From: an uncultured Dehalococcoidia bacterium
GTDB lineage: Bacteria; Chloroflexota; Dehalococcoidia; UBA6926
NCBI GenBank assembly: GCA_964405845.1
Contig: CAYOPL010000012.1
Location: 95,583-159,582, forward strand
Direction of reading: 5' to 3'
DNA length: 64,000 nt
Shown: positions 1 to 64,000 of the stretch, piece by piece
How the letters are laid out: the number at the start of each line of letters is the position of its first letter
Position numbering within the stretch: position 1 is the first letter of the stretch
Notes under the pieces: model-generated
The model's input: the letters and a program-made list of their open reading frames with translations, nothing else
Databases searched by the model: none
Told to the model about the DNA's origin: nothing
Made by a program: the position numbers and the translations under genes

Positions 1-3000
1 TGCCGATAGCCCCTGCGCCAGGCGACGTGATTCTCCGCGTCCGGACGCAGCAGCTCATCAACAAGGTCGGCGCCCCGCGCGCCGTCATCATCGAGGTCGA
101 TCATTCTCGCCTGTAGAGCGGGGATTTCGCGGATCAGGGACTTGCCGAATCCCCACAAAGCCGCCCCAGCTGGTTCGATGAGCGGCTCTCGCCCGATGGA
201 CTGCGCCCCGCGCGTAATGATCCATGTGCCACTCGAAGGCGTCATGTCCGCGTCCAGCAGTCCTTGGATCATCGCAAGGGCGGAGCCGCCTGCCTGCCGA
301 ACATCCGCAGACATTTCGTCCGTCGTCGCGTCTGAACCGTGACCGCTCGCCGCAATGAGATGAACGACGCCCTGCAGCGGAACGTCATCCGACAATCCTT
401 CGAACAGCGCCTGCCACGCGCCACGCTCCGTCATATCAATGTCTGCGAGCGTGACGGTCTGATATCGTTCTGCCAGTTCGGTCGCCAACTCCTCGGCGAT
501 GCCGCTGTCATCTGCGGCAATGATCCACGCGCCGGGGCGTTCGGGTATGGTCGCGGGCGCTCGGGCGAGGAAAACGGAACGGTCGGGGGTTTCGGAAGAA
601 TCACCTGAACCGAGTCCGAGAACCTGAGGGTCTTCAAACCCGGTGTCCGTTAGCGCCTGCGTCCACACCTCTGGTCCGACGATTCCATGATTGGTTCGAT
701 ACTGATCGTCAAAGCGCCACCACCCCTCCAGCGCGCCAAACGTCACGTCCTGCCAACCCATCCCCTCAAGGGCCTCTAGCGCAACCAGGTGGCCGGATGG
801 TGCCAGGAGACTCATGCAGTTGCGCAGAGTCTCATTAAGGGAAATGGTGTCATGCAGGACATTTGCGGCGATGACCAAATCATATCCATGTGAGCTATAA
901 CCCTGTTCGACCGGGTCTTTTTCAATATCGAGGGGCCGGTAGTCTATCGCGCCGTCAGCAGTTCCGAACCGCGCCTCCGCTTCTGAGAAGAATCCGGCGG
1001 AAATGTCCGTATATACGTACTCGAAACGTCCGGCGGGAAGGATGGGCAAGATGGATGCTGTGCCTGAGCCTGTCCCTGCTCCCACCTCCACAATCCGGAG
1101 CGTTCGCCCCTCAGGCAGCTCCCCGATGAGTGCGGCAACGGCATCCCCTAGCATGGTATTGACGGCATGGGTTGCGGGGGCGGTGTTGAACAGGTCGCCG
1201 GGCGTCGGATAGCCGCTTCCAAACAGCACCGTTAGAGGGTCTGTCTCTCTTCGCAGGATGCCGGGCAGTTCTGCCGCCGTCCGCTGGCATAGCGCGATTT
1301 CAATCGATCCATGAGGATAGCGCTCCAGCATGTCCGCGGCGAACGCGTTGGGATCAAAGGGCAAGTCTGCCGGCAGCGGGTCATCTGGTCCGACCAAAAC
1401 TCGAAAGCCGTCCGCTGTTTCCTGCATGACGCCCGCGCGCGCAAGAAGTTCAAAAACGCGCCTCAACAGCCTGGCGCGGTCGCCCGTGATATCCAGATCC
1501 GCGCTCAACGTCTCCGGGTCAATTACGCTTTCTGCGGCGTAGTGGCAGCCGAGATTACGGATCGCAGTCAGCGCGAACGAGTACGAAAGCCGTTCAAGAT
1601 CGGCCAAAAGACTTACGCGCTCGTCCCAATCCACACCTTCCCGCGAGAGATACTCTCTGAACGTCGGCGTAGCGGACTGAATCGTGGAAGGCTCCGCGAG
1701 GAAATCTGCGGGCTGCAATGGGAACAGGGGCCGGTCGCCCCAAACGATGTCGTAGAGCAGGTTTGACAAGCCCTCGTCCGCTGAGAATAGAGCCTCGCGA
1801 GTGGCTCGCTTGATCGTCAAGCCAATGATTCCGCCAAGCGGTTGACCATCGGGGCTGTAGATGGTCACGTCCATGGCGAATACCTCGGGCGCGCCGCGTC
1901 GGCTGTCCGTTGCGGCGTCCGAGGCTCTTTCGCGCATGGTGGCGTGGCAAAGGACGCGGGACGGCAACGGGCCGCTCATCCACAGTCGCTCCCACGCAAA
2001 GGGCAAGTACGTGGCCGTTCCGACGGAGTCGTCATCTATCCGTGCGGCGGATGCGACTTGCACACAGCCATCAAGGAGAATCGGATGGAAATCGAGCCCT
2101 TTCCGGACCAGTTCGTCAGGAAGAGCGACCTCTCCAAGAGACGCCCCGTTTCCTGCCCACAGTCCCGTTATGACTTGGAACAAAGGACCGAAATCGATTC
2201 GTATGTCTGCCTTGGAGCGATAGAATTCCGCAATGTCGATTTCACGCAGACCGTCGCGTACCTCGTCCGGTGATATGGCCGTCACCCCCTCCGGCAGACC
2301 ACGTTGCTCAAGCGCCGATCCCTTGGCGTGGAGCGTCCAGTCATTCTCGGCATCGGACGTGCTGTAGATTTCAAAACCGCGACCGTCCGGACCGTTCTCG
2401 GAATCCATGATCACCTGAACGGAGCGTTCAATGGACTCGGGCGCGTCGCCGTCTTGAGCATCGGCAAAGACCATCGCGGTCTGTATCTGCGTATCGTCGA
2501 GGGCCACAACCCCGTCGTGATCCGCGCGCGCGGCCGTCAAGGCTAATGCGGCGTACATCGCGCCCGGCGCGATGACCCGCCCAAAGACGCGATGGTCGCT
2601 CAGCCACGCAGGCTCGGAGGATGACGGACGGCTTTCAAAAGTCACCTCTCCACGTGGGGACTCATGGCGAATTCCCAGTAGCGGATGTCCCGCAATCGCT
2701 GTCGAGCGGGCGGACGTGTCAATCCAGTGGCGATACCGCTGGAAGGGATAGCCGGGAGCTATAACCCGTCGGCGCGACTCCCCCGCGAAGAGGCCGGTGA
2801 AATCGATAGGGATGCCGGTGTTATAGGCATTTGATACGGCGGTCACAAAGCCGCGGGTAAGGTCTATCGGCGGCTCTGTTTCATCGTGATGAGGTCTTTC
2901 CAGGCTCGAAAACATCGGCGGGTCCTTGACCGGCGCGCCTTGCGGCCAAAGCAGGGTAATCATGGGGCTCAGGGTTGTAGCCGGACCCAATTCAATGACA

Positions 3001-5519
3001 CAGTCCACGCCCAATTCGGCCAGGGACTCCATGGAGTTTCGGAAAAGAACCCTCTGCCGTGAATGGCGAATCCAGTAGTCGGAATCGATCTGAACATCCT
3101 CCTCAAGAGGCTTTCCGGTAAAGTCGCATATAAGCGTGACCTTGGGCCTTTGCGGTTCACGGATGATGTCGGAAGCTACGCTCTTCAGTTGGTCCAGTAC
3201 CGGCTCCAACATTGCGCTGTGAAATGCCGCGCTCGGTGGCAGAAGCCTGACGCGAATCTCCTGCTCCTCGAACTTCTGGGCAACAGCGTTTACGTCCCCG
3301 GCGGGGCCGCTGATCACTTGGTTGATGCCGTGGTCGAGGCCTATGCAGAGGCGATCGTCGCCTGAAACAGCATGCTGCTCTTCAATCGCTTCCTGTATGG
3401 CGTCTTGCGGCGCGAAGATAGCCGCCATCGCGGCGCCCTCTGCCATCGGGCTCATGATTGTTCCGCGCGCAGTGACTAGGCGCATACCCTCTTCAAGTGA
3501 GTAAACGCCGGCAGCTTGCGCGGCGGCAAACTCGCCGAGGCTGTGTCCCGCGACGACGGACGGTGTAACACCAGCGCTTTCCCATAGGGCAGTCAGCATG
3601 CACTCAACTGCGTACGTTGCAGGCTGCGCCCAGGCCGAGTCATCAAGGTCGCCTGAGCGCCCAAACATGACATCAAGCAACGATTCGCCTCGTGCGTTCT
3701 GTACAACCGCTTCACAACGATCGAGGACTTCTCGCGCTACTGGCTCGGTCTCATAGAGCGTCTGAGCCATGCCCGGCCACTGGCTGCCCTGTCCTGTATA
3801 GACAAAAGCAATCTTTGAGGGAGCCGTTGTCGGGTTCTGGGAACCGTTCTCCGCTATACGGGCAAGGCCCTCTCGCAGCGAATCGACATCCTTATACACA
3901 ACACCCGAGCGATAGCGGAAATGGCTCCGTCCGATGCTCGTCGTCCACGTCAGGTCTGACAGGGCGGGGTCGGACGCGAGAGTATCCGGAGATGGCCCGC
4001 CGGACGTCTCACTTAGTCGGTCAAGATAGTGCCCCGCAAGTTCCCGCAGAGCCTCCGGTGATCTGGCAGATAGCGGCAAAAGTCGCGTTTGGCGTGGCGT
4101 GACCCCATCAGAGTCACCAGAACTGAGGGATTCCACTTCCTTGGGCGCGCCCAGAGGCCACATGGTTGTCCCGGTTGACAGAGACGGCGTAGCAGGCGCG
4201 CCGTAGCCTTCGATGACGACGTGGGCATTCGTGCCGGACCATCCGAATCCGCTGACGGCGGCTCGCGGCGGTCTGCCATCCACGTGCGGCCACTCCATCG
4301 CCTCGGTCGGCACGCGCAGATTGGCCGTCTCCCAGTCGATTGACGTGCTGGGATTCTCGAAGTTGAGGTGCTTGGGGATGATGCCGCGCCGCATGCCCAG
4401 CACAACCTTCATGATTCCTGCAACGCCTGACGCAGGCTCGAGGTGCCCAAAGTTCGTCTTGACGGATCCGATAATCATCGGTTGATCTGCCGGTCGTCTG
4501 CTGCCGTACGCGGCCGCCGCGGCTTGCAGTTCAGGGGGGTCGCCAACCGGGGTCGCGGTTCCGTGCGCTTCCAGATAATCCACGTCCATGGCGGTAAGCC
4601 CGGCTGAGGCCAGCGCATCGCGAATAACGTTTTCCTGCGCGGAAGCGCTCGGCACAGTCAAACCTTGGCTTGCGCCGTCTTGGTTGATTGCAGAGCCGCG
4701 AATAACACCCCAGATGCGGTCGCCGTCCCGTTCGGCATCGCTCAGGCGCTTGAGCACGATGATTCCGCAACCCTCGCCGCGGAGATAGCCGTCCGCCGCC
4801 TCGTCGAACGTGCGGCATATACCGTTGGGTGAGAGCATTCCCGCCTGTCTTCGCAGGAACATAACCCTGCCGGAGAGCATCGCGTTGACGCCTCCGGCCA
4901 AGGCAAGATCCGACTCTCCGCGTTGAAGGCCGGCAATCGCCTGGTGCGTGGCGACGAGGGACGATGAGCATGCTGTGTCGATAGCAATGGCAGGCCCCTC
5001 AAGGCCAAGCGTGTAGGAAACACGCCCGATAGCGGTATTAAGGGTGCTCCCGCTGGCCGCATAGAGACTGGTGGCGGGATCATCCAGTTCAATTGACGCG
5101 ACGGCCGAGTACCTGTACTCGTTGTTGGCAATGCCGCCATAGACGCCTGTGCGGGTTCCCTTGAGGCTATCCGGGTCGATCCCCGCGTCTTCAAGGGCGC
5201 GCCAACTCGTTTCCAGCATGAGCCGCTGCTGCGGGTCCAGCAGCTGCGCTTCTATCGGCGCAATTCGGAAGAACTCAGCGTCGAACTTGTCGATATCGTC
5301 GATGAAGGCCCCATAGTGCGTGACGTCGCTCTGTGTGGAGGGCATCTCAAGGAACTCGCCCATCCGGCCCGGCCCTTCACCGATTATTCCCTCTGTTCGT
5401 ACCATGGTGCCGGAGGCCAGCAGCCGCCAATAGGCATCGTAGCCGTCAGCACCGGGAAATCGGCACGCCATACCGATGATGGCGATGGGTTCGTCCGTAT
5501 GGGAGTTATTTCCTGCCAT
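1..5519 (-). CDS. Modular type I polyketide synthase, N-terminal part. The order is KS - AT - DH - C-methyltransferase - start of KR, and the gene continues beyond the window start (C-terminus off the edge).
   Basis: Reverse-strand translation from the ATG at 5519 gives [23 protein letters not shown]... The KS active site [12 protein letters not shown] has its D codon at 4977-4979. The AT motif GHSLGE is at about 3531-3548. A DH HPLLG-type region lies at about 2650-2700. The SAM-binding motif [13 protein letters not shown] of a cMT is at about 1080-1100. All checkpoints share one frame (codon top coordinate = 2 mod 3). The ORF is absent from the track because it is edge-truncated. Confidence 0.9.
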
Positions 5520-5657
5520 GAGCCCCCGCATGTTTCGATAAGCACATTCTCGGGCCGCAAGCCTGTGTCCACTATAGATAGCCGTTTTGCAACTGCCAAT
5601 ACGTCACAGCCCGATTTATCTATCATAGAGGCGCAAGTGAGACCCTTTCTCAGGATC

Positions 5658-7310
5658 ATGTCAATCGTTCAAACGGCACTCGATAAACTTCCAGTTCGAC
5701 CCTCGTACAGCTGGGGCCAACTGCGCGGTGACGTTTTCGGCGGGCTAACCGCGGGCAGCATCGTCCTGCCCGCCTCCATCGGCTATGGTCTGATTTCCGG
5801 TCTGGGTGCCGTCGCCGGGCTCTATGGAGCTGTGGCGGTTAGCCTCTTTGGCGCGCTCTTTGGCGGCACCCGGGGGATGATCTCCGGCCCGAATATTCTC
5901 GTTACCCTGACGATGGCCGCCGTCGTCTCCCAATACGCCAACAGCCTTGCCGAGGCCGCAACGGCAGCCATTCTTGCCGGTCTGATTCAGATGGGCTTTG
6001 GCGCTCTACGGCTTGGGCGCTATGTCTCCTATATTCCGTATTCCCTGATTGCCGGGTTCTTCACGGCCTTTGGCATCCTTTTGATCATCAAACAAGGACT
6101 GCTTGCCTTCGGTGCATCCGCGGGCGGTACTGCGCTCGACAGCATCCGTGCATTTCCTGATGCGGCGCGAGACGCCAACCTGGAGGCCCTCGCGGTCGCG
6201 ATTTTCTGTGTTGCGTTGGGAGTGGCGTGGCGTGGAAGACTCTTGAAGATTGCCCCGTCTCAATTTGCCGTACTCGTCTGCGGGACAGTCGTGGGCGTTT
6301 TGTTCTTTGCAGGGGCGCCGACTATCGGGGCTATCCCACAAGGGCTGCCCGCGCTGGAACTGCCCCCCTTCTCACTTGATTTGGTAATCCGGCTTCTACA
6401 GCCCGCCTTTGCGATGGCTCTGTTGAGTTCTCTGGCGACACTCATCGTCGCTCTTCCCCTGGATACGATCACAGGTACCCAGCACAAGCCCAATCAGGAA
6501 TTGGGAGCGCAGGGCATCGGCAACGTGGCCGCCGGCCTCATCGGTGGCCTGCCCGGCGGCGTAACCCCCGGCACCTTCGTCAACGTGTTCAGCGGAGGAC
6601 GCACACAGGTGGCGGGATTGACCGTTTCCGCCCTTATCATCTCGGTCATCCTCTTCCTTGGCCCGATAGCAGAGCGCATTCCCTTGGCGGTCCTCGCAGG
6701 CATCCTGGCCATCAACGGCTGGAACGTCATAGATTGGCGGTTCGTCAAACGCCTGCATCGCGTGCCTGCCGACTACACAATCGTGATGCTCCTCACGTGT
6801 TCTCTCGTGCTGTTTGTGGACATCACTCTTGCGGTGGTAGCCGGTGTCGTCGTCTCCGCGATGACCGGCGCGAGACGGCGCGAGAAAATGGAAACCGAAA
6901 CGCTCATCTCCGCCCCTATTCTTGACAGCGTGTTCCTTGAGGACGATGAGGCAGACCCTTTCGAGGCGCGTGCGGGCATCGTTATTTTCCCTGATCGCGT
7001 CACGGTGGCCTCAACCCGTGAGGTGAGCCGCATCGTCCGTTCGGACATCCTCGGGCATCAGGTCGTCATCTTTGACATGTCCCGCACCTTCTTCATCGAC
7101 GATTCCGCTGCGGTGGCCATAGCGGACCTCATCAGGATCGCCGCTGTTCGCCGCCCGGGCCGCCTTGTCATCGCAGGACTGACAAGACCGGTCACGGAAA
7201 CTCTTGACGCCTTCGGTCTACGTGCCGCCTTGCCGGAAGGATTGATTGTTCCGGACATGGACACCGCAAGAGCCCGCGTACGCGACTTACTGGCCACCCG
7301 TTCACCCTGA
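5658..7310 (+). CDS. SulP family anion (sulfate/bicarbonate) transporter with a C-terminal STAS domain.
   Basis: MSIVQTALDKLPVRPSYSWGQLRGDVFGGLTAGSIVLPASIGYG... is a SulP signature, with multiple TM segments. The C-terminal STAS region reads VIFDMSRTFFIDDSAAVAIADL. The start was refined to the ATG at 5658, since the track ORF from 5316 overlaps the PKS start. The stop TGA lies inside the REP-like repeat. Confidence 0.85.
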   Translation: MSIVQTALDKLPVRPSYSWGQLRGDVFGGLTAGSIVLPASIGYGLISGLGAVAGLYGAVAVSLFGALFGGTRGMISGPNILVTLTMAAVVSQYANSLAEAATAAILAGLIQMGFGALRLGRYVSYIPYSLIAGFFTAFGILLIIKQGLLAFGASAGGTALDSIRAFPDAARDANLEALAVAIFCVALGVAWRGRLLKIAPSQFAVLVCGTVVGVLFFAGAPTIGAIPQGLPALELPPFSLDLVIRLLQPAFAMALLSSLATLIVALPLDTITGTQHKPNQELGAQGIGNVAAGLIGGLPGGVTPGTFVNVFSGGRTQVAGLTVSALIISVILFLGPIAERIPLAVLAGILAINGWNVIDWRFVKRLHRVPADYTIVMLLTCSLVLFVDITLAVVAGVVVSAMTGARRREKMETETLISAPILDSVFLEDDEADPFEARAGIVIFPDRVTVASTREVSRIVRSDILGHQVVIFDMSRTFFIDDSAAVAIADLIRIAAVRRPGRLVIAGLTRPVTETLDAFGLRAALPEGLIVPDMDTARARVRDLLATRSP

Positions 7311-7417
7311 GCTTGTCGAAGGGTGGGCCCCCTTCGTCATTCTCGCGAAAGCAGGAATCCAGCGCGGCGCGCGGCGCCGCCTCTACTGTCATTCTGAGCG
7401 CAGCGAAGAATCTGAAG
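7297..7417. repeat. REP-like composite repeat: modules A (tcaccctgagcttgtcgaagggtg), B (gtcattctcgcgaaagcaggaatccagcgcggcgcgcggcgccgcc) and C (gtcattctgagcgcagcgaagaatct).
   Basis: The hairpin modules can be read directly. The SulP stop codon is the TGA inside module A. Confidence 0.8.
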
Positions 7418-7451
7418 CGGTGATCAAAAGACCAGGGAGAGGCGCAGCAGG

Positions 7452-8618
7452 CTACCCCCAGACGTTCTGAGCGGTCTCCGCGACAACCCGCAGCTTCGCG
7501 TTCTGCTCGTCGATACTGAGGCGATTGCCAACGATGGACGTGCCGAACCCGCATTGCGGGCTAATGGCCAACTGCTCGCGCGGGAAGTGATGAGCCGCCT
7601 CGGCGATTCTGCCTGCAAGCTCTGAAGGCGTCTCGGCGCGCGGTGTCTTTGTCGTAACTAATCCCAGCGCCACCGTCTTGTCGTCTGGCACGCCGCGCAA
7701 AGGTTCGAATGAGCCTGAGCGCTCATCGTCGTACTCCAGCATGAGCCGATCCGCGTTGACGCGCTGAAGCACCGGCTCGACAATCCGGTCGTAACCGCCT
7801 TCGGCCAGCCAACGGCTGCCCTGATTGCCTCGTCAAAGATGGAACGCGAACGTCACATCCGTGAAGCCGTCCATCACCGCGTTGTCCAGCTCAATCCCTT
7901 GCGTGATCCAGTCCTCTCCGGTCCGACCCTGGGACTCGTAGAACGCTGCCCATGTCGGATCGAGGATAAGAGGGTAGTGCGGGGCGTCGAGCTGGATATA
8001 CGTTGCGCCGAGCCTAATTAGCTCTTCGATCTCCTCGCGGATGATCTGTGCGACGTCACTCAGAAACGCATCAAGCGTGGGGTAAGCCTCAATAGACTTA
8101 CTCGGCGACCAGAAATTAGCGAATAGGCTGGGACTCGGCAGGGTCACCTTCAGCATGCGCGTCGTGCGGCCCCGGAGATACGTAAACTCTTCTGCCGACA
8201 GGTGACGCTTGCGCCGCAGCTTGCCGACGACACCGAGCGTCGCTGGCCGCTCCTTGGGGGCGTTCCCCACCCGCTCATCGCCACGCCAATCACCCCAGAG
8301 AAACGCGTCAATATCGAACTCACCGAATCCTTCCACCGCCTCGGGCATCTGGCTTTGGAAAGACAACCGCCGCATCTCGCCGTCCGTGAGAACCTGTAAC
8401 CCGGCGTCCTCTTGCGCCGCAACCGCGCCATCAACCGCGGCGTCCTCGATGCGCTTGAACTCTGAAGGCGTGATTCGTCCGGCCGCAACGTCCTCGCGTG
8501 CAGCGAGCAACTCCGGCGGCCTGATCAGGCTCCCAACCACGTCGGCATGCGGCAAATTCGGCATGCTGCGGAGTGTTGCATATCGCCGGGGCTTGGGCAA
8601 GCGATTGATGGTAGTCAT
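7452..8618 (-). CDS. Protein of the MetE C-terminal-domain family (cobalamin-independent methionine synthase / homocysteine methyltransferase-like, Zn-dependent). A single in-frame TGA at 7833-7835 interrupts the frame; it is either a candidate selenocysteine codon or a nonsense mutation.
   Basis: Track ORFs 7833..8681(-) and 7452..7772(-) are in the same frame (8681-7772=909). The translation ...IQLDAPHYPL...DVTFAFHL-TGA-RGNQGSRWLAEGGYDRIVEPVLQRVNADRLMLEYDDE...LAISPQCGFGTS matches MetE C-domain motifs: IQIDE, the H-x-C Zn site, the Glu ligand, and NPDCGL. The LPHADVVGSLIRP segment near the N-terminus resembles the MetE LPTTTIGSFPR motif. The start is uncertain; ATGs at 8618 and 8564 are both possible. 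Confidence 0.7.
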
Positions 8619-8630
8619 TCCAGATAAAAG

Positions 8631-8674
8631 TTGCATGCACAATAAATGTGTCTGATAATAATTGTTATATGCAA
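8631..8674. promoter_or_regulatory. AT-rich imperfect palindrome TTGCATGCACAAT-N17-ATTGTTATATGCAA in the divergent intergenic region between the MetE-like gene and marR. It is a candidate MarR operator or shared promoter region.
   Basis: This is a low-GC island in a GC-rich genome. Inverted half-sites can be read directly. It lies about 85 bp upstream of the MarR start at 8760. Confidence 0.35.
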
Positions 8675-8759
8675 ATAACAAGGACCGTCTGAAATCTCGG
8701 CTGCTTGGGCGCAGCGTACATGCTCTATACTGACCTCAAATCACCATGGCGATATACGA

Positions 8760-9245
8760 GTGACAGACAACCACGATCAATCTCAGGGCGGCAATGACTC
8801 CTCGCAAGAGGCGCAGCCTATGGGCTTGGGTATCCAGGTGACCAGCCTGATGAACGCGGTTCTCAGGGGCGCTGCGACTGAATTGGAGCCCTACAACATT
8901 ACTCCTTTGGAGTTCACAGCCTTGCGCATTTGCATGGCCAGGGGTGAGACCACCATGACGGAGTTGGCAGTCGTATTGCCTGTCGATACCTCCCGCACAA
9001 GCCGCACCGTGACCGGGCTGGTTGACAAGGGCTTGCTCCGCAGGCGCCGACGCCGAGACGACCGGCGTGTTGTCATGCTGCGGCTTTCCGAACAGGGAGT
9101 TGAATTGACGTCCACGCTCCAGGCCCTGCTGCAGGCCTTCGATGCCAAACTGACGGAGAACGTCACTGAGGATGAACTAAGCGTATTCGAATCCGTGATT
9201 TCAAGAATCGCGTCCAACTACGCTGCCATGCAGGAGACTGAATAA
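8760..9245 (+). CDS. MarR family transcriptional regulator.
   Basis: A winged-helix MarR signature is present: ITPLEFTALRICMARGETTMTELAVVLPVDTSRTSRTVTGLVDKGLLRR...RVVMLRLSEQG. Confidence 0.85.
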   Translation: MTDNHDQSQGGNDSSQEAQPMGLGIQVTSLMNAVLRGAATELEPYNITPLEFTALRICMARGETTMTELAVVLPVDTSRTSRTVTGLVDKGLLRRRRRRDDRRVVMLRLSEQGVELTSTLQALLQAFDAKLTENVTEDELSVFESVISRIASNYAAMQETE

Positions 9246-9304
9246 CTGCGAGAGGCGCGCCCCGCGGACGCCGGCGTCTCCGGCTCTAGAGCTTGCAGCG
9301 CTGC

Positions 9305-10144
9305 TTACGAAAACGGCTTGTTGGCAATCGCCTCACCGTATCCGACGGCAAGCAGCGCGCCGGGATCCCTCCGCCACTTCTCATAAGCGACGGCTATGTC
9401 ATCGGCGAGTTTCCTGGTGGCCACTCCGTAGCCAATCGCCTGCTCTCTGAGGCTCGGCGACAGGAACCAGCCGTAGACCAGGCGATGGATAAACTCGATT
9501 TCCTCGACCGAGTCGAATATGTCGAACGTCGCATTCATTCTAATGTTGGCAAATCCTGCCTTGAGAAGCTGGCCCTTTAGTTCCTTGCCCATCTGCGGAT
9601 GAGCATCGTCAGTCGCCAAAATGTCTTCGAACATATCCCATGCTTTCCTGAGAATGCCGAAGTCGGGCTCGGTGAAGCTGGACTCGCAGATCATCTCGCG
9701 GCAACCGATGATGCCGCCGGGTTTCAGGACTCGCATCACCTCTGTCAGCACGGCTTCCGTGTCCGGAACGTGCATCAGCACATTGTGGCAGTGGGCGACG
9801 TCGAAGTAGTCGTCCTCAAACGGAAGGTCCGATACGTCGGCAACCTGGAATATCGTGTTTGTCTGACCGCCTGCCTCCGCCACGGATCGCGCCAGGTCGA
9901 TCTGGGATTCCTCCATGTCGACGCCGTGCAGCTCCCCCGGTGAGACAGCCTGTGCCAGGCCAACTGATATGGTGCCGGGTCCGCAGCCGAAATCCAGAAC
10001 GCGAAGCCCCGGCCTCAGATAGGGAAGCAGATAGGCGGCGTTCTTCTGTGCGGTGAACCGCCGCATAGTCTCAACAAACTCATGGCCGAAGCCCATCGTG
10101 TAGTCGGGGGTTGAAGATGTGCGCTCAGTCATAGTGTCATTCAT
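9305..10144 (-). CDS. Class I SAM-dependent methyltransferase (Methyltransf_11/25 type).
   Basis: The motif I sequence VLDFGCGPGTIS is present, followed by HGVDMEE, the acidic FDVAHCHNVLMHVPD, and the post-II LKPGG. Confidence 0.8.
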   Translation of the reverse strand: MNDTMTERTSSTPDYTMGFGHEFVETMRRFTAQKNAAYLLPYLRPGLRVLDFGCGPGTISVGLAQAVSPGELHGVDMEESQIDLARSVAEAGGQTNTIFQVADVSDLPFEDDYFDVAHCHNVLMHVPDTEAVLTEVMRVLKPGGIIGCREMICESSFTEPDFGILRKAWDMFEDILATDDAHPQMGKELKGQLLKAGFANIRMNATFDIFDSVEEIEFIHRLVYGWFLSPSLREQAIGYGVATRKLADDIAVAYEKWRRDPGALLAVGYGEAIANKPFS

Positions 10145-10294
10145 GGACGTTCTGATCGTTCAGTCCGGACAACATGATTCCGCAAACACAACCCTGTAGG
10201 GCTGAAGATATGACACAATCCTGGCGCGCACCCTTTCCCCAGGTTTTCGCCTCTCGGGTTACGTTGATGATTGGGCGGGGGGTCTAAAGTAGCC

Positions 10295-10376
10295 TATCAC
10301 TCGGATATAACCGTCCCGTAACTGTTTCACCGATTTCCTATGACTTTGTGTAACGATTCAGAGAACTCCGCCAGAA
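10295..10376 (+). promoter_or_regulatory. Regulatory cassette copy A: three direct GTAAC(T)ATTC-like sites (ggatataaccgt / ccgtaactgtttc / gtgtaacgattc), followed 17 nt later by a -10-like cagaat.
   Basis: Its architecture matches copies B-E, with site spacing of about 12-13 and about 35 bp. Confidence 0.4.
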
Positions 10377-10694
10377 TCGCCACCCCCGCTCACCCTGAGC
10401 CTGTCGAAGGGCGGGAATAATCCCCCATTTTTCGCGCCACGGTCATCGAGGTGCGATCGCGGGTGGACACGCTACTGGCGCCCCCGTGTCGGGATCCGGG
10501 GGCTGCTCAGGCCCAGAAGGCGGGTCTGGGAACAGGTAGAGACTTTTGGGGTGCGACAGCGTAACGACCAAAGGGAATTTCGAGGTGTGGTCGCCACCGG
10601 ACTTATGCTGTTGCCGGCACAGGCTTTCGCCGTACAAGGGCCCCGTGGGGCGCCTCCCGACATTGCACTGCGAATCTCGCCGAGTGCCACTATA

Positions 10695-10775
10695 CCACTC
10701 GGATATAACCGTACCGTAACTATTCGTCCGATTCGGCATCACTTCCTGTAACTATTCCAGGAACTCCGCCAGAAT
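10695..10775 (+). promoter_or_regulatory. Regulatory cassette copy B (ggatataaccgta / ccgtaactattcg / ctgtaactattcc + cagaat).
   Basis: Direct repeats can be read in the sequence. It lies immediately 3' of gene 10809..11654(-). Confidence 0.45.
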
Positions 10776-10808
10776 CACTACGCCCGCTCACCATGAACTT
10801 GCCGTGGG

Positions 10809-11654
10809 TTAGCGCCAAGCCGCGCCCCTCGGGTGCATCCTTACACAGTAGGTGCTTCCTATCGAAGTCCACCGGGCAGGGGTTCCCGCCGTGTAGTACC
10901 CGTCACGGGGACAGACGTATTCTTTTGGAGTTGTAGCCGCATACCGGGTCTGGTCCAGCGTCATTCTTGAGTAATCGGGCACTACAGACCATTCGTTGCC
11001 GTCGTTCGGACAAGCATAGTTGGAGTCTTTGCTGGCCTTTACGAACCCTCCGTTGGAATCAGTGCGGACGCAAGATTCAGTGTCCTGTCGGCTGAACGCA
11101 AAACGCTCTTGAACGGACGCGCAGTATTTGGACAACCCTGAACTGGCCAGATCACCCACTCCGTAAGGCGAAAAGTATGAATAGACAGCACTGAGCAGGA
11201 TGCCAATGTTAGGCGCGTTTATCGTCGCCACCCCCGGGATATCCAGGAATGGGAATCCCTCTCTGTTATCAGAGTAGAAGCTCGAATAGATTACGCACGC
11301 AGCCTTCGCAGGTGTCTGTGTGGCCCGTCGCGGAGTTGAAGGAGACGTGCCTTGTGTCGGTGGTGTCGTTGCGCGTGGAGTTGGAGTGGCGGTGGCCTCG
11401 GGCTGCCCCGGGCCGTCATCCTCGTCCTCATCGCCATCCTCGTCGCCGTCCTCGTCTTCATCCTCCTCGTCCTCCTCTTCCGGAACCGGAGTCGGAGTGG
11501 CGGTCGCCAGGACAGGCGGCGGCAGCAAAGGACCCGGATTGCCCGGATCGGGAAGATCAGGCAGAGCCATCACAGAGGCGGCTGTCAGCATCAGCGATGC
11601 CATCAAGGCAATCGTTACAACAACACCAAGGGAAAATCGTCCACGCTTGCTCAT
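10809..11654 (-). CDS. Secreted protein of unknown function. It has a signal peptide, a Pro/Thr-rich linker, a poly-acidic (E/D) low-complexity linker, and a C-terminal Cys-rich domain of about 160 aa.
   Basis: It begins MSKRGRFSLGVVVTIALMASLMLTAASVMA (signal peptide), followed by the EEEDEEDEDEDGDEDGDEDEDD tract. The C-terminal domain has 6 Cys (CVIYSSFY...YCASV...CVRTD...YACPNDG...YVCPRDG...YCVRMH). I recognise no known domain. Confidence 0.6.
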   Translation of the reverse strand: MSKRGRFSLGVVVTIALMASLMLTAASVMALPDLPDPGNPGPLLPPPVLATATPTPVPEEEDEEDEDEDGDEDGDEDEDDGPGQPEATATPTPRATTPPTQGTSPSTPRRATQTPAKAACVIYSSFYSDNREGFPFLDIPGVATINAPNIGILLSAVYSYFSPYGVGDLASSGLSKYCASVQERFAFSRQDTESCVRTDSNGGFVKASKDSNYACPNDGNEWSVVPDYSRMTLDQTRYAATTPKEYVCPRDGYYTAGTPARWTSIGSTYCVRMHPRGAAWR

Positions 11655-12451
11655 CAGCTGCCCCTCCTTTCCTGGGAAGCAGTCGAGTACGCGTTATAGG
11701 CGGCCACCGCCGCCTCGTGAGCCTCCGTGTAGCGGGCGTAGAGCGCCTCAAGACGGTCCAGGCCGTCCTGATCAGTCGGGCAGGTTGAGACCGCCTCAAC
11801 GCTGCCGCACAGGGAAATCGCCAGCTCTTTGTACTCACGCTCAGCGCTCGAACGCTCCTCAAGTCGTGAATAGCTCTCATGGGCAAGACTATAGAAGGCG
11901 ACGTCCTCGGTGAGCGTTGCGGCCGTCTCTGACAGTTCCCGATGTTCGACAAAGAGGGTGTCGTAGCGACCCTGGATGTCCGCCTTCTCTCGCGACAATG
12001 AAGCAACGGTGGCTTGCAGCCGTTCACGCTCCTGGTCGCTCCGGGAGACGACCAGCGAATAGCGCGTGTTCTCGGCCTTCAGATCATTGCGGACATCTTC
12101 CAGGCCCTCGCGTTCCGCGCGTTCTCTCTCTAGTGCGGCCTCGGAGTCCACGAGCTGCCGCCCGGTCTCCTGCACGACCGAAGAAAGAGAATCGCGCTCA
12201 TTTCCCAGTGAGATTTTCGTTGCCCGCTCCACCTCAAGCGCAGCTTCGTTCTCGCTGAGATCCAGCGTGGTCGCGTTGAGTTGGCCCCGCGTCCCGCTCA
12301 GTTCATTCAGGGAGATGGCCAGCCCAATGCTGGCGGCGCCCAGAAGCGCGATCGCGAGAATCAGTCCAACGATCCGCTTGTTGTTCGGCGCGCTGTCGAA
12401 AGCGACAACGGCCATAGCTATTCCAAGGCTCAATCTGCTCATAACTCGCAT
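11654..12451 (-). CDS. Membrane-anchored coiled-coil protein of unknown function.
   Basis: An N-terminal TM segment (LSLGIAMAVVAF ... IVGLILAIALLGAASIGLAI) is followed by a long charged heptad-like region (ALEVERATKISLGNERD...LERERAEREGLEDVRNDLKAENTRY...). The start ATG at 12451 has an AAGGAAAGGA SD upstream; the track start at 12511 is TTG. The stop overlaps the start of the downstream gene by 1 nt, indicating an operon. Confidence 0.55.
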   Translation of the reverse strand: MRVMSRLSLGIAMAVVAFDSAPNNKRIVGLILAIALLGAASIGLAISLNELSGTRGQLNATTLDLSENEAALEVERATKISLGNERDSLSSVVQETGRQLVDSEAALERERAEREGLEDVRNDLKAENTRYSLVVSRSDQERERLQATVASLSREKADIQGRYDTLFVEHRELSETAATLTEDVAFYSLAHESYSRLEERSSAEREYKELAISLCGSVEAVSTCPTDQDGLDRLEALYARYTEAHEAAVAAYNAYSTASQERRGS

Positions 12452-12784
12452 GGCACAGGTCGACCATCCTTTCCTTCTTAGTGGGTGCAGCCGGCGCTTG
12501 TCCAAGCGCAAAAAATGTAGGTGAATGCCGAGAGAGAGGTTAGGGACTAATGCTCCATTCTCACGCTGTCAGCCCTCGTGTTGGGAGCGAAGGCTGCGCA
12601 GACCCATAGCGGGCCTGGATACAGGTGGAACCTATGGAGTGCAACAACACAGCGATCGCGAAAAGGCTCCCCGCGCGGTAGCCACCGGACGTGACGCTGC
12701 GTTGGCACAGTATTTCGTTGTACAAGGGCCAAGTGGGATGCCTCCCAACATGCACTACGAATCTGACCGAGGGCTACTATACCA

Positions 12785-12862
12785 CGCGAATATAACTATT
12801 CCGTAACTATTTGGCTCCCTCTCTATCACTTTTCGTAACTATTCGCCGAAAAGCAACAAAAT
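12785..12862 (+). promoter_or_regulatory. Regulatory cassette copy C (gaatataactatt / ccgtaactatttgg / tcgtaactattcg + caaaat).
   Basis: Three direct repeats sit between gene 12944..13996(-) and gene 11654..12451(-). Confidence 0.45.
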
Positions 12863-12881
12863 CAATGCCGTAGCGCACTTA

Positions 12882-12932
12882 CCCGCTCACCCTGAGCCTT
12901 CGCCCCGCTCACCCTGAGCCTGTCGAAGGGTG
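12882..12932. repeat. REP-like repeat; two tandem module A copies.
   Basis: cccgctcaccctgagccttcgcc + ccgctcaccctgagcctgtcgaagggtgagcc. Confidence 0.75.
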
Positions 12933-12943
12933 AGCCCCAGTCG

Positions 12944-13996
12944 CTACGCCCCCAGGGCCATAAGCACTCCCTCAAGCCCCGCCAGTTCCTCCTCATTCAG
13001 GCACGCGAACAGGTCGAATCCGGCGATGGCCGCCTCGTTGAAATCGACGGACGAGGACTGCGAAGGGTCGCCGCCAATGGGGGAGGCGATGGTAGCGATA
13101 TAAGTCGGGTGGCTGCGGATGAAGTCGCCCGCGCACGCCGCGGACGCATCGCTGAGATCTCCAATCTGGGCCTCAGTGGCAGCGAGCAGGAACGCGACGA
13201 CGCTATCCAACTCAAGGCATTCGGCCGCGCTGACGCCAAGCCCCGCTGCCCTGAGCGGCGTTGTGCCCACCATCGCTACGTACTCCGCCTCGGAGAGCGT
13301 GTCACGCACGCAGGACGCTTCAGACTCTGAGAGCAGGGCCACAAGGTCTTCCCCCGTGAGGGGTGAGAGATTGTCGATAGAGGTGTAGAGCTCGATCAGA
13401 GCGACTGCTTTCTCGTTCTCCGTCATGCAGTCGTAGAAGCCGACAAGGATGTCGCGTGTCTCCTCGCCGTCGAACGTGGTTGTCTCCGGCAATTCAAAGC
13501 CAAGGCGAGCGTAGATGAACTCAGGGTGTTCGAGGGCAAAGTCGGCGATGCACGCGCGGCTTTCGTCGCTGCGTCCACCGGCTGCGGCGTCAAGGAACGC
13601 GACGCCAACAAGCACAGCGTTCTCAGGGGTCAGGCATCCGAATATCGACGCGGCAGCCGCAGGATCTCCGCCGCCTGACGCGAGCAACGGAAAGCTCAGC
13701 ATGGCCTCGTACACGGCATCGCCCAAAACGCCCCTGATACAGGCTGCCTCCTGTTCAGCGAGACGGTCGAACAGGTCTTTGCCCGTGGTTGTCGGGCCGA
13801 GGACGAAGTCCCGCATCGAAAGGACTTCCGGAACGGGTGTCGGCGTGGCCGTCGGAAGCGGAGTTGCCGTAGCAGTCGCCGTGGGTTCCGGGGTAGGCGT
13901 CGGCGGCTCCGAGCATCCAATGAGCGTTAGTGCCAGGAGGAAGATTACTCCCGCGGCAAGTAGTTTGAATCGCAGCATTCCCGTCTCTCGGTGCAT
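12944..13996 (-). CDS. Lipoprotein of unknown function with 3-4 internal repeats of a Cys-containing alpha-helical module of about 90 aa.
   Basis: The signal peptide plus lipobox is LALTLIGCSEP, followed by a Pro/Thr linker. The repeated modules are ACIRGVLGDAVYEAML / ACIADFALEHPEFIYARL / SCVRDTLSEAEYVAMV / ACAGDFIRSHPTYIATI. The start is either the ATG at 13996 or 13978 (MLRFKLLAAG). Confidence 0.6.
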   Translation of the reverse strand: MHRETGMLRFKLLAAGVIFLLALTLIGCSEPPTPTPEPTATATATPLPTATPTPVPEVLSMRDFVLGPTTTGKDLFDRLAEQEAACIRGVLGDAVYEAMLSFPLLASGGGDPAAAASIFGCLTPENAVLVGVAFLDAAAGGRSDESRACIADFALEHPEFIYARLGFELPETTTFDGEETRDILVGFYDCMTENEKAVALIELYTSIDNLSPLTGEDLVALLSESEASCVRDTLSEAEYVAMVGTTPLRAAGLGVSAAECLELDSVVAFLLAATEAQIGDLSDASAACAGDFIRSHPTYIATIASPIGGDPSQSSSVDFNEAAIAGFDLFACLNEEELAGLEGVLMALGA

Positions 13997-14047
13997 ATTC
14001 AGTGTTTCAACTCCGGGTCGTACCCGCCTCTTCGCCTCGCGGCGTAA

Positions 14048-14143
14048 TTCCGTATAACCCTATCGCATCCATACAACCAATCCGTAACTATTCGGCTGCC
14101 TATCTATCACTTCTTGTAACCATCCGCCGAAATATCGAAAAAT
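14048..14143 (+). promoter_or_regulatory. Regulatory cassette copy D (ccgtataaccc / tccgtaactattcgg / cttgtaaccatcc + aaaaat).
   Basis: Three direct repeats sit between the adhesin gene stop (14193) and the lipoprotein gene start. Confidence 0.45.
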
Positions 14144-14192
14144 CCCTGCCCTCCCGTTCACCCTGAGCCTTCGGATCAGGCGTGCGCCGCCA

Positions 14193-16934
14193 TTAATCGT
14201 TCGGACGGGCGGTGCGGGTGAAGGACCATTCACCCCAGCCGTTGGCGTTCTTGGCCCGGACTTCGACCTCGTAGCGCGTGCCGCCGGTGAGGCTAGAGAT
14301 TCTCTGCTGCCTTGGATTGCTGCACCCGACGGATGGATCACAGATGCGCTGGGCCGGGCGCGGGAAGAGCACGGTGCCCTCAGTCCAGGTGGTGGCCCCC
14401 GCTGCGCGGTGGCGCACCTGGTAGGCGTAGGGCAGCGAACCGGTGGTGACCAGGTCCCACTCGACGAACAGGTTCTGGCTGCTGCCGGGGATGACCCTGA
14501 CTCGCGGCGGTATCACGGTCGTGGTGTTGCCGGCGGCCAAGGTGACGGTGAGGATCTCCGACTGGAAGCCCAATTTCGGCGAGTCCGTGGTCATCGGATC
14601 GTTGTCATTGCCGTCGGTGCGGGCGCGGACGTGGACCTGCCAGGTCCCGTTGGCCAGGCCGGTAAACGTGTGGCTGCGGTCGCTCACGCCCTTGACGGTG
14701 TTGGTCCAACTCCCGCTGGTGCCGGAGCGGTGGCGGACGATGTATTGGTCGATGCTGCCGACAGCGCCGATGGTGCTGGCTTCGCCCCACTCGACAACCA
14801 GCTTGCTGTTGCCGCCGGACGCGAACACCGCAGGGGCGCCCGGTCCGCCTTCCTCGCCGGAACTCTGGGTAGAATTGGTAGTCGCGCCCTCAATCGCGTG
14901 CCGGGCGAAAACCGAGATTGACCCGGTGGCTTCAGGCCGGACCAGGGTCCCTTTGGGGCAGTTTACTGTATCAGTTCCACCGCCGTCTGTGACGTCGCAG
15001 GTGGTCGTACCCCATTCCTTATTGCTTTTGGTTGTAATGAAGACTTGGCCGCCGATATGCTGAGGCCCGGTAGTGAACCAGACCTGGGTCGGCTCGGACC
15101 AGACCCGGGTGGCCGGTAGCCAGACCGACCAGGCGTTGGTGGCGGTCGAGGCGGGTTGGCCGCTGGCGTGGGTGCGGGCGGCGACGCGGACGGTGTAGTA
15201 CGCGCCGTCGGTCAACCCGGTGATGCGGTGAGCTGTGGCGGTAGCAAGTGCAGTGGCGCTGCTCGCGGTTCCGCTGCAGCCCGTCGTGCTGTTGGGATCG
15301 GGACAGGCCTTCCATTCCACAACAAATCCGACCATCGTGCGTCCCGTCGGCGTAGTGAACGAGTCCCAGTCAACTTCGATGCCATTGTTGTTGTTGGCCA
15401 CCGCAGTCACGCCGGACGGGCTGTTTGTGGCGGCGGTCGCCGATGGGTCCTGGCCGGTGATCGTGACCCTCTGGCCGGTGGTCGAGTACTTATCGTCGGA
15501 GGCGTCGTAGGCGGAGATGCGGAAGTCGTAGGCGACGTGGGGCTCGATGCCGTAGAAGATGAAGTGCGGCTGGCTGGCGTCGGTCTGCGTGTCGACGTAC
15601 CTCCACGGCAACGCGCTGTAACCGCGCCAGTAGTCGTCGCTGGAACGCTTGAGTTCGAGGTCGAACGTCTCGCGGGCCTCGCAGCCGGTGCCGTTGACGC
15701 TGGTGATCCGGCCGCTGACGGCGTTGCGGGCGTAGGGCTTGATCGCGAGCGTGATGCAGGCGTCCGGCACACTGTTGGCTTCCATCACGATGTAGTCGTC
15801 GGAGTCGCCCTCGTCGTACTGGATGCGCACGGAGAAGACGTAGTCGCCCGGGGTCAGGCCGCGGAAGGTGTGCGTCCGCGTCTCAGGGGAAACTGAGGCG
15901 GTCCAACTGACGGGACTCGACTCGCTGATGGCGGAGAGGACGAAGCCGGTCACTTCGCAGGACTCGTCCATGTTGTCGGGCAGCGTCCAGGAGACGACCG
16001 CGCCCTTGCCGATGGTCAGGGCGGAAACCGAGGAGGGCGCGGTTCGCTGGCAGTACACCTCGGTATCGTCGGAGGGCTCGAGTTGCCAGTTGACTTTGTG
16101 ACCTGAGTCGTGGGCCAGGCCGGAGTGGGCAAGGTTGGCGGCAGTCCCCGTGGCGGAGGACGCGATTGTGCCGCCGTTGAGCCTGAGGGAGTTGGGGAGG
16201 ACGGCTATGCCCTGGGTGGAGTAGTTGGGTTCTACGACGGTGTGGGCGAAGGTGAGCACATTTGCAGCGACGCCTGGCACGTAGGAGGCCCACTTGGTCC
16301 CCCAGTGGGCAGGGTCCATGTCAATGGCGATCTGCGGTGTTCCAGTGACCGTCACGTCTTCGCTAAAGGCGACCGACACCTCGATCACCTCGCCGTTGGC
16401 GTAGGTGTCGTCCTCGCCGGGGTTGGAGGTGATCGCGACGGCGGGCACGGTGGGCCCGGTGGGCCCGGTCACTTTCCAGTTCACCTTGTGGTTCGCGTCG
16501 TGGTCCAGTCCGGAATGGGACAGCGTAGCCGCTGTCCCCGATGAGACGGACGTGATCGAACCGCCGTAGAGTCTGAGGCTGTCCGCCAGCACGGCGATGC
16601 CCTGCGTGGAGTAGTTGGGTTCGACCACGGTATGAGCGAAGACGATGCTGCTGCCGCCGCTGCCGCTGTTGTAGAAGGCCCATTTCGTGCCCCAGTCGGC
16701 CGGGTCCATGTCGATCTTGATATACGGCGTGCCGGTGACGTTCACCGTTTCGCTGAAGGTCAGCGTCACGCGGATGTTCTGACCTAAGGCGTAGGTCTTG
16801 TCGGGGCCGGCGCCGGAGGTGATGGCCACGCCGGTCACTGAAGGGCCGTCCGCGGCGTTCACCGAACTGCCTCCCCACAAGGACACGGCGAGAGCCGCGA
16901 GGAAGAGGACAAGCACGGCTGCGGTGCGGCGCAA
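14193..16934 (-). CDS. Large secreted cell-surface protein (adhesin-like). It has two tandem N-terminal repeat domains of about 150 aa, followed by several fibronectin type III / Ig-like beta domains.
   Basis: The signal peptide is MRRTAAVLVLFLAALAVSLWGGSSVNA. Repeat 1 (VTGVAITSGAGPDKTYALGQNIRVTLTFSE...MDPADWGTKWAFY...HTVVEPNYSTQGIAVL...HKVNWKV) is duplicated as ...VAITSNPGEDDTYANGEVIEVSVAFSE...MDPAHWGTKWASY...HTVVEPNYSTQGIAVL...HKVNWQL. The downstream regions are FN3-like, rich in T/S/G with W..Y..V..R patterns. Confidence 0.65.
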   Translation of the reverse strand: MRRTAAVLVLFLAALAVSLWGGSSVNAADGPSVTGVAITSGAGPDKTYALGQNIRVTLTFSETVNVTGTPYIKIDMDPADWGTKWAFYNSGSGGSSIVFAHTVVEPNYSTQGIAVLADSLRLYGGSITSVSSGTAATLSHSGLDHDANHKVNWKVTGPTGPTVPAVAITSNPGEDDTYANGEVIEVSVAFSEDVTVTGTPQIAIDMDPAHWGTKWASYVPGVAANVLTFAHTVVEPNYSTQGIAVLPNSLRLNGGTIASSATGTAANLAHSGLAHDSGHKVNWQLEPSDDTEVYCQRTAPSSVSALTIGKGAVVSWTLPDNMDESCEVTGFVLSAISESSPVSWTASVSPETRTHTFRGLTPGDYVFSVRIQYDEGDSDDYIVMEANSVPDACITLAIKPYARNAVSGRITSVNGTGCEARETFDLELKRSSDDYWRGYSALPWRYVDTQTDASQPHFIFYGIEPHVAYDFRISAYDASDDKYSTTGQRVTITGQDPSATAATNSPSGVTAVANNNNGIEVDWDSFTTPTGRTMVGFVVEWKACPDPNSTTGCSGTASSATALATATAHRITGLTDGAYYTVRVAARTHASGQPASTATNAWSVWLPATRVWSEPTQVWFTTGPQHIGGQVFITTKSNKEWGTTTCDVTDGGGTDTVNCPKGTLVRPEATGSISVFARHAIEGATTNSTQSSGEEGGPGAPAVFASGGNSKLVVEWGEASTIGAVGSIDQYIVRHRSGTSGSWTNTVKGVSDRSHTFTGLANGTWQVHVRARTDGNDNDPMTTDSPKLGFQSEILTVTLAAGNTTTVIPPRVRVIPGSSQNLFVEWDLVTTGSLPYAYQVRHRAAGATTWTEGTVLFPRPAQRICDPSVGCSNPRQQRISSLTGGTRYEVEVRAKNANGWGEWSFTRTARPND
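15990..16850. repeat. Intragenic tandem duplication of about 430 bp x2 encoding the two N-terminal repeat domains of the adhesin-like protein.
   Basis: Near-identical peptide blocks (HTVVEPNYSTQGIAVL, MDPAxWGTKWA) occur twice. Mirrored + strand track ORFs overlap the same region. Confidence 0.6.
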
Positions 16935-17014
16935 GGACAGGGCAGGGGCTGTGTTGGAGAGCCTCGTGACGTCACCTCATCTCTATCTTTTTGCCAGTTC
17001 GTCCGAGTCTACCA

Positions 17015-17092
17015 AGTAGCTGTAACTATCCCGTAACTATTCGACCGACTCCCCATCACTTCTTGTAACCATCCACCAAAATACGCATAATT
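17015..17092 (+). promoter_or_regulatory. Regulatory cassette copy E, which includes a good sigma70-like promoter (TTGTAA-N17-CATAAT) for the hybrid kinase/regulator gene. The sites are gctgtaactatcc / ccgtaactattcg / cttgtaaccatcc.
   Basis: The -35 TTGTAA lies at 17063-17068 and the -10 CATAAT at 17086-17091, with a 17-nt spacer. The same triple-repeat layout is seen in copies A-D. Confidence 0.5.
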
Positions 17093-17171
17093 GCCCGTAG
17101 AAACGCAGACTCCAACGCCCACTAGGGACGAAACCCACGGGGTATCCCGAGGCCCATTAAGAGGTGACAAG

Positions 17172-19535
17172 TTGAGTCAACAAGACCAGCTGATGCGAGA
17201 GGTGGCGGAGCTTCGAGAGCGTCTCTCCAGGCTGAGCGAGGCTGGCTTCCGCATCAACGAGAGCTTGGACTTCGACACGGTGTTGCAGGAGGTGGTGGAC
17301 AGCGCCCGGACGCTGACCGACTCACGCTACGGGGCGATCACCATCCCGGGCGAGGTCTTCCGACGCCCCACGTTCATCACCTCTGGTCTGACCGAGGAGG
17401 AGCACCAGGGGCTGTGGGACATGCAGGAGGGACTGGGGTTCTTCGAGTATCTCAGCGGCCTGGAGGAGCCCCTGCGGGTCTCTGATATCGACAGCCATCT
17501 GAAGGCATTGAACATGCCTGCATTCCTGCCCTCGGTGGTGGTGAGTTCCGTGCTGGTAGCCCCGATACGCCATCAGGGAGTTGGTGTGGGCACCATCTAT
17601 CTCGCTCATGGCCCTGACGGTGGGGAGTTCACCCAGGAAGACGAGGACACGCTGGTCCTGTTCGCTTCCCAGGCGGCGATGGCCATCGCCAACGCTCGCA
17701 GGCACCGGGAAGAGCGGCGGGCTCGAGCAGACCTGGAGACCCTCTTGGAGGCGTCCCCCGTTGGCGTCGTAATCCTCGATGCCGTCATGGGAGTGCCGAA
17801 ATCCTTCAACAAGGAAGCTAGGAGAATCGTGGGCAGCCTGCTCAATCCTGACCAGTCCCCGGAGGACCTCATCGACCTGGTGACCTACAGGCGGGCCGAT
17901 GGTCGAGAGGTCACCCTGCGAGAGTTCCCGATGACCGAGATCCTCACCACCCGGGAGACCGTACGGGCCGAAGAGATCGTCATGAGTGTCCCGGACGGCC
18001 GCAGCGTCACTACCCTTGTTAACGCCACACCCATCTTCTCGGATGAAGGTGAAGTCGAGTCGGTAGTCGTCACTTTTCAGGACATGGCCAACGTGGAGGA
18101 GATGGCGCGGCTGCGAGCCGAATTCCTGGCGATGGTTAGTCACGAGTTGAGAACTCCTCTGACCTCCATTAAAGGTTCTGTCTCCACAATCATGGATGCG
18201 GGGGCGGACCTTGACCCCGCCGTGGCTCGCCAGTTCGTTCGGATTATCAATGACCAGGCCGACCACATGAACGCCCTGGTTGCAGACTTGCTCGACGTGG
18301 CCCGCATTGAGACGGGCACGCTGCCGGTTGATCCTGAGCCTGCCGAGGTGGCCGTATTGATGGACAGGGCGCGGAGCGCCTTCGTCAGTTCTTCGGGAGA
18401 CAGGAACAACTTCACAATAGACATCGAGCCGGATCTGCCTCTGGTGATGGCGGATAGGCGGCGCATCGTCCAGGTGCTGGGCAACCTGCTTTCTAACGCG
18501 GCGCGAAATTCCCCGGAGTCGGCGGTCATCAGGGTAACCGCTGTGCGGGATGGTGTTCATGTTGCGTTCTCTGTGGTCGACGAGGGACGCGGCATCCCGG
18601 CGGAGAGCCTGCCGCACCTGTTCCGCAAGTTCTATGGAGCGCAGTCCGAGGAGCAGGGAGGAGACACGGGGCTGGGTCTGGCCATCTGCAAGGGCATTGT
18701 GGAAGCGCATGGCGGCCGCATCTGGGCTGAGAGCGACGGGCCCGGAATGGGAGCGCGTTTCACCTTCACCCTTCCTGCGCTCGAAGACTCCGGAAACGAC
18801 ACAGCCGGTAGATTCCCGCCGGTCTCAACGCGACGTGAAGAAAGGGAAGAGGAGCGGCTGCGCGTTCTGGCCGTGGACGACGACCCCAACGATCTCCGCT
18901 ACGTTCGTGACACTCTTGCTAGGTCGGGCTATGCCCCCATCTTGACCGGAGACCCGGAGGAGGCGCTCCGTCTCGTGGAGGAGGAGAAGCCGGAACTCGT
19001 GTTGCTTGATCTGATGCTCCCGGAAACGGACGGCATCGAGCTGATGAAGGACATCCTCGATGTGACCGATGTGCCGGTTATCTTCCTGTCCGCCTACGGA
19101 CGAGAAGAGCTCATCGCCAGGGCCTTCGACATGGGGGCCACCGATTACGTCGTGAAGCCCTTCTCCCCCACGGAACTCTCAGCCAGGATCAGGGCGGCCC
19201 TGCGAAGACGCGCGGCCGCAGAGCCGACAAAACCTTACGTGCTCGGCGATCTGACCGTCGACTACGCCGGGCGCAGGGTGACCCTCGCCGGGAATCCTGT
19301 CCATCTCACACCGACTGAATATCGGGTGCTGGCCGAACTCTCGGCCAGCGCAGGACAGGTGATGACATATGAGCGCCTTCTCGTTCAGGTTTGGGGCGAG
19401 AAAAGCGACGGTGACGTGCGCCCAATGCGCACTATCGTGAACAAGCTCCGCCGCAAGCTGGGAGAGGACGCGGAAACCCCCACCCGCATCTTCACCGAAC
19501 CCCGCGTCGGCTACCGTATGCCGAAAGGCGAGTAG
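17172..19535 (+). CDS. Single-protein two-component system. The domain order is coiled-coil/GAF - PAS - HisKA - HATPase_c (sensor histidine kinase) - REC receiver - OmpR/PhoB-type winged-helix DNA-binding domain.
   Basis: The H-box reads EFLAMVSHELRTPLTSI, and the ATPase region contains GLGLAICKGIVEAHGGRIWAESDGPGMGARFTFTLP. The REC domain reads LAVDDDPNDLRYVRDTLARSGYAPILTGDPEEALRLVEEEKPELVLLDLMLPETDGIEL. The trans_reg_C region reads LTPTEYRVLAELSASAGQVMTYERLL...VRPMRTIVNKLRRKL...RVGYRMP. The probable start is TTG 17172 (SD AAGAGGTGA upstream) or ATG 17193; the track ORF begins at an in-frame TTG at 17091. Confidence 0.85.
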   Translation: MSQQDQLMREVAELRERLSRLSEAGFRINESLDFDTVLQEVVDSARTLTDSRYGAITIPGEVFRRPTFITSGLTEEEHQGLWDMQEGLGFFEYLSGLEEPLRVSDIDSHLKALNMPAFLPSVVVSSVLVAPIRHQGVGVGTIYLAHGPDGGEFTQEDEDTLVLFASQAAMAIANARRHREERRARADLETLLEASPVGVVILDAVMGVPKSFNKEARRIVGSLLNPDQSPEDLIDLVTYRRADGREVTLREFPMTEILTTRETVRAEEIVMSVPDGRSVTTLVNATPIFSDEGEVESVVVTFQDMANVEEMARLRAEFLAMVSHELRTPLTSIKGSVSTIMDAGADLDPAVARQFVRIINDQADHMNALVADLLDVARIETGTLPVDPEPAEVAVLMDRARSAFVSSSGDRNNFTIDIEPDLPLVMADRRRIVQVLGNLLSNAARNSPESAVIRVTAVRDGVHVAFSVVDEGRGIPAESLPHLFRKFYGAQSEEQGGDTGLGLAICKGIVEAHGGRIWAESDGPGMGARFTFTLPALEDSGNDTAGRFPPVSTRREEREEERLRVLAVDDDPNDLRYVRDTLARSGYAPILTGDPEEALRLVEEEKPELVLLDLMLPETDGIELMKDILDVTDVPVIFLSAYGREELIARAFDMGATDYVVKPFSPTELSARIRAALRRRAAAEPTKPYVLGDLTVDYAGRRVTLAGNPVHLTPTEYRVLAELSASAGQVMTYERLLVQVWGEKSDGDVRPMRTIVNKLRRKLGEDAETPTRIFTEPRVGYRMPKGE

Positions 19536-19712
19536 CCGGCGAACAATAAAACCTCGTTGTTCCTGCACCTTTCCCGGCTGGATGACTCAGACCAAAACTA
19601 CGACTAACTTCCGGCCGATAGTGATGTAGTAGCCGCTATTGACGCAGTAAAGGTAAAGGCGACCTGACCCGAAAGGCTGGCGTAACCAACCCAGCCCAAT
19701 TACAGCAAAAAA

Positions 19713-19784
19713 TACCCCTGCCGGGACTCGAACCCGGGCCACCAGCTCCGGAGGCTGGTGCTCTATCCGCTGAGCTACAGGGGC
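19713..19784 (-). tRNA. tRNA-Arg (anticodon CCG).
   Basis: The reverse complement GCCCCTGTAGCTCAGCGGATAGAGCACCAGCCTCCGGAGCTGGTGGCCCGGGTTCGAGTCCCGGCAGGGGTA folds as a cloverleaf. The anticodon loop CUCCGGA carries the anticodon CCG, and the T-loop reads GGTTCGAGTCC. CCA is not encoded. Confidence 0.9.
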
Positions 19785-19830
19785 ATGATTACGCCTTGCG
19801 GCGCCCCACCATCATACCCCGCTCAGTTGG

Positions 19831-21153
19831 CTAAACCTGGCTCTCCGACACTTGATCCCTGCGCAAGCCCGGGGCATTCCTGCGGAACGCAGGCACCAGC
19901 ACAGCGGGCGCAATAAGTGTGGTCGCAATCGTCATTAGGATTGCCACGCCGAACAGGTCTTGCCCAATCAATCCTTCAGATACACCGATGCCGGCCACAA
20001 TCAGTCCCACCTCGCCGCGCGGCGCCATTCCCACGCCCACGCGCCATGCTCCGATGCGACTGAATCCTGCCGCCAGCGCCGGAATGCCGGATCCCGCCAC
20101 CTTGCCGATAATGGCCAGCACAACGACGATCAACCCGAATCCCAGCGCATCTAACATCGCCTCGATATTCACCATCGTGCCCATCACGACGAAGAAAATC
20201 GGAACCATTGCGTGGTATAGGCCGTTCAAAGGTTGATGCAGTTGTTGGCGGAGCTCTGTTTGGGACAACGCCAGGCCCACGGAGTACGCGCCGATGATCA
20301 TTGCTAGCCCGAACATCTCCGCCAGCGCCGCCGCAAATAGTCCGATGCCGAACACAATCGCAATCGCCGCGCCCTCCACGCGGACGCTGTTGATCGCTCG
20401 GACAATGTACTTCGCGCCGAGAATCCCGCCGCCGGTCAGCACAAGCCAGAAGCCGATCGCCTTCGCGCCGACGATGGCCACCTCGGTCCACTCGAACGAA
20501 GCTGCCTCTGTAGCTGCCCCAACGGACTCGCCTGCCGTCACGCCCACCACAACCGTCAAAATCAGGATTCCCAGCACGTCGTCCACAACGGCCGCGCCCA
20601 GGATCGTCACACCCTCCGGTGAATCCAAACGTCGTAAATCGTCCAGCACCCGCGCCGTGATGCCCACGGACGTCGCCGTCATGATGGTTCCGACAAACAG
20701 GGCAGGGGCCGATGTGATTGAGTCGGCGAATCCGAACAGAACAGTTGAGTATGCTCCCAGGGCAAAGGGGGCAACAACGCCGCCGATGGCCACCACGCTC
20801 GCCTGCGGCACGAACCGCAGGAACGCCTTGAGATCGGTATTCAGTCCGGTTTCGAGCAGCAGGATGATGGCCGCCACCTGGCCCACAACGAACAACGTCT
20901 TGGGGACGGGGATGACAGCGTCCTCTGCTGGCTTCTCAAAAAGCGGACCGATCTGCCCGATTGGGCCGATGCCGGCCAACTCGAGGCCACCCAATGCGAA
21001 CGGGCCGATGATGATGCCCGCTACCAGCTCCCCAATGACGGCCGGCTGTCGCAGAATGCGCTCAGTGAACTCGCCTGCAAGCTTGGCGACGACCAGGATT
21101 ATGCCCAGCTGCATGGCGAGAATCACGGCCGAGTGGGTAAAATCTTCGCCCAA
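19831..21153 (-). CDS. Monovalent cation:proton antiporter of the CPA2 family (Kef/NapA-like Na+(K+)/H+ exchanger).
   Basis: MGEDFTHSAVILAMQLGIILVVAKLAGEFTERILRQPAVIGELVAGIIIGPF... shows 12-13 TM segments typical of Na_H_Exchanger family proteins. Confidence 0.8.
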   Translation of the reverse strand: MGEDFTHSAVILAMQLGIILVVAKLAGEFTERILRQPAVIGELVAGIIIGPFALGGLELAGIGPIGQIGPLFEKPAEDAVIPVPKTLFVVGQVAAIILLLETGLNTDLKAFLRFVPQASVVAIGGVVAPFALGAYSTVLFGFADSITSAPALFVGTIMTATSVGITARVLDDLRRLDSPEGVTILGAAVVDDVLGILILTVVVGVTAGESVGAATEAASFEWTEVAIVGAKAIGFWLVLTGGGILGAKYIVRAINSVRVEGAAIAIVFGIGLFAAALAEMFGLAMIIGAYSVGLALSQTELRQQLHQPLNGLYHAMVPIFFVVMGTMVNIEAMLDALGFGLIVVVLAIIGKVAGSGIPALAAGFSRIGAWRVGVGMAPRGEVGLIVAGIGVSEGLIGQDLFGVAILMTIATTLIAPAVLVPAFRRNAPGLRRDQVSESQV

Positions 21154-21220
21154 TATTTCCTCCTGGTCGAATATGGCGCAATAGCCACTTTAGTATAAGG
21201 GATACGTATAGGACTGAACC

Positions 21221-21625
21221 GTGCAGAAAAAGGATCGACAGACAGGCCCAACTACCCGTTCTAGGCGCGGGTTGCACGCCCAAAATCTCGCCCGCCGACG
21301 CCTTGAATCCGAGGGTTTCCGCACTCTGGCGGAGAACGTCCGCTACCGCGCCGGAGAGCTCGATATCGTTGGCCTCATCGATGAGACGCTTGTGGCCGTT
21401 GAAGTGCGCAGCCGCTCTACGCCCAACGTTGGCACACCGGAGGAGTCCGTCACTCCCGCCAAGGCTGCCCGCCTCGCACGCCTCATCGAGACATACCGGC
21501 AGCATCACGAAACCGAACGTCTACCGGAACACACCCGCATCGATATCGTCGCCGTCGTCTTTGACCGGCGGGGTAGGCTCATGCGGCTCACCTGGCATAA
21601 AAACGCCATTCAGGACGTACGCTAG
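21221..21625 (+). CDS. YraN family (UPF0102) restriction-endonuclease-fold protein.
   Basis: HAQNLARRRLESEGFRTLAENVRYRAGELDIVGLIDETLVAVEVRSRS... matches the YraN pattern (GEIDLI...VFVEVK). Confidence 0.7.
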   Translation: MQKKDRQTGPTTRSRRGLHAQNLARRRLESEGFRTLAENVRYRAGELDIVGLIDETLVAVEVRSRSTPNVGTPEESVTPAKAARLARLIETYRQHHETERLPEHTRIDIVAVVFDRRGRLMRLTWHKNAIQDVR

Positions 21626-21627
21626 CC

Positions 21628-21660
21628 TCCCGCTCACTCTGAGCGTGTCGAAGGGTGAGC
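21628..21660. repeat. REP-like repeat module A.
   Basis: cccgctcactctgagcgtgtcgaagggtgagcc. Confidence 0.7.
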
Positions 21661-21709
21661 CTGTCAAGAATAGGAGCAGCCGCAGCCCCTCTGGTAGACT
21701 GACCAAGCT

Positions 21710-21973
21710 ATGCCAATCTACGAATTCAAGTGCGATGACTGCAGTCGAGACACCAGCGTCTTCACCCGCTCCGTCTCCGCCCCCATCGGCGACCCCACGT
21801 GCCGCCACTGCGGCGGCAAGTCCCTGCGACGCAAGGTCTCGCGTGTTGCCGTCGTTCGCTCGCGACAGGATCTCTACCGCGACTATGACCGCCTCTCCGC
21901 CTTTGATGACGCGCCGAGTGATGATGATTACGATGGGACGGATGACGGCTACTTCGATGACGGGTACGATTAA
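21710..21973 (+). CDS. FmdB-family zinc-ribbon protein (putative regulatory protein) with an acidic D/Y-rich C-terminal tail.
   Basis: MPIYEFKCDDCSRDTSVFTRSV...CRHCGG shows the CxxC...CxxC motif. The tail reads DDAPSDDDYDGTDDGYFDDGYD. Confidence 0.75.
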   Translation: MPIYEFKCDDCSRDTSVFTRSVSAPIGDPTCRHCGGKSLRRKVSRVAVVRSRQDLYRDYDRLSAFDDAPSDDDYDGTDDGYFDDGYD

Positions 21974-22011
21974 GGACGTTAAGAGAGTTCGTCAGAGAGG
22001 GCGGTGACACA

Positions 22012-22368
22012 ATGCCCATTTATGAATTCACCTGTAACGAGTGCGGCAAGCGCTCCTCCACCTTCTATAAGGTCATGCCGGAGGAGCTGCCTACCAATCA
22101 GGAATGTGCCCATTGCGGCTCCACCAAGACCGAGAAGGTCATGTCCCGTGCCGCATATGTCCGCTCCACCGCCTCCCGTCATGAGGCCTCCGGTGATCCC
22201 GATGCCCCCGGCTATGACTACTGGCGTGACCCGTCAAACATCGGCCGATGGGCTGAGAAGCGCATGGACGAGGCTGGGATTGAGATGCCTGATCGCGTCA
22301 AAGAAATGATTGGCCAGGCCCGCGAAGGCGAAGTCGACAAAATCCTCGACAAGCGCGGCTTGGACTAA
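22012..22368 (+). CDS. FmdB-family zinc-ribbon protein; a paralogue of the upstream gene.
   Basis: MPIYEFTCNECGKRSSTFYKV...CAHCGSTKTEKVMSRAAYV is present. Confidence 0.75.
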   Translation: MPIYEFTCNECGKRSSTFYKVMPEELPTNQECAHCGSTKTEKVMSRAAYVRSTASRHEASGDPDAPGYDYWRDPSNIGRWAEKRMDEAGIEMPDRVKEMIGQAREGEVDKILDKRGLD

Positions 22369-22393
22369 CCCTCCCCCGCCCACCACTTCACGC

Positions 22394-22452
22394 CCCGTTC
22401 GTCCTGAGCGCCAGTCCATCCGCTTACCCTGAGCTTGTCGAAGGGTGAGCCC
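22394..22452. repeat. REP-like repeat; two module A variants.
   Basis: ccgttcgtcctgagcgcc...cttaccctgagcttgtcgaagggtgagcc. Confidence 0.7.
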
Positions 22453-22532
22453 CCATCGACGCACGCTCTTGCTACCACTTGCGATAATTGATGGTAGAAA
22501 TACCCGCCTCGGTTTGTTGAGGAGAAACCAAA

Positions 22533-23363
22533 ATGTCCTTGATCCCACCCGCATTCATGGACAAAGTCGTTGCTCTGGGCACGCCGGACAACGAAGGGAA
22601 CATACGGTACGCCGCCTCAGGTTTCTTGTACGGACAACCGTCAGGGCATCAGGGCAGATACTACGTTTATCTTGTAACGAATCGTCACGTCGTAACGGGG
22701 ATACGCAGCCCTCAGATACGCTTCAATGCACTTGCCGGGGCTGCTCCCAGGATCCTGCCATTGCCTCCGAATGACGGTGGCCCAAATGATCACTGGATCT
22801 TCCACCCCGACCCGGAGATTGACGTTGCCGTTCTGCTCATAGACTCCCTTGGGCAGACTCTGAAGGATGTCAAGGTTGCATTCTTCACGAGCAACGGACA
22901 GACAGAATTCCTGGACTCTATGAGGGATGGTTCTGTCTCCGAAGGAGACGAGGTTTTCGTGCTCGGCTTTCCTCTCGGACTGGCTGGTGCTGAACGGAAC
23001 TACGCGATCGTGCGCCAGGGAGTTATCGCCCGAATTCAGGACTGCTATGAGCGGCGCTCCAAGGAGTTCTTGATAGATTCCTTTGTCTTTCCGGGCAATA
23101 GCGGAGGCCCGGTCATCCTCAAACCGACCATGTTCTCGTATGGCCAGACGCGCCCGGACCCCAAATTGATTGGCGTTGTAGCTGCCTATCAGCCGTACGT
23201 TGACGTCGCGCTGAGCGAGCAAACAGGAAAGCCCCGGCTTATCGTGCAGGAGAACTCGGGACTCGCCACCGTAATGCCCGTCGATGTGATTCAGGAGACC
23301 GTCAAGTTGGCTGCGGAACGGTATGGAATCAGCCAACCCTCCCCATCCGGCATTCCCGCGTAG
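22533..23363 (+). CDS. Cytoplasmic trypsin-like (S1/chymotrypsin-fold) serine peptidase.
   Basis: No signal peptide is present. The His region reads YVYLVTNRHVVTG, the Asp region IDVAVLLID, and the Ser motif FPGNSGGPVIL. Confidence 0.7.
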   Translation: MSLIPPAFMDKVVALGTPDNEGNIRYAASGFLYGQPSGHQGRYYVYLVTNRHVVTGIRSPQIRFNALAGAAPRILPLPPNDGGPNDHWIFHPDPEIDVAVLLIDSLGQTLKDVKVAFFTSNGQTEFLDSMRDGSVSEGDEVFVLGFPLGLAGAERNYAIVRQGVIARIQDCYERRSKEFLIDSFVFPGNSGGPVILKPTMFSYGQTRPDPKLIGVVAAYQPYVDVALSEQTGKPRLIVQENSGLATVMPVDVIQETVKLAAERYGISQPSPSGIPA

Positions 23364-23493
23364 GCGGGAATCTGACACGCCCCACAACCCGCCACGCCGC
23401 CTTTTCCTCTTGTATCCTTATAGCTGAGCGTCGTTGGCACACTCAACGTCGCCCGCTGCGCAATATCCCGGATTCTGATGGAGGCCTCGCCAC

Positions 23494-24816
23494 GTGACCA
23501 TTGAGCCGACGCTGACCGATATGAACACGATCGTTTCGCTCGCCAAGCGACGCGGATTCGTGTTCCCCGCCAGCGAGATCTACGGCGGCATCGGCTCGTC
23601 GTGGGACTATGGCCCCCTCGGCGTGGAGCTCAAGCGCAACGTGCGTGATGCATGGTGGCGCGCGATGGTCCAGGAGCGGGATGACGTCGTTGGCCTTGAT
23701 AGTGCTATCATCCAGAGTCCCCTCGTGTGGGAGGCGAGCGGCCACGTCGCTGGTTTCACGGACCCGCTGATTGAATGCCGTAGCTGCCACCGCCGCCAAC
23801 GCGCCGACCACATCGAGAATGACACGTGCCCGGACTGTGGAGAGGTGGGACAGTTCACGGAGCCGCGACAGTTCAACCTCATGTTCAAGACTTTTCTTGG
23901 GCCGGTGGAAGAGGACGCGGCAGTCGCGTTCCTCCGGCCGGAGACCGCGCAGGGCATCTTCACGAACTTCGAGAACGTGAGAACGGCCACGCGCAAGAAA
24001 ATCCCTTTTGGAATTGCGCAAACGGGTAAATCCTTCCGAAATGAAATTACAACGGGAAACTTTATATTTCGCACCCGCGAGTTCGAACAAATGGAGATGG
24101 AATACTTCGTCCGACCTGAGGACGGATTTTCCTCTCTGGAATACTGGCGTATTGAGCGGATGCGATGGTACACGGATCTCGGCATCAACCCGGAGCGCCT
24201 GCGCTTTCGCCAGCATGATCAGGACGAGCTCGCCCACTACGCCGCCGCCGTCTATGACATTGAGTACCTGTTCCCAATCGGCTGGTCGGAATTGGAGGGC
24301 ATCGCCTACCGCGGTGACTTTGACCTCCGCCAGCACCAGGACAGTTCTGGCCGGAAGCTTGAATACTTCGATGACGAACGACAGGAGCGGTTCATACCTC
24401 ACGTCGTGGAACCCGCCAGCGGCGTCGATCGCTGCCTGCTCGCCTTCCTCGTTGACGGCTACACGGAAGAAGAAGTGAACGGAGAGAGCCGGACCGTGCT
24501 CAAGCTGCACCGCGATCTCGCTCCCTACAAGGTCGCCGTGCTACCCCTCTCCCGCAATCAGAAACTCCTGCCAAAGTCGCGGGAAGTCTATGACATCGTC
24601 CGCCGCCGCTGGATGACCGACTATGATGATTCCCAGTCCATCGGTCGCCGCTATCGCCGGCAGGACGAAATCGGCACGCCGTATTGCGTCACCATCGACT
24701 TCCAGACAGTTGAGGAAGACGACGCTGTCACCGTCCGCGACCGTGACACGATGGAGCAGGTGCGCGTCCCAATCGCTGAGCTTGGCGCGCTGCTAGAGGA
24801 CCGTCTGACGGGGTAG
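23494..24816 (+). CDS. glyQS: Glycine--tRNA ligase (class II, alpha2 dimeric GlyQS type).
   Basis: The N-terminus VSLAKRRGFVFPASEIYGGIGSSWDYGPLGVELKRNVRDAWWRAMV is characteristic. The start is GTG and the protein is 440 aa. Confidence 0.85.
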   Translation: MTIEPTLTDMNTIVSLAKRRGFVFPASEIYGGIGSSWDYGPLGVELKRNVRDAWWRAMVQERDDVVGLDSAIIQSPLVWEASGHVAGFTDPLIECRSCHRRQRADHIENDTCPDCGEVGQFTEPRQFNLMFKTFLGPVEEDAAVAFLRPETAQGIFTNFENVRTATRKKIPFGIAQTGKSFRNEITTGNFIFRTREFEQMEMEYFVRPEDGFSSLEYWRIERMRWYTDLGINPERLRFRQHDQDELAHYAAAVYDIEYLFPIGWSELEGIAYRGDFDLRQHQDSSGRKLEYFDDERQERFIPHVVEPASGVDRCLLAFLVDGYTEEEVNGESRTVLKLHRDLAPYKVAVLPLSRNQKLLPKSREVYDIVRRRWMTDYDDSQSIGRRYRRQDEIGTPYCVTIDFQTVEEDDAVTVRDRDTMEQVRVPIAELGALLEDRLTG

Positions 24817-24853
24817 GGGATACTGCGCCACCACGGGCGTTCTCACACTGCCC

Positions 24854-26632
24854 ATGCGAATCATCCACTTTGCCGACGCGCACATCGGCGTTGAGACCCA
24901 CAGCCGTCCCGTCACCTCGGACGAACTCAACGCCCTGCCGGACTCTTTCGCCCCGGGCGTAAACCGCGCCGCTACCTACACGGGTATGCCGTCCCGCCTC
25001 GTTGATGCCCTCCGCGCCTTTGATGAACTTGTTGATTTCGCCCTGACGGAACCCCGCGCCGATCTCGTCGTCTTTTCCGGCGACGCCTATCGCTCACGAG
25101 ACCCGTCCCAAACCCATCAGCGGGAATTCGCCCGCCGCATCAGCCGTCTTGCCCTTGCCGGTATCCCCGTCTTTCTTCTGACCGGCAACCATGACGTGCC
25201 CAACACGGAGGGCAGGGCAACAGCGCTGGATATCTTTGATGCCCTCGCCGTCGACAACGTCACGGTTGCCTCCCGCCCCGCCGTTCACCGTATTGAAACT
25301 GCGGCCGGCCCTGTCCAGATTGTTGCCGTCCCGTGGTTGCGTCGCAGTGCCGCCGCCGCGCGCGCAGAATTGCACGGCAAGAGCTCTGCGGAAGTCAATG
25401 ATTGGATGCAGAGTTTCCTAAGCAATGAAATCAACCGCATGGCCGGAGAACTTGATCCAGCCGTGCCGTCTATCCTGTCTGCCCACGCCACCGCCACCAC
25501 GGCTACCATCGGCCATGAACGCAGCATGATGATGGGCAACGACTACCTGCTGCTGCCCAGCGCCTTCCAAACACATCCCATTGACTACGCTGCTCTGGGC
25601 CACATCCATCGCCACCAGCAAATCGCTGACTCCCCACCTGTCGTCTACTCCGGCAGCCTCCACCGTGTCGATTTCTCTGAAGAAGATGACAACAAGGGTT
25701 TCTGTGTCGTGGACATTGATTCCGCTCTCCCGCCCGGCCGCCGTGCTGCCTCGTGGTCGTTCCATCCAGTCTGGACGCGCCCGTTCAAGACAATCAAAAT
25801 TGCCGTCCGTGCCGGTGAGCAGGATGTAATGGGGACGATTGCCGTCCGCCTTGCCGCTGCAGACGTGCAAGATGCCGTAGCCCGCGTGGAAATCGAAGCC
25901 CCCTCCGAACTCGCGGGCGACATAGACCGCGTCCGCATTCGCAATTTAGTGCGGCAGGCCGGGGCGCACGCGGTTTCGGGAGTCACGGTGCAGGTCGACG
26001 CGCCGGATAGAACACGAACCCGTCTTGATCGCGGCATGGCAATTGAATCACTTGAACCTGAACAAGCCCTCAGCCTCTATATGGACAAATCATCAATTGC
26101 CACTGAGCGCCGTACAGTGCTCATGCAAGCGGCCCGTGAGATTATCAACACGAATCAGATGGGGCAGGGAGCTGACGTGGAAGATCAGGCGGACGTGGTG
26201 GTCCGAATCGCCGAGTCGGACGACATGGAGGCGATCTTCGCCCTCCGTCGCGTCGTCTTTATCGATGAGCAGAACGTAGACGCCGACGAAGAGTGGGATG
26301 GACGCGATGAGGACGCCGTCCACGCAGTGGCTCTAACAGAGGGTGAGGTCGTTGGTACGGGCCGCCTGCTAACGGACGAGGGAGAGGAAACGTGCCGTAT
26401 TGGCCGCATGGCCGTTCGACAAGACCTCAGGCGACACGGAATCGGCGACAGGATCCTGGCAGTGCTGGAAGACGCCGCTCAGGAACGCGGCTTTGCTCAG
26501 GTTCACCTAAACGCCCAGACTTACGTTAAAGACTTCTACGCCCAGGCCGGCTACGCAGAACACGGCGAAACATTCATGGAAGCCGGCATTGAGCACGTAG
26601 CCATGACGAAGGATCTACCCCGCTCCTCGTAG
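24854..26632 (+). CDS. SbcD/Mre11-type calcineurin-like metallophosphoesterase nuclease fused to a C-terminal GNAT N-acetyltransferase domain.
   Basis: The nuclease motifs are MRIIHFADAHIG (motif I), VVFSGDAYRS, LLTGNHD and ALGHIHRHQ. The C-terminal 150 aa read EAIFALRRVVFIDEQNV...CRIGRMAVRQDLRRHGIGDRILAVLEDAAQERGFAQVHLNAQ, a GNAT acetyl-CoA motif A. No sbcC lies adjacent. Confidence 0.7.
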   Translation: MRIIHFADAHIGVETHSRPVTSDELNALPDSFAPGVNRAATYTGMPSRLVDALRAFDELVDFALTEPRADLVVFSGDAYRSRDPSQTHQREFARRISRLALAGIPVFLLTGNHDVPNTEGRATALDIFDALAVDNVTVASRPAVHRIETAAGPVQIVAVPWLRRSAAAARAELHGKSSAEVNDWMQSFLSNEINRMAGELDPAVPSILSAHATATTATIGHERSMMMGNDYLLLPSAFQTHPIDYAALGHIHRHQQIADSPPVVYSGSLHRVDFSEEDDNKGFCVVDIDSALPPGRRAASWSFHPVWTRPFKTIKIAVRAGEQDVMGTIAVRLAAADVQDAVARVEIEAPSELAGDIDRVRIRNLVRQAGAHAVSGVTVQVDAPDRTRTRLDRGMAIESLEPEQALSLYMDKSSIATERRTVLMQAAREIINTNQMGQGADVEDQADVVVRIAESDDMEAIFALRRVVFIDEQNVDADEEWDGRDEDAVHAVALTEGEVVGTGRLLTDEGEETCRIGRMAVRQDLRRHGIGDRILAVLEDAAQERGFAQVHLNAQTYVKDFYAQAGYAEHGETFMEAGIEHVAMTKDLPRSS

Positions 26633-27292
26633 CCACTCGGAGCCGCCGTCCCACACCTCGCGCTTCCACACAGGCGCCAGCGCCTTCACCTTTTCCACAG
26701 CCTCCCGGCACGCGTCAAAGGCCGCGCGGCGATGCGGCGATGCCACCGCCACCACCAGCGATGTCTCCCCAATCTCGAGCCGTCCCGTCCGATGCCACAG
26801 CGCGATGCTGCCAATGTCAAAGTCCTCGAGCGTCTCGCGCCCAATCCTCCGCAGCACGCTCTCGGCCATCTCCGGGTATGCCTCATATTCAAGGAAGAGC
26901 ACGTGACGCCCAAGATTGTTGTTCCGCACGATGCCTTCAAACGTCAGTACAGCGCCGTCGGATGAAGCCTTGAGCGACTCCGCAATCTTCAAGGCGTCCA
27001 GCGCATCAGCCGTCACCCCTACCTGAACTGCCTCCGCCTCGGAGACGGCCCCTCCGCTCACGGGAGGAATCAGCGCGACCTCATCGCCCGCCGAGAGAGT
27101 GGTTGATTGATCGACATATTCTTGGTTGACGGCAACAACAACGCCGTCGCAACGGTTCGCCAATGCTGGATGCTGCCGCTGCGCCTCGCCTAGCAGGCGC
27201 GAGACCGGCTCGCCCTCCGGAATCTCAACGCTGATTTCAGAAGCGCCCACTGCTTCTCGCAGTGCCGCAAACAGCCTTACGCGAACGTCCAT
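26615..27292 (-). CDS. moaDE: Fused MoaD-MoaE molybdopterin synthase (sulfur-carrier subunit plus catalytic subunit).
   Basis: MDVRVRLFAALREAVGASEISVEIPEGEPVSRLLG...ALIPPVSGG is MoaD with the GG terminus. The following MoaE domain reads VLTFEGIVRNNNLGRHVLFLEYEAYPEMAE...ETSLVVAVASPHRRAAFDACREAVEKVKALAPVWKRE. The start was refined to the ATG at 27292. Confidence 0.8.
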   Translation of the reverse strand: MDVRVRLFAALREAVGASEISVEIPEGEPVSRLLGEAQRQHPALANRCDGVVVAVNQEYVDQSTTLSAGDEVALIPPVSGGAVSEAEAVQVGVTADALDALKIAESLKASSDGAVLTFEGIVRNNNLGRHVLFLEYEAYPEMAESVLRRIGRETLEDFDIGSIALWHRTGRLEIGETSLVVAVASPHRRAAFDACREAVEKVKALAPVWKREVWDGGSEWLRGAG

Positions 27293-27425
27293 GCGGCCAT
27301 TATAGGCGTCGGTTCTCGCCGATTGTGATGCTTGACACAAATTCGCGCTGACAGATAGACTCGCAATGTCGTGGCGACGACGCAACATCAGTTGTTGAGG
27401 TATTGCTCTGAACAGGCTCAACCGA

Positions 27426-28553
27426 ATGGGGAAAGGGACTCAACTAATCGGAGTGCTGACGGTTTTTATGGCCGTCGTTCTCCTCTCAGGCTGCCAGTTG
27501 GCGTTGCCGCAGAGCACGCTCCATCCGGCAGGAGACGTAGCCCAGACTCAACAGAACCTCTTTGTCTTTATCTTCTGGATTGCCGTCGCCATCTTTATCG
27601 GCGTTCAGGGCTTCCTTACCATCGCCGTGCTCAAGTACCGTGCCAGGCGTGGTCGCGAAAGTGACATCCCGCCCCAGACTCACGGCAACACTCCTCTGGA
27701 AATCGGCTGGACAATTGCTCCTTCCTTAATCGTTATCGCCATCACTATCCCAACGGTCGCGGGCATCGGCGCAACGTATGATCCCCCGTCCCAATATGCT
27801 GATGACCCTTCCCTCACCATTGAGGTCGTTGGCCACCAATGGTGGTGGGAGTACCGCTATCTGGATGAGAACGGCGACCTTGATTTCACCACTGCCAATG
27901 AATTGCACATCCCCGTCGATACCGTCATCAAGCTCAAGCTCTCCTCGAACGACGTCATTCACAGTTTCTCCGTTCCACGCCTCGCGGGCAGCCGTGACGT
28001 CGTGCCCGGTCGCGTCAACCGCATGTGGTTGAACGCGACGGAAACCGGCGTCTACGCGGGGCAGTGTAAGGAGTTCTGTGGAGATTCACACGCTTTGATG
28101 CGTACGGTCGCCTTTGCCCGTGAACTTGACGACTACGAAGCATGGGCCGCCAATGAGCGCCGCCCGGCAGTCAACATGACTGCCGCCATGGAACCCGGCT
28201 GGGCGGTCTTTGTGGACAAGGGTTGCCGGAGCTGCCACAGCATCAGTGGTGAGACCGAAGACGAGTACGAACTAGCTATCGGCCTGAAGGCTCCGAACCT
28301 GAGCCACTTCGGGTCCCGCGTGACCATCGCCGCCAATACCCTCCATAAGGGTCCGGCGGATATCAATATGGGCGCATTCTTTGCGGATGTCCCGACTGAT
28401 CCGGACTTCATGCAGCGCGACCCGGCGGCAGAGAACCTGCGACAGTGGCTCGATAATGCGCCGGACGTGAAGCCCGGCACTGAGATGCCTGACCATGAAT
28501 TCACCGACCAAGAGCTTGATGATCTCGTATTCTTCCTGGAGAGCCTGAAGTAA
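27426..28553 (+). CDS. ctaC: Cytochrome c oxidase subunit II (caa3-type) with a C-terminal cytochrome c domain.
   Basis: A signal/lipoprotein-like N-terminus and 2 TM are present. The CuA site is H..GQCKEFCGDSHALM, and the heme c site is CRSCHSI. Confidence 0.88.
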   Translation: MGKGTQLIGVLTVFMAVVLLSGCQLALPQSTLHPAGDVAQTQQNLFVFIFWIAVAIFIGVQGFLTIAVLKYRARRGRESDIPPQTHGNTPLEIGWTIAPSLIVIAITIPTVAGIGATYDPPSQYADDPSLTIEVVGHQWWWEYRYLDENGDLDFTTANELHIPVDTVIKLKLSSNDVIHSFSVPRLAGSRDVVPGRVNRMWLNATETGVYAGQCKEFCGDSHALMRTVAFARELDDYEAWAANERRPAVNMTAAMEPGWAVFVDKGCRSCHSISGETEDEYELAIGLKAPNLSHFGSRVTIAANTLHKGPADINMGAFFADVPTDPDFMQRDPAAENLRQWLDNAPDVKPGTEMPDHEFTDQELDDLVFFLESLK

Positions 28554-28576
28554 CGGGCGGCAGGCTGAAGGAGTAG

Positions 28577-30439
28577 ATGACGATGGCTATGCTAGGGGGC
28601 TTACTCGAGAGACCCACCGGGACTACCGGTATCTGGAGCTGGCTCACGACGATCGATCACAAGAGGATCGGCACGCTCTACCTTGTCACGGCCTTCTTCT
28701 TCTTCCTTGTGGGCGGCATTGAGGCAAGCCTCATGCGGCTGCAATTGGCGGTGCCGGATTCGTCCATCATTAGCGCAAACGTATTCAGCCAGCTGTTTAC
28801 GATGCACGCGCTGACAATGATCTTCCTGGCCATCATGCCGCTCAGCGTCGCCTTCTTTAACTGGATCGTTCCGCTTCAGATCGGCGCGCGGGACGTCGCA
28901 TTTCCCCGCTTGAACGCCCTCAGCTATTGGGTGTTCCTCTTCGGCGCGATCATCCTGAACCTTGGCTGGTTCACCATGACCGCTCCGGCCGCAGGCTGGT
29001 TTGCCTACGCCAACCTGACCAACACCACGTTCTCACCCACCAATGGCATGGACTTCTACGTCCTCGGCCTGCTCGTGCTGGGAACATCCTCACTGCTCGG
29101 CGCGTTCAACTTCATCGTGACCATCATCAATCTGCGCGCCCCTGGCATGTCCCTGATGCGGATGCCCATCTTCACGTGGATGGCATTCATCACGTCCTTC
29201 CTGCTGGCTCTGGCCATGCCCGTCATCACCATCGGCTTGGTCGAGTTGGGCTTCGACCGTTTCTTTGGCACCAATTTCTTCGTGTTCGAGCGCGGCGGTG
29301 ATGTCCTCCTCTGGCAGCACCTCTTCTGGGTGTTTGGCCATCCCGAGGTGTACATCCTGATCCTGCCGGCCATGGGAATCATCTCCGAGATCCTGCCAAC
29401 CTTCTCCCGCAAGCCGCTCTTCGGCTTCCCGGTCGTCGTCTTCTCCGGCCTGACCATCGCATTCCTCGGATGGTCCGTCTGGGCGCACCACATGTTCGCC
29501 GCCGGTCTCGGACCTGTGCCGGACGCAGTTTTCGCGACGACAACAATGGCAATCGCTATCCCCACTGGTGTGAAAGTCTTCAACTGGCTGGCCACGATTT
29601 GGGGAGGAAACATACAGCTCAAGACGCCGATGTACTTTGCGCTCGGCTTTATTGCGCTCTTCACCATCGGCGGGCTTAGCGGTATGACACACGCGGCCGC
29701 TCCGTCAGACCTCCAGCAGACGGACACCTATTACATCGTTGCCCACCTTCATTACGTGCTCTTCGGCGGCTCGATCATGGCCATCCTTGGTGGAATCTTC
29801 TACTGGTTCCCGAAGATGACAGGCCGCATGATGAGCGACTACTTGGGCAAGTGGAGCTTCTGGCTCGTTATGATCGGCATGAACATGACGTTTGGTCCGA
29901 TGCACTACCTGGGTCTCGTCGGAATGCCACGACGGAACTTCACGTACCCCGAAGGGATGGGATGGGATATCTGGAACCTGGTCGCGTCCCTCAGCGTGTT
30001 GTTCATGATCTTTGGCATCGGCTTGTTCGTGTGGAATGCTCTCCGCAGCGCCCGTAGTGGTGAAGTGGCCGGCGATGACCCGTGGGATGCCCGTACGCTT
30101 GAGTGGGCAATGTCCTCTCCGCCGCCCCACTACAACTTCGCGGAGATTCCCGTCGTCCATGGCCGTGACGCCCTCTGGGAGCAAAAGCACCCGGATGAAG
30201 AGCACGCCGCCCCGCGCCCCGTTCCCGCCGGTGGCGCAGAGGAGGCGGACGAGCACCATGACATCCATATGCCGAGCCCGTCCTATTTCCCGTTTATCGT
30301 CGCGCTCGGCATCTTCCTGCTCGGAATCACAATGTTGCTCTACCAAGTCGCTGCGCCCGCCGGCTACGCCGCTGGGGCAATCGGAATGATCCTCCTGCTC
30401 TGGGGTTCTTACGGCTGGATCTTTGAGCCAACGGACTGA
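28577..30439 (+). CDS. ctaD: Cytochrome c oxidase subunit I.
   Basis: 12 or more TM are present with heme-copper oxidase His ligands (WFFGHPEVYILILP, HHMF, YVVAHFHYVL equivalents). Confidence 0.9.
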   Translation: MTMAMLGGLLERPTGTTGIWSWLTTIDHKRIGTLYLVTAFFFFLVGGIEASLMRLQLAVPDSSIISANVFSQLFTMHALTMIFLAIMPLSVAFFNWIVPLQIGARDVAFPRLNALSYWVFLFGAIILNLGWFTMTAPAAGWFAYANLTNTTFSPTNGMDFYVLGLLVLGTSSLLGAFNFIVTIINLRAPGMSLMRMPIFTWMAFITSFLLALAMPVITIGLVELGFDRFFGTNFFVFERGGDVLLWQHLFWVFGHPEVYILILPAMGIISEILPTFSRKPLFGFPVVVFSGLTIAFLGWSVWAHHMFAAGLGPVPDAVFATTTMAIAIPTGVKVFNWLATIWGGNIQLKTPMYFALGFIALFTIGGLSGMTHAAAPSDLQQTDTYYIVAHLHYVLFGGSIMAILGGIFYWFPKMTGRMMSDYLGKWSFWLVMIGMNMTFGPMHYLGLVGMPRRNFTYPEGMGWDIWNLVASLSVLFMIFGIGLFVWNALRSARSGEVAGDDPWDARTLEWAMSSPPPHYNFAEIPVVHGRDALWEQKHPDEEHAAPRPVPAGGAEEADEHHDIHMPSPSYFPFIVALGIFLLGITMLLYQVAAPAGYAAGAIGMILLLWGSYGWIFEPTD

Positions 30440-30477
30440 CAAGAAGACTGACAGGGAAACACTAAAGGAAATCGCAC

Positions 30478-31077
30478 GTGGCACACGACGCGACAATGGG
30501 ACAGGCTGAGGCTCACTACACAACAATGGGCCTCGACCATCGGAAGATCCTCATGTGGGTCTTCCTGGCCTCCGACTGCCTGTTCTTCGGCGCCCTGATC
30601 TCCACCTATATGGTGTACAGGAGCAACGTGCCGTCCGGACCCGGACCGGAAATTTTTGACATCCCGTACACCTCTGTCAGCGCGTTCGTCCTACTGATGA
30701 GTTCGTTGACAATGGTGCTGGCTCTCGCAGCGCTTCAGCGCGGCAACTCTCGGGCGGCACGGCTTTGGCTGCTTGCGACGGCCCTGCAGGGCGCCGTCTT
30801 CCTCGGCGGTCAGTTCTACGAATTCAATGTATTCGTTGATCAGGGGCTGACCATCACCAATAGCGTCTTTGGCACAAGCTTCTTCGTCCTCACCGGATTC
30901 CACGGGACGCACGTCGCCATCGGAGTGTTCATGCTCCTCACGCTTGTCGGCGCGTCTTATATGGGACGACTCAAGCCCAAGCATCACCTGACGGTTGAGC
31001 TTGTAGGCCTCTATTGGCACTTCGTTGATATCGTCTGGATCGTCATCTTTACGGTGGTGTATCTCATCCCGTCGTAG
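30478..31077 (+). CDS. ctaE: Cytochrome c oxidase subunit III.
   Basis: [20 protein letters not shown]-type C-terminus (GLYWHFVDIVWIVIF). Confidence 0.85.
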   Translation: MAHDATMGQAEAHYTTMGLDHRKILMWVFLASDCLFFGALISTYMVYRSNVPSGPGPEIFDIPYTSVSAFVLLMSSLTMVLALAALQRGNSRAARLWLLATALQGAVFLGGQFYEFNVFVDQGLTITNSVFGTSFFVLTGFHGTHVAIGVFMLLTLVGASYMGRLKPKHHLTVELVGLYWHFVDIVWIVIFTVVYLIPS

Positions 31078-31115
31078 GACGGGCTGAAACGGCACGCAAA
31101 GCGAGGAACGACAAA

Positions 31116-31433
31116 ATGGCGACAGCAGAGCAACAGGCACACACGGAAGATCACCCGACTCCGCGTACCTACGTCAACGTCGCGATCATCCTCTCGGTCA
31201 TCACGATCATTGAGGTCGCCATCGTCATCGTTGAAGTGCCCTCCGTCATCCTGATTTCATCTCTGCTTGCCCTATCGGCGGTCAAGTTCGCTTTTGTCGT
31301 CGGCTGGTTCATGCATCTCAAGTTCGACGCCCGCCTCTACCAGGCGCTCTTCCTCGGCGGCCTATTCCTTGCCATAGCAGTCCTCTTGGCGCTGGTGGCC
31401 CTCTTTGAGAACTTCACCCTGCCCGGCACGTAG
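31116..31433 (+). CDS. ctaF: Cytochrome c oxidase subunit IV (prokaryotic caa3-type small subunit).
   Basis: This is a 105-aa, 3-TM protein immediately after ctaE (YVNVAIILSVITIIEVAIV...). Confidence 0.6.
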   Translation: MATAEQQAHTEDHPTPRTYVNVAIILSVITIIEVAIVIVEVPSVILISSLLALSAVKFAFVVGWFMHLKFDARLYQALFLGGLFLAIAVLLALVALFENFTLPGT

Positions 31434-31477
31434 TGGCTGAATACGAATTGTGAATACACGAGGATAGCGGAGCAACC

Positions 31478-31753
31478 ATGGCGCACCAAGACGAACAGGG
31501 CAAGACGAACAACGTTCAGGATCGACTCGTTGTTCCGATTCTGCTGCCGGTCGTTTGCCTCATCATCACCATCGCGCTGATTGTTGGCATTGGCCAACTC
31601 CTGTACTCCGTCGTCCCTCACGACTACGTAACGCTGGCCGGTGAAAAAGTCTACTACTCCGTTCCTGCCGCGCTTGGCTTGGCGCTTTTCTTCCTGCTGG
31701 GATTCGCTTTCTTGGCGTCTCGCGCGCCTGACGACGACGGCGGCGACTCCTAA
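31478..31753 (+). CDS. Small 2-TM membrane protein of unknown function inside the oxidase operon.
   Basis: It is 91 aa with two hydrophobic helices (LVVPILLPVVCLIITIALIVGIG / YYSVPAALGLALFFLLGFAFLA). Its operon position is between ctaF and ctaG. Confidence 0.45.
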   Translation: MAHQDEQGKTNNVQDRLVVPILLPVVCLIITIALIVGIGQLLYSVVPHDYVTLAGEKVYYSVPAALGLALFFLLGFAFLASRAPDDDGGDS

Positions 31754-31853
31754 TAGTGCGACGCCGCTGATAGAGGCGGCAGCCCATTTGACTTTGGCCA
31801 TTCCAGTGCGCTCCTGTCTCCGCAACGCGCCGGAAAAGGCGTAGGATTGCCGC

Positions 31854-32744
31854 ATGAATGACCTGGGTGATTACCTGCTCGCGTGGTCGTGGGAGCCGCT
31901 AACTCTGTTCTTCGTCGGCCTCCTCGGATTCGCCTACGTCAGGGGACTGCGAGGCCTTAATCCGATTAAGGTTCGCGTGGTCACAAATTGGCGTGCCATG
32001 TCCTTTGCGACAGGCCTGACCGTGCTCCTACTCGCCCTCATTTCACCCATCGATACCCTCGGCGGTCGACTGTTCGCCTTCCACATGACCCAGCACATGC
32101 TCCTGATGCACGTCGCCGTGCCGCTGATTCTACTGGGCGCGCCGGTTCTCCCAGTTGCCCGCGGCATGGGGTACGGAATTCGCAGACTAACCCTCATCAA
32201 GCTCGCCAGAGCTCCCCAGGTGCGCTTCATCTTTCATATCCTCATCCACCCTCTCGTTGGCTTGGCAGTCTTCGTGGGCGTTATCTGGTCATGGCACGTC
32301 CCGGGAGCCTACGCCGCCGCCGTCACCAACGACTTCGCTCACATCGGCCAGCACGCCAGCTTCATTACTGCCGCAACACTCTTCTGGTGGGCCATCATCG
32401 ACCCGACACCCATCCGGGGCAAAATTCCCTACTTGGCCCGACTCGTCGTCGTCGTGATGGCGCTGTCGCTGACGTTCCCTCTGGCCGCGATGCTGACATT
32501 TGCGGCAAATCCTTGGTATGCCCCCTACATCGGTCAGGAACCACTCTGGGGAATCGACTCCATGACTGACCAGCAGATCGGTGGACTCATCATGTGGGTC
32601 GGCGGGATCGCGCCCTACTTCCTTGCCATTGCCGGCCTGTTCATCGTTGCAGTCCGGCGTGATGAAGAGGACACGCGCCGCTCGCGTGCCGCCCTCTACA
32701 ACAACTCGCCCAATCATGTGCCGCATAGGCCGGCGACCACGTGA
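31854..32744 (+). CDS. Caa3-type cytochrome oxidase assembly factor CtaG-like membrane protein.
   Basis: It is a 7-TM protein with conserved His clusters (FHMTQHMLLMH, FAHIGQHASF). Operon context supports the call. Confidence 0.55.
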   Translation: MNDLGDYLLAWSWEPLTLFFVGLLGFAYVRGLRGLNPIKVRVVTNWRAMSFATGLTVLLLALISPIDTLGGRLFAFHMTQHMLLMHVAVPLILLGAPVLPVARGMGYGIRRLTLIKLARAPQVRFIFHILIHPLVGLAVFVGVIWSWHVPGAYAAAVTNDFAHIGQHASFITAATLFWWAIIDPTPIRGKIPYLARLVVVVMALSLTFPLAAMLTFAANPWYAPYIGQEPLWGIDSMTDQQIGGLIMWVGGIAPYFLAIAGLFIVAVRRDEEDTRRSRAALYNNSPNHVPHRPATT

Positions 32745-34645
32745 TGTCCGGTACGCTTCAAAGCGCCGAATTGCGCTACCGCAAGACACTGCTGGGGCTC
32801 GCGTTAGCAGCGGCAATCACAACTGTCTTCCTGATCAGCCTTGGCAGTTTCGTGCGCGTCACGGGCTCCGGCCTCGCCTGCCCGGACTGGCCGCTGTGCC
32901 ACGGCAGCATCATCCCGCCGTTCGAATACCACGTCCTCATCGAATACTCCCACCGTCTCACGGCAGCCATAGTCGGCCTGCTCGTGGCCGCGATGTTCGT
33001 CGTGGCCTTCCTCGCGTCACGCGCCAACGAGCAGCCAACCCGGCGAGCGCTTATCCCTGCCGCAATCACACTCGTTGTCATGCTCACGCAGGCAGGTTTG
33101 GGCGGCGTGGCCGTCATAACGGAACTCCCGCCGCCAATCGTCACCCTTCACCTATTCCTCGCCGAAGCCATTCTTGCCCTGCTAATTGTGACCATGATGG
33201 CTGCCGCGCCCGGACGGACAACGCCCGCAGATGGGCAGGGCATCTCCCTCCGGGATGCCCGCAAGCTGTACATCTGGGCCGCCGTCGCCGCCTTCATGAC
33301 TCTCGTGATGATTCTCTCCGGCTCCTACGTCGTGGCTGAAGAGGCAACACTTGCCTGTGGCAGCGGCTTCTCCGCGTGGCCTCTCTGCGACGGCGCAATC
33401 ATGCCCAGCGGATTCGACCCCAACATCCACATGGGACACCGGTACATGGTTGTCATTGGAACCCTGACCACCGGCTACGTCGCGTTTCTCTCATGGCGTC
33501 AGAAAGAAAGAGATCGCATGATCAGCCGGGTAGGGCAGGCCACACTTCACCTGCTTGCCGTGCAGATTGTCATCGGCGCGCTCGTGCCGTGGACCGAGTT
33601 CCACCATGCCGCCCGTGTCGCCCACATCACTCTTGCCTCGCTGACGTGGGCTGCAGCCGTCCTTCTCGTTATACTCGCCGCCCGTGCAAGAGCATCCGGT
33701 ACCGAAAACGACGAAACGCCTGCATCCGCTCAGATGCCCCCCGCCCCCGCGGGGGGATCGGGATTCGCGCCGACTTTCTCTCTGAGAGGTGTCGCGTCCG
33801 ACTACTTCTGGCTGACCAAGCCGCGCGTTATGGTGCTCCTGCTGCTGACCGCGCTTGGAGGAATGGTGCTGGCGGCACAAGGCCTGCCGACACTAACCGT
33901 CGCCGTCGCCGTTCTGCTTGGCGGCGCGCTGGCATCCGGCGGCGCAGGAGCCATCAATCACGGCCTTGAAGGACACATCGACTCCGCAATGATGAGAACG
34001 CGTCATCGCCCCGTCGCGAGTGGTCGAGTCAGCCCCCGCATGGCAATCGGCTACGGTATTGCCCTCAACGTGTTTGCCTTTGTCGTGCTGGCAGGCGGAG
34101 CGAATGTCCTCGCCGCGTCTATCACCCTGAGCGGATCGCTCTTCTACGTCTTCGTCTACACGCTCTGGCTCAAGCAAACGACGGTGCAGAACATCGTCAT
34201 CGGCGGAGCAGCAGGAGCAGTCCCACCCCTCGTTGGCTGGGCGGGTGTGACTAACGATCTGAGCATGCCCGCCATCTACCTATTCCTGATCATCTTCTTT
34301 TGGACACCGCCTCATTTCTGGGCGCTCTCTCTGATGATCAAGGACGACTATGAGCGAGCCAGCGTGCCGATGATGCCGGTCGTCCTCGGCGAGGAGAGCA
34401 CGCGAACCAGCATCTTCCTCTACACGATCTTGGTGAATATACTCGCGCTGCTGCTCTACCTCTCAACAATGAGCCTCAGCGAAGTCTACCTCGCAGGTGC
34501 AATCGCGCTGGGAGGAATGTTTACCTACTACGCTTACCGACTTCTCAAGGAAAAGGATCGGCCCGCCGCCCTGCGCCTCTACAAGTACTCCCTGCTGTAC
34601 CTGGCCCTGCTCTTCCTCGCAATAATGATCGACCAGGTCGTGTAG
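32741..34645 (+). CDS. ctaAB: Fusion of heme A synthase (CtaA/COX15) with protoheme IX farnesyltransferase (CtaB/CyoE, heme O synthase).
   Basis: The N-terminal half contains GSGLACPDWPLCHG and a second C..C pair (CGSGFSAWPLCDG), as in CtaA. The C-terminal half is a UbiA-family prenyltransferase (YFWLTKPRVMVLLLLTALGG...DxxxD-like). Confidence 0.8.
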   Translation: MMSGTLQSAELRYRKTLLGLALAAAITTVFLISLGSFVRVTGSGLACPDWPLCHGSIIPPFEYHVLIEYSHRLTAAIVGLLVAAMFVVAFLASRANEQPTRRALIPAAITLVVMLTQAGLGGVAVITELPPPIVTLHLFLAEAILALLIVTMMAAAPGRTTPADGQGISLRDARKLYIWAAVAAFMTLVMILSGSYVVAEEATLACGSGFSAWPLCDGAIMPSGFDPNIHMGHRYMVVIGTLTTGYVAFLSWRQKERDRMISRVGQATLHLLAVQIVIGALVPWTEFHHAARVAHITLASLTWAAAVLLVILAARARASGTENDETPASAQMPPAPAGGSGFAPTFSLRGVASDYFWLTKPRVMVLLLLTALGGMVLAAQGLPTLTVAVAVLLGGALASGGAGAINHGLEGHIDSAMMRTRHRPVASGRVSPRMAIGYGIALNVFAFVVLAGGANVLAASITLSGSLFYVFVYTLWLKQTTVQNIVIGGAAGAVPPLVGWAGVTNDLSMPAIYLFLIIFFWTPPHFWALSLMIKDDYERASVPMMPVVLGEESTRTSIFLYTILVNILALLLYLSTMSLSEVYLAGAIALGGMFTYYAYRLLKEKDRPAALRLYKYSLLYLALLFLAIMIDQVV

Positions 34646-34650
34646 ACAAA

Positions 34651-34862
34651 CCGCTCATCCTGAGCCTGTCGAAGGACAGAGTGCCCCCTCCGTCATTCCG
34701 GCGAAAGCCGGAATCCAGTGCGGCGCACAGCGCCGCCTCCCCTGTCATTCTGAGCGTAGCGAAGAATCTAAAGTCTCCATTGCGCCGTTCATCCTGAGCC
34801 TGTCGAAGGACATGAGCGGGAGTATCCTCCCCTCATTCCGGCGAAAGCCGGAATCCATCGGG
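34651..34862. repeat. Largest REP-like cluster (A-B-C-D-A-B), filling the convergent intergenic region between ctaAB and the ccm operon.
   Basis: ccgctcatcctgagcctgtcgaagg ... gtcattccggcgaaagccggaatccagtgcggcgcacagcgccgcc ... gtcattctgagcgtagcgaagaatct ... ccgttcatcctgagcctgtcgaagg ... cattccggcgaaagccggaatcc. Confidence 0.85.
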
Positions 34863-34878
34863 ATTACGTACTGCTCGA

Positions 34879-35082
34879 TTAGCCCGCCGTGAGTTCCCAG
34901 AGTTCCTGGAAGAATAAGACCAATGCGGCGATAGCGACTAGCCAGGCTGCTATGAGTACGATGTTGAGTTGACGTACCAAGCGTCGCTCCATGCGGGCAA
35001 TATCGCTGCGCAGAGCTTTCGCGCCTGTGTACATCTCGTCGTGCGAGCGCGTGAGGTCGGAGGTATCTTCAATGTCGGTCAT
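34879..35082 (-). CDS. Small single-TM protein of unknown function downstream of ccmD.
   Basis: It is 67 aa with the TM segment LNIVLIAAWLVAIAALVLFF. Confidence 0.35.
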   Translation of the reverse strand: MTDIEDTSDLTRSHDEMYTGAKALRSDIARMERRLVRQLNIVLIAAWLVAIAALVLFFQELWELTAG

Positions 35083-35131
35083 TGCTCTTGCCTAAGATGC
35101 TGCCGAATCCGGGTTTCCCCCTTCGGGATTG

Positions 35132-35314
35132 TTATCCGTCGGATCCGGTTGAACCCTCGTCCTCTCCCGTTGATTCCTTGAGCGCGTCGATCTGCGAACG
35201 GATATCGGACTGCCTCCGCGCCACGTAATACAGATAGGCGAAAAACACGATCCATACCGCGGCGTAGGACACGAAGACAAAGATTGGACTGAAGTCGCCG
35301 AATTCGTTTTCCAC
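35132..35314 (-). CDS. ccmD: Heme exporter protein D (CcmD).
   Basis: It is a 60-aa single-TM protein (FVFVSYAAVWIVFFAYLYYVARRQ) immediately downstream of ccmC. Confidence 0.65.
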   Translation of the reverse strand: MENEFGDFSPIFVFVSYAAVWIVFFAYLYYVARRQSDIRSQIDALKESTGEDEGSTGSDG

Positions 35315-35330
35315 GTCTGACTGCCCCTCC

Positions 35331-36032
35331 CTAAGAGACCTCGCGCGCTGCCCGCAGCTCGTTCAGTTCACGCTGTGATTCCTCGACACGTATGCGGAAT
35401 GACATCAGGTATACGTACAGCAACGTGAATGCCAGCATCCCGAACAGGAATGGCACCAATATCGAACCCTCCGGCCTGTCCGTGGACGACTGCAGCGTCG
35501 GCACAGGATGAAGGATGTTCGTCCATAGCCAGATGGAGAAGTACGAGAGCGGCACACTGACAAAGCCCAGAATCCCGATAACCGCCGCTGAGCGATATGT
35601 CCCGGGGCCGCGCTCCCCGAGTGAGCGGAACATCAGGTATGCCACGTACACCAGCCACATCACCAGTGAAGTGACCAGCCGTGCGTCCGACCAGTCCCAC
35701 CACGCGCCCCACACCGGCCGCCCCCAAATCGACCCCGTCGCCAGCATGAGCGTCGTGAAGAGAACCCCCAGCTCCGCCGATGCAAGAGCAACCCGGTCCC
35801 AGCGGTCTGTCCGCTTCCAGACATACATGATGCTGGCGAACGCGACTACGCCGAAAGCGATGTAGCCAACCAGGGCGGTCGGAACATGGATGTAGAAGAT
35901 CTTCTGGTGGATGCCCTGCACGCGCTCAATCGGCGACTCAACAAAGGCCAGATAAAGGGCAATGAGCATGGCCAGAAAAGCGGCTATGCCAATGGCGTCG
36001 GTAATCGTGAATCGTCGACCGGTGAAGCTCAC
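35331..36032 (-). CDS. ccmC: Heme exporter protein C (CcmC).
   Basis: The WWD domain WGRPVWGAWWDWSDARL is present, together with the conserved His residues. Confidence 0.88.
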   Translation of the reverse strand: MSFTGRRFTITDAIGIAAFLAMLIALYLAFVESPIERVQGIHQKIFYIHVPTALVGYIAFGVVAFASIMYVWKRTDRWDRVALASAELGVLFTTLMLATGSIWGRPVWGAWWDWSDARLVTSLVMWLVYVAYLMFRSLGERGPGTYRSAAVIGILGFVSVPLSYFSIWLWTNILHPVPTLQSSTDRPEGSILVPFLFGMLAFTLLYVYLMSFRIRVEESQRELNELRAAREVS

Positions 36033-36742
36033 TTTTCAACCGTAACATAGAAGAGGAGCGAGGACACGAAGAGGAAAACAAGGTCATATGCCCCTAGGAT
36101 GGCCAGCCAGGGTTGAATGTCGTCCCACGGCCCGCTGTCTATAGCGACCGCCGTAGCGCGTACCGCCCCGATGATGACCGGCACAAGCAGAGGCAGCAGC
36201 ATGATCGGCAGCAGCGCCTCGCGTGCCCGAGCCCGTGCGCTGATCGCGGCAAGGATCGTCCCCACACTCGCGATTCCGATGTTGCCCAGCAGCAGCGTCA
36301 ACAGCAAAGTCGGCTGGAAAATCTGCAGGTTGAACAGGATCGCCGCAAGAGGAATGATGACGGCCTCCAGCACCACTAGCAGGATGACATTGGCGACCAC
36401 CTTGGCCAGGTAGAGTGCTCCCGGATCGATAGGACTCGCAAGCAGACCGTCCAGAGAGCCGCGTTCCACCTCCCGTGAAAAGGAACGCCCCAGCGCCAAC
36501 AAGCTCGCAAAGATGATTGCCACCCACAGAACTCCCGGCGCAACGAGATTCAGCGTGCCGCCGCGTAGGTCAAACGAGAACTGAAACGCGATAAGCGCCG
36601 CGGCGGCAAACACCGCCATCGGGATGGCGGTCTCGCGTGATCTGAACTCAACGGTGAGTTCCTTGGTCAGTAGAATCCGAATCTGCCCCAGATACCCGGG
36701 AGGTGAGGCTTGTCGTCGTTCGTTCATAGGAACAGATTTCAA
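36029..36742 (-). CDS. ccmB: Heme exporter protein B (CcmB).
   Basis: It is a 6-TM ABC permease and overlaps ccmA and ccmC by 4 nt each. Confidence 0.8.
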   Translation of the reverse strand: MKSVPMNERRQASPPGYLGQIRILLTKELTVEFRSRETAIPMAVFAAAALIAFQFSFDLRGGTLNLVAPGVLWVAIIFASLLALGRSFSREVERGSLDGLLASPIDPGALYLAKVVANVILLVVLEAVIIPLAAILFNLQIFQPTLLLTLLLGNIGIASVGTILAAISARARAREALLPIMLLPLLVPVIIGAVRATAVAIDSGPWDDIQPWLAILGAYDLVFLFVSSLLFYVTVEK

Positions 36743-37491
36743 CTTGCTCGTGAACCAAGTAGACGGGCTACTTCATCCCGTCGCCTGTCGGCATCCGCTG
36801 CTTGACTGCCAAGCGATGCGGAGTCATGGATAATCTCCCCGCCGCGCAGCACAATGTCGCGTGTCGTCAGTGAGACCCCCATCTCGACGTTGTGTGTCGC
36901 CAGCACAACCGTCATGCCGGAGGCCTCTTCCGTGATGTGCTGGGCAAGCATTTCTCGCGAAGTGGCGTCCAGGCCCGTCTCCGGCTCGTCCAGCAGCAGC
37001 AGCGCCGGATGATGAATCAGCGCCCGCATCAGGGCCACACGTTGCGTCATGCCTCGTGACAGCGTCCGTACCGGGTCGACCCGCCGCCCCGTCAGGCCAA
37101 ACTCAGAGATGAGCGCATCTGCCCTCGCCTGAGGATCCGCCACGCCGTAGAGCTTGCCGTACAAAGCAAGGTTCTCTCGTGCGGACAGCTCCTCATACAG
37201 ATGGCTCTGGTGGCTGAGTGTGCCGATCTGTCCTCGCGTGCGAGCCCCCTCGTTGCCCCACGGCTGCCCCCCGAAGACACGAATCCCCCCGCCACTTGGA
37301 CGCAAAAGACCTGAAATCAGTTGTAGCAGTGTGGATTTCCCCGCTCCGTTGTCTCCAAACAGAGCGATGCGCTCGCCAACGTTGATTGTCAGATTCAGAT
37401 TCCGAATCGCCGGGCGCTGTCCATAGGACTTCTCAAGACCCGCGCACCGCACGACGGCCTGAGACGAAGAGCCCGAGCGCTCGCCGCTCAC
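36739..37491 (-). CDS. ccmA: Cytochrome c biogenesis ABC transporter ATPase (CcmA).
   Basis: Walker A GDNGAGKST, the ABC signature LSRGMTQR, and Walker B LLLLDEP are all present. Confidence 0.85.
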   Translation of the reverse strand: MSGERSGSSSQAVVRCAGLEKSYGQRPAIRNLNLTINVGERIALFGDNGAGKSTLLQLISGLLRPSGGGIRVFGGQPWGNEGARTRGQIGTLSHQSHLYEELSARENLALYGKLYGVADPQARADALISEFGLTGRRVDPVRTLSRGMTQRVALMRALIHHPALLLLDEPETGLDATSREMLAQHITEEASGMTVVLATHNVEMGVSLTTRDIVLRGGEIIHDSASLGSQAADADRRRDEVARLLGSRAS

Positions 37492-38693
37492 TGCCTACGC
37501 TCCCCCTCGAGTAGTTGGCGCAGGAGTTCCCGATGGGGCGCAGACATGTCGTCATACTCCTCCTCGGAGATATCCCCCGCCTCCCGCGCATCCTCTAGCC
37601 GCGCCAACTCTGCAACCGCAGCATCCCTCTGCATCTGCAATTCCTCTCGATTAACGGCGGAGCCTCTGGGCCTGCGTCCCCGGCTCCGGAATCGTGCCCA
37701 CCACAGCGCAAATCCCGCCGCCATGATCAGCGCCACCGCGACAACACCGAACGCCACGTCGCGCAGTGTTCGTTCAAGGCTGCGGCTGCGTGAGCCGGCG
37801 CTTTGGGGCAGATCGGCAACCGTGGCGCTGAGGGTCTCGCCTGCGATAATCGACCTCATTTCATAGCGAGCATACGTCACCCCGGACACCTCTGAATCCT
37901 CCATCTGCACCCAGTCGGAACCGGGGCGGAACGAGACCTCCTCGGGGACCAGCAAGCGGGCGATTTCGGTAGGGTAGGGATACGTCTTGCTCCATGCAAA
38001 CACATCGGTCGTATAGAGGATGCCGTAAGTGACAATGTACTCCTCGATGCCCGGCATCAAGGGGATGATGGAATACACGTCCCGGCTGTCCGGCGCGAGC
38101 ACGAGGCTGCCCGGGCTATGCACGGACTCAAGATCGAACGCCATCACGGGCAGTGGCAGCCGAACGGTGAGCCGCGTATTGAGGGGATCATTGCCCACGT
38201 ACGCGCGGTCGCTCGTATTCTCGAAAGTGGTCACCTGCAGAATGCGTAGCACCCCGGAATCGTCGTCGGGCGGCGTGATCGCGGAACTGTCCCCGGTGAT
38301 GCGAATCACGGACGGATTGGACGTAGGCTCGAATATCGTGAGGTGAATCGGCCCGTCGCGATCAATTGTGGAGATATATGCGTCGCTGAAGAACCGGATG
38401 TCGTTGTAGGCCGCCGACAGCGTGTAAGTGACCTCCTCAGCGACTACTCCCCCGAACGCCACGCCTCCACTAGCATCGGTCTCTCCCTCAAGCCGCTGTA
38501 ATTCATTGTTCCCAAGGTCGAACACCTGCAGCGTGATGATTAGACCCTCCGGCACTGATCCCCCCGCTGTGCCGTTCCTGACCTCGGCTTCAAGAATGAT
38601 AGGCGGCGATGATTCCTGCGCGGCAACTGGCGCAACCGCGAGCAACAGCAAGGCCATAACCCCCACTGTCATTCCCGCCACTATTCCCCTCAT
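37488..38693 (-). CDS. Hypothetical membrane protein inside the ccm operon. It has a signal peptide, a periplasmic domain of about 300 aa, a TM segment, and a cytoplasmic coiled-coil tail.
   Basis: MRGIVAGMTVGVMALLLLAVAPVAAQ is followed by a periplasmic region lacking Cys, then the TM FGVVAVALIMAAGFALWWA, then a charged tail (EELQMQRDAAVAELARLEDAREAGDISEEEYDD). The start was refined away from the repeat-derived N-terminal extension. Confidence 0.5.
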   Translation of the reverse strand: MRGIVAGMTVGVMALLLLAVAPVAAQESSPPIILEAEVRNGTAGGSVPEGLIITLQVFDLGNNELQRLEGETDASGGVAFGGVVAEEVTYTLSAAYNDIRFFSDAYISTIDRDGPIHLTIFEPTSNPSVIRITGDSSAITPPDDDSGVLRILQVTTFENTSDRAYVGNDPLNTRLTVRLPLPVMAFDLESVHSPGSLVLAPDSRDVYSIIPLMPGIEEYIVTYGILYTTDVFAWSKTYPYPTEIARLLVPEEVSFRPGSDWVQMEDSEVSGVTYARYEMRSIIAGETLSATVADLPQSAGSRSRSLERTLRDVAFGVVAVALIMAAGFALWWARFRSRGRRPRGSAVNREELQMQRDAAVAELARLEDAREAGDISEEEYDDMSAPHRELLRQLLEGERRQ

Positions 38694-38795
38694 TCCTGCG
38701 AAAGCAGGAACCCATCGGGCCACTTCCACCCCGCTCGCCCAGAGCGCCAATACTCCGGTCACCCTGAGCTTGTCGAAGCGCCTCATTCCCCCCGC
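38668..38795. repeat. REP-like repeat (B-type cattcctgcgaaagcaggaac plus A-type tcaccctgagcttgtcgaag).
   Basis: Readable in sequence. Overlaps the artefactual N-terminal extension of ORF 37488..38786. Confidence 0.7.
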
Positions 38796-39133
38796 CGCTC
38801 CCGACTCAATTGCACGACCCGCTCGATTTCCTCATCAAGAATCTGCTCGCGGCCCTCTATCTCACGGATTAGCGCGGCGGCGCGGCGAACCAACAAGACT
38901 CTCGCAGTGCGGTGTTCTCCCTCGGAAACGTTGCCGCGTTCCAGCTCGTCATCCAGGTCCATGATGGCCGTCAGCGCCTCGTTGCGCGCCTCCCTCATGC
39001 GGCCTAGATCGGAGAGTTCGTCCCCTGCGGAAGTCCCGTCGTCCGCGCCCCGCGCTCGAATAAGAGGAAATACGATTGCCACGACTGTCACAACAACAGC
39101 CAGCAGGGTCAGTCCAACGGGTACTAGCTCCAC
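38783..39133 (-). CDS. Small membrane-anchored protein with a charged helical domain (possibly a CcmI/CcmH-accessory-like module).
   Basis: The TM is LTLLAVVVTVVAIVFPLI, followed by an acidic coiled-coil region similar in composition to the tail of the upstream 400-aa protein. Confidence 0.35.
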   Translation of the reverse strand: MELVPVGLTLLAVVVTVVAIVFPLIRARGADDGTSAGDELSDLGRMREARNEALTAIMDLDDELERGNVSEGEHRTARVLLVRRAAALIREIEGREQILDEEIERVVQLSRERRGE

Positions 39134-39140
39134 CCGCGCC

Positions 39141-39701
39141 TCAATTCGTGTCTTTCGTCATGCGGCCTAGTTCTCGCGTGACGATTTCATCGTCATCCGC
39201 CATAGAGGGTGGCGCAGGCCGTGGCGTCTGCGGATTCAATCGCGCTCGCCTGCCGCTCTTCAGGCCCAAATACACGATGATCAACCCGATCAGCGCCATG
39301 ATGGGCGGTGCCAGCCAGACGCCCCACCCGATGCCCTCGGGACGTGGCTCCCGCAGAACCTCCGGCCCGTATCGCTCAACGAAGAAGTTGAGGATCTCGT
39401 CCTCGCTCACGCCGTCGTCCACAAGCTGCTGTACTCGCACACGCATTTGGCGGGCGATGGTGGCGTTCGACTCCGTGATGGGCTGTCCGTCACAGACTGG
39501 GCATTGCACTTTCTGCGCAATGGCCCGCGCTTCTGGCGAGAGCGCCAACAGCTCAAGTTCCTGTCGTGAGAACTCGTCGGAGTTCGTTTCTTGGGCCTCA
39601 GCCGCTGCGGGCAAGCTCAGCAGGAGCAAGACTCCAAACGCCGTGGCCAGCAGAACGATTCCACTAAGTGCGAAACTCCGGCGTAATCGTGACTGGGACA
39701 T
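39141..39701 (-). CDS. ccmH: Cytochrome c-type biogenesis protein CcmH (CycL).
   Basis: A signal peptide is followed by the LRCxxC-type motif QKVQCPVCDGQPITESNATIARQMR. Confidence 0.8.
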   Translation of the reverse strand: MSQSRLRRSFALSGIVLLATAFGVLLLLSLPAAAEAQETNSDEFSRQELELLALSPEARAIAQKVQCPVCDGQPITESNATIARQMRVRVQQLVDDGVSEDEILNFFVERYGPEVLREPRPEGIGWGVWLAPPIMALIGLIIVYLGLKSGRRARLNPQTPRPAPPSMADDDEIVTRELGRMTKDTN

Positions 39702-39722
39702 GATGGTCCTTGATGCCTTTAC

Positions 39723-41723
39723 TCAGGATCGCCGTGGAGCGGTAGTTCCCGCAGAACCCAGTGGCTCCCACACAGGCCGCAGGGCAGGGGCACGACCCGG
39801 CCACGCCGTGATGAGCAATGCCAAAAAGATCATCGAACTCCCCAACCACACAAGGGTCATCAGTGGATTGAGAAAGATCGCGAATGTCGCCGACTCATCA
39901 TCGAATCCCGCCTGAAAAACGTACAGGTCATGCTCCCATGTGGAATACACCGCGACGCGGTTTGTCGGCTGCGTCTCGAAATTGGGATAAACCTGTGTCT
40001 TGGGGAAGAGCTGCCCAACAGTCGTTCCGTCTTCCTCAATGATCAACTGTGAACTGAACACCTGCCGGTTCGGCTCCTGGATCGACGCCGTCCCTGCATA
40101 CGTGATGGTGTAATCGTCGATGGTCACCGACTCTCCCCGTAACAGGTTCACCTCCGTCGCGGACTGAAACGCCGTTGAGGCGATGAGCCCGATGCCAAGC
40201 ACCACGATGGCAACGTGGACGAGATACCCGCCGTAGCGCCGCCGATCTCGCGAAACGAGACCCGAAAACGCCGCTGGATAAGATTCCCGTGTTGTGTTCC
40301 GCCGAATGCGTATGCCCCGCACGTATTCCTGGGCAATGGTAGCCAATACGAAAGCGCACGCCCCGAAAGCGATTGGTGTAATGACGTCGCGTAGCAACGG
40401 CGCAAGCAGCAATGCCGTCACCGCCCCGACTGCAACTGATATGCGGAGATGTCGCCAAAGACCCTGACCGGTCGACTTCCGCCACGCTAGCAGAGGACCC
40501 ACGCCCATCAGCAGCACGAGCGCAAGAAATAGCGGCCCGTTCACCTTGAGATAGAACGGCGCGCCTACCGTTAGCCGCTGATTGCCCAGAGCCTCGGACA
40601 CCATCGGGTATACGGTGCCCCAGAACGTCGCGAAGGCGATGCTGAACAGCAGCACGTTATTGAACAGAAAACCGGACTCCCGCGACAGGACCGCCTCAAA
40701 ACCCTCCTCGTCGCGGATGCGTGGCAGCCGCCAGAAAAGAAGAATCAGCGGCAGCGCCAGTGCTCCAACAAAGTACCCGAGGAACAGGCCGCCCACGTCC
40801 GACTCCGCAAAGTTGTGGACGGAACTGAGTATCCCGCTACGCACGATGAACGTCCCGAAAATGGCTAGCAGGTAGGTGGAGAAAACAAGACTCAGAGTCC
40901 ACACCTTGAGCTTGCCCCTGCGCTCCACAACCATGACGGAGTGCAGGAATGCTGTGCCTGTAAGCCATGGCAGGAACGCGACATTCTCCACCGGATCCCA
41001 ACCCCAGTAGCCGCCCCAGCCCAGCACGTGGTACGCCCACCACCCGCCGAGAATGAGTCCCGCGGTCTGAATGCTCCAGGCAATCAGAGTGGGAGTACGC
41101 AGCGCCCGCGTCCACTCCACTCCCACCCGGCCCGTCGCCAGCGCGGCGATTCCGATCGCAAAGGGAAGCGTCCAGCTCATGTACCCGGCCAGCAGCATCG
41201 GAGGGTGAACCAGCATTCCCGGGTCCTGCAACAGGGGATTCAACCCCACGCCGTCCGGCATCGTGGCGGGAAGACGCGCCATGGGATTCGCAAAGAAGAC
41301 CAGCACCATCAGGAAGAAGGACAGATTCGCGAGGATTACGGCATTCGCGTAGCCCATCAGCGCCGGGTATCGTCTGCGCATGACGTAGATCATCACGCTT
41401 CCGAACACCGCCAACAGAGTCGACCAATAGAGCAGGGAGCCTTCCTGTCCTGCGTAGAAGGCGGACAGTATGTAGTACCACGGCATGGTCGTGCTGGAGT
41501 GGAGCGTCACGTAGCGCATGCCAAAGTCCTGTGTGACAAACGAGTACACGAGGATGGAGGCTGTCATCACAAGTAGGAGCGCCACGGCGTAGATAGCGTT
41601 CCGTCCGCTCGCCGTCAACGGAGTGATGGACAGACGCGCCCCCAGCGCGGACGCCGCACAGCCGTACAGGGCAGCGCCAAGCGCGAGAATCAGCGCGATG
41701 TAACCGGCGTCTGAAAGCTGCAT
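39723..41723 (-). CDS. ccmF: Cytochrome c-type biogenesis protein CcmF (heme lyase).
   Basis: The protein is 666 aa and multi-TM, with the WWD domain GWGGYWGWDPVENVAFLPWL. Confidence 0.88.
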   Translation of the reverse strand: MQLSDAGYIALILALGAALYGCAASALGARLSITPLTASGRNAIYAVALLLVMTASILVYSFVTQDFGMRYVTLHSSTTMPWYYILSAFYAGQEGSLLYWSTLLAVFGSVMIYVMRRRYPALMGYANAVILANLSFFLMVLVFFANPMARLPATMPDGVGLNPLLQDPGMLVHPPMLLAGYMSWTLPFAIGIAALATGRVGVEWTRALRTPTLIAWSIQTAGLILGGWWAYHVLGWGGYWGWDPVENVAFLPWLTGTAFLHSVMVVERRGKLKVWTLSLVFSTYLLAIFGTFIVRSGILSSVHNFAESDVGGLFLGYFVGALALPLILLFWRLPRIRDEEGFEAVLSRESGFLFNNVLLFSIAFATFWGTVYPMVSEALGNQRLTVGAPFYLKVNGPLFLALVLLMGVGPLLAWRKSTGQGLWRHLRISVAVGAVTALLLAPLLRDVITPIAFGACAFVLATIAQEYVRGIRIRRNTTRESYPAAFSGLVSRDRRRYGGYLVHVAIVVLGIGLIASTAFQSATEVNLLRGESVTIDDYTITYAGTASIQEPNRQVFSSQLIIEEDGTTVGQLFPKTQVYPNFETQPTNRVAVYSTWEHDLYVFQAGFDDESATFAIFLNPLMTLVWLGSSMIFLALLITAWPGRAPALRPVWEPLGSAGTTAPRRS

Positions 41724-41738
41724 ATTGGCGTATATCGC

Positions 41739-42260
41739 CTAGCCGTAAGTTGGTTCGTAATTGGGAGCCGTCGCGCCGCTGGGTAGGGGCTCCATCGTAT
41801 CCGGGTGGCGCGTCAGCAAGACGTCTGCATTGAATGTCCCGCCGGGAGTGTAGTAGCCCTCAACGAAAACAACAGCGTTGTCCCCGAAGATGTCCGGCGG
41901 CGCTCCCTGGTAGACCACGGGAATCGTCGCCTCTTCCCCATGCACCTCAAATTCGTAGATGAGGTCCTCCCCGCGGACGATGGAACCGGCGGTCACCGTT
42001 CCGCCTATCCTGAGTCGGCGCTCATCCGTAATGTCCGGCGCGGCGGCTAGCTCGTCCACGTTCATGTAGGCAGCGGTGGCTGCATCCAGTGAAAGGAAGA
42101 TGAGATAGGCAACCACGAGGGCGACCACGCCGGCGCCAATGAGCAAACGGACGTTGAATCGTCCGCGCCGTGAGTGATCCTGTTCTTCGAAGATGGAATC
42201 GTTCGCAGTCAACGGTACCTCTATGCCGGTCGATACGCGCCTGCTGCGTTCGTCGAGCAA
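41739..42260 (-). CDS. ccmE: Cytochrome c-type biogenesis heme chaperone CcmE.
   Basis: An N-terminal TM is followed by an OB-fold region, RRLRIGGTVTAGSIVRGEDLIYEFEVHGEEATIPVVYQGAPPDIF...VFVEGYY, which aligns with E. coli CcmE. Confidence 0.75.
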   Translation of the reverse strand: MLDERSRRVSTGIEVPLTANDSIFEEQDHSRRGRFNVRLLIGAGVVALVVAYLIFLSLDAATAAYMNVDELAAAPDITDERRLRIGGTVTAGSIVRGEDLIYEFEVHGEEATIPVVYQGAPPDIFGDNAVVFVEGYYTPGGTFNADVLLTRHPDTMEPLPSGATAPNYEPTYG

Positions 42261-42386
42261 GAGCGTGGTAGAACAATCGTATTAAGAGGTGAAAGTTCCG
42301 TCAACGATGATGGAGATTGTTGCCGTGTAACATGGATGCTGTGACCGCGCGTCCGGCGCTCCGGAAAGTCCAAGCTAGGGCCTTTC

Positions 42387-42417
42387 TGGGCAAACGTTTG
42401 CCCTATGGGGCTATACT
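42387..42417 (+). promoter_or_regulatory. Perfect 16-bp palindrome GGGCAAACGTTTGCCC followed by a TATACT -10-like hexamer upstream of rpsP. It is a candidate operator/promoter.
   Basis: The palindrome sits at 42387-42402 and TATACT at 42412-42417. Confidence 0.3.
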
Positions 42418-42490
42418 GTGGTGTAGTATTGTCGCGACAGTAACTTCCAACCCTCCATGCACCGGACTACTGCAAAGGTAAAAGGAACAC

Positions 42491-42739
42491 ATGCTGCGAA
42501 TTCGCCTTACTCGAAAGGGCTTCCGTAAGCAACCGCACTATCGTGTCGTGGTGGCCGACCAACGCGCCCCGCGAGACGGAGCGTTTGTCGAGATCATTGG
42601 GCATTACGACCCGCGCACCGGCCCTGATTCTCTTCACGTTGACCACGATAAAGCGCGGGAATGGTTGAGTAGGGGCGCTCAGCCAAGTGAAGCTGTCACT
42701 AAGCTCTTTCGGCGCCAGGGGATTATCGCCTCGGCATGA
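42491..42739 (+). CDS. rpsP: 30S ribosomal protein S16.
   Basis: MLRIRLTRKGFRKQPHYRVVVADQRAPRDGAFVEIIGHYDPRT. Confidence 0.92.
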   Translation: MLRIRLTRKGFRKQPHYRVVVADQRAPRDGAFVEIIGHYDPRTGPDSLHVDHDKAREWLSRGAQPSEAVTKLFRRQGIIASA

Positions 42740-42773
42740 GAAGTGCGCCAGCAATGGCAGTTGGGACGTGATC

Positions 42774-43004
42774 GTGAAGGAGCTTGTTGAATTTATCGCT
42801 ATGAGCATTGTCGAAGACAAGGATGCAGTCCGTGTGACCGAGAGCGTCGCTGAGGATGGCCGAATCCTGATTAGTCTTGTTGTTGCTGAGGGCGATAAAG
42901 GTAAAGTCATTGGCCGTGGGGGCCGCGTTGCTGAAGCTATCCGCACGGTGCTGAGAATTGCCGCGATCAGGCGTGGCGTGAGAGCCAGTTTGGAGATCGT
43001 CTAG
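42774..43004 (+). CDS. KH-domain RNA-binding protein (YlqC family).
   Basis: From the GTG start the protein reads VKELVEFIAMSIVEDKDAVRVTE...GKVIGRGGRVAEAIRTVLRIAA, which contains the GxxG KH motif. Confidence 0.8.
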   Translation: MKELVEFIAMSIVEDKDAVRVTESVAEDGRILISLVVAEGDKGKVIGRGGRVAEAIRTVLRIAAIRRGVRASLEIV

Positions 43005-43017
43005 AGTCGTCAAGCCT

Positions 43018-43608
43018 GTGGATCGACGCTTTACCCCATCACCCTACATAGCAGTAGGTCGCATCAGTGGCCCTTTCGGCGTAAAGGGCGAACTTAAAGT
43101 AGAAGTCCTCACAGACTTCCCTCAACGGTTTCAACCAGGTAGCAGGCTCTTCCTTTCGGAGGAGCCTGTGACCGTTGCAAGCGCCCGTGCAAGCGGGATG
43201 GATCGACTCATCGTGCAGCTCGAAGAATTCCGCTCCCGCACAAAAGCCGAAACCATCCCCCGCGGCGCAACACTCGATATTCGGGAAGAAGATGTCATCC
43301 CGTTGCCGGACGGCGCCTATTACCGGTTCCAGTTGATCGGCCTGCCCGTCGTTACGGAAACTGACGGCGAATCAATAGGAACCGTCGAAGACATCATCGA
43401 GACCGGCGTGAATGACGTGCTTGTTGTCCGGGCGGAGGGCCGACCCGAAACGCTGATTCCGAACACCGACGAGGTCGCCACCATTGACCTTGAGAACGCC
43501 GTCATCCGGGTGAAACCCATAGAGGGGTTGCTGCCTTCCGCAGAGCCGGAGAAACCACAGGAGCAGCAGCCCCAGCAGAGACGCCGCCGGCGTAGGCGAC
43601 GACGCTAG
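43018..43608 (+). CDS. rimM: Ribosome maturation factor RimM.
   Basis: The N-terminus reads AVGRISGPFGVKGELKVEVLTDFPQRF, the PRC barrel VIGLPVVTETDGESIGTVEDI, and the C-terminal basic tail RRRRRRRR. Confidence 0.85.
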   Translation: MDRRFTPSPYIAVGRISGPFGVKGELKVEVLTDFPQRFQPGSRLFLSEEPVTVASARASGMDRLIVQLEEFRSRTKAETIPRGATLDIREEDVIPLPDGAYYRFQLIGLPVVTETDGESIGTVEDIIETGVNDVLVVRAEGRPETLIPNTDEVATIDLENAVIRVKPIEGLLPSAEPEKPQEQQPQQRRRRRRRRR

Positions 43609-43690
43609 CCTTACGTACGGCATCTCCGGTCACGCCCTGCACTGTAGCGCTCTTGACACCGGTCAATTGCCGATGACGTAAAATGTAGCC

Positions 43691-44446
43691 ATGTCTGGAC
43701 ATTCTCATTGGTCGACCATTCAGCGGCAGAAGGGCGCCAACGACGCCAAGCGCGCCAAGCTGTTCACCAAGCTGTCTCGTGAGATCTCTACCGCCGCCCG
43801 GGATGGGGGCGTCAACCCTGAGTTCAACCCACGCCTGCGTCTTGCCGTTCAGCGCGCCAAAGACTCGGGCATGCCCAATGACAACATCGACCGCACCCTC
43901 AAGAAGATCGCCGGTGGCGACAATGGCGATTCGCTGGAGGAAATCTGGTATGAGGGCTACGGTGCAGGTGGCGCGGCCGTCCTCGTGCAGACCCTGACCG
44001 ACAATCGCAACCGCACCTCAAATGAAGTGCGGTCCACCTTCAGCAGGCAGGGCGGCAACATCGGCGAGGTCGGAAGCGTCAACTGGATCTTTGACAACAC
44101 CGGCACGATTGTTGTTGAAGGTTCTGAGGATGAACTTGAAGAGGTAGCGCTGTCTGCCATCGACGCGGGCGCGGAGGACGTCGGTGACCCGTACAGCGGC
44201 CAATTGGAGGTCTACACCTCCCCCGCACAGCTTGAAGCGGTTCGTGCCGCAATGGCAGAGCAGGGCGCGAAGGTCGTCCAGGCGGAAATCACCATGCGAC
44301 CCAAGACGCAGGTAGACCTTGAAGTGTCGACAGCCAAGCAGAATCTCCGCCTGTTGGAGCGGCTCGATGAGCTCGATGACGTTCAACAGGTGTATACCAA
44401 CGCCAATTTCCCCGCGGAAGTCCTGGAAGACGCCGCGGCCGTCTAG
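43691..44446 (+). CDS. YebC/PmpR family DNA-binding transcriptional regulator.
   Basis: MSGHSHWSTIQRQKGANDAKRAKLFTKLSREI. Confidence 0.9.
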   Translation: MSGHSHWSTIQRQKGANDAKRAKLFTKLSREISTAARDGGVNPEFNPRLRLAVQRAKDSGMPNDNIDRTLKKIAGGDNGDSLEEIWYEGYGAGGAAVLVQTLTDNRNRTSNEVRSTFSRQGGNIGEVGSVNWIFDNTGTIVVEGSEDELEEVALSAIDAGAEDVGDPYSGQLEVYTSPAQLEAVRAAMAEQGAKVVQAEITMRPKTQVDLEVSTAKQNLRLLERLDELDDVQQVYTNANFPAEVLEDAAAV

Positions 44447-44470
44447 GTCCGCGTGATACGGCGGCCACTT

Positions 44471-44983
44471 ATGGCGCGCGTCCTCGGCATCGACCCCGGA
44501 ACACACGTGGCCGGCTACGGCGTACTTGATACAAGAGACGATGGCAGCGCCCATTCATTCGTGGAGTGCGGCGTCATTCGCCTCAAGCGGGACGACCCGC
44601 TGGAGATGCGTCTGCTGCGGCTGCGTGAAGGTCTGCTTGAGATCGTCAGCCGCCTGAACCCTGATGCCATCGCCATTGAGAGCCCGTTTGTCGGGCGAAA
44701 CGTCAAGGCGGCATTCTCGGTGGGAGAGGCGCGAGGCGTCGCGCTTGTCATCGCCGCCGAACGCGGCATCCCCGTCCGCCAATACGCCCCCGCCCAGGTC
44801 AAGAGCACCGTCGCCGGTCATGGGCGCGCCACGAAACAGGACGTTGATCGGCTGCTCAGGCTGCAAGTGACAATGCCGGAGGGCAAGGTCCCGGCGGACG
44901 CCACGGACGCCCTCGCAGTCGCCATGTGTGACGCTGTGCAATCGTCCTCGGTGCAAACGCAGGCAGCCAATTTGTTACGCTAA
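44471..44983 (+). CDS. ruvC: Crossover junction endodeoxyribonuclease RuvC.
   Basis: The N-terminus reads MARVLGIDPGTHVAGYGVLD, with the catalytic D...E...D pattern IAIESPFVGRN and DALAVAMC. Confidence 0.88.
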   Translation: MARVLGIDPGTHVAGYGVLDTRDDGSAHSFVECGVIRLKRDDPLEMRLLRLREGLLEIVSRLNPDAIAIESPFVGRNVKAAFSVGEARGVALVIAAERGIPVRQYAPAQVKSTVAGHGRATKQDVDRLLRLQVTMPEGKVPADATDALAVAMCDAVQSSSVQTQAANLLR

Positions 44984-45013
44984 CGAGAGATGTTTCGGGT
45001 GAGGGGGTAAATC

Positions 45014-46222
45014 ATGGACTTCAGATTGTCGCCTGAGGGTGAGGCATTCCGCGAAGAGGTTCGCGATTTTCTCAAGGAGAACTGGGATACCAAAGAGTTC
45101 GACGCCCACTCCATCAACGTCCGCTCGATTGACTTCGCAAGCGCCGAATCTCGCGAAAATGACCACGAATTCATCCTGAAGCTCGTCGACAAGGGCTGGT
45201 ACACCATGCACTGGCCGGAGGAGTACGGCGGCCAGGACGCCCCCTTTGACAAGCAGTTCGTGTACATGGAGGAGCTGGGATACGCGGGCGCGCCGGAAGG
45301 CTCTCCCGCATCCAACATCACCGGCGTCCTCATGATTCACGGCACTGACTTTCTCAAAGAAAAGTTCCTTGGCCCCATGGCTCGCGCTGAAATCGATTGG
45401 GCGCAGGGGTACAGCGAGCCTAACGCCGGTACCGATCTCGCCAGCCTGCAGACACGGGGCGTCGAGGACGGCGATGACATCGTTGTCACGGGCCAAAAGA
45501 TCTGGTCGTCCGGCTCCCACTTCTCCAACTGGTACCACATCCTTGTTCGCACGGATCCCAGCGCCCCAAAGCACCGCGGCATTACGTATCTCGCCATGCA
45601 GCTCAAGGACGATGACGGCTACATGATGCCCGGCATCACCCTGCGTCCCTTGTACGACTTCTTTGGCACGCGCCGATGGAACGAGGTCTTCATGGACGAG
45701 GTGCGCGTTCCCAAGCGTTACATGATTGGCGAGATGAACCGCGGATGGTATGCGGCCATGACGACGCTCAATTTCGAGCGCACGGGCATCGACAACGCCG
45801 CGCGTCAGATCGGCGTATTTGACCGCTTTATCGCAATGGCGCGCGACCTGAAATTCAACGGTGAGTCCATCCTCAACAACGGAGTCACACGACACCAGTT
45901 GGCGGATCTCCGCGTCACGTTGGAGATCGACCGCATGCTGGCGTACCGCGTCGCGGCAATGCAGGCGGCGGGTGAGGTGCCGCAAGCCGAGGGAGCGATG
46001 TCTGGATGGCGTGTCCTGCACACCTCCAAATACTGGCTCTGGCCCACGTTCGCGAGAGCTTTGGGACCGTACATTGGGCTGCATAAGCCTGAACCACGCG
46101 CGCCCGGCAACGGCATCTACGGCACGCACTACATGCTCTCTCAGAACGAGTCCGGCGGCGGCGGTGGCATCGCGCTCGGCGCAAACATCATTGCCTGGCG
46201 CGGCCTCGGCCTCCCGAGGTAG
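45014..46222 (+). CDS. Acyl-CoA dehydrogenase family protein.
   Basis: The three-domain ACAD pattern is present (MDFRLSPEGEAFREEVRDFL..., YSEPNAGTDLASL, QIWSSGS, central beta-barrel). Confidence 0.8.
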   Translation: MDFRLSPEGEAFREEVRDFLKENWDTKEFDAHSINVRSIDFASAESRENDHEFILKLVDKGWYTMHWPEEYGGQDAPFDKQFVYMEELGYAGAPEGSPASNITGVLMIHGTDFLKEKFLGPMARAEIDWAQGYSEPNAGTDLASLQTRGVEDGDDIVVTGQKIWSSGSHFSNWYHILVRTDPSAPKHRGITYLAMQLKDDDGYMMPGITLRPLYDFFGTRRWNEVFMDEVRVPKRYMIGEMNRGWYAAMTTLNFERTGIDNAARQIGVFDRFIAMARDLKFNGESILNNGVTRHQLADLRVTLEIDRMLAYRVAAMQAAGEVPQAEGAMSGWRVLHTSKYWLWPTFARALGPYIGLHKPEPRAPGNGIYGTHYMLSQNESGGGGGIALGANIIAWRGLGLPR

Positions 46223-46271
46223 CGTTACCTGCGCGACTACTATCGCCTCTTGCTCTGGTACGCTGTGAACG

Positions 46272-46883
46272 ATGATTTCCAGTATTCAGGGCATCCTTGA
46301 GGCGCGTGGCGAGGACTGGGTCGACGTTGCTATCGGCGGCGTCAGCGTCCGCGCCCAGGTTCCATCATCTGCTCTGTCCGGCCTTGGCCCTGTTGGCGCC
46401 CACGTCCGTCTCTTCACCCATCTCATCGTCCGCGACGAGAGCATCACCCTCTACGGCTTTCGTAGCACCGAGGAAAAAGCAGCATTCACGGCACTCCTCG
46501 GCGTCTCCGGCATCGGGCCCCGTCTCGGCTTGGTTATTCTGTCAGTGCTGTCGCCCGCCGAGCTTGTGGAAGCGATAGAGCAGGGTGATGCAGGAGTGTT
46601 GGCGCGCGCGCCCGGCGTCGGCAAGCGCAGTGCCTCGCGCGTCATCGTGGAACTCAAGGGCAAGCTGGATGAGCTGGACATCGCCGGCCTGACCGCCGGC
46701 CCAACCCGTGCCCCAACCATCCTCGACGCCGAGCTGACCGCCGTCCTGCAATCGCTGGGCTATACCGCGCAGGAGATACGTCTGGCAGTCTCGGCGGTCG
46801 TAAATCCGGAGTTGGAGGAAACGCCGCCATTGGACGAACGCGTGAGGTTGGCCCTCACAACACTCAGCGGAGGCGGAACCTAG
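46272..46883 (+). CDS. ruvA: Holliday junction branch migration protein RuvA.
   Basis: The N-terminus reads MISSIQGILEARGEDWVDVAIGGVSVRAQVP, followed by two HhH motifs (LLGVSGIGPRLGLVIL). Confidence 0.88.
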   Translation: MISSIQGILEARGEDWVDVAIGGVSVRAQVPSSALSGLGPVGAHVRLFTHLIVRDESITLYGFRSTEEKAAFTALLGVSGIGPRLGLVILSVLSPAELVEAIEQGDAGVLARAPGVGKRSASRVIVELKGKLDELDIAGLTAGPTRAPTILDAELTAVLQSLGYTAQEIRLAVSAVVNPELEETPPLDERVRLALTTLSGGGT

Positions 46884-46887
46884 AACC

Positions 46888-47346
46888 ATGCTTGAGAGTT
46901 TTTTCGTCGTTCTGGCGCTGATCAGTGTGCTTTGCGCTTGGGTCCTCTACACCGGCGGGCGTTACGGCACGGCGACTTCTAACCCCTGGTGGGCCGTCAT
47001 CGGCCTCATGGCAGTTCTGCTCAACCTGCACGTCATTGGGCTGCTGCTGCCGTCGTTCACGATCATCGCATGGGCATTGATTGCGATCGCCATCGGCACC
47101 AGCCTACCGGCCGCATTGCGGGAGATTTCGTTCTGGAACGCTGGCCTCCTAAAGCGCCCCGGCAACCGCGAACTCCTGATGGAAGTCATCCTCATCGTCG
47201 TCAGCATCTACGCTGCTACGACGGTCGACCCCCAGCTGCCGGACGTCGGACGCGGCCCAATCATCGCCGCCATCATCACCCCGCTGCTCATGGTCAGGTG
47301 GGCCATCACCCGCATCATGGTTCAGCGGCCCGATCGGTACAGCTAA
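46888..47346 (+). CDS. Hypothetical 4-TM membrane protein.
   Basis: It is 152 aa and hydrophobic, with no recognisable motif. Confidence 0.4.
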   Translation: MLESFFVVLALISVLCAWVLYTGGRYGTATSNPWWAVIGLMAVLLNLHVIGLLLPSFTIIAWALIAIAIGTSLPAALREISFWNAGLLKRPGNRELLMEVILIVVSIYAATTVDPQLPDVGRGPIIAAIITPLLMVRWAITRIMVQRPDRYS

Positions 47347-47396
47347 TCCCCTGACGTTCCTGAGGGAGCGATTGATCCCACCTGTACGGAGTCCGC

Positions 47397-47825
47397 ATGA
47401 GGGCAATCATCGACACCAACCTCCTTGTGGGAGCCCTTGCGCAACGTGGCGGTTCCGCAAGCCAAATACTCGACCTCTGGCGCGACGGCCGCTTTGAGCA
47501 CGTCGCTTCGGAAGCCACCCTCCGCGAAGCCGAACTTGTTGTTGGTGCGCGTTGGATCGAAAGGCTCAGCAGCGCGGAAGAGCGTGACGACCTGTTGGCG
47601 GAACTACGAGAGCGCTCAATACTGGTCGAAGCGCCGATCTTGGAGGAGTTGACTCTCAAGGACGCGGGAGACCGCCGCCTTGTTGAGGCCGCGTACGCGG
47701 GAAACGCGCGTTATCTTGTGACGGCGGATAGGGAAGTGCTCCGGATGTGGGGATATGGTGGCGTGGAATTCGTAACGTCCGCGGAGTTCTTGCGGGCGCT
47801 GAACGAACAGGCCAACCAAACGTGA
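47397..47825 (+). CDS. PIN-domain nuclease (putative toxin-type PIN, TIGR00305-like), with no adjacent antitoxin.
   Basis: The first acidic residue lies in MRAIIDTNLLVGAL. An ...EAPILEEL...DAGDRRLVEAAYAGNARYLVTADRE tail follows. Confidence 0.6.
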   Translation: MRAIIDTNLLVGALAQRGGSASQILDLWRDGRFEHVASEATLREAELVVGARWIERLSSAEERDDLLAELRERSILVEAPILEELTLKDAGDRRLVEAAYAGNARYLVTADREVLRMWGYGGVEFVTSAEFLRALNEQANQT

Positions 47826-47878
47826 AATTACGCGACCCGCAAGGCAAACCCTAGTTATACTAGGGTGTTGGGCAAACT

Positions 47879-49909
47879 TTGGGAGCCCGAAGTCAGGATC
47901 AGTTGATGGCTATTGCAGAGTATCCCACGACAGACCGGCAGTTTGAGCTTGTGTCCCCGTTCGGCATGATGGGTGACCAGCCTGACGCTGTCGGCACAAT
48001 TGTGGATGGCCTAGGGGATGGCCGCCGCTATCAGACACTCAAGGGCGTAACCGGCAGTGGCAAGACGTTCACCATGGCCAACATCATCGCCCAGTCCCAA
48101 CGCCCCGCTCTCGTTATCGCCCACAACAAGACCCTCGCCGCGCAGCTCGCCATGGAGTTTCGCGACTTCTTCCCCAATAACGCCGTTGAGTACTTCGTCT
48201 CCTACTACGACTACTATCAGCCAGAGGCATACGTCCCGCGTTCAGACACGTACATCGAGAAAGACGCCCAGATCAACGATGAGATCGATCGCCTCCGCCA
48301 CGCTGCCACGAAAGCGTTGTGGGAACGCCGGGATACCCTTATTGTCGCTTCCGTCTCCTGCATCTACGGCCTCGGCGCGCCGGATGAGTACGCCGCGTTC
48401 ATCCTCGTCCTCGAACGAGGAACACGGCACCGGCGTGACGATGTCATCCGCCGTCTCATTGATATGCAGTATGCGCGAAATGACTTTGACTTCACACGAG
48501 GCCGATTCCGTGTCAATGGCGACACCATTGAGTTGCAGCCAGCATATGAGGAGACCGCCGTCCGGATAGAGTTCTTCGGCGATGAGATTGAGCGCATCGT
48601 CACCGTCGATACCACCACAGGCCAACTCTTGGGCGAACGCTCGAAAGTGGCCATCTATCCCGCCAAACACTGGGTGACCGGCGAAGAGAAACTGCGCTCC
48701 GCCATCATAGATATCGAAGAGGAACTGCATGATCGTGTGTCATGGTTCCGGGAGCAGGGCAAGCTCGTTGAGGCGCAGCGCCTTGAACAGCGCACCCGTT
48801 ATGACCTTGAAATGCTTCGGGAAGCGGGCTACTGCGCCGGCGTTGAGAACTACTCGCGCCACCTCCAGCGACGTGAAGCCCACAGTCGTCCTTGGACCCT
48901 CCTCGACTACTTCCCCAAGGACTACCTCATCTTTATCGATGAGTCGCACATGACCATCCCTCAGCTCCGCGGCATGTTCCACGGCGACGTTGCCCGCAAG
49001 CAGGTCCTCGTCGATTACGGCTTCCGCCTCCCCTCCGCGTTGGATAACCGCCCGCTCAACTACACCGAATTCGAGCAGCTCTTCGGCCAGATTGTCTTCG
49101 TATCTGCCACCCCCGGCCCCTATGAACATGAGGTCAGCAACAGCATTGTTGAACAGGTCATCCGCCCGACGGGTCTCCTTGATCCGACGGTGGAAGTCAA
49201 ACCCACGCGAGGCCAGGTAGATGACCTGCTCGCCCAGATCAAGGAACGTGTGGACCGTGGCGAGCGTGCCCTCGTCACCACACTCACCAAGCGCATGGCC
49301 GAGCAACTTGCAGACTATCTACAGGAAATGGGCGTCAAAACCCATTACATCCACGCCGACGTGAAAACGCTGGATCGCAGCGAGATACTCCGTGATCTCC
49401 GCCTCGGCGTCTATGACGTCATCGTCGGCATCAACCTCCTGCGTGAAGGTCTGGACCTCCCGGAAGTCAGCCTTGTCGCCATCCTGGATGCCGACAAAGA
49501 GGGCTACCTGCGTTCGGGCACATCCCTGATCCAGACCGTCGGACGTGCCGCCCGTCACGTCAACGGCCACGTCATCATGTACGCCGACCGGGTAACGGAC
49601 TCCATGCGCAACGCCATCGAGGAAACCTATCGACGGCGCGACCTGCAAGAGGACTACAACACGGATCACGATATCGTCCCGCAGGGAATCCAAAAGGCTG
49701 TTCACGACATTACGGAAAGAGTGAGGCAGGTCGCGGAATCTCGCGCTGTCTACGAGACAGCGCCGGCCGAAATCGAAATTGAGAACGTCGCGTCTGCTGT
49801 CCGTGAGCTTGAAAAGCAGATGAAGCAAGCCGCCCGCAACTTGGAGTTCGAGAAAGCCGCTGCCCTGCGAGACCAGATGGTTGAGCTTCGCCGGCTGATG
49901 ATTGAGTGA
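47879..49909 (+). CDS. uvrB: Excinuclease ABC subunit B (UvrB).
   Basis: [17 protein letters not shown], the GVTGSGKTF Walker A, helicase motifs, and the C-terminal UVR domain [22 protein letters not shown] are all present. Alternative start at 47906. Confidence 0.92.
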
Positions 49910-49912
49910 GCC

Positions 49913-50932
49913 ATGCCTGCGCTGCGCACCATCCGCGGACTCACGTGGCTGCTCCCGGCGACGCTCCTAACCCTCACTGCCATCGCTCTCACCGGCTGCG
50001 TTGAGCACCTGTCCAATGATGGCGTGCCCGGCGTTCCTGAGGGCTTCGGCGAACGAGTGCCCGACGTGCCCCTCGGCGGCTACCTCTTCGTAAAGCCGCC
50101 CGGCGATGATTCCACGATCAACATCAGCACAAATCTCAGACAACGGGACGGCTCAACTATCTCTTGGCAGGCGGAAGCCCGCTCGATTTCCCTCTGGCTA
50201 AGCCCGGCTGACACGGATGAGAGACTAATAACCACAACAATCCGCTTCTCGTTCGGCAGCGAGTTCGATGCAATTTCCGCGCACAGCGTGCTCTCTCGCG
50301 TCGATGCGGGCGTGTCATCGTGGGCCAACAGGAGCGGGCATGACGCAGAGCTCGTTATCGGCGACCAGAGACAGGTCTGGTCCATGCGTAACACGCTGAA
50401 TGAAAACATCTTCGTCTCAGATGAGCAGCTGGCCGAAACGGGAGCATGGCGCAACGCCCTCAAACTGCCGCAAGCCCCGCCAAAGCCCGTGCTCGCCGCG
50501 GGATTCACACAGGTTCCTCCCGAGCGCATGAATGAGATTCTCGATTGGCTGGCAAGGCAGGGCATCGTCGATCTCACGCAGTTCGGTGAGATGCTTGATA
50601 GACTCCAATTGGACAACGCCATCTTTGCGGTTTATGGCGACTCCCTCCCCGAGCTAAGCGTGAACACCGCCCCCGGCGAACTGGCGGCACACGGCCTCAC
50701 CGGGCTCGCCATCGCCCGCACCGGAATCCCCGCCCCCCTTGTTTCGTGGGGATTCAATGTTGGAGCATTGCGAGCCGGTCTCGACAGGGTCGAATCCCCA
50801 ACTGGCCGCTACTATCGCTACGAAGGTGATGGCGCGGTCGTGCTCGCGCAGGTCAGGCAGGGCGATATTCAGGTGGCGGCATCGTCAAGTCCGGAAGACG
50901 CCGCACAGATACTCGAACTGATACCCAACTGA
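49913..50932 (+). CDS. Hypothetical lipoprotein.
   Basis: The signal/lipobox is LLTLTAIALTGC. No known domain is recognisable. Confidence 0.5.
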   Translation: MPALRTIRGLTWLLPATLLTLTAIALTGCVEHLSNDGVPGVPEGFGERVPDVPLGGYLFVKPPGDDSTINISTNLRQRDGSTISWQAEARSISLWLSPADTDERLITTTIRFSFGSEFDAISAHSVLSRVDAGVSSWANRSGHDAELVIGDQRQVWSMRNTLNENIFVSDEQLAETGAWRNALKLPQAPPKPVLAAGFTQVPPERMNEILDWLARQGIVDLTQFGEMLDRLQLDNAIFAVYGDSLPELSVNTAPGELAAHGLTGLAIARTGIPAPLVSWGFNVGALRAGLDRVESPTGRYYRYEGDGAVVLAQVRQGDIQVAASSSPEDAAQILELIPN

Positions 50933-51047
50933 GACGCGCCCGGCGCCCACAGTACCTAAACCGCCGGAGTTAACCCGCTAGAATGAACAGGGTGGCGGCG
51001 CAGCGGTCAAAACCGCGTCGCCGTACAGAACGGAGAAGGGAAGACAA

Positions 51048-51881
51048 GTGACTCAGCCCGGAATGAATGATCAGGCCCGCGCGCGGCTTGGCTCCATGAT
51101 GAAGACGTGGGAGCGCCGCAAGAAGATCGCCGAACACCTAAACCAGATCCAATATCGCGTCGCTGTCTACAGCGGCAAGGGGGGCGTCGGCAAGACGACG
51201 GTCGCCGTCAACCTCGCGGTCGCGCTCTCACAGATGGGACATTCCGTTGGCCTCCTTGACGCTGACATCGACTGCCCAAACGCTGACAAACTACTCGGCG
51301 TCACCGAGCGCCCCCGCTATGTCGACGGCACACTCCATCCACCGCAGCGCGCCGGCGTCAAGACCATCTCCATGGCGTCGTTTCAGGAAAATGAGGATGA
51401 GGCCATCATTTGGCGCGGGCCAATGGTCACCAACGCCATCAACCAGTTCCTTGAACTAACCGAGTGGGGCGATCTCGAATATCTCGTCGTCGACCTGCCC
51501 CCCGGCACCTCTGACGCCCCGCTGACCATCATGCAGACACTTCAACTGCACGGATTCGTCGTTGTAACTACTCCACAGGACCTCGCCGTCTTGGACGCCA
51601 AGCGCTCCATCAACATGATCAAGAAGATGAACATAGACATCCTCGGCGTCGTCGAGAATATGTCCGGCGACATCTTTGGCAAGGGCGGCGGCGAAACTCT
51701 TGCCAAGGACTTGGCCGTCCCCTTCCTCGGGCGACTGGAACTCTCCCGCGACTTCAGCGATATCGGCCCCGACCTTGCGGTCATCAAGCACAAGAAAGCC
51801 CAGAAACGCTATAGGGAAATTGCCGAGGGCATGATTGACCGCGTCAAGGAAGTAACCCCCGCCGCCCAGATCGCCTCCTAG
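51048..51881 (+). CDS. Mrp/NBP35 (ApbC) family Fe-S cluster carrier ATPase.
   Basis: The deviant Walker A VAVYSGKGGVGKTTVAVNLAVAL is present, plus the CxxC-region LDADIDCPN. Confidence 0.85.
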   Translation: MTQPGMNDQARARLGSMMKTWERRKKIAEHLNQIQYRVAVYSGKGGVGKTTVAVNLAVALSQMGHSVGLLDADIDCPNADKLLGVTERPRYVDGTLHPPQRAGVKTISMASFQENEDEAIIWRGPMVTNAINQFLELTEWGDLEYLVVDLPPGTSDAPLTIMQTLQLHGFVVVTTPQDLAVLDAKRSINMIKKMNIDILGVVENMSGDIFGKGGGETLAKDLAVPFLGRLELSRDFSDIGPDLAVIKHKKAQKRYREIAEGMIDRVKEVTPAAQIAS

Positions 51882-52086
51882 GCTCCCGTCGGCGAGTTTA
51901 GCGCTCAGTCCTCTATAGAAGTCTTAGTATCACTGCCGCAATGAGAGGAAGCAGGACAAGGACGATGAGTGCCTGCACTATGGCCTGCCAGTCCTTGCGC
52001 ATCGTTTTCAAAACCCAATGTGTCATTTGTGATAGGACCCCCACCGAGTAGTGTGTTCCACCCTGCAAAGCAGGGCAGGGCAGCGT

Positions 52087-55000
52087 TTACTCTTCGCCGT
52101 CGTCCTCTTCCACAGCAGCGGCAGCCTCGCGAGTCCGCCTGATTCCGCGCCCCGCCGTCTCCGCCGGCGCATTCGGAATCTCGGCCCCGGCCAGACCCTC
52201 TTCAACGAGCCTGTCGCGCAGCCGCGCCGCGCGTGGATAGCCGATGCCCAGTCGGCGTTGCAGCAGCGAAGTTGAAACCTTGCCCTTATAGATGTCGGAC
52301 AGCTCGCGCGCCTGCTCCATGATGTCATCCTCGCCGGAGCCGTTGCGCTTTGACCCGTTCCCGTTCATATCGTCCGTGCTGCCGTTCCGGCCCCGTGATT
52401 GCAGGCCGATGTCCTCAGGTTGAACAAGGTCGGGCAGCTCAGGCGGTACGTAGCCCTTGGATTGGGCCCGCCACGCGTCAACAACCGCGTCCGATTCATG
52501 CGATGAGATAAACGCGCTCTGGATGCGGAGAGGGCGTGATGCGTCCTGCGGCAGGTAGAGCATATCGCCGCGTCCAAGCAGCTTCTCCGCGCCCGCCCCG
52601 TCCAGGATCGTCCGTGAATCCACCAACGACGTCACCATGAAGCTGATTCGCGTTGGGAAGTTAGCCTTGATGAGACCCGTGATGACGTTCACGGACGGGC
52701 GCTGCGTCGCGACCACAAGGTGAATGCCCGTTGCGCGTCCCATCTGCGCCAGCCGGACGAGGCCGGTTTCCACAGCCTTGCCTGACGTCATCATCAGGTC
52801 CGCCAACTCATCAACGATGAGGACGAGATAGGGCATCCGCTTGCCCTCTCCAACCTTGTCGTTGTAGGAGGCAATGTCGCGCGCGCCTTGTTGCGCCAGC
52901 TGTTCAAGCCGCTCCTCCATCTGCTGCATCATCCACTGCAGTGCGTTGACCACTTTCTGCGTGTCGACGATGACGGGCGTAATGAGGTGGGGAATGCCGT
53001 TATAGATGGTCAGCTCAACTCGTTTCGGATCGATCATCACGAAACGGAGATCGTCCGGCGTGGCCCGTGAGATGAGGCTTGTGATCAGGCTGTTGATAAA
53101 GACGCTCTTACCGCTGCCTGTTGAGCCTGCAACAAGCAGGTGCGGCATCCGGGCGAGGTCTGCAACCACCGGCTCGCCGCCGCTGCCCTTGCCAAGCGGG
53201 AACGCCAGCATGCTCTTGCCCCGCGCTGTGCGGTAGGCGTCACTCTCCATCTGTGGGCGCATGTAGACTGTCTCCGCCGTCGCGTTCGGCACCTCGACTC
53301 CCACCAGGTTCGTGCCCTGGATGGGTTCGATACGGACGCTCGCAGCCTTCAGTTGGAGCGCGAGGTCGTCATCGAGCTTGGAGATCGCGTCTACCTTGAC
53401 GCGCGTGCGCCCAACTTCCTGTCGCTTTGCGACAATCTGACCGTCCTCGTTCCGCTCACGCACAGTTCGGTAGCGCCTGTCCCATCCGGGCCGCACTCCA
53501 TAGAGCGTGACGGTCGGGCCGGGGCGAACTTCCGTCACCTCAACCTCGATGCCGTACTCCTGCAGGGTTTCCTGGATGGCCTCCGCCGTTTCGAGGTGTG
53601 ATTCGGTATCGACTTCCGCCGCCGGCTGTTCGTCAAATAGCTTGAACGAGGGGTATTTCCATGCCACCTTGGGCAGTCCGGCGAACGGATCAAGAGAGTC
53701 CAGCAACTGCTGGTCGCTGCGACTGACAACGGCAACCGCCTCCTCTTCGTCCGCCTCTGGTTCCTCCTCTATCTCCTCTAGTTCGGCGTCCGCCTCAATG
53801 CCTTCTTCCGTCAGGTCGATATCGTCGTCTACGGCCTCGAATTCGCCCACCTCTAGGACGGGACTGTCTGAACCGGAGTCAAATTCGTCGACATCTTCCA
53901 TAGTCTCGATGGACTCATCAGTTGTGCCGTCGATGAGCGTCTCGATGTGCTTATCGAGATCCCAGGCATCGTCCTCGTCATCCGCGTCATGGTCGGTGAA
54001 GGCCAGCGGATCCCTCTGACCCATCTCGTCAACCTCGTCTGGATTCATTCCGAATCCTTCACCCTCTACGTCAGGATGGAACGAGTGGTGCGTCCTCTGA
54101 TCATCGACGCTGCTGAGACCGGGAGGCGGGATGAACAGAGGCTTCTCCTCCACTGCCGTCGCGTTCTCTTGGTTGACGGGTCCTTCGATAGTCGCTGTTT
54201 CCTCAGAGTCGAAGTGCCGTTCACCAAATGGCTTTGTGGCGTCATCCACGTCCTTGTTGCTGGGAACGCCGGGCATAACGATGCGGGGACGCTGCTCTTG
54301 CGGTGTCTCCCCGCCCCGTGCCGACTCTATTTCCTGTTGCACTCGCTTCTGTTGGTCACGGACAACCCCAACCGGCTCCGGATACCGTGGCTTCATTACG
54401 GCGCGCGCAGGCTCGGGCACGACAATCCGCGTGCGAGGAATCGGAGCCTCATCGAATTCGGAGGTGTCTCCCTCGTCACTCGCGTACGTGCGCGCCGCGC
54501 GAACCTCTTGTACCCTGCGCTTGGCCGCTGCGCCACTGGCAACCGCGGCGCTCGCGCTTGCCACGCCCGCCGCGTGTCCTGCGCGCCCTGATGCTCGCGC
54601 AGCCCTGAACGCCCCAATTGGTGAGAGAAGAATGAGCGTGACCAGCGTTAGCCCGGCAAAGATGCCGATCACCTGGAGATCTGTGAAGTCAGCAAGAAAG
54701 CCGGTGAGACTGCTCTCGATGGAGATGCCCTGTATCTCCGTCACCTCGAAATAGTGCAGGGCAGCCATGGCAGCCCCCGCGCCGAACAGCAGCGCGCCTG
54801 CCCAGCGCCAAACCCGCGCGTTCTTCAGACCAAAGACACGAAGAGCGATATACGTTGCAACCAGAAGCGCGGGCGCAATGATCAGCCATGGCCCCGAGTA
54901 CGTCCATGCCGGAGCCAGCCGACCCGTCAGTTCTGCAGGCTGCAATAACGCGGCCGCGATTGAACCGACGACGATGCCCAGCAATAGGAGAATGACAACG

Positions 55001-55095
55001 ATGCGCAGCTTCGAGGAGCCGCCGCTAGCGGAAATCTCAACATCGGCTGTACGCGCTCGTCCGGAAGCGCGCCGAGTGGCAGTTGAACCAGCCAT
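52087..55095 (-). CDS. ftsK: DNA translocase FtsK/SpoIIIE.
   Basis: N-terminal TM segments and a long acidic linker precede the motor domain with Walker A GSTGSGKSVFINSLITSL. The gamma domain reads VSTSLLQRRLGIGYPRAARLRDRLVEEGL. Confidence 0.9.
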   Translation of the reverse strand: MAGSTATRRASGRARTADVEISASGGSSKLRIVVILLLLGIVVGSIAAALLQPAELTGRLAPAWTYSGPWLIIAPALLVATYIALRVFGLKNARVWRWAGALLFGAGAAMAALHYFEVTEIQGISIESSLTGFLADFTDLQVIGIFAGLTLVTLILLSPIGAFRAARASGRAGHAAGVASASAAVASGAAAKRRVQEVRAARTYASDEGDTSEFDEAPIPRTRIVVPEPARAVMKPRYPEPVGVVRDQQKRVQQEIESARGGETPQEQRPRIVMPGVPSNKDVDDATKPFGERHFDSEETATIEGPVNQENATAVEEKPLFIPPPGLSSVDDQRTHHSFHPDVEGEGFGMNPDEVDEMGQRDPLAFTDHDADDEDDAWDLDKHIETLIDGTTDESIETMEDVDEFDSGSDSPVLEVGEFEAVDDDIDLTEEGIEADAELEEIEEEPEADEEEAVAVVSRSDQQLLDSLDPFAGLPKVAWKYPSFKLFDEQPAAEVDTESHLETAEAIQETLQEYGIEVEVTEVRPGPTVTLYGVRPGWDRRYRTVRERNEDGQIVAKRQEVGRTRVKVDAISKLDDDLALQLKAASVRIEPIQGTNLVGVEVPNATAETVYMRPQMESDAYRTARGKSMLAFPLGKGSGGEPVVADLARMPHLLVAGSTGSGKSVFINSLITSLISRATPDDLRFVMIDPKRVELTIYNGIPHLITPVIVDTQKVVNALQWMMQQMEERLEQLAQQGARDIASYNDKVGEGKRMPYLVLIVDELADLMMTSGKAVETGLVRLAQMGRATGIHLVVATQRPSVNVITGLIKANFPTRISFMVTSLVDSRTILDGAGAEKLLGRGDMLYLPQDASRPLRIQSAFISSHESDAVVDAWRAQSKGYVPPELPDLVQPEDIGLQSRGRNGSTDDMNGNGSKRNGSGEDDIMEQARELSDIYKGKVSTSLLQRRLGIGYPRAARLRDRLVEEGLAGAEIPNAPAETAGRGIRRTREAAAAVEEDDGEE

Positions 55096-55157
55096 AGCCC
55101 GACTATTTTAGACCAATTTCAAAACCACGTCCAATAACTGCTGTTTCTCATCCGTGT

Positions 55158-55315
55158 CTGTCATTCTGAGCGCAGCGAAGAATCTAAAAACTCAATTGCC
55201 CCGCCAGTGTCGGAACGTGGAATACCACCTAACAGGCCAATCCTCGCCGGATCGCGAACCGAGAGCCGTAACGCAGTTACCCGTTCACCGTGAGCTTGTC
55301 GAAGGGTGAACCCTC
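55158..55315. repeat. REP-like repeat (C plus D module at 55158-55215, A module at 55281-55315).
   Basis: gtcattctgagcgcagcgaagaatctaaaaactcaattgccccgcc ... ccgttcaccgtgagcttgtcgaagggtgaacc. Confidence 0.75.
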
Positions 55316-55319
55316 TCCC

Positions 55320-56225
55320 TTAAGAGGAAGACCGGCCCGAACCCCCAAGCGCCTCCTCAAGGATCGTCCGCGCCTGCTCCGAAACGTCAGACCTCTTTAA
55401 CGCGAATGAAGCCGCCGCCCGCAGATGACCCAAGGGATTCCCCGCGTCATACCGCACACCGTCAAAGGTGAATGCGAACGTCGGCGTCCCCTCTCGGCGC
55501 AGAATCTCCATCGCGTCCGTAATCTGGATCTCATCCTTCGCGCCGGGCGGCGTCCGTCGTATCGCGTCAAATATCGCGCCGGGAAAGATATACCGCCCAA
55601 CAATCCCGAGATCGGAGGGCGCGTCGACAGGTTCCGGCTTCTCAACCAGACCCGTCACCCGATGAACGCGCTGGTCATCCCCGCCCGCCGGTTCAACCGC
55701 CACGACACCGTACGCCGAGATAGCGTCCCCCGGCACACGTTCAACTCCCACGTGAATACCGGGATGTTGGCGATATGCGGCCAGCATCTGCGCCAACACC
55801 GGCGTCTCCGCGTCCACAATATCGTCAGGCAAAATCACGGCGAACGGCTCATCGGCCACCGTATCCGCTGCCTGCAGGATCGCGTGACCCAGGCCGAGCG
55901 GCTCGTTCTGATGAACGATCGTCACCGATAACGAATCCATCAACCGCTGAACGTCCGCCGCGCTCGCGTGCTCCCCCAACGCCCGTGCCAGCGCCGGACC
56001 CCGCAGCGTCACATAGTTCTCCATCACCGCCTTGCCGGGTGCGCTGATCAGCACAATCTCCGTAAGCCCGGAGTTCGCCGCCTCCTCTAGCGCATAGAAC
56101 AGCATCGGACGGTCGAAGATCGGCAAAATCTCCTTCGGGATGGCAAGGGTCGCCGGCAGAAAGCGGGTTCCGCGCCCCCCCGCCACAATCACCGCCTTGC
56201 TGATTCCGTCTTGTCGTTCGCTCAC
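55320..56225 (-). CDS. galU: UTP--glucose-1-phosphate uridylyltransferase (GalU).
   Basis: AVIVAGGRGTRFLPATLAIPKEILPIFDRPMLFYALEEA. Confidence 0.85.
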   Translation of the reverse strand: MSERQDGISKAVIVAGGRGTRFLPATLAIPKEILPIFDRPMLFYALEEAANSGLTEIVLISAPGKAVMENYVTLRGPALARALGEHASAADVQRLMDSLSVTIVHQNEPLGLGHAILQAADTVADEPFAVILPDDIVDAETPVLAQMLAAYRQHPGIHVGVERVPGDAISAYGVVAVEPAGGDDQRVHRVTGLVEKPEPVDAPSDLGIVGRYIFPGAIFDAIRRTPPGAKDEIQITDAMEILRREGTPTFAFTFDGVRYDAGNPLGHLRAAASFALKRSDVSEQARTILEEALGGSGRSSS

Positions 56226-56237
56226 TCAATCTGCCTC

Positions 56238-56320
56238 CGTCATTCCCGCGAAAGCGGGAATCCAGTGCGGCGCGCAGCGCCGCCTCCCCCGTTCACCCTG
56301 AGCCTGTCGAAGGGTCACCC
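56238..56320. repeat. REP-like repeat (B plus A modules).
   Basis: cgtcattcccgcgaaagcgggaatccagtgcggcgcgcagcgccgcctcccccgttcaccctgagcctgtcgaagggtcaccc. Confidence 0.8.
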
Positions 56321-56500
56321 CCGTTCGCACATAAAAACAAGGGGGCTCAGCCGAAGCCGAGCCCCCTTCTCCCAGTCGCCAAGGTCAACGCTATGGCGCC
56401 TGGCGCTGGGTTAGCCTTTGCTCACCTCGTCCGTTGAAATAAGCTCTGGCTGTCTAGGTAAAGACATGCGCCAAACCACCTCCTTCCTTCTCAAGATGAC

Positions 56501-57856
56501 CTAAGTATATATCACGTCTTTCTTGCCGGTCAGACGCAAGATACCGTACCCGAATACGGCCGCCGCGATGGACGCCACGAATATTCCCATCTTTGCCTGA
56601 TCAACAAGGGCCGGATCGTCAAACGCGATGCCTGAAATGAAGATCGCCACCGTGAATCCGATGCCCGCCAAAAACCCCACTCCCAGAACATGCATCTTCG
56701 TCACCCCCGCAGGCAGCTGACCGACGCCAAAGCGAATGGCAAGCCACGTAATTCCGAAGATGCCTAGTGCCTTCCCCGCAAGCAGCCCCGCCGCGATGCC
56801 GATTGTAATGCTGCTCCCGGCAGCATCGGACAACGTGTCGCCCGTAATCGTGATCCCCGCATTCGCCAGCGCGAACAGCGGCAGAATAGCGAGGCTCACC
56901 CATGGATGAATCATGTGCTCCAGGCTCTCCAGCGGCGACTCTGTACTCCGGCTGAGCTTCTCGATTTCTTCAAGGATGATTTCCGCGTGCTCCTCGTCCC
57001 CATTTGATATCGCAAGGCGATAGTCGTGCAGAAGATCGTCTAGCGCAGCGGCGTAGCCATCGCGGCCCCGCGCCGATGACGCAGGAACAACCGCTGCAAG
57101 AAGCACACCTGCGAGAGTCGCATGCACTCCGGATTCGAGGAAGAAGTACCACATAAGGAGGCCCGCGACGATGTAGAAGACCATGGAACGGATCCCGAGG
57201 CGGACGCTCACTGCCACCGCCGCGAGAATAGCCAGCGAAATCCCGAGACTCGACCACGCGATTGTGTCCGTATAGAAGAGGGCAATGACAGTGATTGCGC
57301 CTAGATCGTCCACCACCGCCAACCCCAGCAAAAATACCCGCAGCTCCACCGGGATTCGTCGCCCCAATAGCGCCAGCACACCGATCGCGAACGCAATGTC
57401 CGTCGCCATGGGTATGCCCCAGCCAACCGCAGCCTCGCCGGAACTGTTGAACACCAGATAGGTGAGCGCCGGCACGACCATCCCGCCAACCGCCGCCAGA
57501 ACCGGCAGCGACGCCTTCCTGACGCTGGACAACTCCCCGTGCAGCAGCTCCCGCTTGATCTCCAGTCCCACCACGAAGAAAAAGACGGCCATCAGCCCAT
57601 CGTTGACCAGGTGCCCCAGATCTTCGTGGATCGAGATGATAGGCGTCTCGAACGTGATATAGGTATGCCAGAAGTCGAAATACGATTCCGACCACGGTGA
57701 GTTGGCCCATATAACGGCCGCGGCCGCCGCCGCCAACAGAATGAGCGCCCCGACCTCTTCCGTGTGGATAAAGCTCTGCACGTGCTCGCGCAGCCCGCTG
57801 ACGCGATACGGCAGATTGGTCGCCGATTCGGGAGCCTCGCCTTGCTTGTCGTTCAC
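56501..57856 (-). CDS. nhaA: Na+/H+ antiporter NhaA.
   Basis: The NhaA N-terminal pattern FIHTEEVGALILLAAAAAAVIWANSPW is present, with 11-12 TM. The start is a GTG estimate; the track ORF extends to 57958. Confidence 0.8.
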   Translation of the reverse strand: MNDKQGEAPESATNLPYRVSGLREHVQSFIHTEEVGALILLAAAAAAVIWANSPWSESYFDFWHTYITFETPIISIHEDLGHLVNDGLMAVFFFVVGLEIKRELLHGELSSVRKASLPVLAAVGGMVVPALTYLVFNSSGEAAVGWGIPMATDIAFAIGVLALLGRRIPVELRVFLLGLAVVDDLGAITVIALFYTDTIAWSSLGISLAILAAVAVSVRLGIRSMVFYIVAGLLMWYFFLESGVHATLAGVLLAAVVPASSARGRDGYAAALDDLLHDYRLAISNGDEEHAEIILEEIEKLSRSTESPLESLEHMIHPWVSLAILPLFALANAGITITGDTLSDAAGSSITIGIAAGLLAGKALGIFGITWLAIRFGVGQLPAGVTKMHVLGVGFLAGIGFTVAIFISGIAFDDPALVDQAKMGIFVASIAAAVFGYGILRLTGKKDVIYT

Positions 57857-57913
57857 CTGTCCCCGCCGCTTGGGTCTGGATTTCTGATGCCCTACTATAG
57901 TGCCACTTGAAGA

Positions 57914-58369
57914 GTGAACGCTGAGAACAGGCTCAACACAATAGTGAACTCCAATCAAATCGACGATTCCCCCCGCGCCCGCTGCATTGCGTCAGTCCTG
58001 ATCAGGGACGACAAGGTCCTCCTCGTCAAGAGGCTCCCGCATCGCCGCGTCTACCCCGACCTCTGGGACCTGCCCGGAGGCCACATCGAAGACGACGAGA
58101 CACCGGAAGAAGCCCTGCGTCGTGAAGCCCGCGAGGAACTCGGCATCGACCCCGCTGAATACCGAAACCTGGGAACTGCTCTCGATCCCGTCGAGCCGGC
58201 CGACATTATCGTATTTGCTGTCACCGCGTGGCACGGAGAACCCACCAACGCTGCCCCCGAAGAACACAGCGAAATCGGCTGGTTTAAGGAGCGCGACCTG
58301 CCTGTATCCGCCGCCCTAGACTGCTACCGCAAAGAAGTCATCGAAGAAATGACCGCCGCCCGCAAATAG
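57914..58369 (+). CDS. NUDIX hydrolase.
   Basis: The Nudix box GGHIEDDETPEEALRREAREELGI is present. Confidence 0.85.
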   Translation: MNAENRLNTIVNSNQIDDSPRARCIASVLIRDDKVLLVKRLPHRRVYPDLWDLPGGHIEDDETPEEALRREAREELGIDPAEYRNLGTALDPVEPADIIVFAVTAWHGEPTNAAPEEHSEIGWFKERDLPVSAALDCYRKEVIEEMTAARK

Positions 58370-58373
58370 CCAT

Positions 58374-58455
58374 TCGTCATTCCCGCGAAAGCGGAAATCC
58401 AGTGCGGCGCGCAGCGCCGCCCTCGTTCACCCTGAGCTTGTCGAAGGGTGACCCC
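58374..58455. repeat. REP-like repeat (B plus A modules). It supplies the C-terminal codons and stop of the oxidoreductase gene on the minus strand.
   Basis: cgtcattcccgcgaaagcggaaatccagtgcggcgcgcagcgccgccctcgttcaccctgagcttgtcgaagggtgacccc. Confidence 0.8.
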
Positions 58456-59806
58456 CCAACATCTCCGCCACCTCCGTCCCCGCCCTGTGCCCACTCGAAA
58501 GCGCCCCGTTCACCGACGGCACGCTCATGTAGTCCCCTGCCAAAAACAGGTTATCGACGCGCCCCGCCAACTGCCCCGGGATCTCCGCCACCGCCGCCAG
58601 CATCCCCGGCGTCCCCATGCACAGCGCCTCCTCCCAGCGGTACACGCGGAAGAACAGACCCTCGTCGTCGCCGGGCAGGGCGGAGCCCTGCGGCGCTTTC
58701 GACCGAGCCGCGCCCAGCATCTGCCGCTTGATCTCATCGTCGTCGAGTGGAATCAACTCCTTCGCCTTATCCCGCCCGATGAGCAAGTCCAAAATACTCT
58801 TACCGACAGGCGCGCAGGCGGGTAGGAATGCGGTCCGATTCATCAGAAGCGGCGTGTCGTCATCCTCAGGGAACAGCGCTCCATGCCACCCGGCAGGCAG
58901 CGGCGACTCATCGAGCCCGATAACCACCCGGCACCCCGTCGAATAGCTGACGTTGCTGAGTGCCCGGTGCGTCTCCGTCGGCAGGTCGGGAATCAGACCC
59001 GAGACTTTCGTCCCCGGCACCGCGCAGATGACCGCGTCTGCCTCGATTGTCTCCCCGTCCACCACAACGCCCGTCGCCCTCCCGTCCGCCACAACGACCC
59101 TCTCCACGCGAGTCGATACCTGAATTGCATCAGTACAGAATTCGCCAAGCGCCGCGCTCAGCGACCCTATCCCCCGCTCCGGCATATACACTCTGCCAGC
59201 GCTTAACATCGTCTCCCCGATGTACGCCCGCATCAGAGCCTGCCCCGCGGGCAGCGGATCGCCTAGCACCATCTCCAACGGCCCGCGCAGTGATATCGCC
59301 AGCTTGTCCGGCACCCGCAGCCGCTCAAGATACTCGCCGAAACTCTCGTCGTCGTCGATCTCGGCGATAGGACTGTCGCTGGCGAAACTCATGTAATCCG
59401 CCTGCTGCCGGATCTCCCGCATCACCTTGTAACCGGCACGCATGCCTGAAGGTGAAAGAAAACCCATCGCCACTGCCGTCCGCAGATGCCTCAGAAAGTT
59501 CCAGAGCGACTGGTCCGGCGTCGTCGTAACCCACCGCCCGCCGCGATAGTGCCCGAACTTCATCTGCGAAGGCACGAGCGGCAGACCCAACTCTTCGCAG
59601 ATACGGAACGCCGTGTCATATGTGGACGTGAACACAAACGCCCCCATATCCACGGAGAACCTGTCCACCCGCTCCCCGCTGCCGCGTCCCCCCACGTGGT
59701 CCTCGGCCTCAAGCAGCAGGGGAGTGATTCCCCGCTTCATCAGCGTGTACCCCGCGCTCAGCCCCGCAAACCCTCCGCCAACAATCACAACCCGCTTACT
59801 GCTCAT
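58427..59806 (-). CDS. FAD-dependent oxidoreductase of the protoporphyrinogen oxidase / phytoene desaturase (amine-oxidase fold) family.
   Basis: MSSKRVVIVGGGFAGLSAGYTLMKRGITPLLLEAEDHVGGR is the dinucleotide-binding motif. The start was refined to the ATG at 59806; the track ORF extends to 60241. The last 8 codons and the stop lie in the REP-like repeat. Confidence 0.75.
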   Translation of the reverse strand: MSSKRVVIVGGGFAGLSAGYTLMKRGITPLLLEAEDHVGGRGSGERVDRFSVDMGAFVFTSTYDTAFRICEELGLPLVPSQMKFGHYRGGRWVTTTPDQSLWNFLRHLRTAVAMGFLSPSGMRAGYKVMREIRQQADYMSFASDSPIAEIDDDESFGEYLERLRVPDKLAISLRGPLEMVLGDPLPAGQALMRAYIGETMLSAGRVYMPERGIGSLSAALGEFCTDAIQVSTRVERVVVADGRATGVVVDGETIEADAVICAVPGTKVSGLIPDLPTETHRALSNVSYSTGCRVVIGLDESPLPAGWHGALFPEDDDTPLLMNRTAFLPACAPVGKSILDLLIGRDKAKELIPLDDDEIKRQMLGAARSKAPQGSALPGDDEGLFFRVYRWEEALCMGTPGMLAAVAEIPGQLAGRVDNLFLAGDYMSVPSVNGALSSGHRAGTEVAEMLGGHPSTSSG

Positions 59807-59894
59807 TCGCGCCGTTCCTTTCCAACCGATAGTAGTATGTAGGGCGGTTGCCGTCGAAATCCCTAAACAGTGCAACCCGAGAAGGAAGGTAGCC

Positions 59895-61607
59895 ATGGTG
59901 AGTGTGCTGGTGGCGATAGCCGCCCTCGCCACTGTCGGCATCCTGTTCGCGCTTGACCCGGGCGGGGCAATCGCTGAAAGCGGCTTCCCCGATTTCCGGG
60001 AGATGGACTGGACGCAGCTCGCGTTCTGGGGCTTCCGCACCATAGGCGTAGCTGTAGCCCAGCTGATCGTCATCGTGCTGTGGCTGTGGCCCGGGTACCG
60101 GCCTCCGGCGGCGGGCGCATCGTACCTGGGAACTCCGCGGCCCGACTCAATGCCCGCGGCGGCGGTATCTGCGATGGAAGGCCACATGATATGGAGTCCA
60201 ACGATTCTGGCCTCCATCATTGAGATGGCCCAGCGTGGCACATTGCGAATAGAGCCTGTCGCAACAAGGGTCGGCTTCCTCTACCGCCTGTCTCGGCAAG
60301 GCCTGGTGGAATATGACTGGGAGCGAGCGATATCCGACAGCCTGCCGTCGCGCCCCACAACGATTGATGCGCTTAGTGAAGCAATAGACGAGCATAAGGA
60401 TGCTATCGGCGACCGGATAGGGGCCTACCTACAGCAGCGCGGCCTTTTCGATGACAATCCGGTGCGAGTCAGGAGAGAGAACTCCGACGACGGAAGCACG
60501 TGGTGGATGCTGGCCTCGCTCCTGACGGGTGTTGGCAGCGGGTTCTGGGCTGCCCTATGGCTGGACCGGTGGTGGGTGAATGTCCTTATCGGCGTGTTCG
60601 CGGGTCTCGTGTACTCGTTTTTCACAATACCGTCGAAGATAAGGACAGGCATGCTGAAGCCAACACCGGCCGGGGCAATCGAGATCGGTCGGTGGCTTGC
60701 CTGGAAAGAGACCGTGACCGCAACGGGATCGGCGATCTCCCGAGACCAGTCGGATCCCATGCTGCCCCACGCCGTCGCATTCAACACGGCCCAGTCGTGG
60801 CTCAACGTCTTGGCTCCGGCTCCCCCGTGGTTCGGGTCAGCCGCCGCATCCACTATGGCGCCCGCCGATTTGGATGCCGCTTACCGCGCCTTCATCCACG
60901 CGCCGGAGTGGTATCTGACCGGGCGAGACGACGATGCGGGGAAAGCGGCTGCCCAATACGGCTATGAGCTGGAACTCGAGGCCCTCGGGCCCCTGCCGCT
61001 GGATTTCGAGGAGGCTGCTGAAAGCGGAACCCAGGCCGAATTTGAAAACATTGCCCGTGAGATGGAGCCGCAGGACACCCCTCCGGCAGCTACGCTGGAA
61101 ACGCCATCAACCGAATATCGGGTATACAGCTCGGAGGGGGCTGCTGAAGAGAAGAAGCGCAGCGGCTGCCTCCGCGGGTGCCTCATGTGGATAATGGGCC
61201 TGCTGATTCTTGGGGTGCTGGCCCTGGGGGTTCTGTTCAGCCTCGATGTGGTCTCGCCCCGTGAAAAACCGTGTCCTCTGGACTCTCCCCCCATCCTCAC
61301 GCCTGCGCAGATCGTAACGCTCAGTGACTTGGTCAGGGATGAATGTGTGCGGGTCGGAGGCACGATTGTGCTCAAGGGTGTCGGGGAGTTGGTGATTGAA
61401 ATGGATCGGGGCGAGTTCGTCCAGCATGTTACCGTCCTCGATCCGTCGGACGATCTCGTAGCAATCCCTCAAGGCCGCGCGATAACCCTGGCCGGATGGC
61501 TCAGAGTGGAGGAGGACGGAACGTACGTAGTCCACTTCGTACCGGACCGGGGAGCGGACCGGGAGTGGTGGCGGAACCTCCGGGACAACCTCGAAGCGTT
61601 GTTCTAG
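59895..61607 (+). CDS. Hypothetical membrane protein (N-terminal TM plus 2-3 internal TM segments, Trp-rich).
   Basis: The start was refined to the ATG at 59895, which has a GAAGGAAGG SD. The sequence MVSVLVAIAALATVGILFAL... matches no known catalytic motif. Confidence 0.5.
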   Translation: MVSVLVAIAALATVGILFALDPGGAIAESGFPDFREMDWTQLAFWGFRTIGVAVAQLIVIVLWLWPGYRPPAAGASYLGTPRPDSMPAAAVSAMEGHMIWSPTILASIIEMAQRGTLRIEPVATRVGFLYRLSRQGLVEYDWERAISDSLPSRPTTIDALSEAIDEHKDAIGDRIGAYLQQRGLFDDNPVRVRRENSDDGSTWWMLASLLTGVGSGFWAALWLDRWWVNVLIGVFAGLVYSFFTIPSKIRTGMLKPTPAGAIEIGRWLAWKETVTATGSAISRDQSDPMLPHAVAFNTAQSWLNVLAPAPPWFGSAAASTMAPADLDAAYRAFIHAPEWYLTGRDDDAGKAAAQYGYELELEALGPLPLDFEEAAESGTQAEFENIAREMEPQDTPPAATLETPSTEYRVYSSEGAAEEKKRSGCLRGCLMWIMGLLILGVLALGVLFSLDVVSPREKPCPLDSPPILTPAQIVTLSDLVRDECVRVGGTIVLKGVGELVIEMDRGEFVQHVTVLDPSDDLVAIPQGRAITLAGWLRVEEDGTYVVHFVPDRGADREWWRNLRDNLEALF

Positions 61608-61611
61608 GCCC

Positions 61612-62199
61612 CTAATACTCCAGCTGCGCCTCCCAGTCGTCCACGCCGTCTGCCAACAGGTCGAACAGGTGCCACACGCCGCAGTACAGGTCCCCCGGAC
61701 CAAAGAAATCCTTCGCGATCCGGTCGATCGTCCCGTCGGCGTTCTTGCGAAAAGTAGACACCCCCGGCATCGCGTTGGAATTGTATGAGACCCCGTCCGA
61801 CTCGAACCCCATGTCCTTGATGAACGACGTGCCCTCCGCCGAGTACATCTCGAACGCCCACCCCCGCGTCTTACGCACCGCCTGCTGGACGTCCACGCTG
61901 TTCGGCGACACCACCACGAATGCCGTCCGGTCCTGTAGATGCCGTAGGACGCCGTTGAACTCGTCGGCCCACATCGTGCAGTACGGGCACTCCGATCCCA
62001 TGTTGTGGATCAGGATAAGGTCCTGCTTGTCGCCGAACATCTCGGACAGACTCATGACGCCCTCGCGACCCTGCAGCTCGTAGTCCTCGACCCGCTCCGG
62101 CCCGATCCGCCGGCTCACCTCGACCAACTTCCGCTTGGCCTCTTCCAGGTTCGCCCACGCCTCCGCGTACTCTGCTTGCAAGTCCTGTGAAGTGGTCAT
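61612..62199 (-). CDS. DUF899-like thioredoxin-fold protein.
   Basis: LILIHNMGSECPYCTMWADEFNG shows the CxxC motif in a Trx-like context. The start was refined to the second ATG, which follows a GGAGGGGG SD. Confidence 0.55.
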   Translation of the reverse strand: MTTSQDLQAEYAEAWANLEEAKRKLVEVSRRIGPERVEDYELQGREGVMSLSEMFGDKQDLILIHNMGSECPYCTMWADEFNGVLRHLQDRTAFVVVSPNSVDVQQAVRKTRGWAFEMYSAEGTSFIKDMGFESDGVSYNSNAMPGVSTFRKNADGTIDRIAKDFFGPGDLYCGVWHLFDLLADGVDDWEAQLEY

Positions 62200-62217
62200 T
62201 GAATGTCCCCCTCCGTA

Positions 62218-62310
62218 TGTCATTCTGAGCGCAGCGAAGAATCTACAGACTCAATTATGCCGCCCAACCCCCACCGTCATTCCCGCCAAAGCCGGAACGC
62301 GGCGCGCCAA
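62218..62310. repeat. REP-like repeat (C plus D plus B-variant).
   Basis: gtcattctgagcgcagcgaagaatctacagactcaattatgccgccc...ccgtcattcccgccaaagccggaacgcggcgcgcc. Confidence 0.75.
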
Positions 62311-62459
62311 CCACAAGTACCAGCCAACCCTGACCGCGAAGTATGGCCGTAGGCACTGCCTACCCGCTTGCAATTCCACAACTTTGGAGTAGGATGCAGG
62401 TGCGAGGCGTTGAACCCGGATGGCTCCTTTCCATCACAACACATAAAGGAGGCTTGAGG

Positions 62460-63140
62460 ATGGGTACAATTTCCGTGAACCGCTTGGCCGGTCTCTCCCT
62501 CATATTCGGCCCGATAATCGCCTTCATCTTCTTTCTCATAGAGCCGGGTGGGCTATTAATAGACAGCGCCGAAGTATCAGACCCTGTTGGCTCCATAACT
62601 GCCAAGGGAGACAACGAGGCCCTGACAAATGTAACCAACATCGGGATAATCCTTGGCTTGCTGCTGATCCTCTCGGGCCTCTATGCGCTAATGAGAAACG
62701 TAACCCTGCAGGGCAACGGCAAGGCCCTTGTTCAGATGGGCTTCTTCATGATCTTCGTCGGACTGACCGGATGGATTCTATCTGGCGGCTTGGACTTCAT
62801 ACTGGCCGATGCCCAAACCGCTGACCAGATCAGCGAAAGTATTCCCGTCTACTACGTCGGCTCCGCTCTCGTCTACGCCGGTGGGATTGTGCTTGGCTTT
62901 GGCGGCTTCATTTTCGCGTTGGGCCTCTCTACGAGAGACGACTTCAACCGGATAATCTCCCTGTTGGCCACCCTTGTCAGCCTGGCCGTAATGGTCTTCT
63001 TCGTGGTAGCCGTAATTGACAACGATAGCCGCGACACCTTTATCGCCCTGGCTCGGAGCTCCTACGTCCTACTCGTTATCTGGTACGCATATCTCGGCTT
63101 CGGACTCATGAACCGACCCGATCCTGACCTCTGGCAATAA
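62460..63140 (+). CDS. Hypothetical multi-TM membrane protein.
   Basis: The ATG at 62460 is preceded by an AAGGAGG SD. The protein has about 6 TM helices. Confidence 0.5.
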   Translation: MGTISVNRLAGLSLIFGPIIAFIFFLIEPGGLLIDSAEVSDPVGSITAKGDNEALTNVTNIGIILGLLLILSGLYALMRNVTLQGNGKALVQMGFFMIFVGLTGWILSGGLDFILADAQTADQISESIPVYYVGSALVYAGGIVLGFGGFIFALGLSTRDDFNRIISLLATLVSLAVMVFFVVAVIDNDSRDTFIALARSSYVLLVIWYAYLGFGLMNRPDPDLWQ

Positions 63141-63161
63141 CAAACTCTAGGACGTACCACC

Positions 63162-63250
63162 CGTCATTCCCGCGAAAGCATGCCCCGTACTCCGATACGG
63201 GGCGGGAATCCAGTGCCGCCCACAGGGCGGCCTCCCCTGTCCCGCCTCCC
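63162..63250. repeat. REP-like module B carrying a nested extra hairpin (gccccgtactccgatacggggc) inserted into its loop.
   Basis: ccgtcattcccgcgaaagca[tgccccgtactccgatacggggc]gggaatccagtgccgcccacagggcggcctcccc. Confidence 0.7.
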
Positions 63251-63251
63251 C

Positions 63252-64000
63252 TTAGAAGCGCGTATTGAACAGAAACGGCATCTCCCCCTCAAATCCAGAG
63301 AACGTTCCACTCTGAATTGCATTGCTGAGATACGCCGCAAGGTCCTCGACAACCAACGATTTCCCCTTGCCGCGGCGATAGTTACTGCCGTCTTTGTGCA
63401 AATCCATCCCAATCCGGCTGGCGTCGCCCGATTGTCCGGAGCTCGGCCGGATGCTGCCACAGCGGAACACGCTCCACCGTCCGTACCCCGAGGTCAGAAG
63501 GAGCATCGCCTCGTCGTGATTGTCGCGCAGCGCCGCGCTCATCCTGTTGGCCAGCTTCGCCATTGCCTTCTGGACAAAGCTGATGTTGCCGTCATAGCCC
63601 GTAAAATACTCCGGCCCACAAAAGGCAACAATGTGTGGTTTCCTTCCGTCCTGGGAAGCAATCTCCACAATCCCTCTCGTCAACGATGAAACGACATTGC
63701 CCCATTCGCGATTGATTCGGGACCAGGGCACAAAGGAGACAGGCTTGGAGGCGACGTTGAAGATGTAGTCGCAAGCCATCATCTCTTGCGCCACAGATGG
63801 GTCGGCGACGGCCTTTTCAGCAAACAGGTCCAGTTCGACGACGGACAATCCTGAGGGATTGTCCATTCCCTGCGCGCTGAGCATTCGTCGGAACTTGTCG
63901 GTGTCGCGCACCACGGCGAGCGCCCTGCAACCGGCTTGTAACACGTGAAGGGTCACCTCGAAGCCGATAGAGCCGGTCGCCCCCAGAATGCAGACCTTTG
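63252..64000 (-). CDS. NmrA-like / atypical SDR NAD(P)-binding protein. It is partial; the N-terminus extends just beyond the window end.
   Basis: Reverse translation at the window edge gives KVCILGATGSIGFEVTLHVLQAG, the GATGxIG Rossmann motif. Confidence 0.7.
   Translation of the reverse strand, partial: KVCILGATGSIGFEVTLHVLQAGCRALAVVRDTDKFRRMLSAQGMDNPSGLSVVELDLFAEKAVADPSVAQEMMACDYIFNVASKPVSFVPWSRINREWGNVVSSLTRGIVEIASQDGRKPHIVAFCGPEYFTGYDGNISFVQKAMAKLANRMSAALRDNHDEAMLLLTSGYGRWSVFRCGSIRPSSGQSGDASRIGMDLHKDGSNYRRGKGKSLVVEDLAAYLSNAIQSGTFSGFEGEMPFLFNTRF

Follow-up and report, generated by a model that had tools for sequence, protein, structure and literature searches.

Cassette copies and neighbouring genes

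The 64-kb window (the whole stretch of DNA analysed) contains five copies of a cassette, each about 86 bp long and all in one orientation, set among minus-strand genes next to a regulator gene, REG. The genes, the cassettes, the leader RNAs and the sites within the REG-facing copy are as follows:

8760-9245, MarR-family gene, also conserved in the locus
9305..10144, minus strand, methyltransferase, Class I SAM-dependent, UbiE/ArsM-like
10291..10376, minus strand, cassette A, about 140 nt 5' of the methyltransferase start at 10144
10445..10682, minus strand, B-type structured leader RNA, paralogue of the C leader (77% identity)
10689..10774, minus strand, cassette B, -10 TGgTATAGT, followed by the B-type structured leader
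10809..11654, minus strand, p281, secreted, acidic low-complexity region, C-terminal domain containing Cys
11654..12451, minus strand, p285cc, membrane-anchored coiled-coil protein, first gene of a two-gene operon
12537..12769, minus strand, C-type structured leader RNA, directly after the cassette C -10, 5' UTR of p285cc
12776..12861, minus strand, cassette C, -10 TGgTATAGT, with the structured leader and the p285cc-p281 operon after it, in that order
12944..13996, minus strand, p350, 350-aa putative lipoprotein (…LIGC…), candidate target of cassette D
14057..14142, minus strand, cassette D, 5' of the lipoprotein-like 350-aa gene
14193..16934, minus strand, FN3 protein, secreted, 913 aa, multiple FN3 domains, signal peptide MRRTAAVLVLFLAALAVSLWGGSSVNA, candidate target of cassette E
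17006..17091, minus strand, cassette E, within the divergent intergenic region between the FN3 gene and REG
17006-17014, minus strand, extended -10 TGgTAGACT of cassette E, predicted to drive the FN3 gene
17021-17038, proximal tandem half-sites of cassette E
17055-17069, distal site GTTACA/GTGAT of cassette E
17086-17091, plus strand, -10 CATAAT of cassette E, predicted with its -35 TTGTAA to drive REG
17172..19535, plus strand, REG, GAF-PAS-HisKA-HATPase_c-REC-Trans_reg_C fusion, 787 aa, soluble

The five copies had been proposed in a sequence-only reading of this DNA, and a repeat search and an nhmmer profile both placed them at essentially the coordinates given there. The repeat search returned the cassettes as a family of five copies of 80 nt in the window. 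The profile, built from the five copies, recovered exactly five in the 64 kb on a single strand (E-values 1e-22 to 1e-24) and no sixth copy, the next match having an E-value of 2.2. Pattern counts in the window were 11 for GTAACTATTC with at most one mismatch (0.9 expected), 5 for a 22-base architecture pattern (0.00 expected) and 6 for the tandem half-site pattern (0.9 expected), five of these six being the cassettes. Cassette A is an extra, lineage-specific copy and was found by the repeat search to be part of a 398-bp tandem unit. At cassette D, about 54 nt separate the predicted transcription start site (TSS) from the ATG at 13996.

The candidate targets differ in conservation. The most conserved is p285cc (86-91% identity in the loci tested), whose stop is overlapped by the start of p281, and p350 had no family match and is absent from all other syntenic loci. 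The regulon was earlier described as one of secreted or surface proteins; this is too narrow, since the methyltransferase is a constant candidate target, preceded by a cassette in all syntenic loci, and a MetE-like gene is another candidate target in one genome. The MetE-like enzyme carries a Sec/Cys pair.

Two further elements accompany the cassettes. The module-A hairpin noted beside copies A to D is a separate REP-like element that lies outside the cassette; it occurs 11 times in the window, always on the plus strand, and other hairpins take its place in orthologous loci. The leader RNA is conserved, about 225 nt long and present as two paralogues per locus, with no match in Rfam, and its conservation starts immediately past the -10, an indirect pointer to the predicted TSS. 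In L003, L006 and L009 the B-type leader directly forms the methyltransferase 5' UTR; here it is orphaned by insertion of the REP hairpin, at which it ends, and cassette A.

Cassette architecture and promoter reading

Read toward the minus-strand genes, the cassette consists of a distal site (AT.GTTACA-N4-5-GTGAT, of which the half-site GTGAT is weak), a proximal tandem repeat with 11-bp periodicity (AGTTACG-N5-GTTAYA) 32 bp after it, and a conserved extended -10 (TGnTAnnnT) 9 bp past the end of the repeat. The spacing of the proximal repeat is invariant in 21 copies. Information peaks in the 21 strict copies from eight loci are GaAT.GTTACA.gAAGTgAt, aAtAGTTACGG.At.GTTAtAt and TGgTA.agT; conservation in this profile is highest on T-12, A-11, T-7 and the TG of the extended -10, and TAnnnT is kept in 20 of the 21. 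The three repeats described earlier were recovered, with corrected distances: sites 1 and 2 lie 11 bp apart from start to start, not 12-13 bp, and the distance between sites 2 and 3 was measured as 32 bp rather than about 35 bp. For the conserved ATCACTT, which lies 10 bp from site 3, the best reading is a fourth, degenerate half-site.

No TTGACA-like hexamer was found 16-18 bp from the target -10, and there is no usable -35. Judged from its sequence, the layout is that of an OmpR/PhoB-type site standing in for the -35, and the OmpR/PhoB-type direct-repeat architecture suggested for these copies was borne out by the comparative evidence of tandem repeats abutting a -10. In all 22 copies from eight loci, the -10 side points to the conserved leader RNA or to a gene start at a distance of 45-320 nt. 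The functional reading of copies A to D is on the minus (gene) strand, and not on the plus strand, where a -35 and a -10 had been described.

On the plus strand, the perfect TTGTAA-N17-CATAAT is found only in regulator-facing copies. That of copy E is real, as had been claimed, and is the sole sigma-70-like match in 9-18 kb; its assignment as the promoter of the regulator was upheld by the retention of TTGTAAC-N16-CATAAT in all 10 examined loci with a regulator at least 78% identical to REG. In one of the options first raised, all copies would be bidirectional, with (T/C)TGTAA-N17/18-nAnAAT of A to D firing antisense transcripts that enter the convergent gene upstream at its 3' end, and 10 of the 14 copies that do not face REG do keep a -10-like hexamer in which A2 and T6 are present. 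The other four of these 14 read CGGAAT/AGGAAT, however, with G at -11 where A is essential, as against a perfect CATAAT in all seven that face REG, and the 'antisense promoter' of A to D is therefore probably vestigial. Furthermore, the spacing drifts in copy A of L007, the putative transcripts would run directly into the REP hairpin, and nothing is conserved downstream on the plus strand, all of which makes bidirectional firing by every copy quite improbable.

Whether the cassette activates or represses was weighed on the same layout. Extended -10 promoters can function without a -35, and a regulator bound here could act as a repressor that occludes such promoters, constitutive and lacking a -35, and exerts negative autoregulation on its own -35. 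This would fit the span of the proximal site (-41 to -22), the position of the distal site over the -35 of REG, and a REG promoter in which a near-consensus -35/-10 pair, separated by 17 bp, is already in place. In the OmpR/PhoB family, however, tandem repeats about 10 bp 5' of a -10 that has no -35 are the classical activator layout (pho boxes), which the cassette matches. Several target -10 hexamers are also weak (TAGGCT, TAGGGT, TAGACT), which suggests dependence on an activator. Repression throughout is thus considered unlikely and activation of the target genes is preferred, with the reservations that a site of the proximal span at an extended -10 promoter could equally well repress, and that half-sites are oriented oppositely relative to transcription at the targets (GTTAC) and at the REG promoter (GTAAC), so that either the targets or REG may be under repression instead.

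Distribution and the presumed regulator

A search of 185,579 species genomes with the strict cassette pattern returned only four stretches, all in Dehalococcoidia MAGs, and the JGI metagenomes gave no match. The strict pattern misses diverged copies (one each in L003 and L007), and these genome-wide counts are thus lower bounds. Three of the four stretches are the same syntenic locus with REG adjacent, and in the complete 1.87-Mb chromosome OZ242203.1 all three copies are at one locus. The exception is a remote cassette of L004, which is on a contig other than that of REG and lies 45 nt 5' of the RBS and GTG of a secreted He_PIG (Ig-domain) protein. Gene content between the copies varies among loci: FN3 and p350 occur in some and not in others, and L007 has lost p285cc-p281.

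Multiple copies that punctuate a gene array, with gene content between them that differs among strains, could point to something MITE-, REP- or attC-like, either a small mobile element or a site of recombination, in which the promoter features are incidental. Scattered copies unlinked to the regulator, as expected of a MITE, were found neither in the species genomes nor in the JGI metagenomes; the matches are confined to one syntenic locus with a single exception, and the cassette is therefore not a genome-wide MITE. The window copies showed neither terminal inverted repeats nor target-site duplications, all 22 copies keep the same orientation to the gene downstream, and ordinary homologous recombination between repeats accounts for the variation in gene content. 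A mobile element is consequently regarded as a very remote explanation. The ancestral state may have been a single divergent REG/p285cc intergenic region together with one copy before the methyltransferase, and extra copies would have arisen by duplication or recombination while genes were gained (FN3, p350) or lost.

The kinase/OmpR-type fusion reported for REG was confirmed by domain architecture. REG has an H-box (SHELRTP) and a receiver Asp (LLDLMLP), no hydrophobic segment was found at the N-terminus, and Trans_reg_C was matched with an E-value of 1.6e-18. The best solved relative of the REC-winged-helix region is KdpE (E-value 5e-40), MtrA is also among the best, and the output domain is nearer to these two than to YycF. 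All three residues aligned to the KdpE DNA contacts R193, R200 and T215 are conserved. The REG family has thousands of close homologues.

Comparative evidence ties the cassette to this regulator, as had been suggested: REG adjoins cassettes in 7 syntenic loci, and GTAAC repeats remain on its -35 in L002 and L010, where the neighbours are different. The three regulators at least 82% identical to REG and with an aligned C-terminus, those of the window, L001 and L002, share one recognition helix, RPMRTIVNKLRRKL, and their loci all keep GTTAC repeats. The L011 regulator, a 78% homologue, has helix changes of R to H, I to M and N to S, and its putative operator is an inverted GGTAAC-N5-GTTACC; no GTAAC was found near the starts of regulators at most 74% identical (L012/L018 and more distant ones). 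On these alignments, operator changes track recognition-helix changes across loci. REG is accordingly the presumed cognate binder of the cassette.

Recognition by another factor, either the neighbouring MarR-family protein or an unlinked regulator, with the adjacency of REG as coincidental synteny, was also considered. The MarR gene is conserved in the locus, and the remote L004 copy and REG are on different contigs. Against this, MarR proteins bind palindromes and the repeats of the cassette, with their 11-bp periodicity, all point one way; the half-site is similar to the KdpE one, and REG keeps the KdpE contact residues; the repeats on the REG -35 persist in L002 and L010 despite the changed neighbours, and the operator follows the recognition helix. 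Another binder is thus thought distinctly unlikely.

Proposed circuit and closest known systems

On balance, the cassette is thought somewhat likely to be a compact, asymmetric, two-faced promoter/operator module for a KdpE-like domain, most likely the winged helix of REG. The locus would then probably be an autoregulated local regulon, with REG as binder, activation over repression and the TSS positions all deduced from sequence and with the regulon call based on 4-6 promoters per genome. The distal dimer site would be located at about -73 to -55 and the proximal tandem repeat at about -41 to -22. Phosphorylated REG, pre-dimerised via HisKA, would bind the tandem half-sites, replace the -35 contact and thereby activate the gene on that side; the predicted targets are the FN3 surface protein, the lipoprotein, the p285cc-p281 operon and the methyltransferase (through its own cassette A). 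In the REG-facing copy the distal site falls on the -35, TTGTAA, of a sigma-70 promoter that is a good one (N17, CATAAT), which suggests autoregulation. More tentatively, and with considerable doubt, the portable module and the previously undescribed leader of about 225 nt may form a two-layer circuit, an all-in-one sensor and then a riboregulator, that controls methyl-transfer enzymes and FN3/Ig-like surface proteins in Dehalococcoidia that are probably associated with sponges, with cassette recombination wiring new surface genes in or out.

If REG does bind, this would be a rare fully sequence-defined circuit (sensor, operator, promoters and targets) for uncultured Dehalococcoidia; to our knowledge, essentially no transcription-factor/operator pairs have been characterised in these apparently sponge-associated bacteria. 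The series of loci shows promoter-module duplication accompanying gain and loss of surface-protein genes, and the conserved structured leader RNA and the Sec/Cys pair are leads in their own right.

The circuit had been called undescribed, and is better viewed as a neat case of an established type of control than as a new kind of element. Like PhoB pho box/class II sites, the cassette has direct repeats with 11-bp periodicity about 10 bp 5' of the -10 that replace the -35, a second upstream site about three helical turns off, and an adjacent regulator gene with the same sites in its own promoter. It differs from the pho box in its half-site (GTTAYR), in the fusion of REG to its own kinase, and in being two-faced, with the proximal dimer site of either promoter serving as the distal site of its counterpart. 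The kdp operator sites are upstream of the -35, and those of the cassette, unlike them, overlap it. At the kdpFABC operator, KdpE half-sites are TTTATA-N5-TTTACA (PMC3264566). The cassette is similar in that 6-bp nTTAYA half-sites are directly repeated across a 5-bp spacer (GTTACG-N5-GTTATA), a likeness that is suggestive and from which specificity is not derivable; its first base is G, not T, flanking AT(A/G) is conserved, and the REG locus is without a KdpD-type sensor or kdp genes.

The WalR/VicR operator is TGTWAH-N5-TGTWAH, and WalR regulons consist of cell-surface genes. The cassette plus strand (TGTAAC-N5-CGTAAC) resembles it in fitting this hexamer-N5-hexamer form; the output domain of REG is nearer to KdpE/MtrA than to YycF, and WalK-type architecture is lacking. 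Finally, the hybrid two-component systems (HTCS) of Bacteroides are transmembrane, with periplasmic sensors and AraC-type DNA-binding domains (PMC11253607). REG likewise joins its kinase, receiver and DNA-binding domains in a single chain and, by its predicted targets, would similarly control adjacent surface or secreted loci; in contrast, it is soluble, with GAF-PAS sensors and an OmpR-type winged helix. Provided that REG binds the cassette, this soluble one-polypeptide GAF-PAS kinase/receiver/winged-helix protein would represent an OmpR-type counterpart of the Bacteroides HTCS.

Anatomy and distribution of the cassette

A repeat of about 86-95 nt occurs five times, in one orientation, at 10.2-17.1 kb of the window (cassettes A-E); the repeat search recovered all five as the 80-nt family D1. 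When the five were made into a profile HMM, it returned them alone in the 64-kb window, with E values of 1e-22 to 1e-24 and the next match at E=2.2. The decamer GTAACTATTC, with at most one mismatch, occurred 11 times against 0.9 expected, and the 22-base architecture pattern 5 times against 0.00 expected. The coordinates and the repeat motif described in the sequence-only reading were essentially right. A match to GTAACTAATC at 7654 lies within coding sequence and was dismissed as chance. Apart from the regulator, every gene flanking the cassettes is encoded on the minus strand.

Cassettes and genes of the locus (window coordinates)
7452-8681, minus strand, MetE-like gene (Meth_synt_2)
9305-10144, minus strand, methyltransferase
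10291-10376, cassette A
10689-10774, cassette B
10809-11654, minus strand, p281, secreted protein with an acidic low-complexity region
11654-12451, minus strand, p285cc, membrane-anchored coiled-coil protein
12776-12861, cassette C
12944-13996, minus strand, p350, 350-aa putative lipoprotein
14057-14142, cassette D
14193-16934, minus strand, FN3 protein, 913 aa, secreted
17006-17091, cassette E
17172-19535, plus strand, REG, 787-aa regulator with fused GAF-PAS-HisKA-HATPase_c-REC-Trans_reg_C domains

Neither Pfam nor NCBIfam placed p281, p285cc (weak coiled-coil/SMC noise only) or p350 in a family. Conservation in the locus is lowest for p281 (40-80% identity), which seems to be degraded in the related locus L005; a 12-nt periodic repeat at 11414-11479 encodes its D/E-rich acidic low-complexity tract. 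Close to its N-terminus the FN3 protein has a domain of about 130 aa in duplicate, encoded by a tandem repeat of 390-nt period within the gene at 16083-16848 (repeat families D3 and D4; 71-75% identity). The MetE-like gene is interrupted by a single in-frame TGA at 7833-7835 (motif TFAFHL*RGNQGSRW), which recurs in L001, L005 and L007 and is replaced by Cys in L009 and L006. The position lies in an H-x-C motif resembling the MetE zinc-ligand motif, and a Sec/Cys pair there points to a methyltransferase that contains selenocysteine and is broken into two ORFs by gene callers; the hairpin after the TGA was not significant (fold z -1.75).

The reverse complements of the five window copies were aligned, followed by 9, 17 and 21 copies from related loci. 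The gene-strand consensus is gcg.a.TT....GaAT.GTTACA.gAAGTgAt-N14-aAtAGTTACGG.At.GTTAtAtc...gTGgTA.agT. Its information peaks correspond to three well-kept AT.GTTAY repeats and a fourth, degenerate one (GTGAT). The four are arranged in tandem as a distal pair, with a periodicity of 10 bp, and a proximal pair, which begins 32 bp past the distal one and has a periodicity of 11 bp. An additional peak at TGnTAnnnT has the conserved positions of an extended -10 (TG plus T-12, A-11 and T-7). Since the proximal pair ends 9 bp ahead of the -10 hexamer, it is placed at about -41 to -22.

A strict cassette pattern was scanned against one genome per species (185,579 species), and four stretches matched, every one in a Dehalococcoidia MAG. 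Three of these are one syntenic locus with MetE-like, MarR, methyltransferase, p281, p285cc and REG genes, and in OZ242203.1, a complete 1.87-Mb chromosome, all three cassettes fall within it. The fourth (L004) has one cassette, ahead of the gene for a secreted He_PIG/Ig-domain protein of 683 aa; its MAG has the syntenic locus as well, on a different contig. A relaxed 22-base pattern had 0 matches in the JGI metagenomes, and a second metagenome scan, for regulator homologues, returned mostly distant paralogues without the motif. By the sequence-only reading, the repeats would be merely a MITE if the motif proved to be scattered genome-wide and unconnected with this regulator or with surface-protein genes; no such scatter appeared in the scans run. 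The MITE reading was rejected because of the narrow distribution across species genomes, JGI metagenomes and the window, where no further tandem half-site was found.

The hairpins beside the cassettes are members of a dispersed REP-like family (CTCACCCTGAGCCTGTCGAAGGG, 23 nt each), of which the window has 11 copies, 11/11 on the plus strand.

REP-like hairpins (window positions)
7301, 10389, 12908, 21633, 22423, 34654, 34788, 38758, 55284, 56292 and 58426, plus strand

The REP-like hairpin is independent of the cassette; at its positions, orthologous loci have different hairpins, such as TTCCCGC-TTTC-GCGGGAA.

Predicted promoter faces of the cassette

Orientation was surveyed in 22 cassette copies from eight loci, namely the window, the syntenic L001, L003, L005, L006, L007 and L009, and the remote L004. 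In 22/22 copies the TAnnnT side faced either a gene start 45-320 nt away or a leader RNA conserved over about 225 nt, and this conservation starts directly after the cassette -10. In L004, GGAGG-N6-GTG followed by a signal peptide lies about 45 nt past the cassette. On the opposite side, a gene start was present in the regulator-facing copies only. There, a CATAAT 17 bp from TTGTAA was kept in all copies (7/7); among the 14 copies not facing the regulator, the essential A was gone in four (CGGAAT/AGGAAT) and the spacing had drifted in one. We conclude that the cassette is a predicted two-faced promoter region, with the target-facing side kept everywhere and the opposite side kept only where it drives the regulator. 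A simple sigma-70 scan recovered the plus-strand REG promoter alone, being blank on the minus strand because the target-facing promoters have no -35. The earlier preference for plus-strand promoters has the same explanation.

Leader RNAs and rearrangement of the locus

Leaders lie upstream of p285cc and of the methyltransferase, and in L007 upstream of the MetE-like gene; each locus has two paralogous types that are mutually 77% identical.

Leader RNAs with conserved structure (two per locus)
Window, 12537-12769 and 10445-10682, minus strand
L001, 6265-6497 and 4185-4419
L003, 6650-6882 and 4727-4955
L005, 7641-7873 and 5765-6003
L006, 4589-4821 and 2717-2953
L007, 9647-9885 and 7471-7705
L009, 9597-9829 and 7701-7935

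An ORF from a conserved ATG is alike in the leaders of cassettes B and C; a gene was rejected because orthologues differ by frameshifting indels, and the leader was treated as a structured non-coding RNA. Fourteen sequences gave a consensus structure of 46 pairs, in which 95.9% of cells are paired, compared with 36-50% for slid controls. Compensatory changes occur at 9 pairs, representing few independent events because most variation lies between the two paralogous types. Rfam gave chance-level matches only (9-18 kb at E<=1, leader at E<=10). A Rho-independent terminator or expression platform was sought at the 3' end of the C leader, where the sequence folded no better than shuffles (z +0.55). 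The leader could be a new riboregulator or riboswitch-like element.

The minimal arrangement (L003, L006 and L009) has two cassettes, each with a leader, one between REG and p285cc-p281 and the other ahead of the methyltransferase. An FN3 gene is inserted beside REG in the window and L001, with p350 additionally in the window, and each inserted gene has its own cassette copy. In the window, L001, L005 and L007 an additional cassette, A, separates the B leader from the methyltransferase. Window copy E in its distal half, and copy C in its proximal half, match the single ancestral REG/p285cc cassette, which argues that recombination or duplication across copies accompanied gene gain and loss. 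L007 and L008 are without p285cc-p281 and have a cassette and leader ahead of the MetE-like gene. Compared with L006 and L009, L007 (9300-10030) has the REG-facing cassette fused directly to a B-type leader, a join of the kind expected if a deletion occurred by homologous recombination between two cassette copies.

The regulator and its proposed mode of action

In REG the H-box (SHELRTP) and the receiver Asp are intact, and a membrane segment is absent. Close homologues number in the thousands, the best 120 being 74-100% identical. For the REC-winged-helix portion, the most similar solved structure is E. coli KdpE (E 5.5e-40), and the residues aligned to KdpE R193, R200 and T215 are conserved. 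KdpE half-sites are TTTATA-N5-TTTACA (PMC3264566), to be compared with GTTACG-N5-GTTATA at the proximal site of the cassette. Together with the half-sites, this likeness is compatible with REG as the cassette binder and is not proof of it. The REG 5' UTR (17092-17171, about 75 nt; …GTAGAAACGCAGAYTCC…GGACGAAACC…GAGGCCCATTAAGAGGTGAC) is strongly conserved among orthologues of 84-88% protein identity and may have a regulatory structure of its own.

In the more distant L002 and L010, which belong to the next clade out, an 82%-identical REG orthologue and a 46% paralogue are divergently arranged. The REG-side CATAAT is kept, with TGTAAC-N5-TGTAAC (L002) or TGTAAG-N5-TGTAAC (L010) 16 bp upstream, and a second GTAAC repeat pair in the same intergenic region precedes a TGnTAnnAT facing the paralogue. 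In L011, a 78% homologue has an altered recognition helix and an inverted GGTAAC-N5-GTTACC, and homologues at 74% or below had no GTAAC close to gene starts. Operator and recognition helix thus vary together, giving weak co-evolutionary support. Within L002 1-9767 and L010 3-8236, the paralogue has the same all-in-one architecture as REG, and the gene after it, which shares its strand, encodes a giant protein (10,660 aa as called in L002; at least 1,728 aa in L010); REG-family regulators seem habitually to adjoin very large surface proteins.

In the proposed mechanism, phospho-REG, a constitutive dimer through its kinase core, would bind the proximal tandem site, bringing RNA polymerase to the extended -10 promoters without a -35. 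The distal site, which lies three helical turns upstream, would be taken by a second dimer. In the REG-facing copy the distal site coincides with REG's own -35 and would thereby provide feedback. The half-sites point in opposite directions at the two faces, and REG may instead repress by occlusion, a live alternative to activation. All testable defining sequence features of an OmpR/PhoB-type class II site are present in the cassette, which is filed as a predicted further example of that known class, functionally resembling a pho-box or KdpE-type operator. What is unusual in the system is the tidy two-faced design, the module duplication and the fused regulator; compared with the hybrid two-component systems of Bacteroides, REG looks like an OmpR-type, soluble analogue.

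Follow-up and report, generated by a model that had tools for sequence, protein, structure and literature searches.

Four genes for exported proteins (A to D) adjoin the gene of a fused sensor-kinase/DNA-binding regulator in the window, the whole 64-kb stretch of DNA analysed, from an uncultivated Dehalococcoidia bacterium that is probably a sponge symbiont, judging from MAG and sample names (Table 1). As a sequence-only reading had proposed, A, B, C and D are co-directional minus-strand ORFs, and their translations, read by eye, look exported in all four cases. Two other parts of that reading did not hold. The genes are not all separated by a cassette, since the reading frames of C and D share one base and have none between them, and the array is not operon-like, since A, B and C-D each have their own cassette and extended -10 element. 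The array also lacks the short gaps, freedom from internal promoters and conserved gene set of a single operon: the A/B and B/C gaps measure 196 and 432 nt, with a promoter-like cassette in each, and only C-D behaves as an operon. Pfam and NCBIfam searches of A-D returned no S-layer or adhesin-anchor domains (SLH, sortase LPXTG and the like).

Table 1. Features of the locus, with positions counted from the first base of the window
Feature	Position	Strand	Details
MarR-family gene	8760-9245		Two genes away
Methyltransferase gene	9305..10144	-	Class I SAM, 279 aa; ORF; Pfam families of orthologs
Cassette c1	10280..10357	-	Upstream of methyltransferase gene; extended -10 TGATAGGCT; PWM 89 bits
REP-like fragment	10384-10411
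Paralogous leader copy	10469..10684	-	Downstream of c2
Cassette c2	10678..10755	-	Directly after D stop codon; extended -10 TGGTATAGT; PWM 105 bits
REP-like fragment	10782-10809		After D
Gene D	10809..11654	-	281-aa secreted protein; ORF; Sec-type signal peptide by inspection
D C-terminal domain	10812-11312	-
D acidic run	11415-11480	-	EEEDEEDEDEDGDEDGDEDEDD
Gene C	11654..12415	-	Membrane-anchored coiled-coil; 253 aa from ATG 12415, as called in public assemblies
Leader RNA	12556..12771	-	Conserved, noncoding, before C-D; 5' part of ~350-nt UTR
Cassette c3	12765..12842	-	B/C gap; extended -10 TGGTATAGT at 12776-12784; PWM 106 bits
REP-like interspersed repeat	12882..12935	.	CACCCTGAGCCTGTCGAAGGGTG; directly after B stop
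Gene B	12944..13996	-	350-aa lipoprotein; ORF
Cassette c4	14046..14123	-	A/B gap; PWM 81 bits
REP-like fragment	14152-14179		After A
Gene A	14193..16934	-	913-aa secreted protein; ORF; Sec-type signal peptide by inspection
A repeat units	16461-16850 and 16071-16460	-	Sequence comparison
Cassette c5	16995..17072	-	Upstream of A; four half-sites and extended -10 TGGTAGACT facing A; PWM 91 bits
Predicted promoter of the regulator	17063-17091	+	TTGTAA-17-CATAAT; -35 overlaps c5
Regulator gene	17091..19535	+	Divergent; Pfam; likely start ATG 17193

Protein A consists of a signal peptide, two copies of a 130-aa repeat and an FN3-rich region. The tandem repeat (residues 29-158 and 159-288, ~63% identical, 390-nt period) replaces the 150-aa duplication that had been reported. 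The earlier description of A as a 913-aa FN3/Ig-like protein is right as to size and FN3 content, but a motif can be assigned: the Pfam fn3 model (PF00041) matches four stretches at 96.4 bits against a cut-off of 25 bits (E 1e-27), and this Pfam match is absent in B, C and D. No Pfam model covers the N-terminal repeat, whose matches are limited to two phage families of unknown function (phrog_30287, 3e-20; phrog_11617, 7e-10).

Protein B begins with the lipobox ...LALTLIG-C28 (LIGC, Cys28), read from the sequence and of the bacterial-lipoprotein type, followed by a Thr/Pro linker and two all-helical modules with four Cys each (86/121/149/190 and 229/260/288/332). A lipoprotein built of Cys-containing helical modules had been predicted correctly, although there are two modules of ~140 aa rather than three or four of 90 aa. 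Pfam and PDB searches gave no match for B, and no solved fold was matched. B is a member of a wider Chloroflexi lipoprotein family that is unlinked to D; elsewhere its genes adjoin cobalt-chelatase or Opp-transporter genes, with neither the cassette nor C-D, so that the suggested co-occurrence of the D Cys domain with this lipoprotein fails.

Protein C has one N-terminal membrane helix in the inspected translation and weak coiled-coil matches to SMC/Rad50. Its ORF is open to 12511 (285 aa); the 265 aa first assigned to this membrane-anchored coiled-coil protein are obtained with a start at ATG 12451, whereas public assemblies call the shorter form. Protein D comprises a signal peptide with a conserved Pro-rich motif (LPDPGNPGPLLPPP), an acidic run, which is exactly the linker described before, a Thr/Pro linker and a Cys-containing C-terminal domain. 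Six Cys do follow the linker, as claimed, of which just four (C120, C178, C248 and C270) are invariant across the family; the other two sit in an insertion missing from shorter homologues. C and D are tiny orphan families (that of C numbers 8 clusters in 5.8 billion proteins) and are always adjacent; the one-base overlap of C stop and D start (TGATG) is present in every locus, including distant homologues with a different neighbourhood, and no other genes form such a fixed pair. As to novelty, A is largely FN3, B has no Pfam or PDB match, and C and D are orphans. The N-terminal 58 residues of D are 74-91% identical between homologues, and the C-terminal domain 31-45%. In one distant locus (L019; comparison loci are cited by number) the C-terminal domain that follows the same N-terminus is unrelated and, judged by eye, similar to part of the L016 protein. 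The C-terminal domain of D appears to be fast-evolving or swapped.

A 39-nt pattern occurs five times in the window (0.00 expected), always between 10.3 and 17.1 kb and in a single orientation. It belongs to a 78-base cassette of four phased GTTAC-type direct repeats, spaced 11, 22 and 10-11 bp, whose last half-site ends 9 nt upstream of an extended -10 (TGnTAnnnT) facing an exported-protein gene. At the sequence level this is a pho-box-like layout, with direct repeats phased at ~10-11 bp abutting the -10 in place of a -35. In c4 a -10-like TAGGGT lies at 14057-14062, ~53 nt before the ATG of B. Across 25 cassette copies, drawn from the window and 10 further loci (11 sequence sources, of which two are contigs from a single MAG), the half-sites, TGnTAnnnT and the 9 bp between it and the last half-site are kept while the spacers vary. 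All five copies in the window also keep a promoter-like TTGTAA-type (xxGTAA)-17/18-nAnAAT element on the plus strand, so antisense transcription from c1-c4 is possible, which tells against the regulon proposed below.

The regulator is a single polypeptide with the Pfam architecture GAF-PAS-HisKA-HATPase_c-REC-Trans_reg_C. By inspection it has a phospho-acceptor Asp (LLDLMLP) and an H-box (SHELRTPL), and no membrane or hydrophobic segment was seen in the translation. Residues 592-810 match Response_reg (E 3e-25) and Trans_reg_C (E 1.6e-18), as in the OmpR/PhoB family. The NCBIfam models MtrA, PhoB and RpaB match the C-terminal part under their cut-offs (173.8/300, 159.7/296 and 152.2/330 bits, respectively; PnpS, 209.4/400). 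Orthologs are 83-88% identical, with the cassette always adjoining: it lies upstream of the regulator gene in 9/9 regulator-bearing sources (the window, L002, L004, L005, L006, L008, L013, L014 and L015). In the related genomes examined, a cassette likewise precedes each gene for an exported protein, with the exception in L013 described below. The TTGTAA-17-CATAAT promoter is conserved in seven of these nine, and the right flank of c5 (...AAATACGCATAATTGCC...) is kept in 7 genomes.

Related Dehalococcoidia MAGs keep the regulator, C-D and the methyltransferase (orthologs 73-95% identical in amino acids) with cassettes, which makes the methyltransferase gene a conserved neighbour of C-D and a fifth cassette-driven unit. 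Orthologs of c3 occur in L002, L004, L005, L006 and L017, and the position of c2 is kept in all syntenic loci. Among the syntenic loci, A has an ortholog in L002 only and B in none; A and B are accessory insertions that each carry a cassette. In L008, the gene of a B homologue (83% identical) lies ~6 kb from a regulator gene and has a separate cassette, and the distant C-D loci L019 and L020 retain a cassette-like promoter. The MAG that contains L006 has, on an unlinked contig, a cassette 50 nt upstream of the gene of another protein with a signal peptide, which includes a He_PIG Ig domain. Related MAGs encode cadherin, He_PIG and fn3 giants in neighbouring loci. Counting against a regulon, the strict cassette pattern was found at one unlinked site only across GTDB species representatives, and in L013 no cassette was detected at the A-like and B-like genes that adjoin the regulator gene.

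The ~215-nt leader RNA before C-D and other cassette-driven genes is probably structured. It keeps 94-96% nucleotide identity, with 1-nt indels, in genomes that share 77-95% identity in their coding genes, and in L005 and L006 the paralogous leader runs straight into the methyltransferase gene. The only gathering-threshold match in Rfam 15 was a tRNA-Arg; at E <= 5 there were three chance-level matches, none on the leader. The REP-like repeat is found 10 times in the window (0.39 expected), in several cases at a distance from the locus. The copy after B is the sole fair hairpin (z -1.7), and none of the copies has a U-tail. No convincing terminators were found between the units, which counts against separate transcription and makes read-through transcripts possible.

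Taken together, the locus is probably a compact, lineage-specific regulon under the fused regulator rather than a four-gene operon, and most likely represents a small, locally expanding set of surface proteins. Adjacency, domain type and site geometry suggest a link between the regulator and the cassette, and two-component control is the most plausible interpretation. Of the surface module under two-component control that had been postulated, export and the regulator/cassette context fit, but a single four-gene unit is not supported; the products may have a surface or host-facing role. The soluble regulator, transcribed divergently from the array, would bind the 78-bp cassette, probably as two head-to-tail dimers. 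At c5 it would act both on the array side and on its own promoter, giving autoregulation. The other copies, with predicted start and direction of transcription, would drive separate units: A, the helical 8-Cys lipoprotein B, a translationally coupled C-D, and the leader RNA with the methyltransferase. C would form a membrane-anchored coiled-coil stalk. D would dock to this stalk by its conserved Pro-rich segment near the N-terminus and display, on the cell surface, a C-terminal head that evolves fast or can be exchanged; the poor predicted structure of D (pLDDT 57) counts against this putative complex. C-D, the regulator and the methyltransferase are the likely ancestral core. A and B came later, each bringing a cassette, and recombination inside the cassette is the probable route.

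Several alternatives were weighed against such a regulon. If c1-c4 acted on the plus strand, a short antisense RNA from each copy would enter the exported-protein gene upstream at its 3' end, and the regulator would repress rather than activate. The plus-strand element kept in all five copies, its identity with the regulator's own promoter at c5 and the REP-like sequence within 10-40 nt in c1-c4 agree with this. Yet the copies away from the regulator gene have a weaker and more variable -10 on the plus strand (CAGAAT, CAAAAT, AAAAAT), and it could have been inherited through duplication of the whole bidirectional region, while the minus-strand extended -10 is better conserved and has conserved leaders or start codons after it; antisense action is therefore unlikely. 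We regard it as quite improbable that the cassette is a selfish or neutral MITE- or REP-like repeat among four unrelated neighbours with unrecognised promoters, even though REP-like repeats exist in the genome, fragments abut 4/5 cassettes, and clustering in a single orientation is what local duplication would give. Against a mere repeat stand the half-sites and -10 kept amid diverging spacers, the fixed distance and orientation to the downstream start codon, the copy that always precedes the regulator gene and the orthologous positions kept in genomes only 77-95% identical in coding DNA; nor does the cassette have terminal inverted repeats of its own.

The cassette might also be bound by another regulator, such as the MarR-family protein, whose gene is a conserved neighbour of the methyltransferase gene throughout the syntenic loci and occurs in L008 as well, leaving the kinase-regulator a mere neighbour. 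The sites of MarR dimers are palindromes, but the cassette is built of helically phased direct repeats, the mode of OmpR/PhoB winged-helix domains. On the short contigs of L019 and L020, which keep the cassette-like promoter, no MarR gene is called in the vicinity; this option is less probable still. Least probable of all is one functional module, an operon-like adhesion apparatus with interdependent parts. The genes are adjacent and co-directional, share a control element and have exported products, and L013 again shows an A-type adhesin followed by a B-family lipoprotein, but A and B are missing from most loci with C-D, B-family genes occur in unrelated contexts, and both wide gaps hold their own promoter-like cassette.

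Returning to the regulon under the fused regulator, a bolder and, as a whole, doubtful extension would have the cassette double as a recombination module admitting genes (A, B and the L016 protein), C-D act as a new display system with the C-terminal head of D exchanged or rapidly diversified under host or phage pressure, and the leader form a new riboswitch-like or protein-binding cis-RNA class, a second layer of control on C-D, the methyltransferase and a MetE-like gene. If the cassette does mediate gene gain, the locus would offer a simple example of a regulon recruiting members. No current database describes the C-D pair or the leader RNA, both of which are candidates for new families. Sponge-type Dehalococcoidia are uncultivated, and their cell-surface regulation is almost wholly unstudied. 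The locus is a readable system, with a one-protein signalling pathway, an operator recognisable by eye and a short target list that varies between close relatives; regulator-operator binding, target expression and the roles of the orphan proteins are therefore testable in vitro or in a heterologous host.

Known systems resemble parts of this arrangement. FN3/Ig 'eukaryote-like' domains are discussed in the sponge-microbiome literature, and A, with at least four FN3 stretches and Ig-like repeats, is comparable to such symbiont surface proteins, but its gene comes with a defined cis element and with a regulator. The periplasmic helical proteins Spy, CpxP and CnrX are also among the closest known systems. 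D resembles CDI/Rhs-type polymorphic surface/toxin proteins in its constant N-terminus and variable or replaced C-terminus; here, however, the proteins are small, and there is no known toxin/immunity domain, downstream immunity-like gene or matching secretion system. Pfam, NCBIfam and PADLOC gave no toxin match for the locus, and a cassette and noncoding leader lie downstream of D.

Like the hybrid two-component systems (HTCS) of Bacteroides, the regulator combines sensor, kinase, receiver and DNA-binding output in one polypeptide beside the genes it would control. In Bacteroides, HTCS are membrane-bound, sense through a periplasmic domain, act through an AraC-type output and control polysaccharide-utilisation loci. 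Assignment to that class was rejected, as no periplasmic sensor, membrane segment or AraC-type output was found; the input here is GAF/PAS and the output OmpR-type. Cyanobacterial RpaB, of the OmpR family, recognises GTTACA-like direct repeats (the HLR1 element). The cassette has similar repeats and the RpaB model matches the C-terminal half of the regulator (E 1.4e-44), but the score of 152 bits is well short of the 330-bit cut-off, repeat spacing and number differ, and the regulator is kinase-fused; orthology is not claimed. Another architectural parallel is with the E. coli PhoB-PhoR pho box, in which ~11-bp-phased direct repeats lie ~10 bp upstream of the -10 and replace the -35. As in PhoB/OmpR regulons, the output is a REC plus winged-helix (Trans_reg_C) module, and the same site at the regulator gene implies autoregulation. 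Here, however, four half-sites form two pairs one helical turn apart, the repeat is GTTAC(A/G) rather than CTGTCAT, a single polypeptide unites kinase and regulator and takes its input through cytoplasmic GAF/PAS domains, and the predicted targets are exported orphan proteins. The locus would be a new form of two-component regulon.

The sequence-only reading had described an operon-like array of four secreted or surface proteins under two-component control. All four co-directional open reading frames were recovered on the minus strand of the region 10809-16934, and the acidic run quoted for protein D matched exactly; the repeat sizes given for A and B did not hold, and not all six cysteines counted in D are kept in its family. 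By inspection, A and D carry Sec-type signal peptides at their N-termini, B a lipobox (LIGC, Cys28) and C a single N-terminal membrane helix. The C stop and the D start share one base. A kinase-regulator gene lies divergently upstream, directly followed by a tRNA-Arg (CCG) gene, the sole RNA gene that Rfam models recovered from the window at their gathering thresholds.

Features of the region, with coordinates in the window
Feature	Position	Strand	Description
Gene A	14193-16934	minus	ORF, 913 aa
Gene B	12944-13996	minus	ORF, 350 aa
Gene C	11654-12511	minus	ORF, 285 aa; 265 aa when started at the ATG of the sequence-only reading; 253 aa in public assemblies
Gene D	10809-11654	minus	ORF, 281 aa
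Regulator gene	17091-19535	plus, divergent	GAF, PAS, HisKA, HATPase_c, receiver and OmpR-type Trans_reg_C in one polypeptide (Pfam)
Leader upstream of C	12556-12771	minus	
Paralogous leader copy	10469-10684	minus	
Promoter-like elements of c1-c4 (examples)	10349-10378, 10747-10776, 12834-12863, 14115-14144	plus	
REP-like repeat copies	7303, 10391, 12888, 12910, 14159, 34656, 34790, 38760, 56294, 58428	plus	
tRNA-Arg (CCG)	19712-19785	minus	
Giant modular PKS, N-terminal part	879-5531	minus	continues toward left end of window
SulP ORF, as listed	5316-7310		
MetE-like gene, first part	7833-8681	minus	282 aa
MetE-like gene, second part	7452-7772	minus	106 aa

The proposed control by a two-component system is supported in silico and can now be stated more precisely, through a 78-bp intergenic cassette found upstream of A (c5), between A and B (c4), between B and C (c3), after D (c2) and before a methyltransferase gene (c1). 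The window has five matches to its 39-nt pattern (0.00 expected), all of them on the plus strand and within 10.3-17.1 kb. The consensus, derived from the aligned window copies and from 25 copies in the window and 10 related loci, reads AT.GTTACAagAAGT.ATg-(11)-aATAGTTACgG.AtgGTTATAT-N6-TGgTAta.T toward the exported-protein genes. Each cassette comprises four direct-repeat half-sites spaced by 11, 22 and 10-11 bp, which are constant across copies while the spacers vary, and an extended -10 element begins 9 bp after the end of the last half-site. On the opposite strand, the regulator-side copy (c5) overlaps the promoter-like sequence TTGTAA-17-CATAAT. Because this regulator-side flank is kept in seven genomes, the regulator gene is very probably under the same operator and thus autoregulated. 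The copies c1-c4 keep a weaker promoter-like element on the plus strand, xxGTAA-17/18-nAnAAT, which points in antisense orientation at the 3' end of the gene before it. This element may be a vestige, or it may give rise to antisense RNA.

A position weight matrix (PWM) scan of the window and all loci for weaker cassettes gave none above 25 bits beyond the known sites. A search with the strict pattern in one genome from each GTDB species recovered seven stretches, all from Dehalococcoidia MAGs. One of them is on a second contig of the MAG from which a related locus (L006) comes, 50 nt upstream of a gene whose 683-aa product has a signal peptide and, at its C-terminus, a He_PIG Ig domain. This copy indicates from sequence that the cassette is not confined to the neighborhood of the regulator gene, and that it again precedes an exported protein. 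A separate REP-like repeat, CACCCTGAGCCTGTCGAAGGGTG, is present in 10 copies in the window (0.39 expected), often immediately 3' of stop codons; within spurious ORFs the copies translate as 'FDKLRVNG'-type pseudo-peptides. Its hairpins were rejected as intrinsic terminators, with z-scores of -1.7 to +1.1, no U-tails and a terminator scan below chance.

Comparison with four syntenic loci did not support the four exported-protein genes as one operon-like module. The common gene order is the divergent regulator, C-D, methyltransferase, MarR, MetE-like, SulP and a giant PKS; A is found in one of the four loci and B in none. Cassettes are kept in every locus between the regulator and C and directly after D, and before the methyltransferase gene in three of five loci. 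On this distribution, A and B seem to have been inserted later, each accompanied by a cassette of its own. The cassette itself appears to contain the breakpoints, since c5 has the regulator-side flank and c3 the C-side flank. Toward the left end of the window, the PKS fragment is 93% identical to the >3,100-aa PKS of the syntenic loci, and the SulP ORF as listed is therefore over-extended at its 5' end. The MetE-like (Meth_synt_2) gene is seemingly split in the window and likewise in L002 and L004, and is a single 370-422-aa gene in L006 and L007; a pseudogene or a frameshift may account for the split form.

The contexts of B homologues also differ between loci, so the suggested co-occurrence of B with D is not supported. 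The homologue in L008 (83% identical) has a cassette and lies ~6 kb from a regulator gene, that in L009 adjoins cobalt-chelatase genes, and those in L010 and L011 sit within an Opp-type transporter cluster, the latter three without a cassette. A and B may be associated more loosely. In L013, which belongs to a Dehalococcoidia MAG of greater distance, the gene for an adhesin with A-type 130-aa repeats (5-1783, plus) comes directly before that for a B-family lipoprotein (1786-2652, plus), and the pair adjoins the orthologous kinase-regulator gene, with no cassette detected; this is a second case of the A-then-B order. The B family has 64 members, nearly all from Chloroflexi. Instead of three or four modules of 90 aa, B consists of two ~140-aa modules with four cysteines each, and six of its eight cysteines are invariant across 46 homologues. 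Its predicted structure is all-helical and confident (pLDDT 86, pTM 0.76), and a PDB sequence search with the B profile gave nothing significant.

In A, the duplication reported as 150 aa is two copies of 130 aa, ~63% identical to each other, and the remainder is FN3-rich (Pfam fn3, E 1e-27, four stretches). The repeat has no Pfam model and no significant match in a PDB sequence search; its hits are to two PHROG families of unknown function (E 3e-20 and 7e-10). Among the loci tested, it was found in L002 and L013 only and was absent from the giant proteins adjoining the B homologues of L008 and L009. The L002 ortholog of A starts with an ATG 11 codons farther upstream; because the window has ACG there (16934-16967, minus), translation of A probably begins with the TTG at 16934 or from a non-canonical start. 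Apart from the FN3 and PHROG matches of A, searches of A-D against Pfam, NCBIfam, PHROGs and PADLOC returned just PADLOC matches (DndD, PbeC, PD-T4-6; E 2e-4 to 3e-3), which were dismissed as falling on coiled-coil or low-complexity stretches.

The C-D pair is rare. C and D each have only eight relatives among 5.8 billion clustered proteins, and a profile of the D C-terminal domain gave only four matches (E <= 1e-10) among 1.84 billion representatives. All relatives come from Dehalococcoidia MAGs, whose naming series and sample labels suggest that they derive from sponge metagenomes. More distant homologues of C (58-62% identity) are found in another gene neighborhood (CysS ... SecG, GatB), again followed by a D-like gene with overlapping stop and start, and a diverged cassette-like promoter can be seen by eye upstream, below the PWM threshold. 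Residues 1-58 of D are 74-91% identical between relatives, and the C-terminal domain 31-45%. In L019, the D N-terminus is fused, in the D position, to an unrelated ~300-aa domain. By eye, this unannotated domain (GC(N/S)xHR...TWTDDAP...YPPY...) is common to the L019 protein (2827-4080, plus) and an L016 protein (2192-4243, plus), the latter encoded on an unlinked contig with a cassette in front. The six cysteines described for the D domain are present, but only four are invariant in the family; the other two belong to an insertion that is missing from shorter homologues. In relatives the acidic run is reduced or gone, which argues for a variable linker rather than a defining feature of D. The model of the C-terminal domain is poor (pLDDT 57, mostly strands), its structural matches are not meaningful, and a PDB sequence search with the D profile gave nothing significant. 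Given a constant N-terminus joined to a variable C-terminus, and the translational coupling of D to C, a coiled coil with a membrane anchor, D may dock to C and would thereby display its variable domain.

The interval from cassette c3 to C holds a ~350-nt UTR that is 94-96% identical between genomes, versus 77-95% for coding genes of the same genomes. It contains a ~215-nt leader, likewise more conserved than its flanking genes, with a paralogous copy after c2 and further copies in L002, L004, L005, L006, L013, L014, L015 and L017. A small-ORF reading was rejected: orthologs and paralogs differ by one-base indels and conserve no ORF, which argues that the leader is noncoding. RNAalifold on 15 leader sequences predicted 36 pairs, with 95% of cells paired versus 38-52% when the partners were slid. 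Six pairs change on both sides, a number reached by 30 of 500 shuffles; with few independent lineages, this covariation is no more than suggestive of hairpins. In L005 and L006 the leader directly precedes the methyltransferase gene; L013 and L015 have it before a MetE-like gene, and L014 before a region without a convincing ORF. An Rfam search gave no match, and a metagenome scan with the leader motif gave chance matches only. Its conservation, covariation-supported hairpins, lack of an Rfam match and position before C-D, methyltransferase or MetE-like genes make it a candidate new cis-regulatory RNA.

A regulator box in place of the -35 element is the geometry of PhoB-type promoters, and the cassette, with its last half-site 9 bp before the extended -10, is laid out alike. 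Judged from its sequence, the system is a regulon of a familiar type in variant form, with orphan proteins at its center, and comes from a lineage that has not been cultivated.

Follow-up and report, generated by a model that had tools for sequence, protein, structure and literature searches.

The gene at 17172..19535 on the plus strand of the window (the whole stretch of 64,000 nucleotides that we analysed, from an uncultured Dehalococcoidia bacterium) encodes a sensor kinase, a receiver, and a DNA-binding output in one soluble polypeptide, and cassettes of direct repeats lie at its own promoter and in front of neighbouring genes. We interpret this fused protein, with a probability of roughly 0.65, as a self-contained, autoregulated, cytoplasmic two-component system that would control a small gene island.

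One open reading frame encodes a soluble six-domain protein

The uninterrupted plus-strand ORF spans 17091..19535 in a single frame. To place its start, we compared the homologous loci that align from residue 1 onwards (n = 54), in which the start codon is TTG in 33 and ATG in 21, with a Shine-Dalgarno-like motif 4-16 nt 5' of the start in 51 of the 54. The sequence-only reading had proposed a TTG or ATG start with a strong Shine-Dalgarno sequence; the homologous starts support the TTG at 17172, which is preceded by AAGAGGTGA. The product is therefore 787 aa long, and the 780 aa given previously, which counts from the in-frame ATG at 17193, must be corrected. An identical protein sequence is present in NCBI. 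Pfam recovers GAF, PAS, HisKA, HATPase_c, Response_reg, and Trans_reg_C in this order within the one ORF, each above its gathering score, which bears out the single-polypeptide two-component system suggested from the letters.

17172..19535, plus strand: fused sensor kinase/response regulator CDS, 787 aa plus stop (ORF, homologous starts, Pfam)
17159..17167, plus strand: Shine-Dalgarno AAGAGGTGA, 4 nt before the TTG at 17172 (from the sequence)
17268..17687, plus strand: GAF domain, DevS/DosT GAF-A-like, aa 33-172 (Pfam; PDB 2w3d/2y79, E 4e-18)
17730..18086, plus strand: PAS domain, aa 187-305 (PF00989, 27.2 bits, cutoff 22.6)
18114..18317, plus strand: HisKA/DHp domain, aa 315-382, His324 codon 18141-18143 (Pfam)
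18453..18779, plus strand: HATPase_c catalytic domain, aa 428-536 (Pfam, invariant boxes)
18780..18863, plus strand: flexible kinase-receiver tether, aa 537-564 (pLDDT, low conservation)
18864..19193, plus strand: receiver domain, aa 565-674, Asp613 codon 19008-19010 (Pfam, KdpE alignment)
19290..19520, plus strand: OmpR/PhoB-type winged-helix DNA-binding domain, aa 707-783 (Pfam, KdpE/MtrA alignment)
19416-19460, plus strand: recognition helix VRPMRTIVNKLRRKL, aa 749-763

Neither Kyte-Doolittle profiles (19-residue windows) nor the secondary structure of the AlphaFold model, which is that of soluble domains throughout, revealed a membrane segment or signal in the fused protein. The top windows (1.76 at residue 112 and 1.66 at residue 190) lie within the GAF and PAS folds, and the hydropathy maxima align with the soluble DevS GAF-A; therefore, we assign no membrane segment, in agreement with the soluble protein that had been proposed.

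The best structural relatives of the GAF domain are PDB 2w3d, 2y79, and 2vzw (E 4e-18 to 6e-16, best over residues 33-180). With the GAF-A domain of DevS (DosS)/DosT from Mycobacterium tuberculosis, it has in common the RYGA motif and the Tyr of GTxYL, and it differs at the haem ligand, since the His of the DevS YHPPM motif aligns with Leu119. The family has L (36), G (20), R (5), and S (4) at this position, and His is never among the commonest residues. Because the proximal His is absent, we rejected a haem-based, DevS-like redox or gas sensor. This ligand is His149 of DevS, and its number and that of Tyr171 fit the 22-residue spacing in the aligned DevS sequence. DevS is separate from its regulator, in a partnership of the HisKA_3/NarL type. 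For the PAS domain, residues 198-304 of the AlphaFold model show a PAS-like strand/helix pattern.

Four-half-site cassettes lie at the promoter of the fused gene and in front of neighbouring units

Upstream of the fused gene lies a 54-bp cassette of two direct-repeat pairs (R1-R2 and R3-R4) with an 11-bp period. It had been described as a triple-repeat cassette; the repeats are real, but they form four half-sites in two pairs rather than three. The half-sites of one cassette are not identical, and R3 is degenerate (CATCAC). Four further cassettes lie along the window.

17021..17074, plus strand: cassette A, R1-R4, own-gene promoter
17021-31, plus strand: cassette A R1, TGTAACTATCC
17032-42, plus strand: cassette A R2, CGTAACTATTC, then an 11-nt gap
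17054-63, plus strand: cassette A R3, CATCACTTCT
17064-74, plus strand: cassette A R4, TGTAACCATCC
17063..17091, plus strand: kinase-gene promoter-like site, TTGTAA (-35, inside R4), 17 nt, CATAAT (-10)
17006..17014, minus strand: divergent extended -10 facing the fn3 gene, TGGTAGACT, abutting R1-R2
14072..14125, plus strand: cassette E, 76 nt upstream of the minus-strand lipoprotein gene 12944..13996
12791..12844, plus strand: cassette B, upstream of a 280-nt leader and the minus-strand genes 11654..12511 and 10809..11654
12776-12784, minus strand: cassette B extended -10, TGGTATAGT (from the sequence)
10704..10757, plus strand: cassette D, upstream of a degenerate leader copy at 10416-10690
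10306..10359, plus strand: cassette C, 162 nt upstream of the minus-strand methyltransferase gene 9305..10144
14193..16934, minus strand: divergent 913-aa secreted protein with fibronectin type III repeats (signal-like N terminus; Pfam fn3)
12944..13996, minus strand: 350-aa predicted lipoprotein (signal peptide then Cys; no Pfam match)
10809..12511, minus strand: two-gene unit, 285-aa membrane-anchored coiled-coil protein and 281-aa secreted acidic/Cys-rich protein
9305..10144, minus strand: SAM-dependent methyltransferase (Pfam)

R4 overlaps the -35 element of the kinase gene. The promoter-like site fits 9 of 12 consensus positions and is the only sigma-70-like match in 10100-17300, one match in 7 kb being not above chance; its CATAAT and the position of this hexamer are conserved across family loci. 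The bidirectional layout R1-R2-gap-R3-R4-(11 nt)-CATAAT recurs in about 70 of the 81 family loci, in Dehalococcoidia genomes (we write "about 70" and not 71, because the anchor-based cassette caller is doubtful on a few, e.g., L018 and L062), and most family loci carry, at a constant spacing from R1, a TGGTA(T/A)A(G/A)T-like element. Repeats of this OmpR-type design at the protein's own promoter are probably its binding sites. We take TGTAAC-N5-CGTAAC to resemble the WalR site TGTWAH-N5-TGTWAH and the complement of the RpaB HLR1 unit, a likeness that serves as a lead and not as a test.

The window holds exactly five cassettes, all in one orientation within 7 kb (10.3-17.1 kb) and aligning without gaps, against a chance expectation of 0.07 and 0.82 for two sub-patterns. 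The strict motif GTAACTATNNNGTAAC with at most two mismatches matched only two of them; the other three surfaced through comparison of the window with L001/L002 and through looser sub-patterns. Each of the five lies upstream of a minus-strand unit, and the previous proposal that likely DNA targets are visible nearby is borne out more strongly than it was made. Multi-cassette arrays were seen only in the window, in its two closest orthologous loci, and in L030.

The genes behind these cassettes, which encode secreted or envelope proteins or a methyltransferase, are candidate targets. A large, BLAST-related divergent secreted protein is found at 26 family loci, the window included, and at paralogues L019, L021, L035, and L049 (4-5 family loci) the divergent gene encodes a methyltransferase of the same family. 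A riboswitch or other known RNA in the conserved minus-strand leader was dropped as a candidate for want of Rfam support: at the gathering threshold, the whole window gave tRNA only, and no known RNA in the leader.

Across paralogue groups, the half-site core goes with the recognition helix: GTAAC with RPMRTIV(S/N)KL, ATCAAC with RAMRTIVSSL, GTTAC with RPMHTMVSKL, and GTGAC with RP(L/I/V)RTIV(G/R)(K/R)L. Pairs of loci with identical helices have a repeat similarity of 0.56-0.62, versus 0.46-0.47, at equal divergence of the remaining protein, and the non-repeat spacers show no helix-linked trend (partial r of 0.30 for repeats versus 0.12 for spacers). Given the modest size of this association and the shared ancestry of the loci, we consider it suggestive only.

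These observations bear on a different origin of the cassettes, as a promoter- or REP-associated module that is spread by recombination and serves RNA polymerase alone or a different regulator, with the fused protein binding elsewhere. Such a module would account for cassettes B to E, all of which have REP-like hairpins and no plus-strand gene behind them, for the loose conservation of half-sites within a cassette, and for cassettes B and A, which bound a 4172-bp indel relative to L001/L002 and so act as recombination substrates. We nevertheless judge it unlikely, given that a cassette stands at a fixed distance upstream of the fused gene in most loci even though the proteins are only 61-88% identical, that direct repeats of 11 bp are the kind of site OmpR-family dimers use, that repeat cores change with the recognition helix and spacers do not, and that no other regulator gene is consistently present.

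We call the 4.2-kb difference from L001/L002 an indel and dropped its reading as a Campbell-type insertion, because the hybrid cassette is accounted for just as well by a deletion in the other lineage, between the direct-repeat cassettes B and A.

The receiver has terminal OmpR-class features, and no second kinase, receiver, or winged-helix gene was found in the window

The receiver (PF00072, 89 bits) aligns D613 with the Asp of the KdpE ILDLGLP motif, which is D52 by residue count. Across 78 relatives, D570, D613, S640, and K662 never vary; position 569 is Asp in 75 of them and Glu in 3, and Y642, the switch partner of S640, is kept in 77. Within the beta5/alpha5 segment GATDYVVKPFSPTELSARIRAALRRR, D658, E668, R672, and R678 are invariant and R679/680 nearly so. 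These residues fit the dimerisation hallmarks of the OmpR class, namely ionic beta5/alpha5 residues (PMC9981736). Behind the receiver, the Trans_reg_C match (PF00486, 67 bits against 26.2, E 1.6e-18) confirms the winged helix, and the alignment of residues 564-783 with KdpE and MtrA covers those proteins from end to end, to the last strand (E ~1e-40). Thus, both the C-terminal output domain and the phospho-acceptor Asp, on which the sequence-only reading had made its single-protein interpretation depend, are in place. The tether that joins this half to the kinase is the least conserved family segment (35% mean identity), and its residues 539-560 have a pLDDT below 50 in the AlphaFold model.

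As a separate observation, Thr/Ala replaces the leading Asp of the usual DD pair in GATDYVVKPFSPTELSARIRAALRRR.

A cognate Hpt or extra response regulator nearby, which had been raised as something to look for, was not found. Using the kinase, receiver, and winged-helix segments as tblastn queries (E < 0.1), a search that cannot detect an Hpt domain, we found no second gene of any of these three kinds in the 64 kb. Among the ten neighbouring ORFs, Pfam identified none as Hpt, receiver, or kinase, and it gave no Hpt match in the fused protein.

A different reading is that the receiver does not end the pathway. The kinase could mainly serve an unlinked regulator or phosphorelay, or the receiver could act as a phosphate sink or intramolecular inhibitor, with DNA binding largely independent of phosphorylation. 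Most kinases with a C-terminal receiver are indeed phosphorelay components (PMC9981736), and the DHp alpha1 and receiver alpha1 segments are nearly identical in co-resident paralogues, so that cross-phosphorylation is conceivable. We hold this alternative to be improbable, as a DNA-binding output follows a receiver that is of the terminal OmpR class and that conserves both the S640/Y642 switch pair and the residues of the alpha4-beta5-alpha5 face, and the searches above point to no partner.

The kinase core is the best conserved part of the family proteins

The HisKA (PF00512, 68.9 bits against 26.9) and HATPase_c (PF02518, 99.8 bits) matches are complete in their catalytic residues. His324, in SHELRTPL, aligns with the phospho-His motif of HK853 and is invariant in all 78 relatives, as are the ATP-binding boxes N442 (N), D470/G472/G474 (G1), and G500/G502 (G2). 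Residues ~300-541 align with HK853 and VicK (E ~1e-38), and the boxes of class I HisKA kinases (HK853, VicK/WalK, PhoR, PnpS) are all kept; the fused protein differs from these kinases in having no transmembrane or HAMP segments and in its added receiver and output. None of the NCBIfam equivalogs (PnpS, PhoR, WalK, MtrA, PhoB, KdpE, RpaB) scores up to its curated cutoff: the best scores are 209.5 against 400 for PnpS, 173.9 against 300 for MtrA, and 159.8 against 296.2 for PhoB, and the best kinase matches (PnpS, PhoR, WalK) all fall far below. By its residues, the fused protein is a kinase of the HisKA/HATPase_c class, and we predict that it autophosphorylates.

Alternatively, the kinase might be mainly a scaffold or phosphatase in a one-component-like protein, in which a GAF/PAS ligand acts through the dimer to alter DNA binding and net phosphorylation stays low. 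Outputs tethered to a constitutive kinase dimer could by themselves favour tandem sites, a problem known from Bacteroides (PMC11253607), and the HisKA/HATPase_c matches are weak or missing in some distant relatives (P0257, P0211). Nonetheless, the ATP-binding and phospho-acceptor residues are invariant in the fused protein and 77 close relatives, and the kinase core is the most conserved part of the proteins (~80%); therefore, we argue for selection on catalysis, and give this alternative very little credence.

Proposed mechanism

We propose that a cytoplasmic signal would be read by the N-terminal GAF and/or PAS domain and would alter HisKA/HATPase_c activity, with the kinase dimer autophosphorylating His324. 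The phosphoryl group would then pass from His324 to Asp613 of a receiver held on the ~25-residue disordered tether of the same dimer. Phosphorylated OmpR-type receivers would pair through their alpha4-beta5-alpha5 faces, after which two winged helices could bind head-to-tail on direct repeats 11 bp apart. The 54-bp cassette would be the operator, with the pairs R1-R2 and R3-R4 one helical turn apart.

At PhoB-activated promoters, the promoter-proximal site lies over the -35 element. The putative site R4 would occupy the protein's own -35 in this PhoB-like geometry, which suggests positive autoregulation, and R1-R2 lie just upstream of the divergent extended -10. The kinase promoter may, however, work without an activator, and a protein bound over its -35 could instead act as a repressor. 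With four more cassettes fronting other minus-strand units at 9.3-17 kb, the predicted regulon would consist of the fused gene itself, the methyltransferase, the coiled-coil membrane protein and its secreted partner, the lipoprotein, and the fn3 protein.

The fused protein belongs to a large family with Bacteroides hybrid systems as the closest known kind

We found 204 relatives of the fused protein in Dehalococcoidia/SAR202 genomes, some of which have at least three. Such fusions had been called uncommon, which is correct for bacteria in general, but in its own lineage the protein belongs to a large, multi-copy family. An artefactual fusion, that is, a frameshift or assembly error joining separate kinase and regulator genes, is already refuted by the comparative data, as a continuous frame of matching length (764-834 aa) is present in the 120 listed clusters at >=74% identity, all but one with the same Pfam domain set (the exception has no recorded Trans_reg_C match), 78 of the 81 family genes, which come from independent assemblies, are read through at full length, and the end-to-end architecture is common to at least 75 clusters at 50% identity, as seen in 75 representatives. 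In the literature that we searched, there was no paper on this family and no phosphorylation or DNA-binding data for any member.

To our knowledge, work on single-chain two-component systems has been confined almost entirely to Bacteroides, where they are membrane-bound and have AraC outputs. This Bacteroides hybrid two-component system (HTCS), which ties its DNA-binding domains to a dimeric kinase (Gao, Wu & Stock 2024, PMC11253607), is the known kind that comes closest to the fused protein. Both combine sensor, HisKA/HATPase_c, receiver, and DNA-binding output in one polypeptide, are encoded beside the genes controlled (predicted targets in our case), have many paralogues per genome, and face the same problem of output domains tethered to a dimeric kinase. 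An HTCS, however, is an inner-membrane protein with a periplasmic glycan-binding sensor and an AraC-type output (PMC11253607), whereas the fused protein is soluble, has cytoplasmic GAF/PAS sensing domains and an OmpR/PhoB winged helix with no HTH_18/AraC match in Pfam, and lies in Dehalococcoidia/SAR202 beside secreted-protein genes rather than in polysaccharide utilisation loci.

With OmpR/PhoB regulators (KdpE, MtrA, PhoB, WalR/YycF, RpaB), the fused protein shares the phospho-acceptor pocket, the switch, the alpha4-beta5-alpha5 residues, and candidate sites that are direct repeats with an 11-bp period; unlike these free-standing regulators, it is covalently joined to its kinase. Phosphorelay hybrid kinases (CckA, ArcB, TorS, RcsC) likewise have a kinase and then a C-terminal receiver in one chain, and intramolecular DHp-receiver transfer is an accepted mechanism in hybrid kinases (PMC9981736). 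Their receiver, however, is an intermediate to an Hpt, whereas that of the fused protein carries its own DNA-binding output and has terminal features of the OmpR class.

The fused protein would thus be a soluble, OmpR-type counterpart of the HTCS, in which kinase, receiver, output, operator, and probable regulon can be read from ~10 kb. The family offers natural replicates, with about 70 loci of the same promoter design and slightly different half-sites and recognition helices. It opens questions for work in vitro: whether phosphotransfer occurs within one chain or across the dimer, how binding stays off with two outputs on a constitutive dimer, and how co-resident paralogues avoid cross-talk.

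As a tentative extension, which we think possible though it is more doubtful than the reading above, the bidirectional four-half-site operator and the soluble fused protein may form a lineage-specific, duplicating SAR202/Dehalococcoidia module. Partner specificity would come from covalent tethering and not from a diverged kinase/receiver interface, and small changes in recognition helix and operator would wire each paralogue to a giant secreted or surface protein of its own; in many loci, this wiring would go through a conserved short leader ORF ending in polyproline. If true, tethering would let several paralogues with near-identical DHp/receiver surfaces coexist in one cell.

The system would also provide a first handle on how uncultured marine SAR202 bacteria regulate their large secreted fn3-type proteins. 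Among the related genomes, some carry isolate names that point to sponges as their source.

Gene structure and domain composition of the fused regulator

In the ORF listing, 17091..19535 (+) is the single long plus-strand frame at the locus. The sequence-only reading had allowed either TTG or ATG as the start, with a strong Shine-Dalgarno (SD) sequence. The SD, AAGAGGTGA at 17159-17167, stands 4 bases before TTG at 17172, and an in-frame ATG occurs at 17193. Across 54 homologous loci with protein alignment from residue 1, 33 carry TTG and 21 carry ATG at the codon homologous to 17172, and an SD-like motif lies 4-16 nt before the start codon in 51. Given the SD spacing together with the codons and SD motifs of these loci, the start is TTG and the product has 787 residues; the previously stated 780 aa, counted from the ATG at 17193, falls with that start. 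Sensor, kinase, receiver and DNA-binding output do share one chain, as proposed, with six Pfam domains.

Pfam domains of the fused regulator, all above gathering score
aa 33-172, GAF
aa 187-305, PAS
aa 315-382, HisKA
aa 428-536, HATPase_c
aa 565-674, Response_reg
aa 707-783, Trans_reg_C

The protein also has no membrane segment, in agreement with the first description: hydrophobicity peaks in two 19-residue stretches (Kyte-Doolittle 1.76 and 1.66), and both lie within the GAF/PAS folds, align with soluble DevS GAF-A and form strands in the AlphaFold model. Among solved structures, the GAF domain comes closest to GAF-A of M. tuberculosis DevS and DosT, both haem-binding (E 4e-18). A DevS-like haem sensor is unsupported: the YHPPM-motif His of DevS, which we take to be His149, the proximal haem ligand (consistent with the 22-residue spacing to Tyr171 in the aligned sequence), aligns with Leu119, where family members have Leu, Gly, Arg or Ser. 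The family alignment shows no invariant Cys or His in the PAS domain.

The fusion is a conserved, multi-copy family in this lineage

In a word-indexed protein search, we examined the best 120 clusters of at least 8000 matches. These show 74-100% identity and lengths of 764-834 aa, several share contigs, and the Pfam domain set equals that of the fused regulator in 119, the other having no recorded Trans_reg_C match. A genome scan (one genome per species) yielded 204 encoded relatives, of which 80 were kept for comparison; nearly all of the latter come from Dehalococcoidia/SAR202/Chloroflexota MAGs, and the few contigs under other taxon labels are probably binning errors. The isolate names SB066x, RHO1 and COS3 among the relatives' genomes are presumably sponge-derived, the record titles being silent on this. 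At least three copies occur on some chromosomes, such as OZ220720.1 (loci L030, L037, L045) and OZ240207.1 (loci L046, L064, L077).

When 1.84 billion 50%-identity representatives were searched exhaustively, 75 of the best 150 gave one unbroken alignment (37-69% identity) that began no later than residue 30 and reached at least residue 783. The HisKA-HATPase_c-REC-Trans_reg_C region is kept in 9/9 distant representatives, and the sensors vary (two GAFs, five PAS, or MEDS-GAF-PAS). Two of the nine, P0257 and P0211, have the overall length of the family and keep the receiver and Trans_reg_C, with HisKA/HATPase_c matches weak or absent at E 1e-5; their kinase modules may be degenerate. No NCBIfam equivalog cutoff is reached by the fused regulator, no single chain among solved structures spans kinase, receiver and output, and a full-text literature search found no paper on the family. 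The architecture, initially called uncommon, is indeed unusual among bacteria at large, but not in Dehalococcoidia/SAR202, where the 204 relatives form a large, conserved family.

Cassettes at the promoter and the candidate regulon

A repeat finder located TGTAACTATCC (17021), CGTAACTATTC (17032) and TGTAACCATCC (17064) between the fused gene and its divergent neighbour. These repeats are real; the "triple-repeat" description of them is not, since the upstream comparison across 80 loci shows two tandem pairs of half-sites, four in all, on one helix face. About 70 of the 80 loci share one fixed design, which comprises, in order, a divergent extended -10 (TGGTATAGT-like, minus strand), ~6-8 nt, R1 + R2 (11 nt each), an 11-nt non-repeat gap, R3 + R4, 11-12 nt and CATAAT, R3 often being degenerate (CATCACTTCT in the window). 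The -35 (TTGTAA) lies inside R4, 17 nt ahead of CATAAT; TTGTAA-17-CATAAT is the sole sigma-70-like match of a consensus scanner in 10100-17300, where one match is the chance level.

Aligning the closest orthologues, L001 (87%) and L002 (84%), with the window exposed extra cassette copies. Two mutually independent sub-patterns, TAACN5CGTAACNNTT (chance expectation 0.07) and ATSACTTNNTGTAAC (chance expectation 0.82), each have exactly 5 matches, all on the plus strand and all within 10.3-17.1 kb, and the five copies align gap-free across ~95 nt. Each cassette lies upstream of a minus-strand unit, which supports the earlier suggestion of nearby DNA targets and makes these units candidate targets.

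Cassettes in the window and the minus-strand units behind them
10306-10359 (+), cassette C, upstream of SAM methyltransferase 9305..10144 (-), with D and a leader further upstream
10704-10757 (+), cassette D, with a leader, further upstream of methyltransferase 9305..10144 (-)
12791-12844 (+), cassette B, then a 280-nt leader and genes for a membrane-anchored coiled-coil protein of 285 aa and an acidic, Cys-rich secreted protein of 281 aa (-)
14072-14125 (+), cassette E, upstream of a 350-aa lipoprotein gene (-)
17021-17074 (+), cassette A, upstream of the gene for a secreted protein of 913 aa that bears fibronectin type III (fn3) repeats (-)

On the plus strand, the fused regulator gene behind A is the only gene to follow a cassette; C, D, B and E have REP-like hairpins there. 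These hairpins (CGCTCACCCTGAGCC...GGGTGAGC; 10387-10415, 10784-10810, 12887-12935 and 14150-14175) recur near 7300, 34700, 55200, 56250, 58400 and 62230 and sit at 3' ends of convergent minus-strand genes.

A BLAST-related large secreted protein is the divergent neighbour in 26 family loci, window included, and many divergent secreted proteins exceed 1100 aa, running past the fetched flank. The window methyltransferase family occupies this place in 4-5 family loci and is a recurrent partner gene alongside the large secreted proteins; the window member (9305-10144 (-), N terminus SSTPDYTMGFG...) shares its family with the divergent neighbours of L019, L021, L035 and L049. The 913-aa secreted protein (14193-16934, -) contains at aa ~30-290 two copies of a ~125-aa repeat (...VTGTPxIxIDMDPAxWGTKWAxY...FAHTVVEPNYSTQGIAVL...), which has no Pfam or NCBIfam match, and then the fn3 repeats.

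Among family loci, multi-cassette arrays were seen in four: the window, L001, L002 and L030. The segment 12851-17023 (4172 bp: lipoprotein gene, cassette E and fn3 gene) is absent from L001 (3853-3911) and L002 (3840-3911), where one cassette, B-like in its left half and A-like in its right half, links the window-B flank to the fused gene. This difference is an indel, insertion or deletion alike, that arose when directly repeated cassettes recombined.

A minus-strand leader beside the cassette is conserved in ~30 family loci, ahead of the large secreted-protein gene (window 12553-12738 (-) and 10416-10690; upstream of L006, L026, L038, L039, L043, L051, L056, L058 and L068), and matches no Rfam family. 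Its short ORF starts ~50 nt past the divergent -10, reads M-A-[FLI]-[DV]-[RQ]-x-x-P... with an Ala-rich middle, and, at 10 loci or more, closes with a run of prolines (FTPPPP, LPPPPDF); the ORF behind cassette B has 61 aa and no proline run, and the copy behind D has no start codon. The leader may encode a peptide that acts by arrest or depends on EF-P, or it may function as a structured RNA.

Proposed signaling mechanism

We propose, with a probability of roughly 0.65, that the fused regulator is a self-contained pathway from signal through DNA binding. A cytoplasmic signal would act on GAF/PAS, the kinase dimer would autophosphorylate His324, and the phosphoryl group would pass from His324 to Asp613 on the tethered receiver; the receivers would dimerise in the OmpR manner and the winged helices would bind R1-R2 and R3-R4 head-to-tail. 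In PhoB-type activation, the site lies over the -35. Since R4 over the gene's own -35 recalls this arrangement, positive autoregulation is likely by analogy; given the decent -35, repression may occur at this promoter instead. At the divergent promoters, R1-R2 sit at ~-20 to -40, in opposite orientation.

The recognition helix (aa 749-763) changes along with the half-site core between paralogue groups.

Half-site cores and recognition helices
GTAAC, RPMRTIV(S/N)KL
ATCAAC, RAMRTIVSSL, as in L046
GTTAC, RPMHTMVSKL or RPMRAIVSKLRSRL
GTGAC, RP(L/I/V)RTIV(G/R)(K/R)L
GTAACAG, RT(L/I)RTT(I/V)GRL

When locus pairs were matched for divergence outside the DNA-binding part, repeat similarity was 0.56-0.62 for identical-helix pairs vs 0.46-0.47 for others (65-75% bins); non-repeat spacer positions lacked that trend (partial correlation 0.30 for repeats vs 0.12 for spacers). 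Because the loci are related, this association is supportive, short of proof. It bears on the main alternative, in which the cassette would be a promoter/REP module that recombines and is not bound by the fused regulator; this alternative would suit the hairpins, and we consider it rather improbable.

The self-contained pathway is also consistent with the conserved machinery. The kinase core matches HK853 and VicK (E ~1e-38), with His324 within the SHELRTPL motif, and residues 564-783 align full-length with KdpE and MtrA (E ~1e-40), so that the C-terminal region is, as the sequence-only reading held, a trans_reg_C domain. Asp613 stands opposite the Asp of the KdpE ILDLGLP motif (D52 by residue count). 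The alignment of translated family genes comprised 81 (one from the window and 80 from the scan loci, one genome per species), 78 of them full-length. Invariant in 78/78 are H324, N442, D470/G472/G474, G500/G502, D570, D613, S640 and K662; the receiver thus keeps the expected phospho-acceptor Asp. Position 569 is D in 75/78 and E in 3/78, and the switch Tyr642 is kept in 77/78. The kinase-receiver link, aa 537-564, is the least conserved segment in the family (35% identity vs ~80% for the catalytic domains), and residues 539-560 are predicted to be disordered (pLDDT < 50, AlphaFold model). A tblastn search (E < 0.1) of the 64-kb window found no further gene for a kinase, receiver or winged helix, and hence no second receiver of the kind that the first description suggested looking for.

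The beta5/alpha5 segment of the receiver is GATDYVVKPFSPTELSARIRAALRRR, with D658, E668, R672, R678 and R679/680 kept, and shares the OmpR-class dimerisation hallmarks laid out in PMC9981736. By these residues the receiver looks terminal and allosteric rather than a phosphorelay intermediate, and we regard a phosphorelay or sink role as unlikely. Less probable still is a mostly phosphorylation-independent, one-component-like mode, which would have to accommodate the invariant H324 and D613. The comparative data refute an artefactual fusion.

Comparison with known systems and paralogue insulation

The DHp alpha1 and receiver alpha1 regions normally diverge, insulating duplicated two-component systems. 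In co-resident paralogues (L030/L037/L045, L046/L064/L077 and others) they are almost identical (alignment aa 318-350 and 564-586), which may mean either that tethering stands in for interface specificity or that the paralogues cross-talk.

The Bacteroides hybrid two-component system (PMC11253607) is likewise single-chain, with its gene adjoining its targets (candidate targets here), but two of its defining traits, a membrane/periplasmic sensor and AraC output, are missing from the fused regulator. The parts of the latter belong to known superfamilies (HisKA class I kinase, OmpR/PhoB regulator, DevS-like GAF) with no named equivalog, and the fusion itself would not astonish a specialist. What is useful is the combination of a single-chain system that is soluble, a conserved bidirectional candidate operator of four half-sites with ~70 natural variants, five cassettes marking a compact candidate regulon of secreted/envelope proteins, and several paralogues per genome that are nearly identical, which makes tethered phosphotransfer and paralogue insulation directly testable. 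The question of Gao et al. (PMC11253607), how DNA binding stays off with two output domains on a constitutive dimer, holds here too, and a membrane-free study is possible.

Other neighbours in the window

A convergent tRNA-Arg (CCG) gene at 19712-19785 (-) lies 177 nt past the stop of the fused gene and is followed by a Na+/H+ exchanger gene, 19831..21153 (-). Two adjacent small ORFs, 21710-21973 (+) and 22012-22368 (+), both start MPIYEF-C-(D/E)-C and carry CxxC pairs; their translations alone suggest a duplicated pair of FmdB-type zinc-ribbon proteins.
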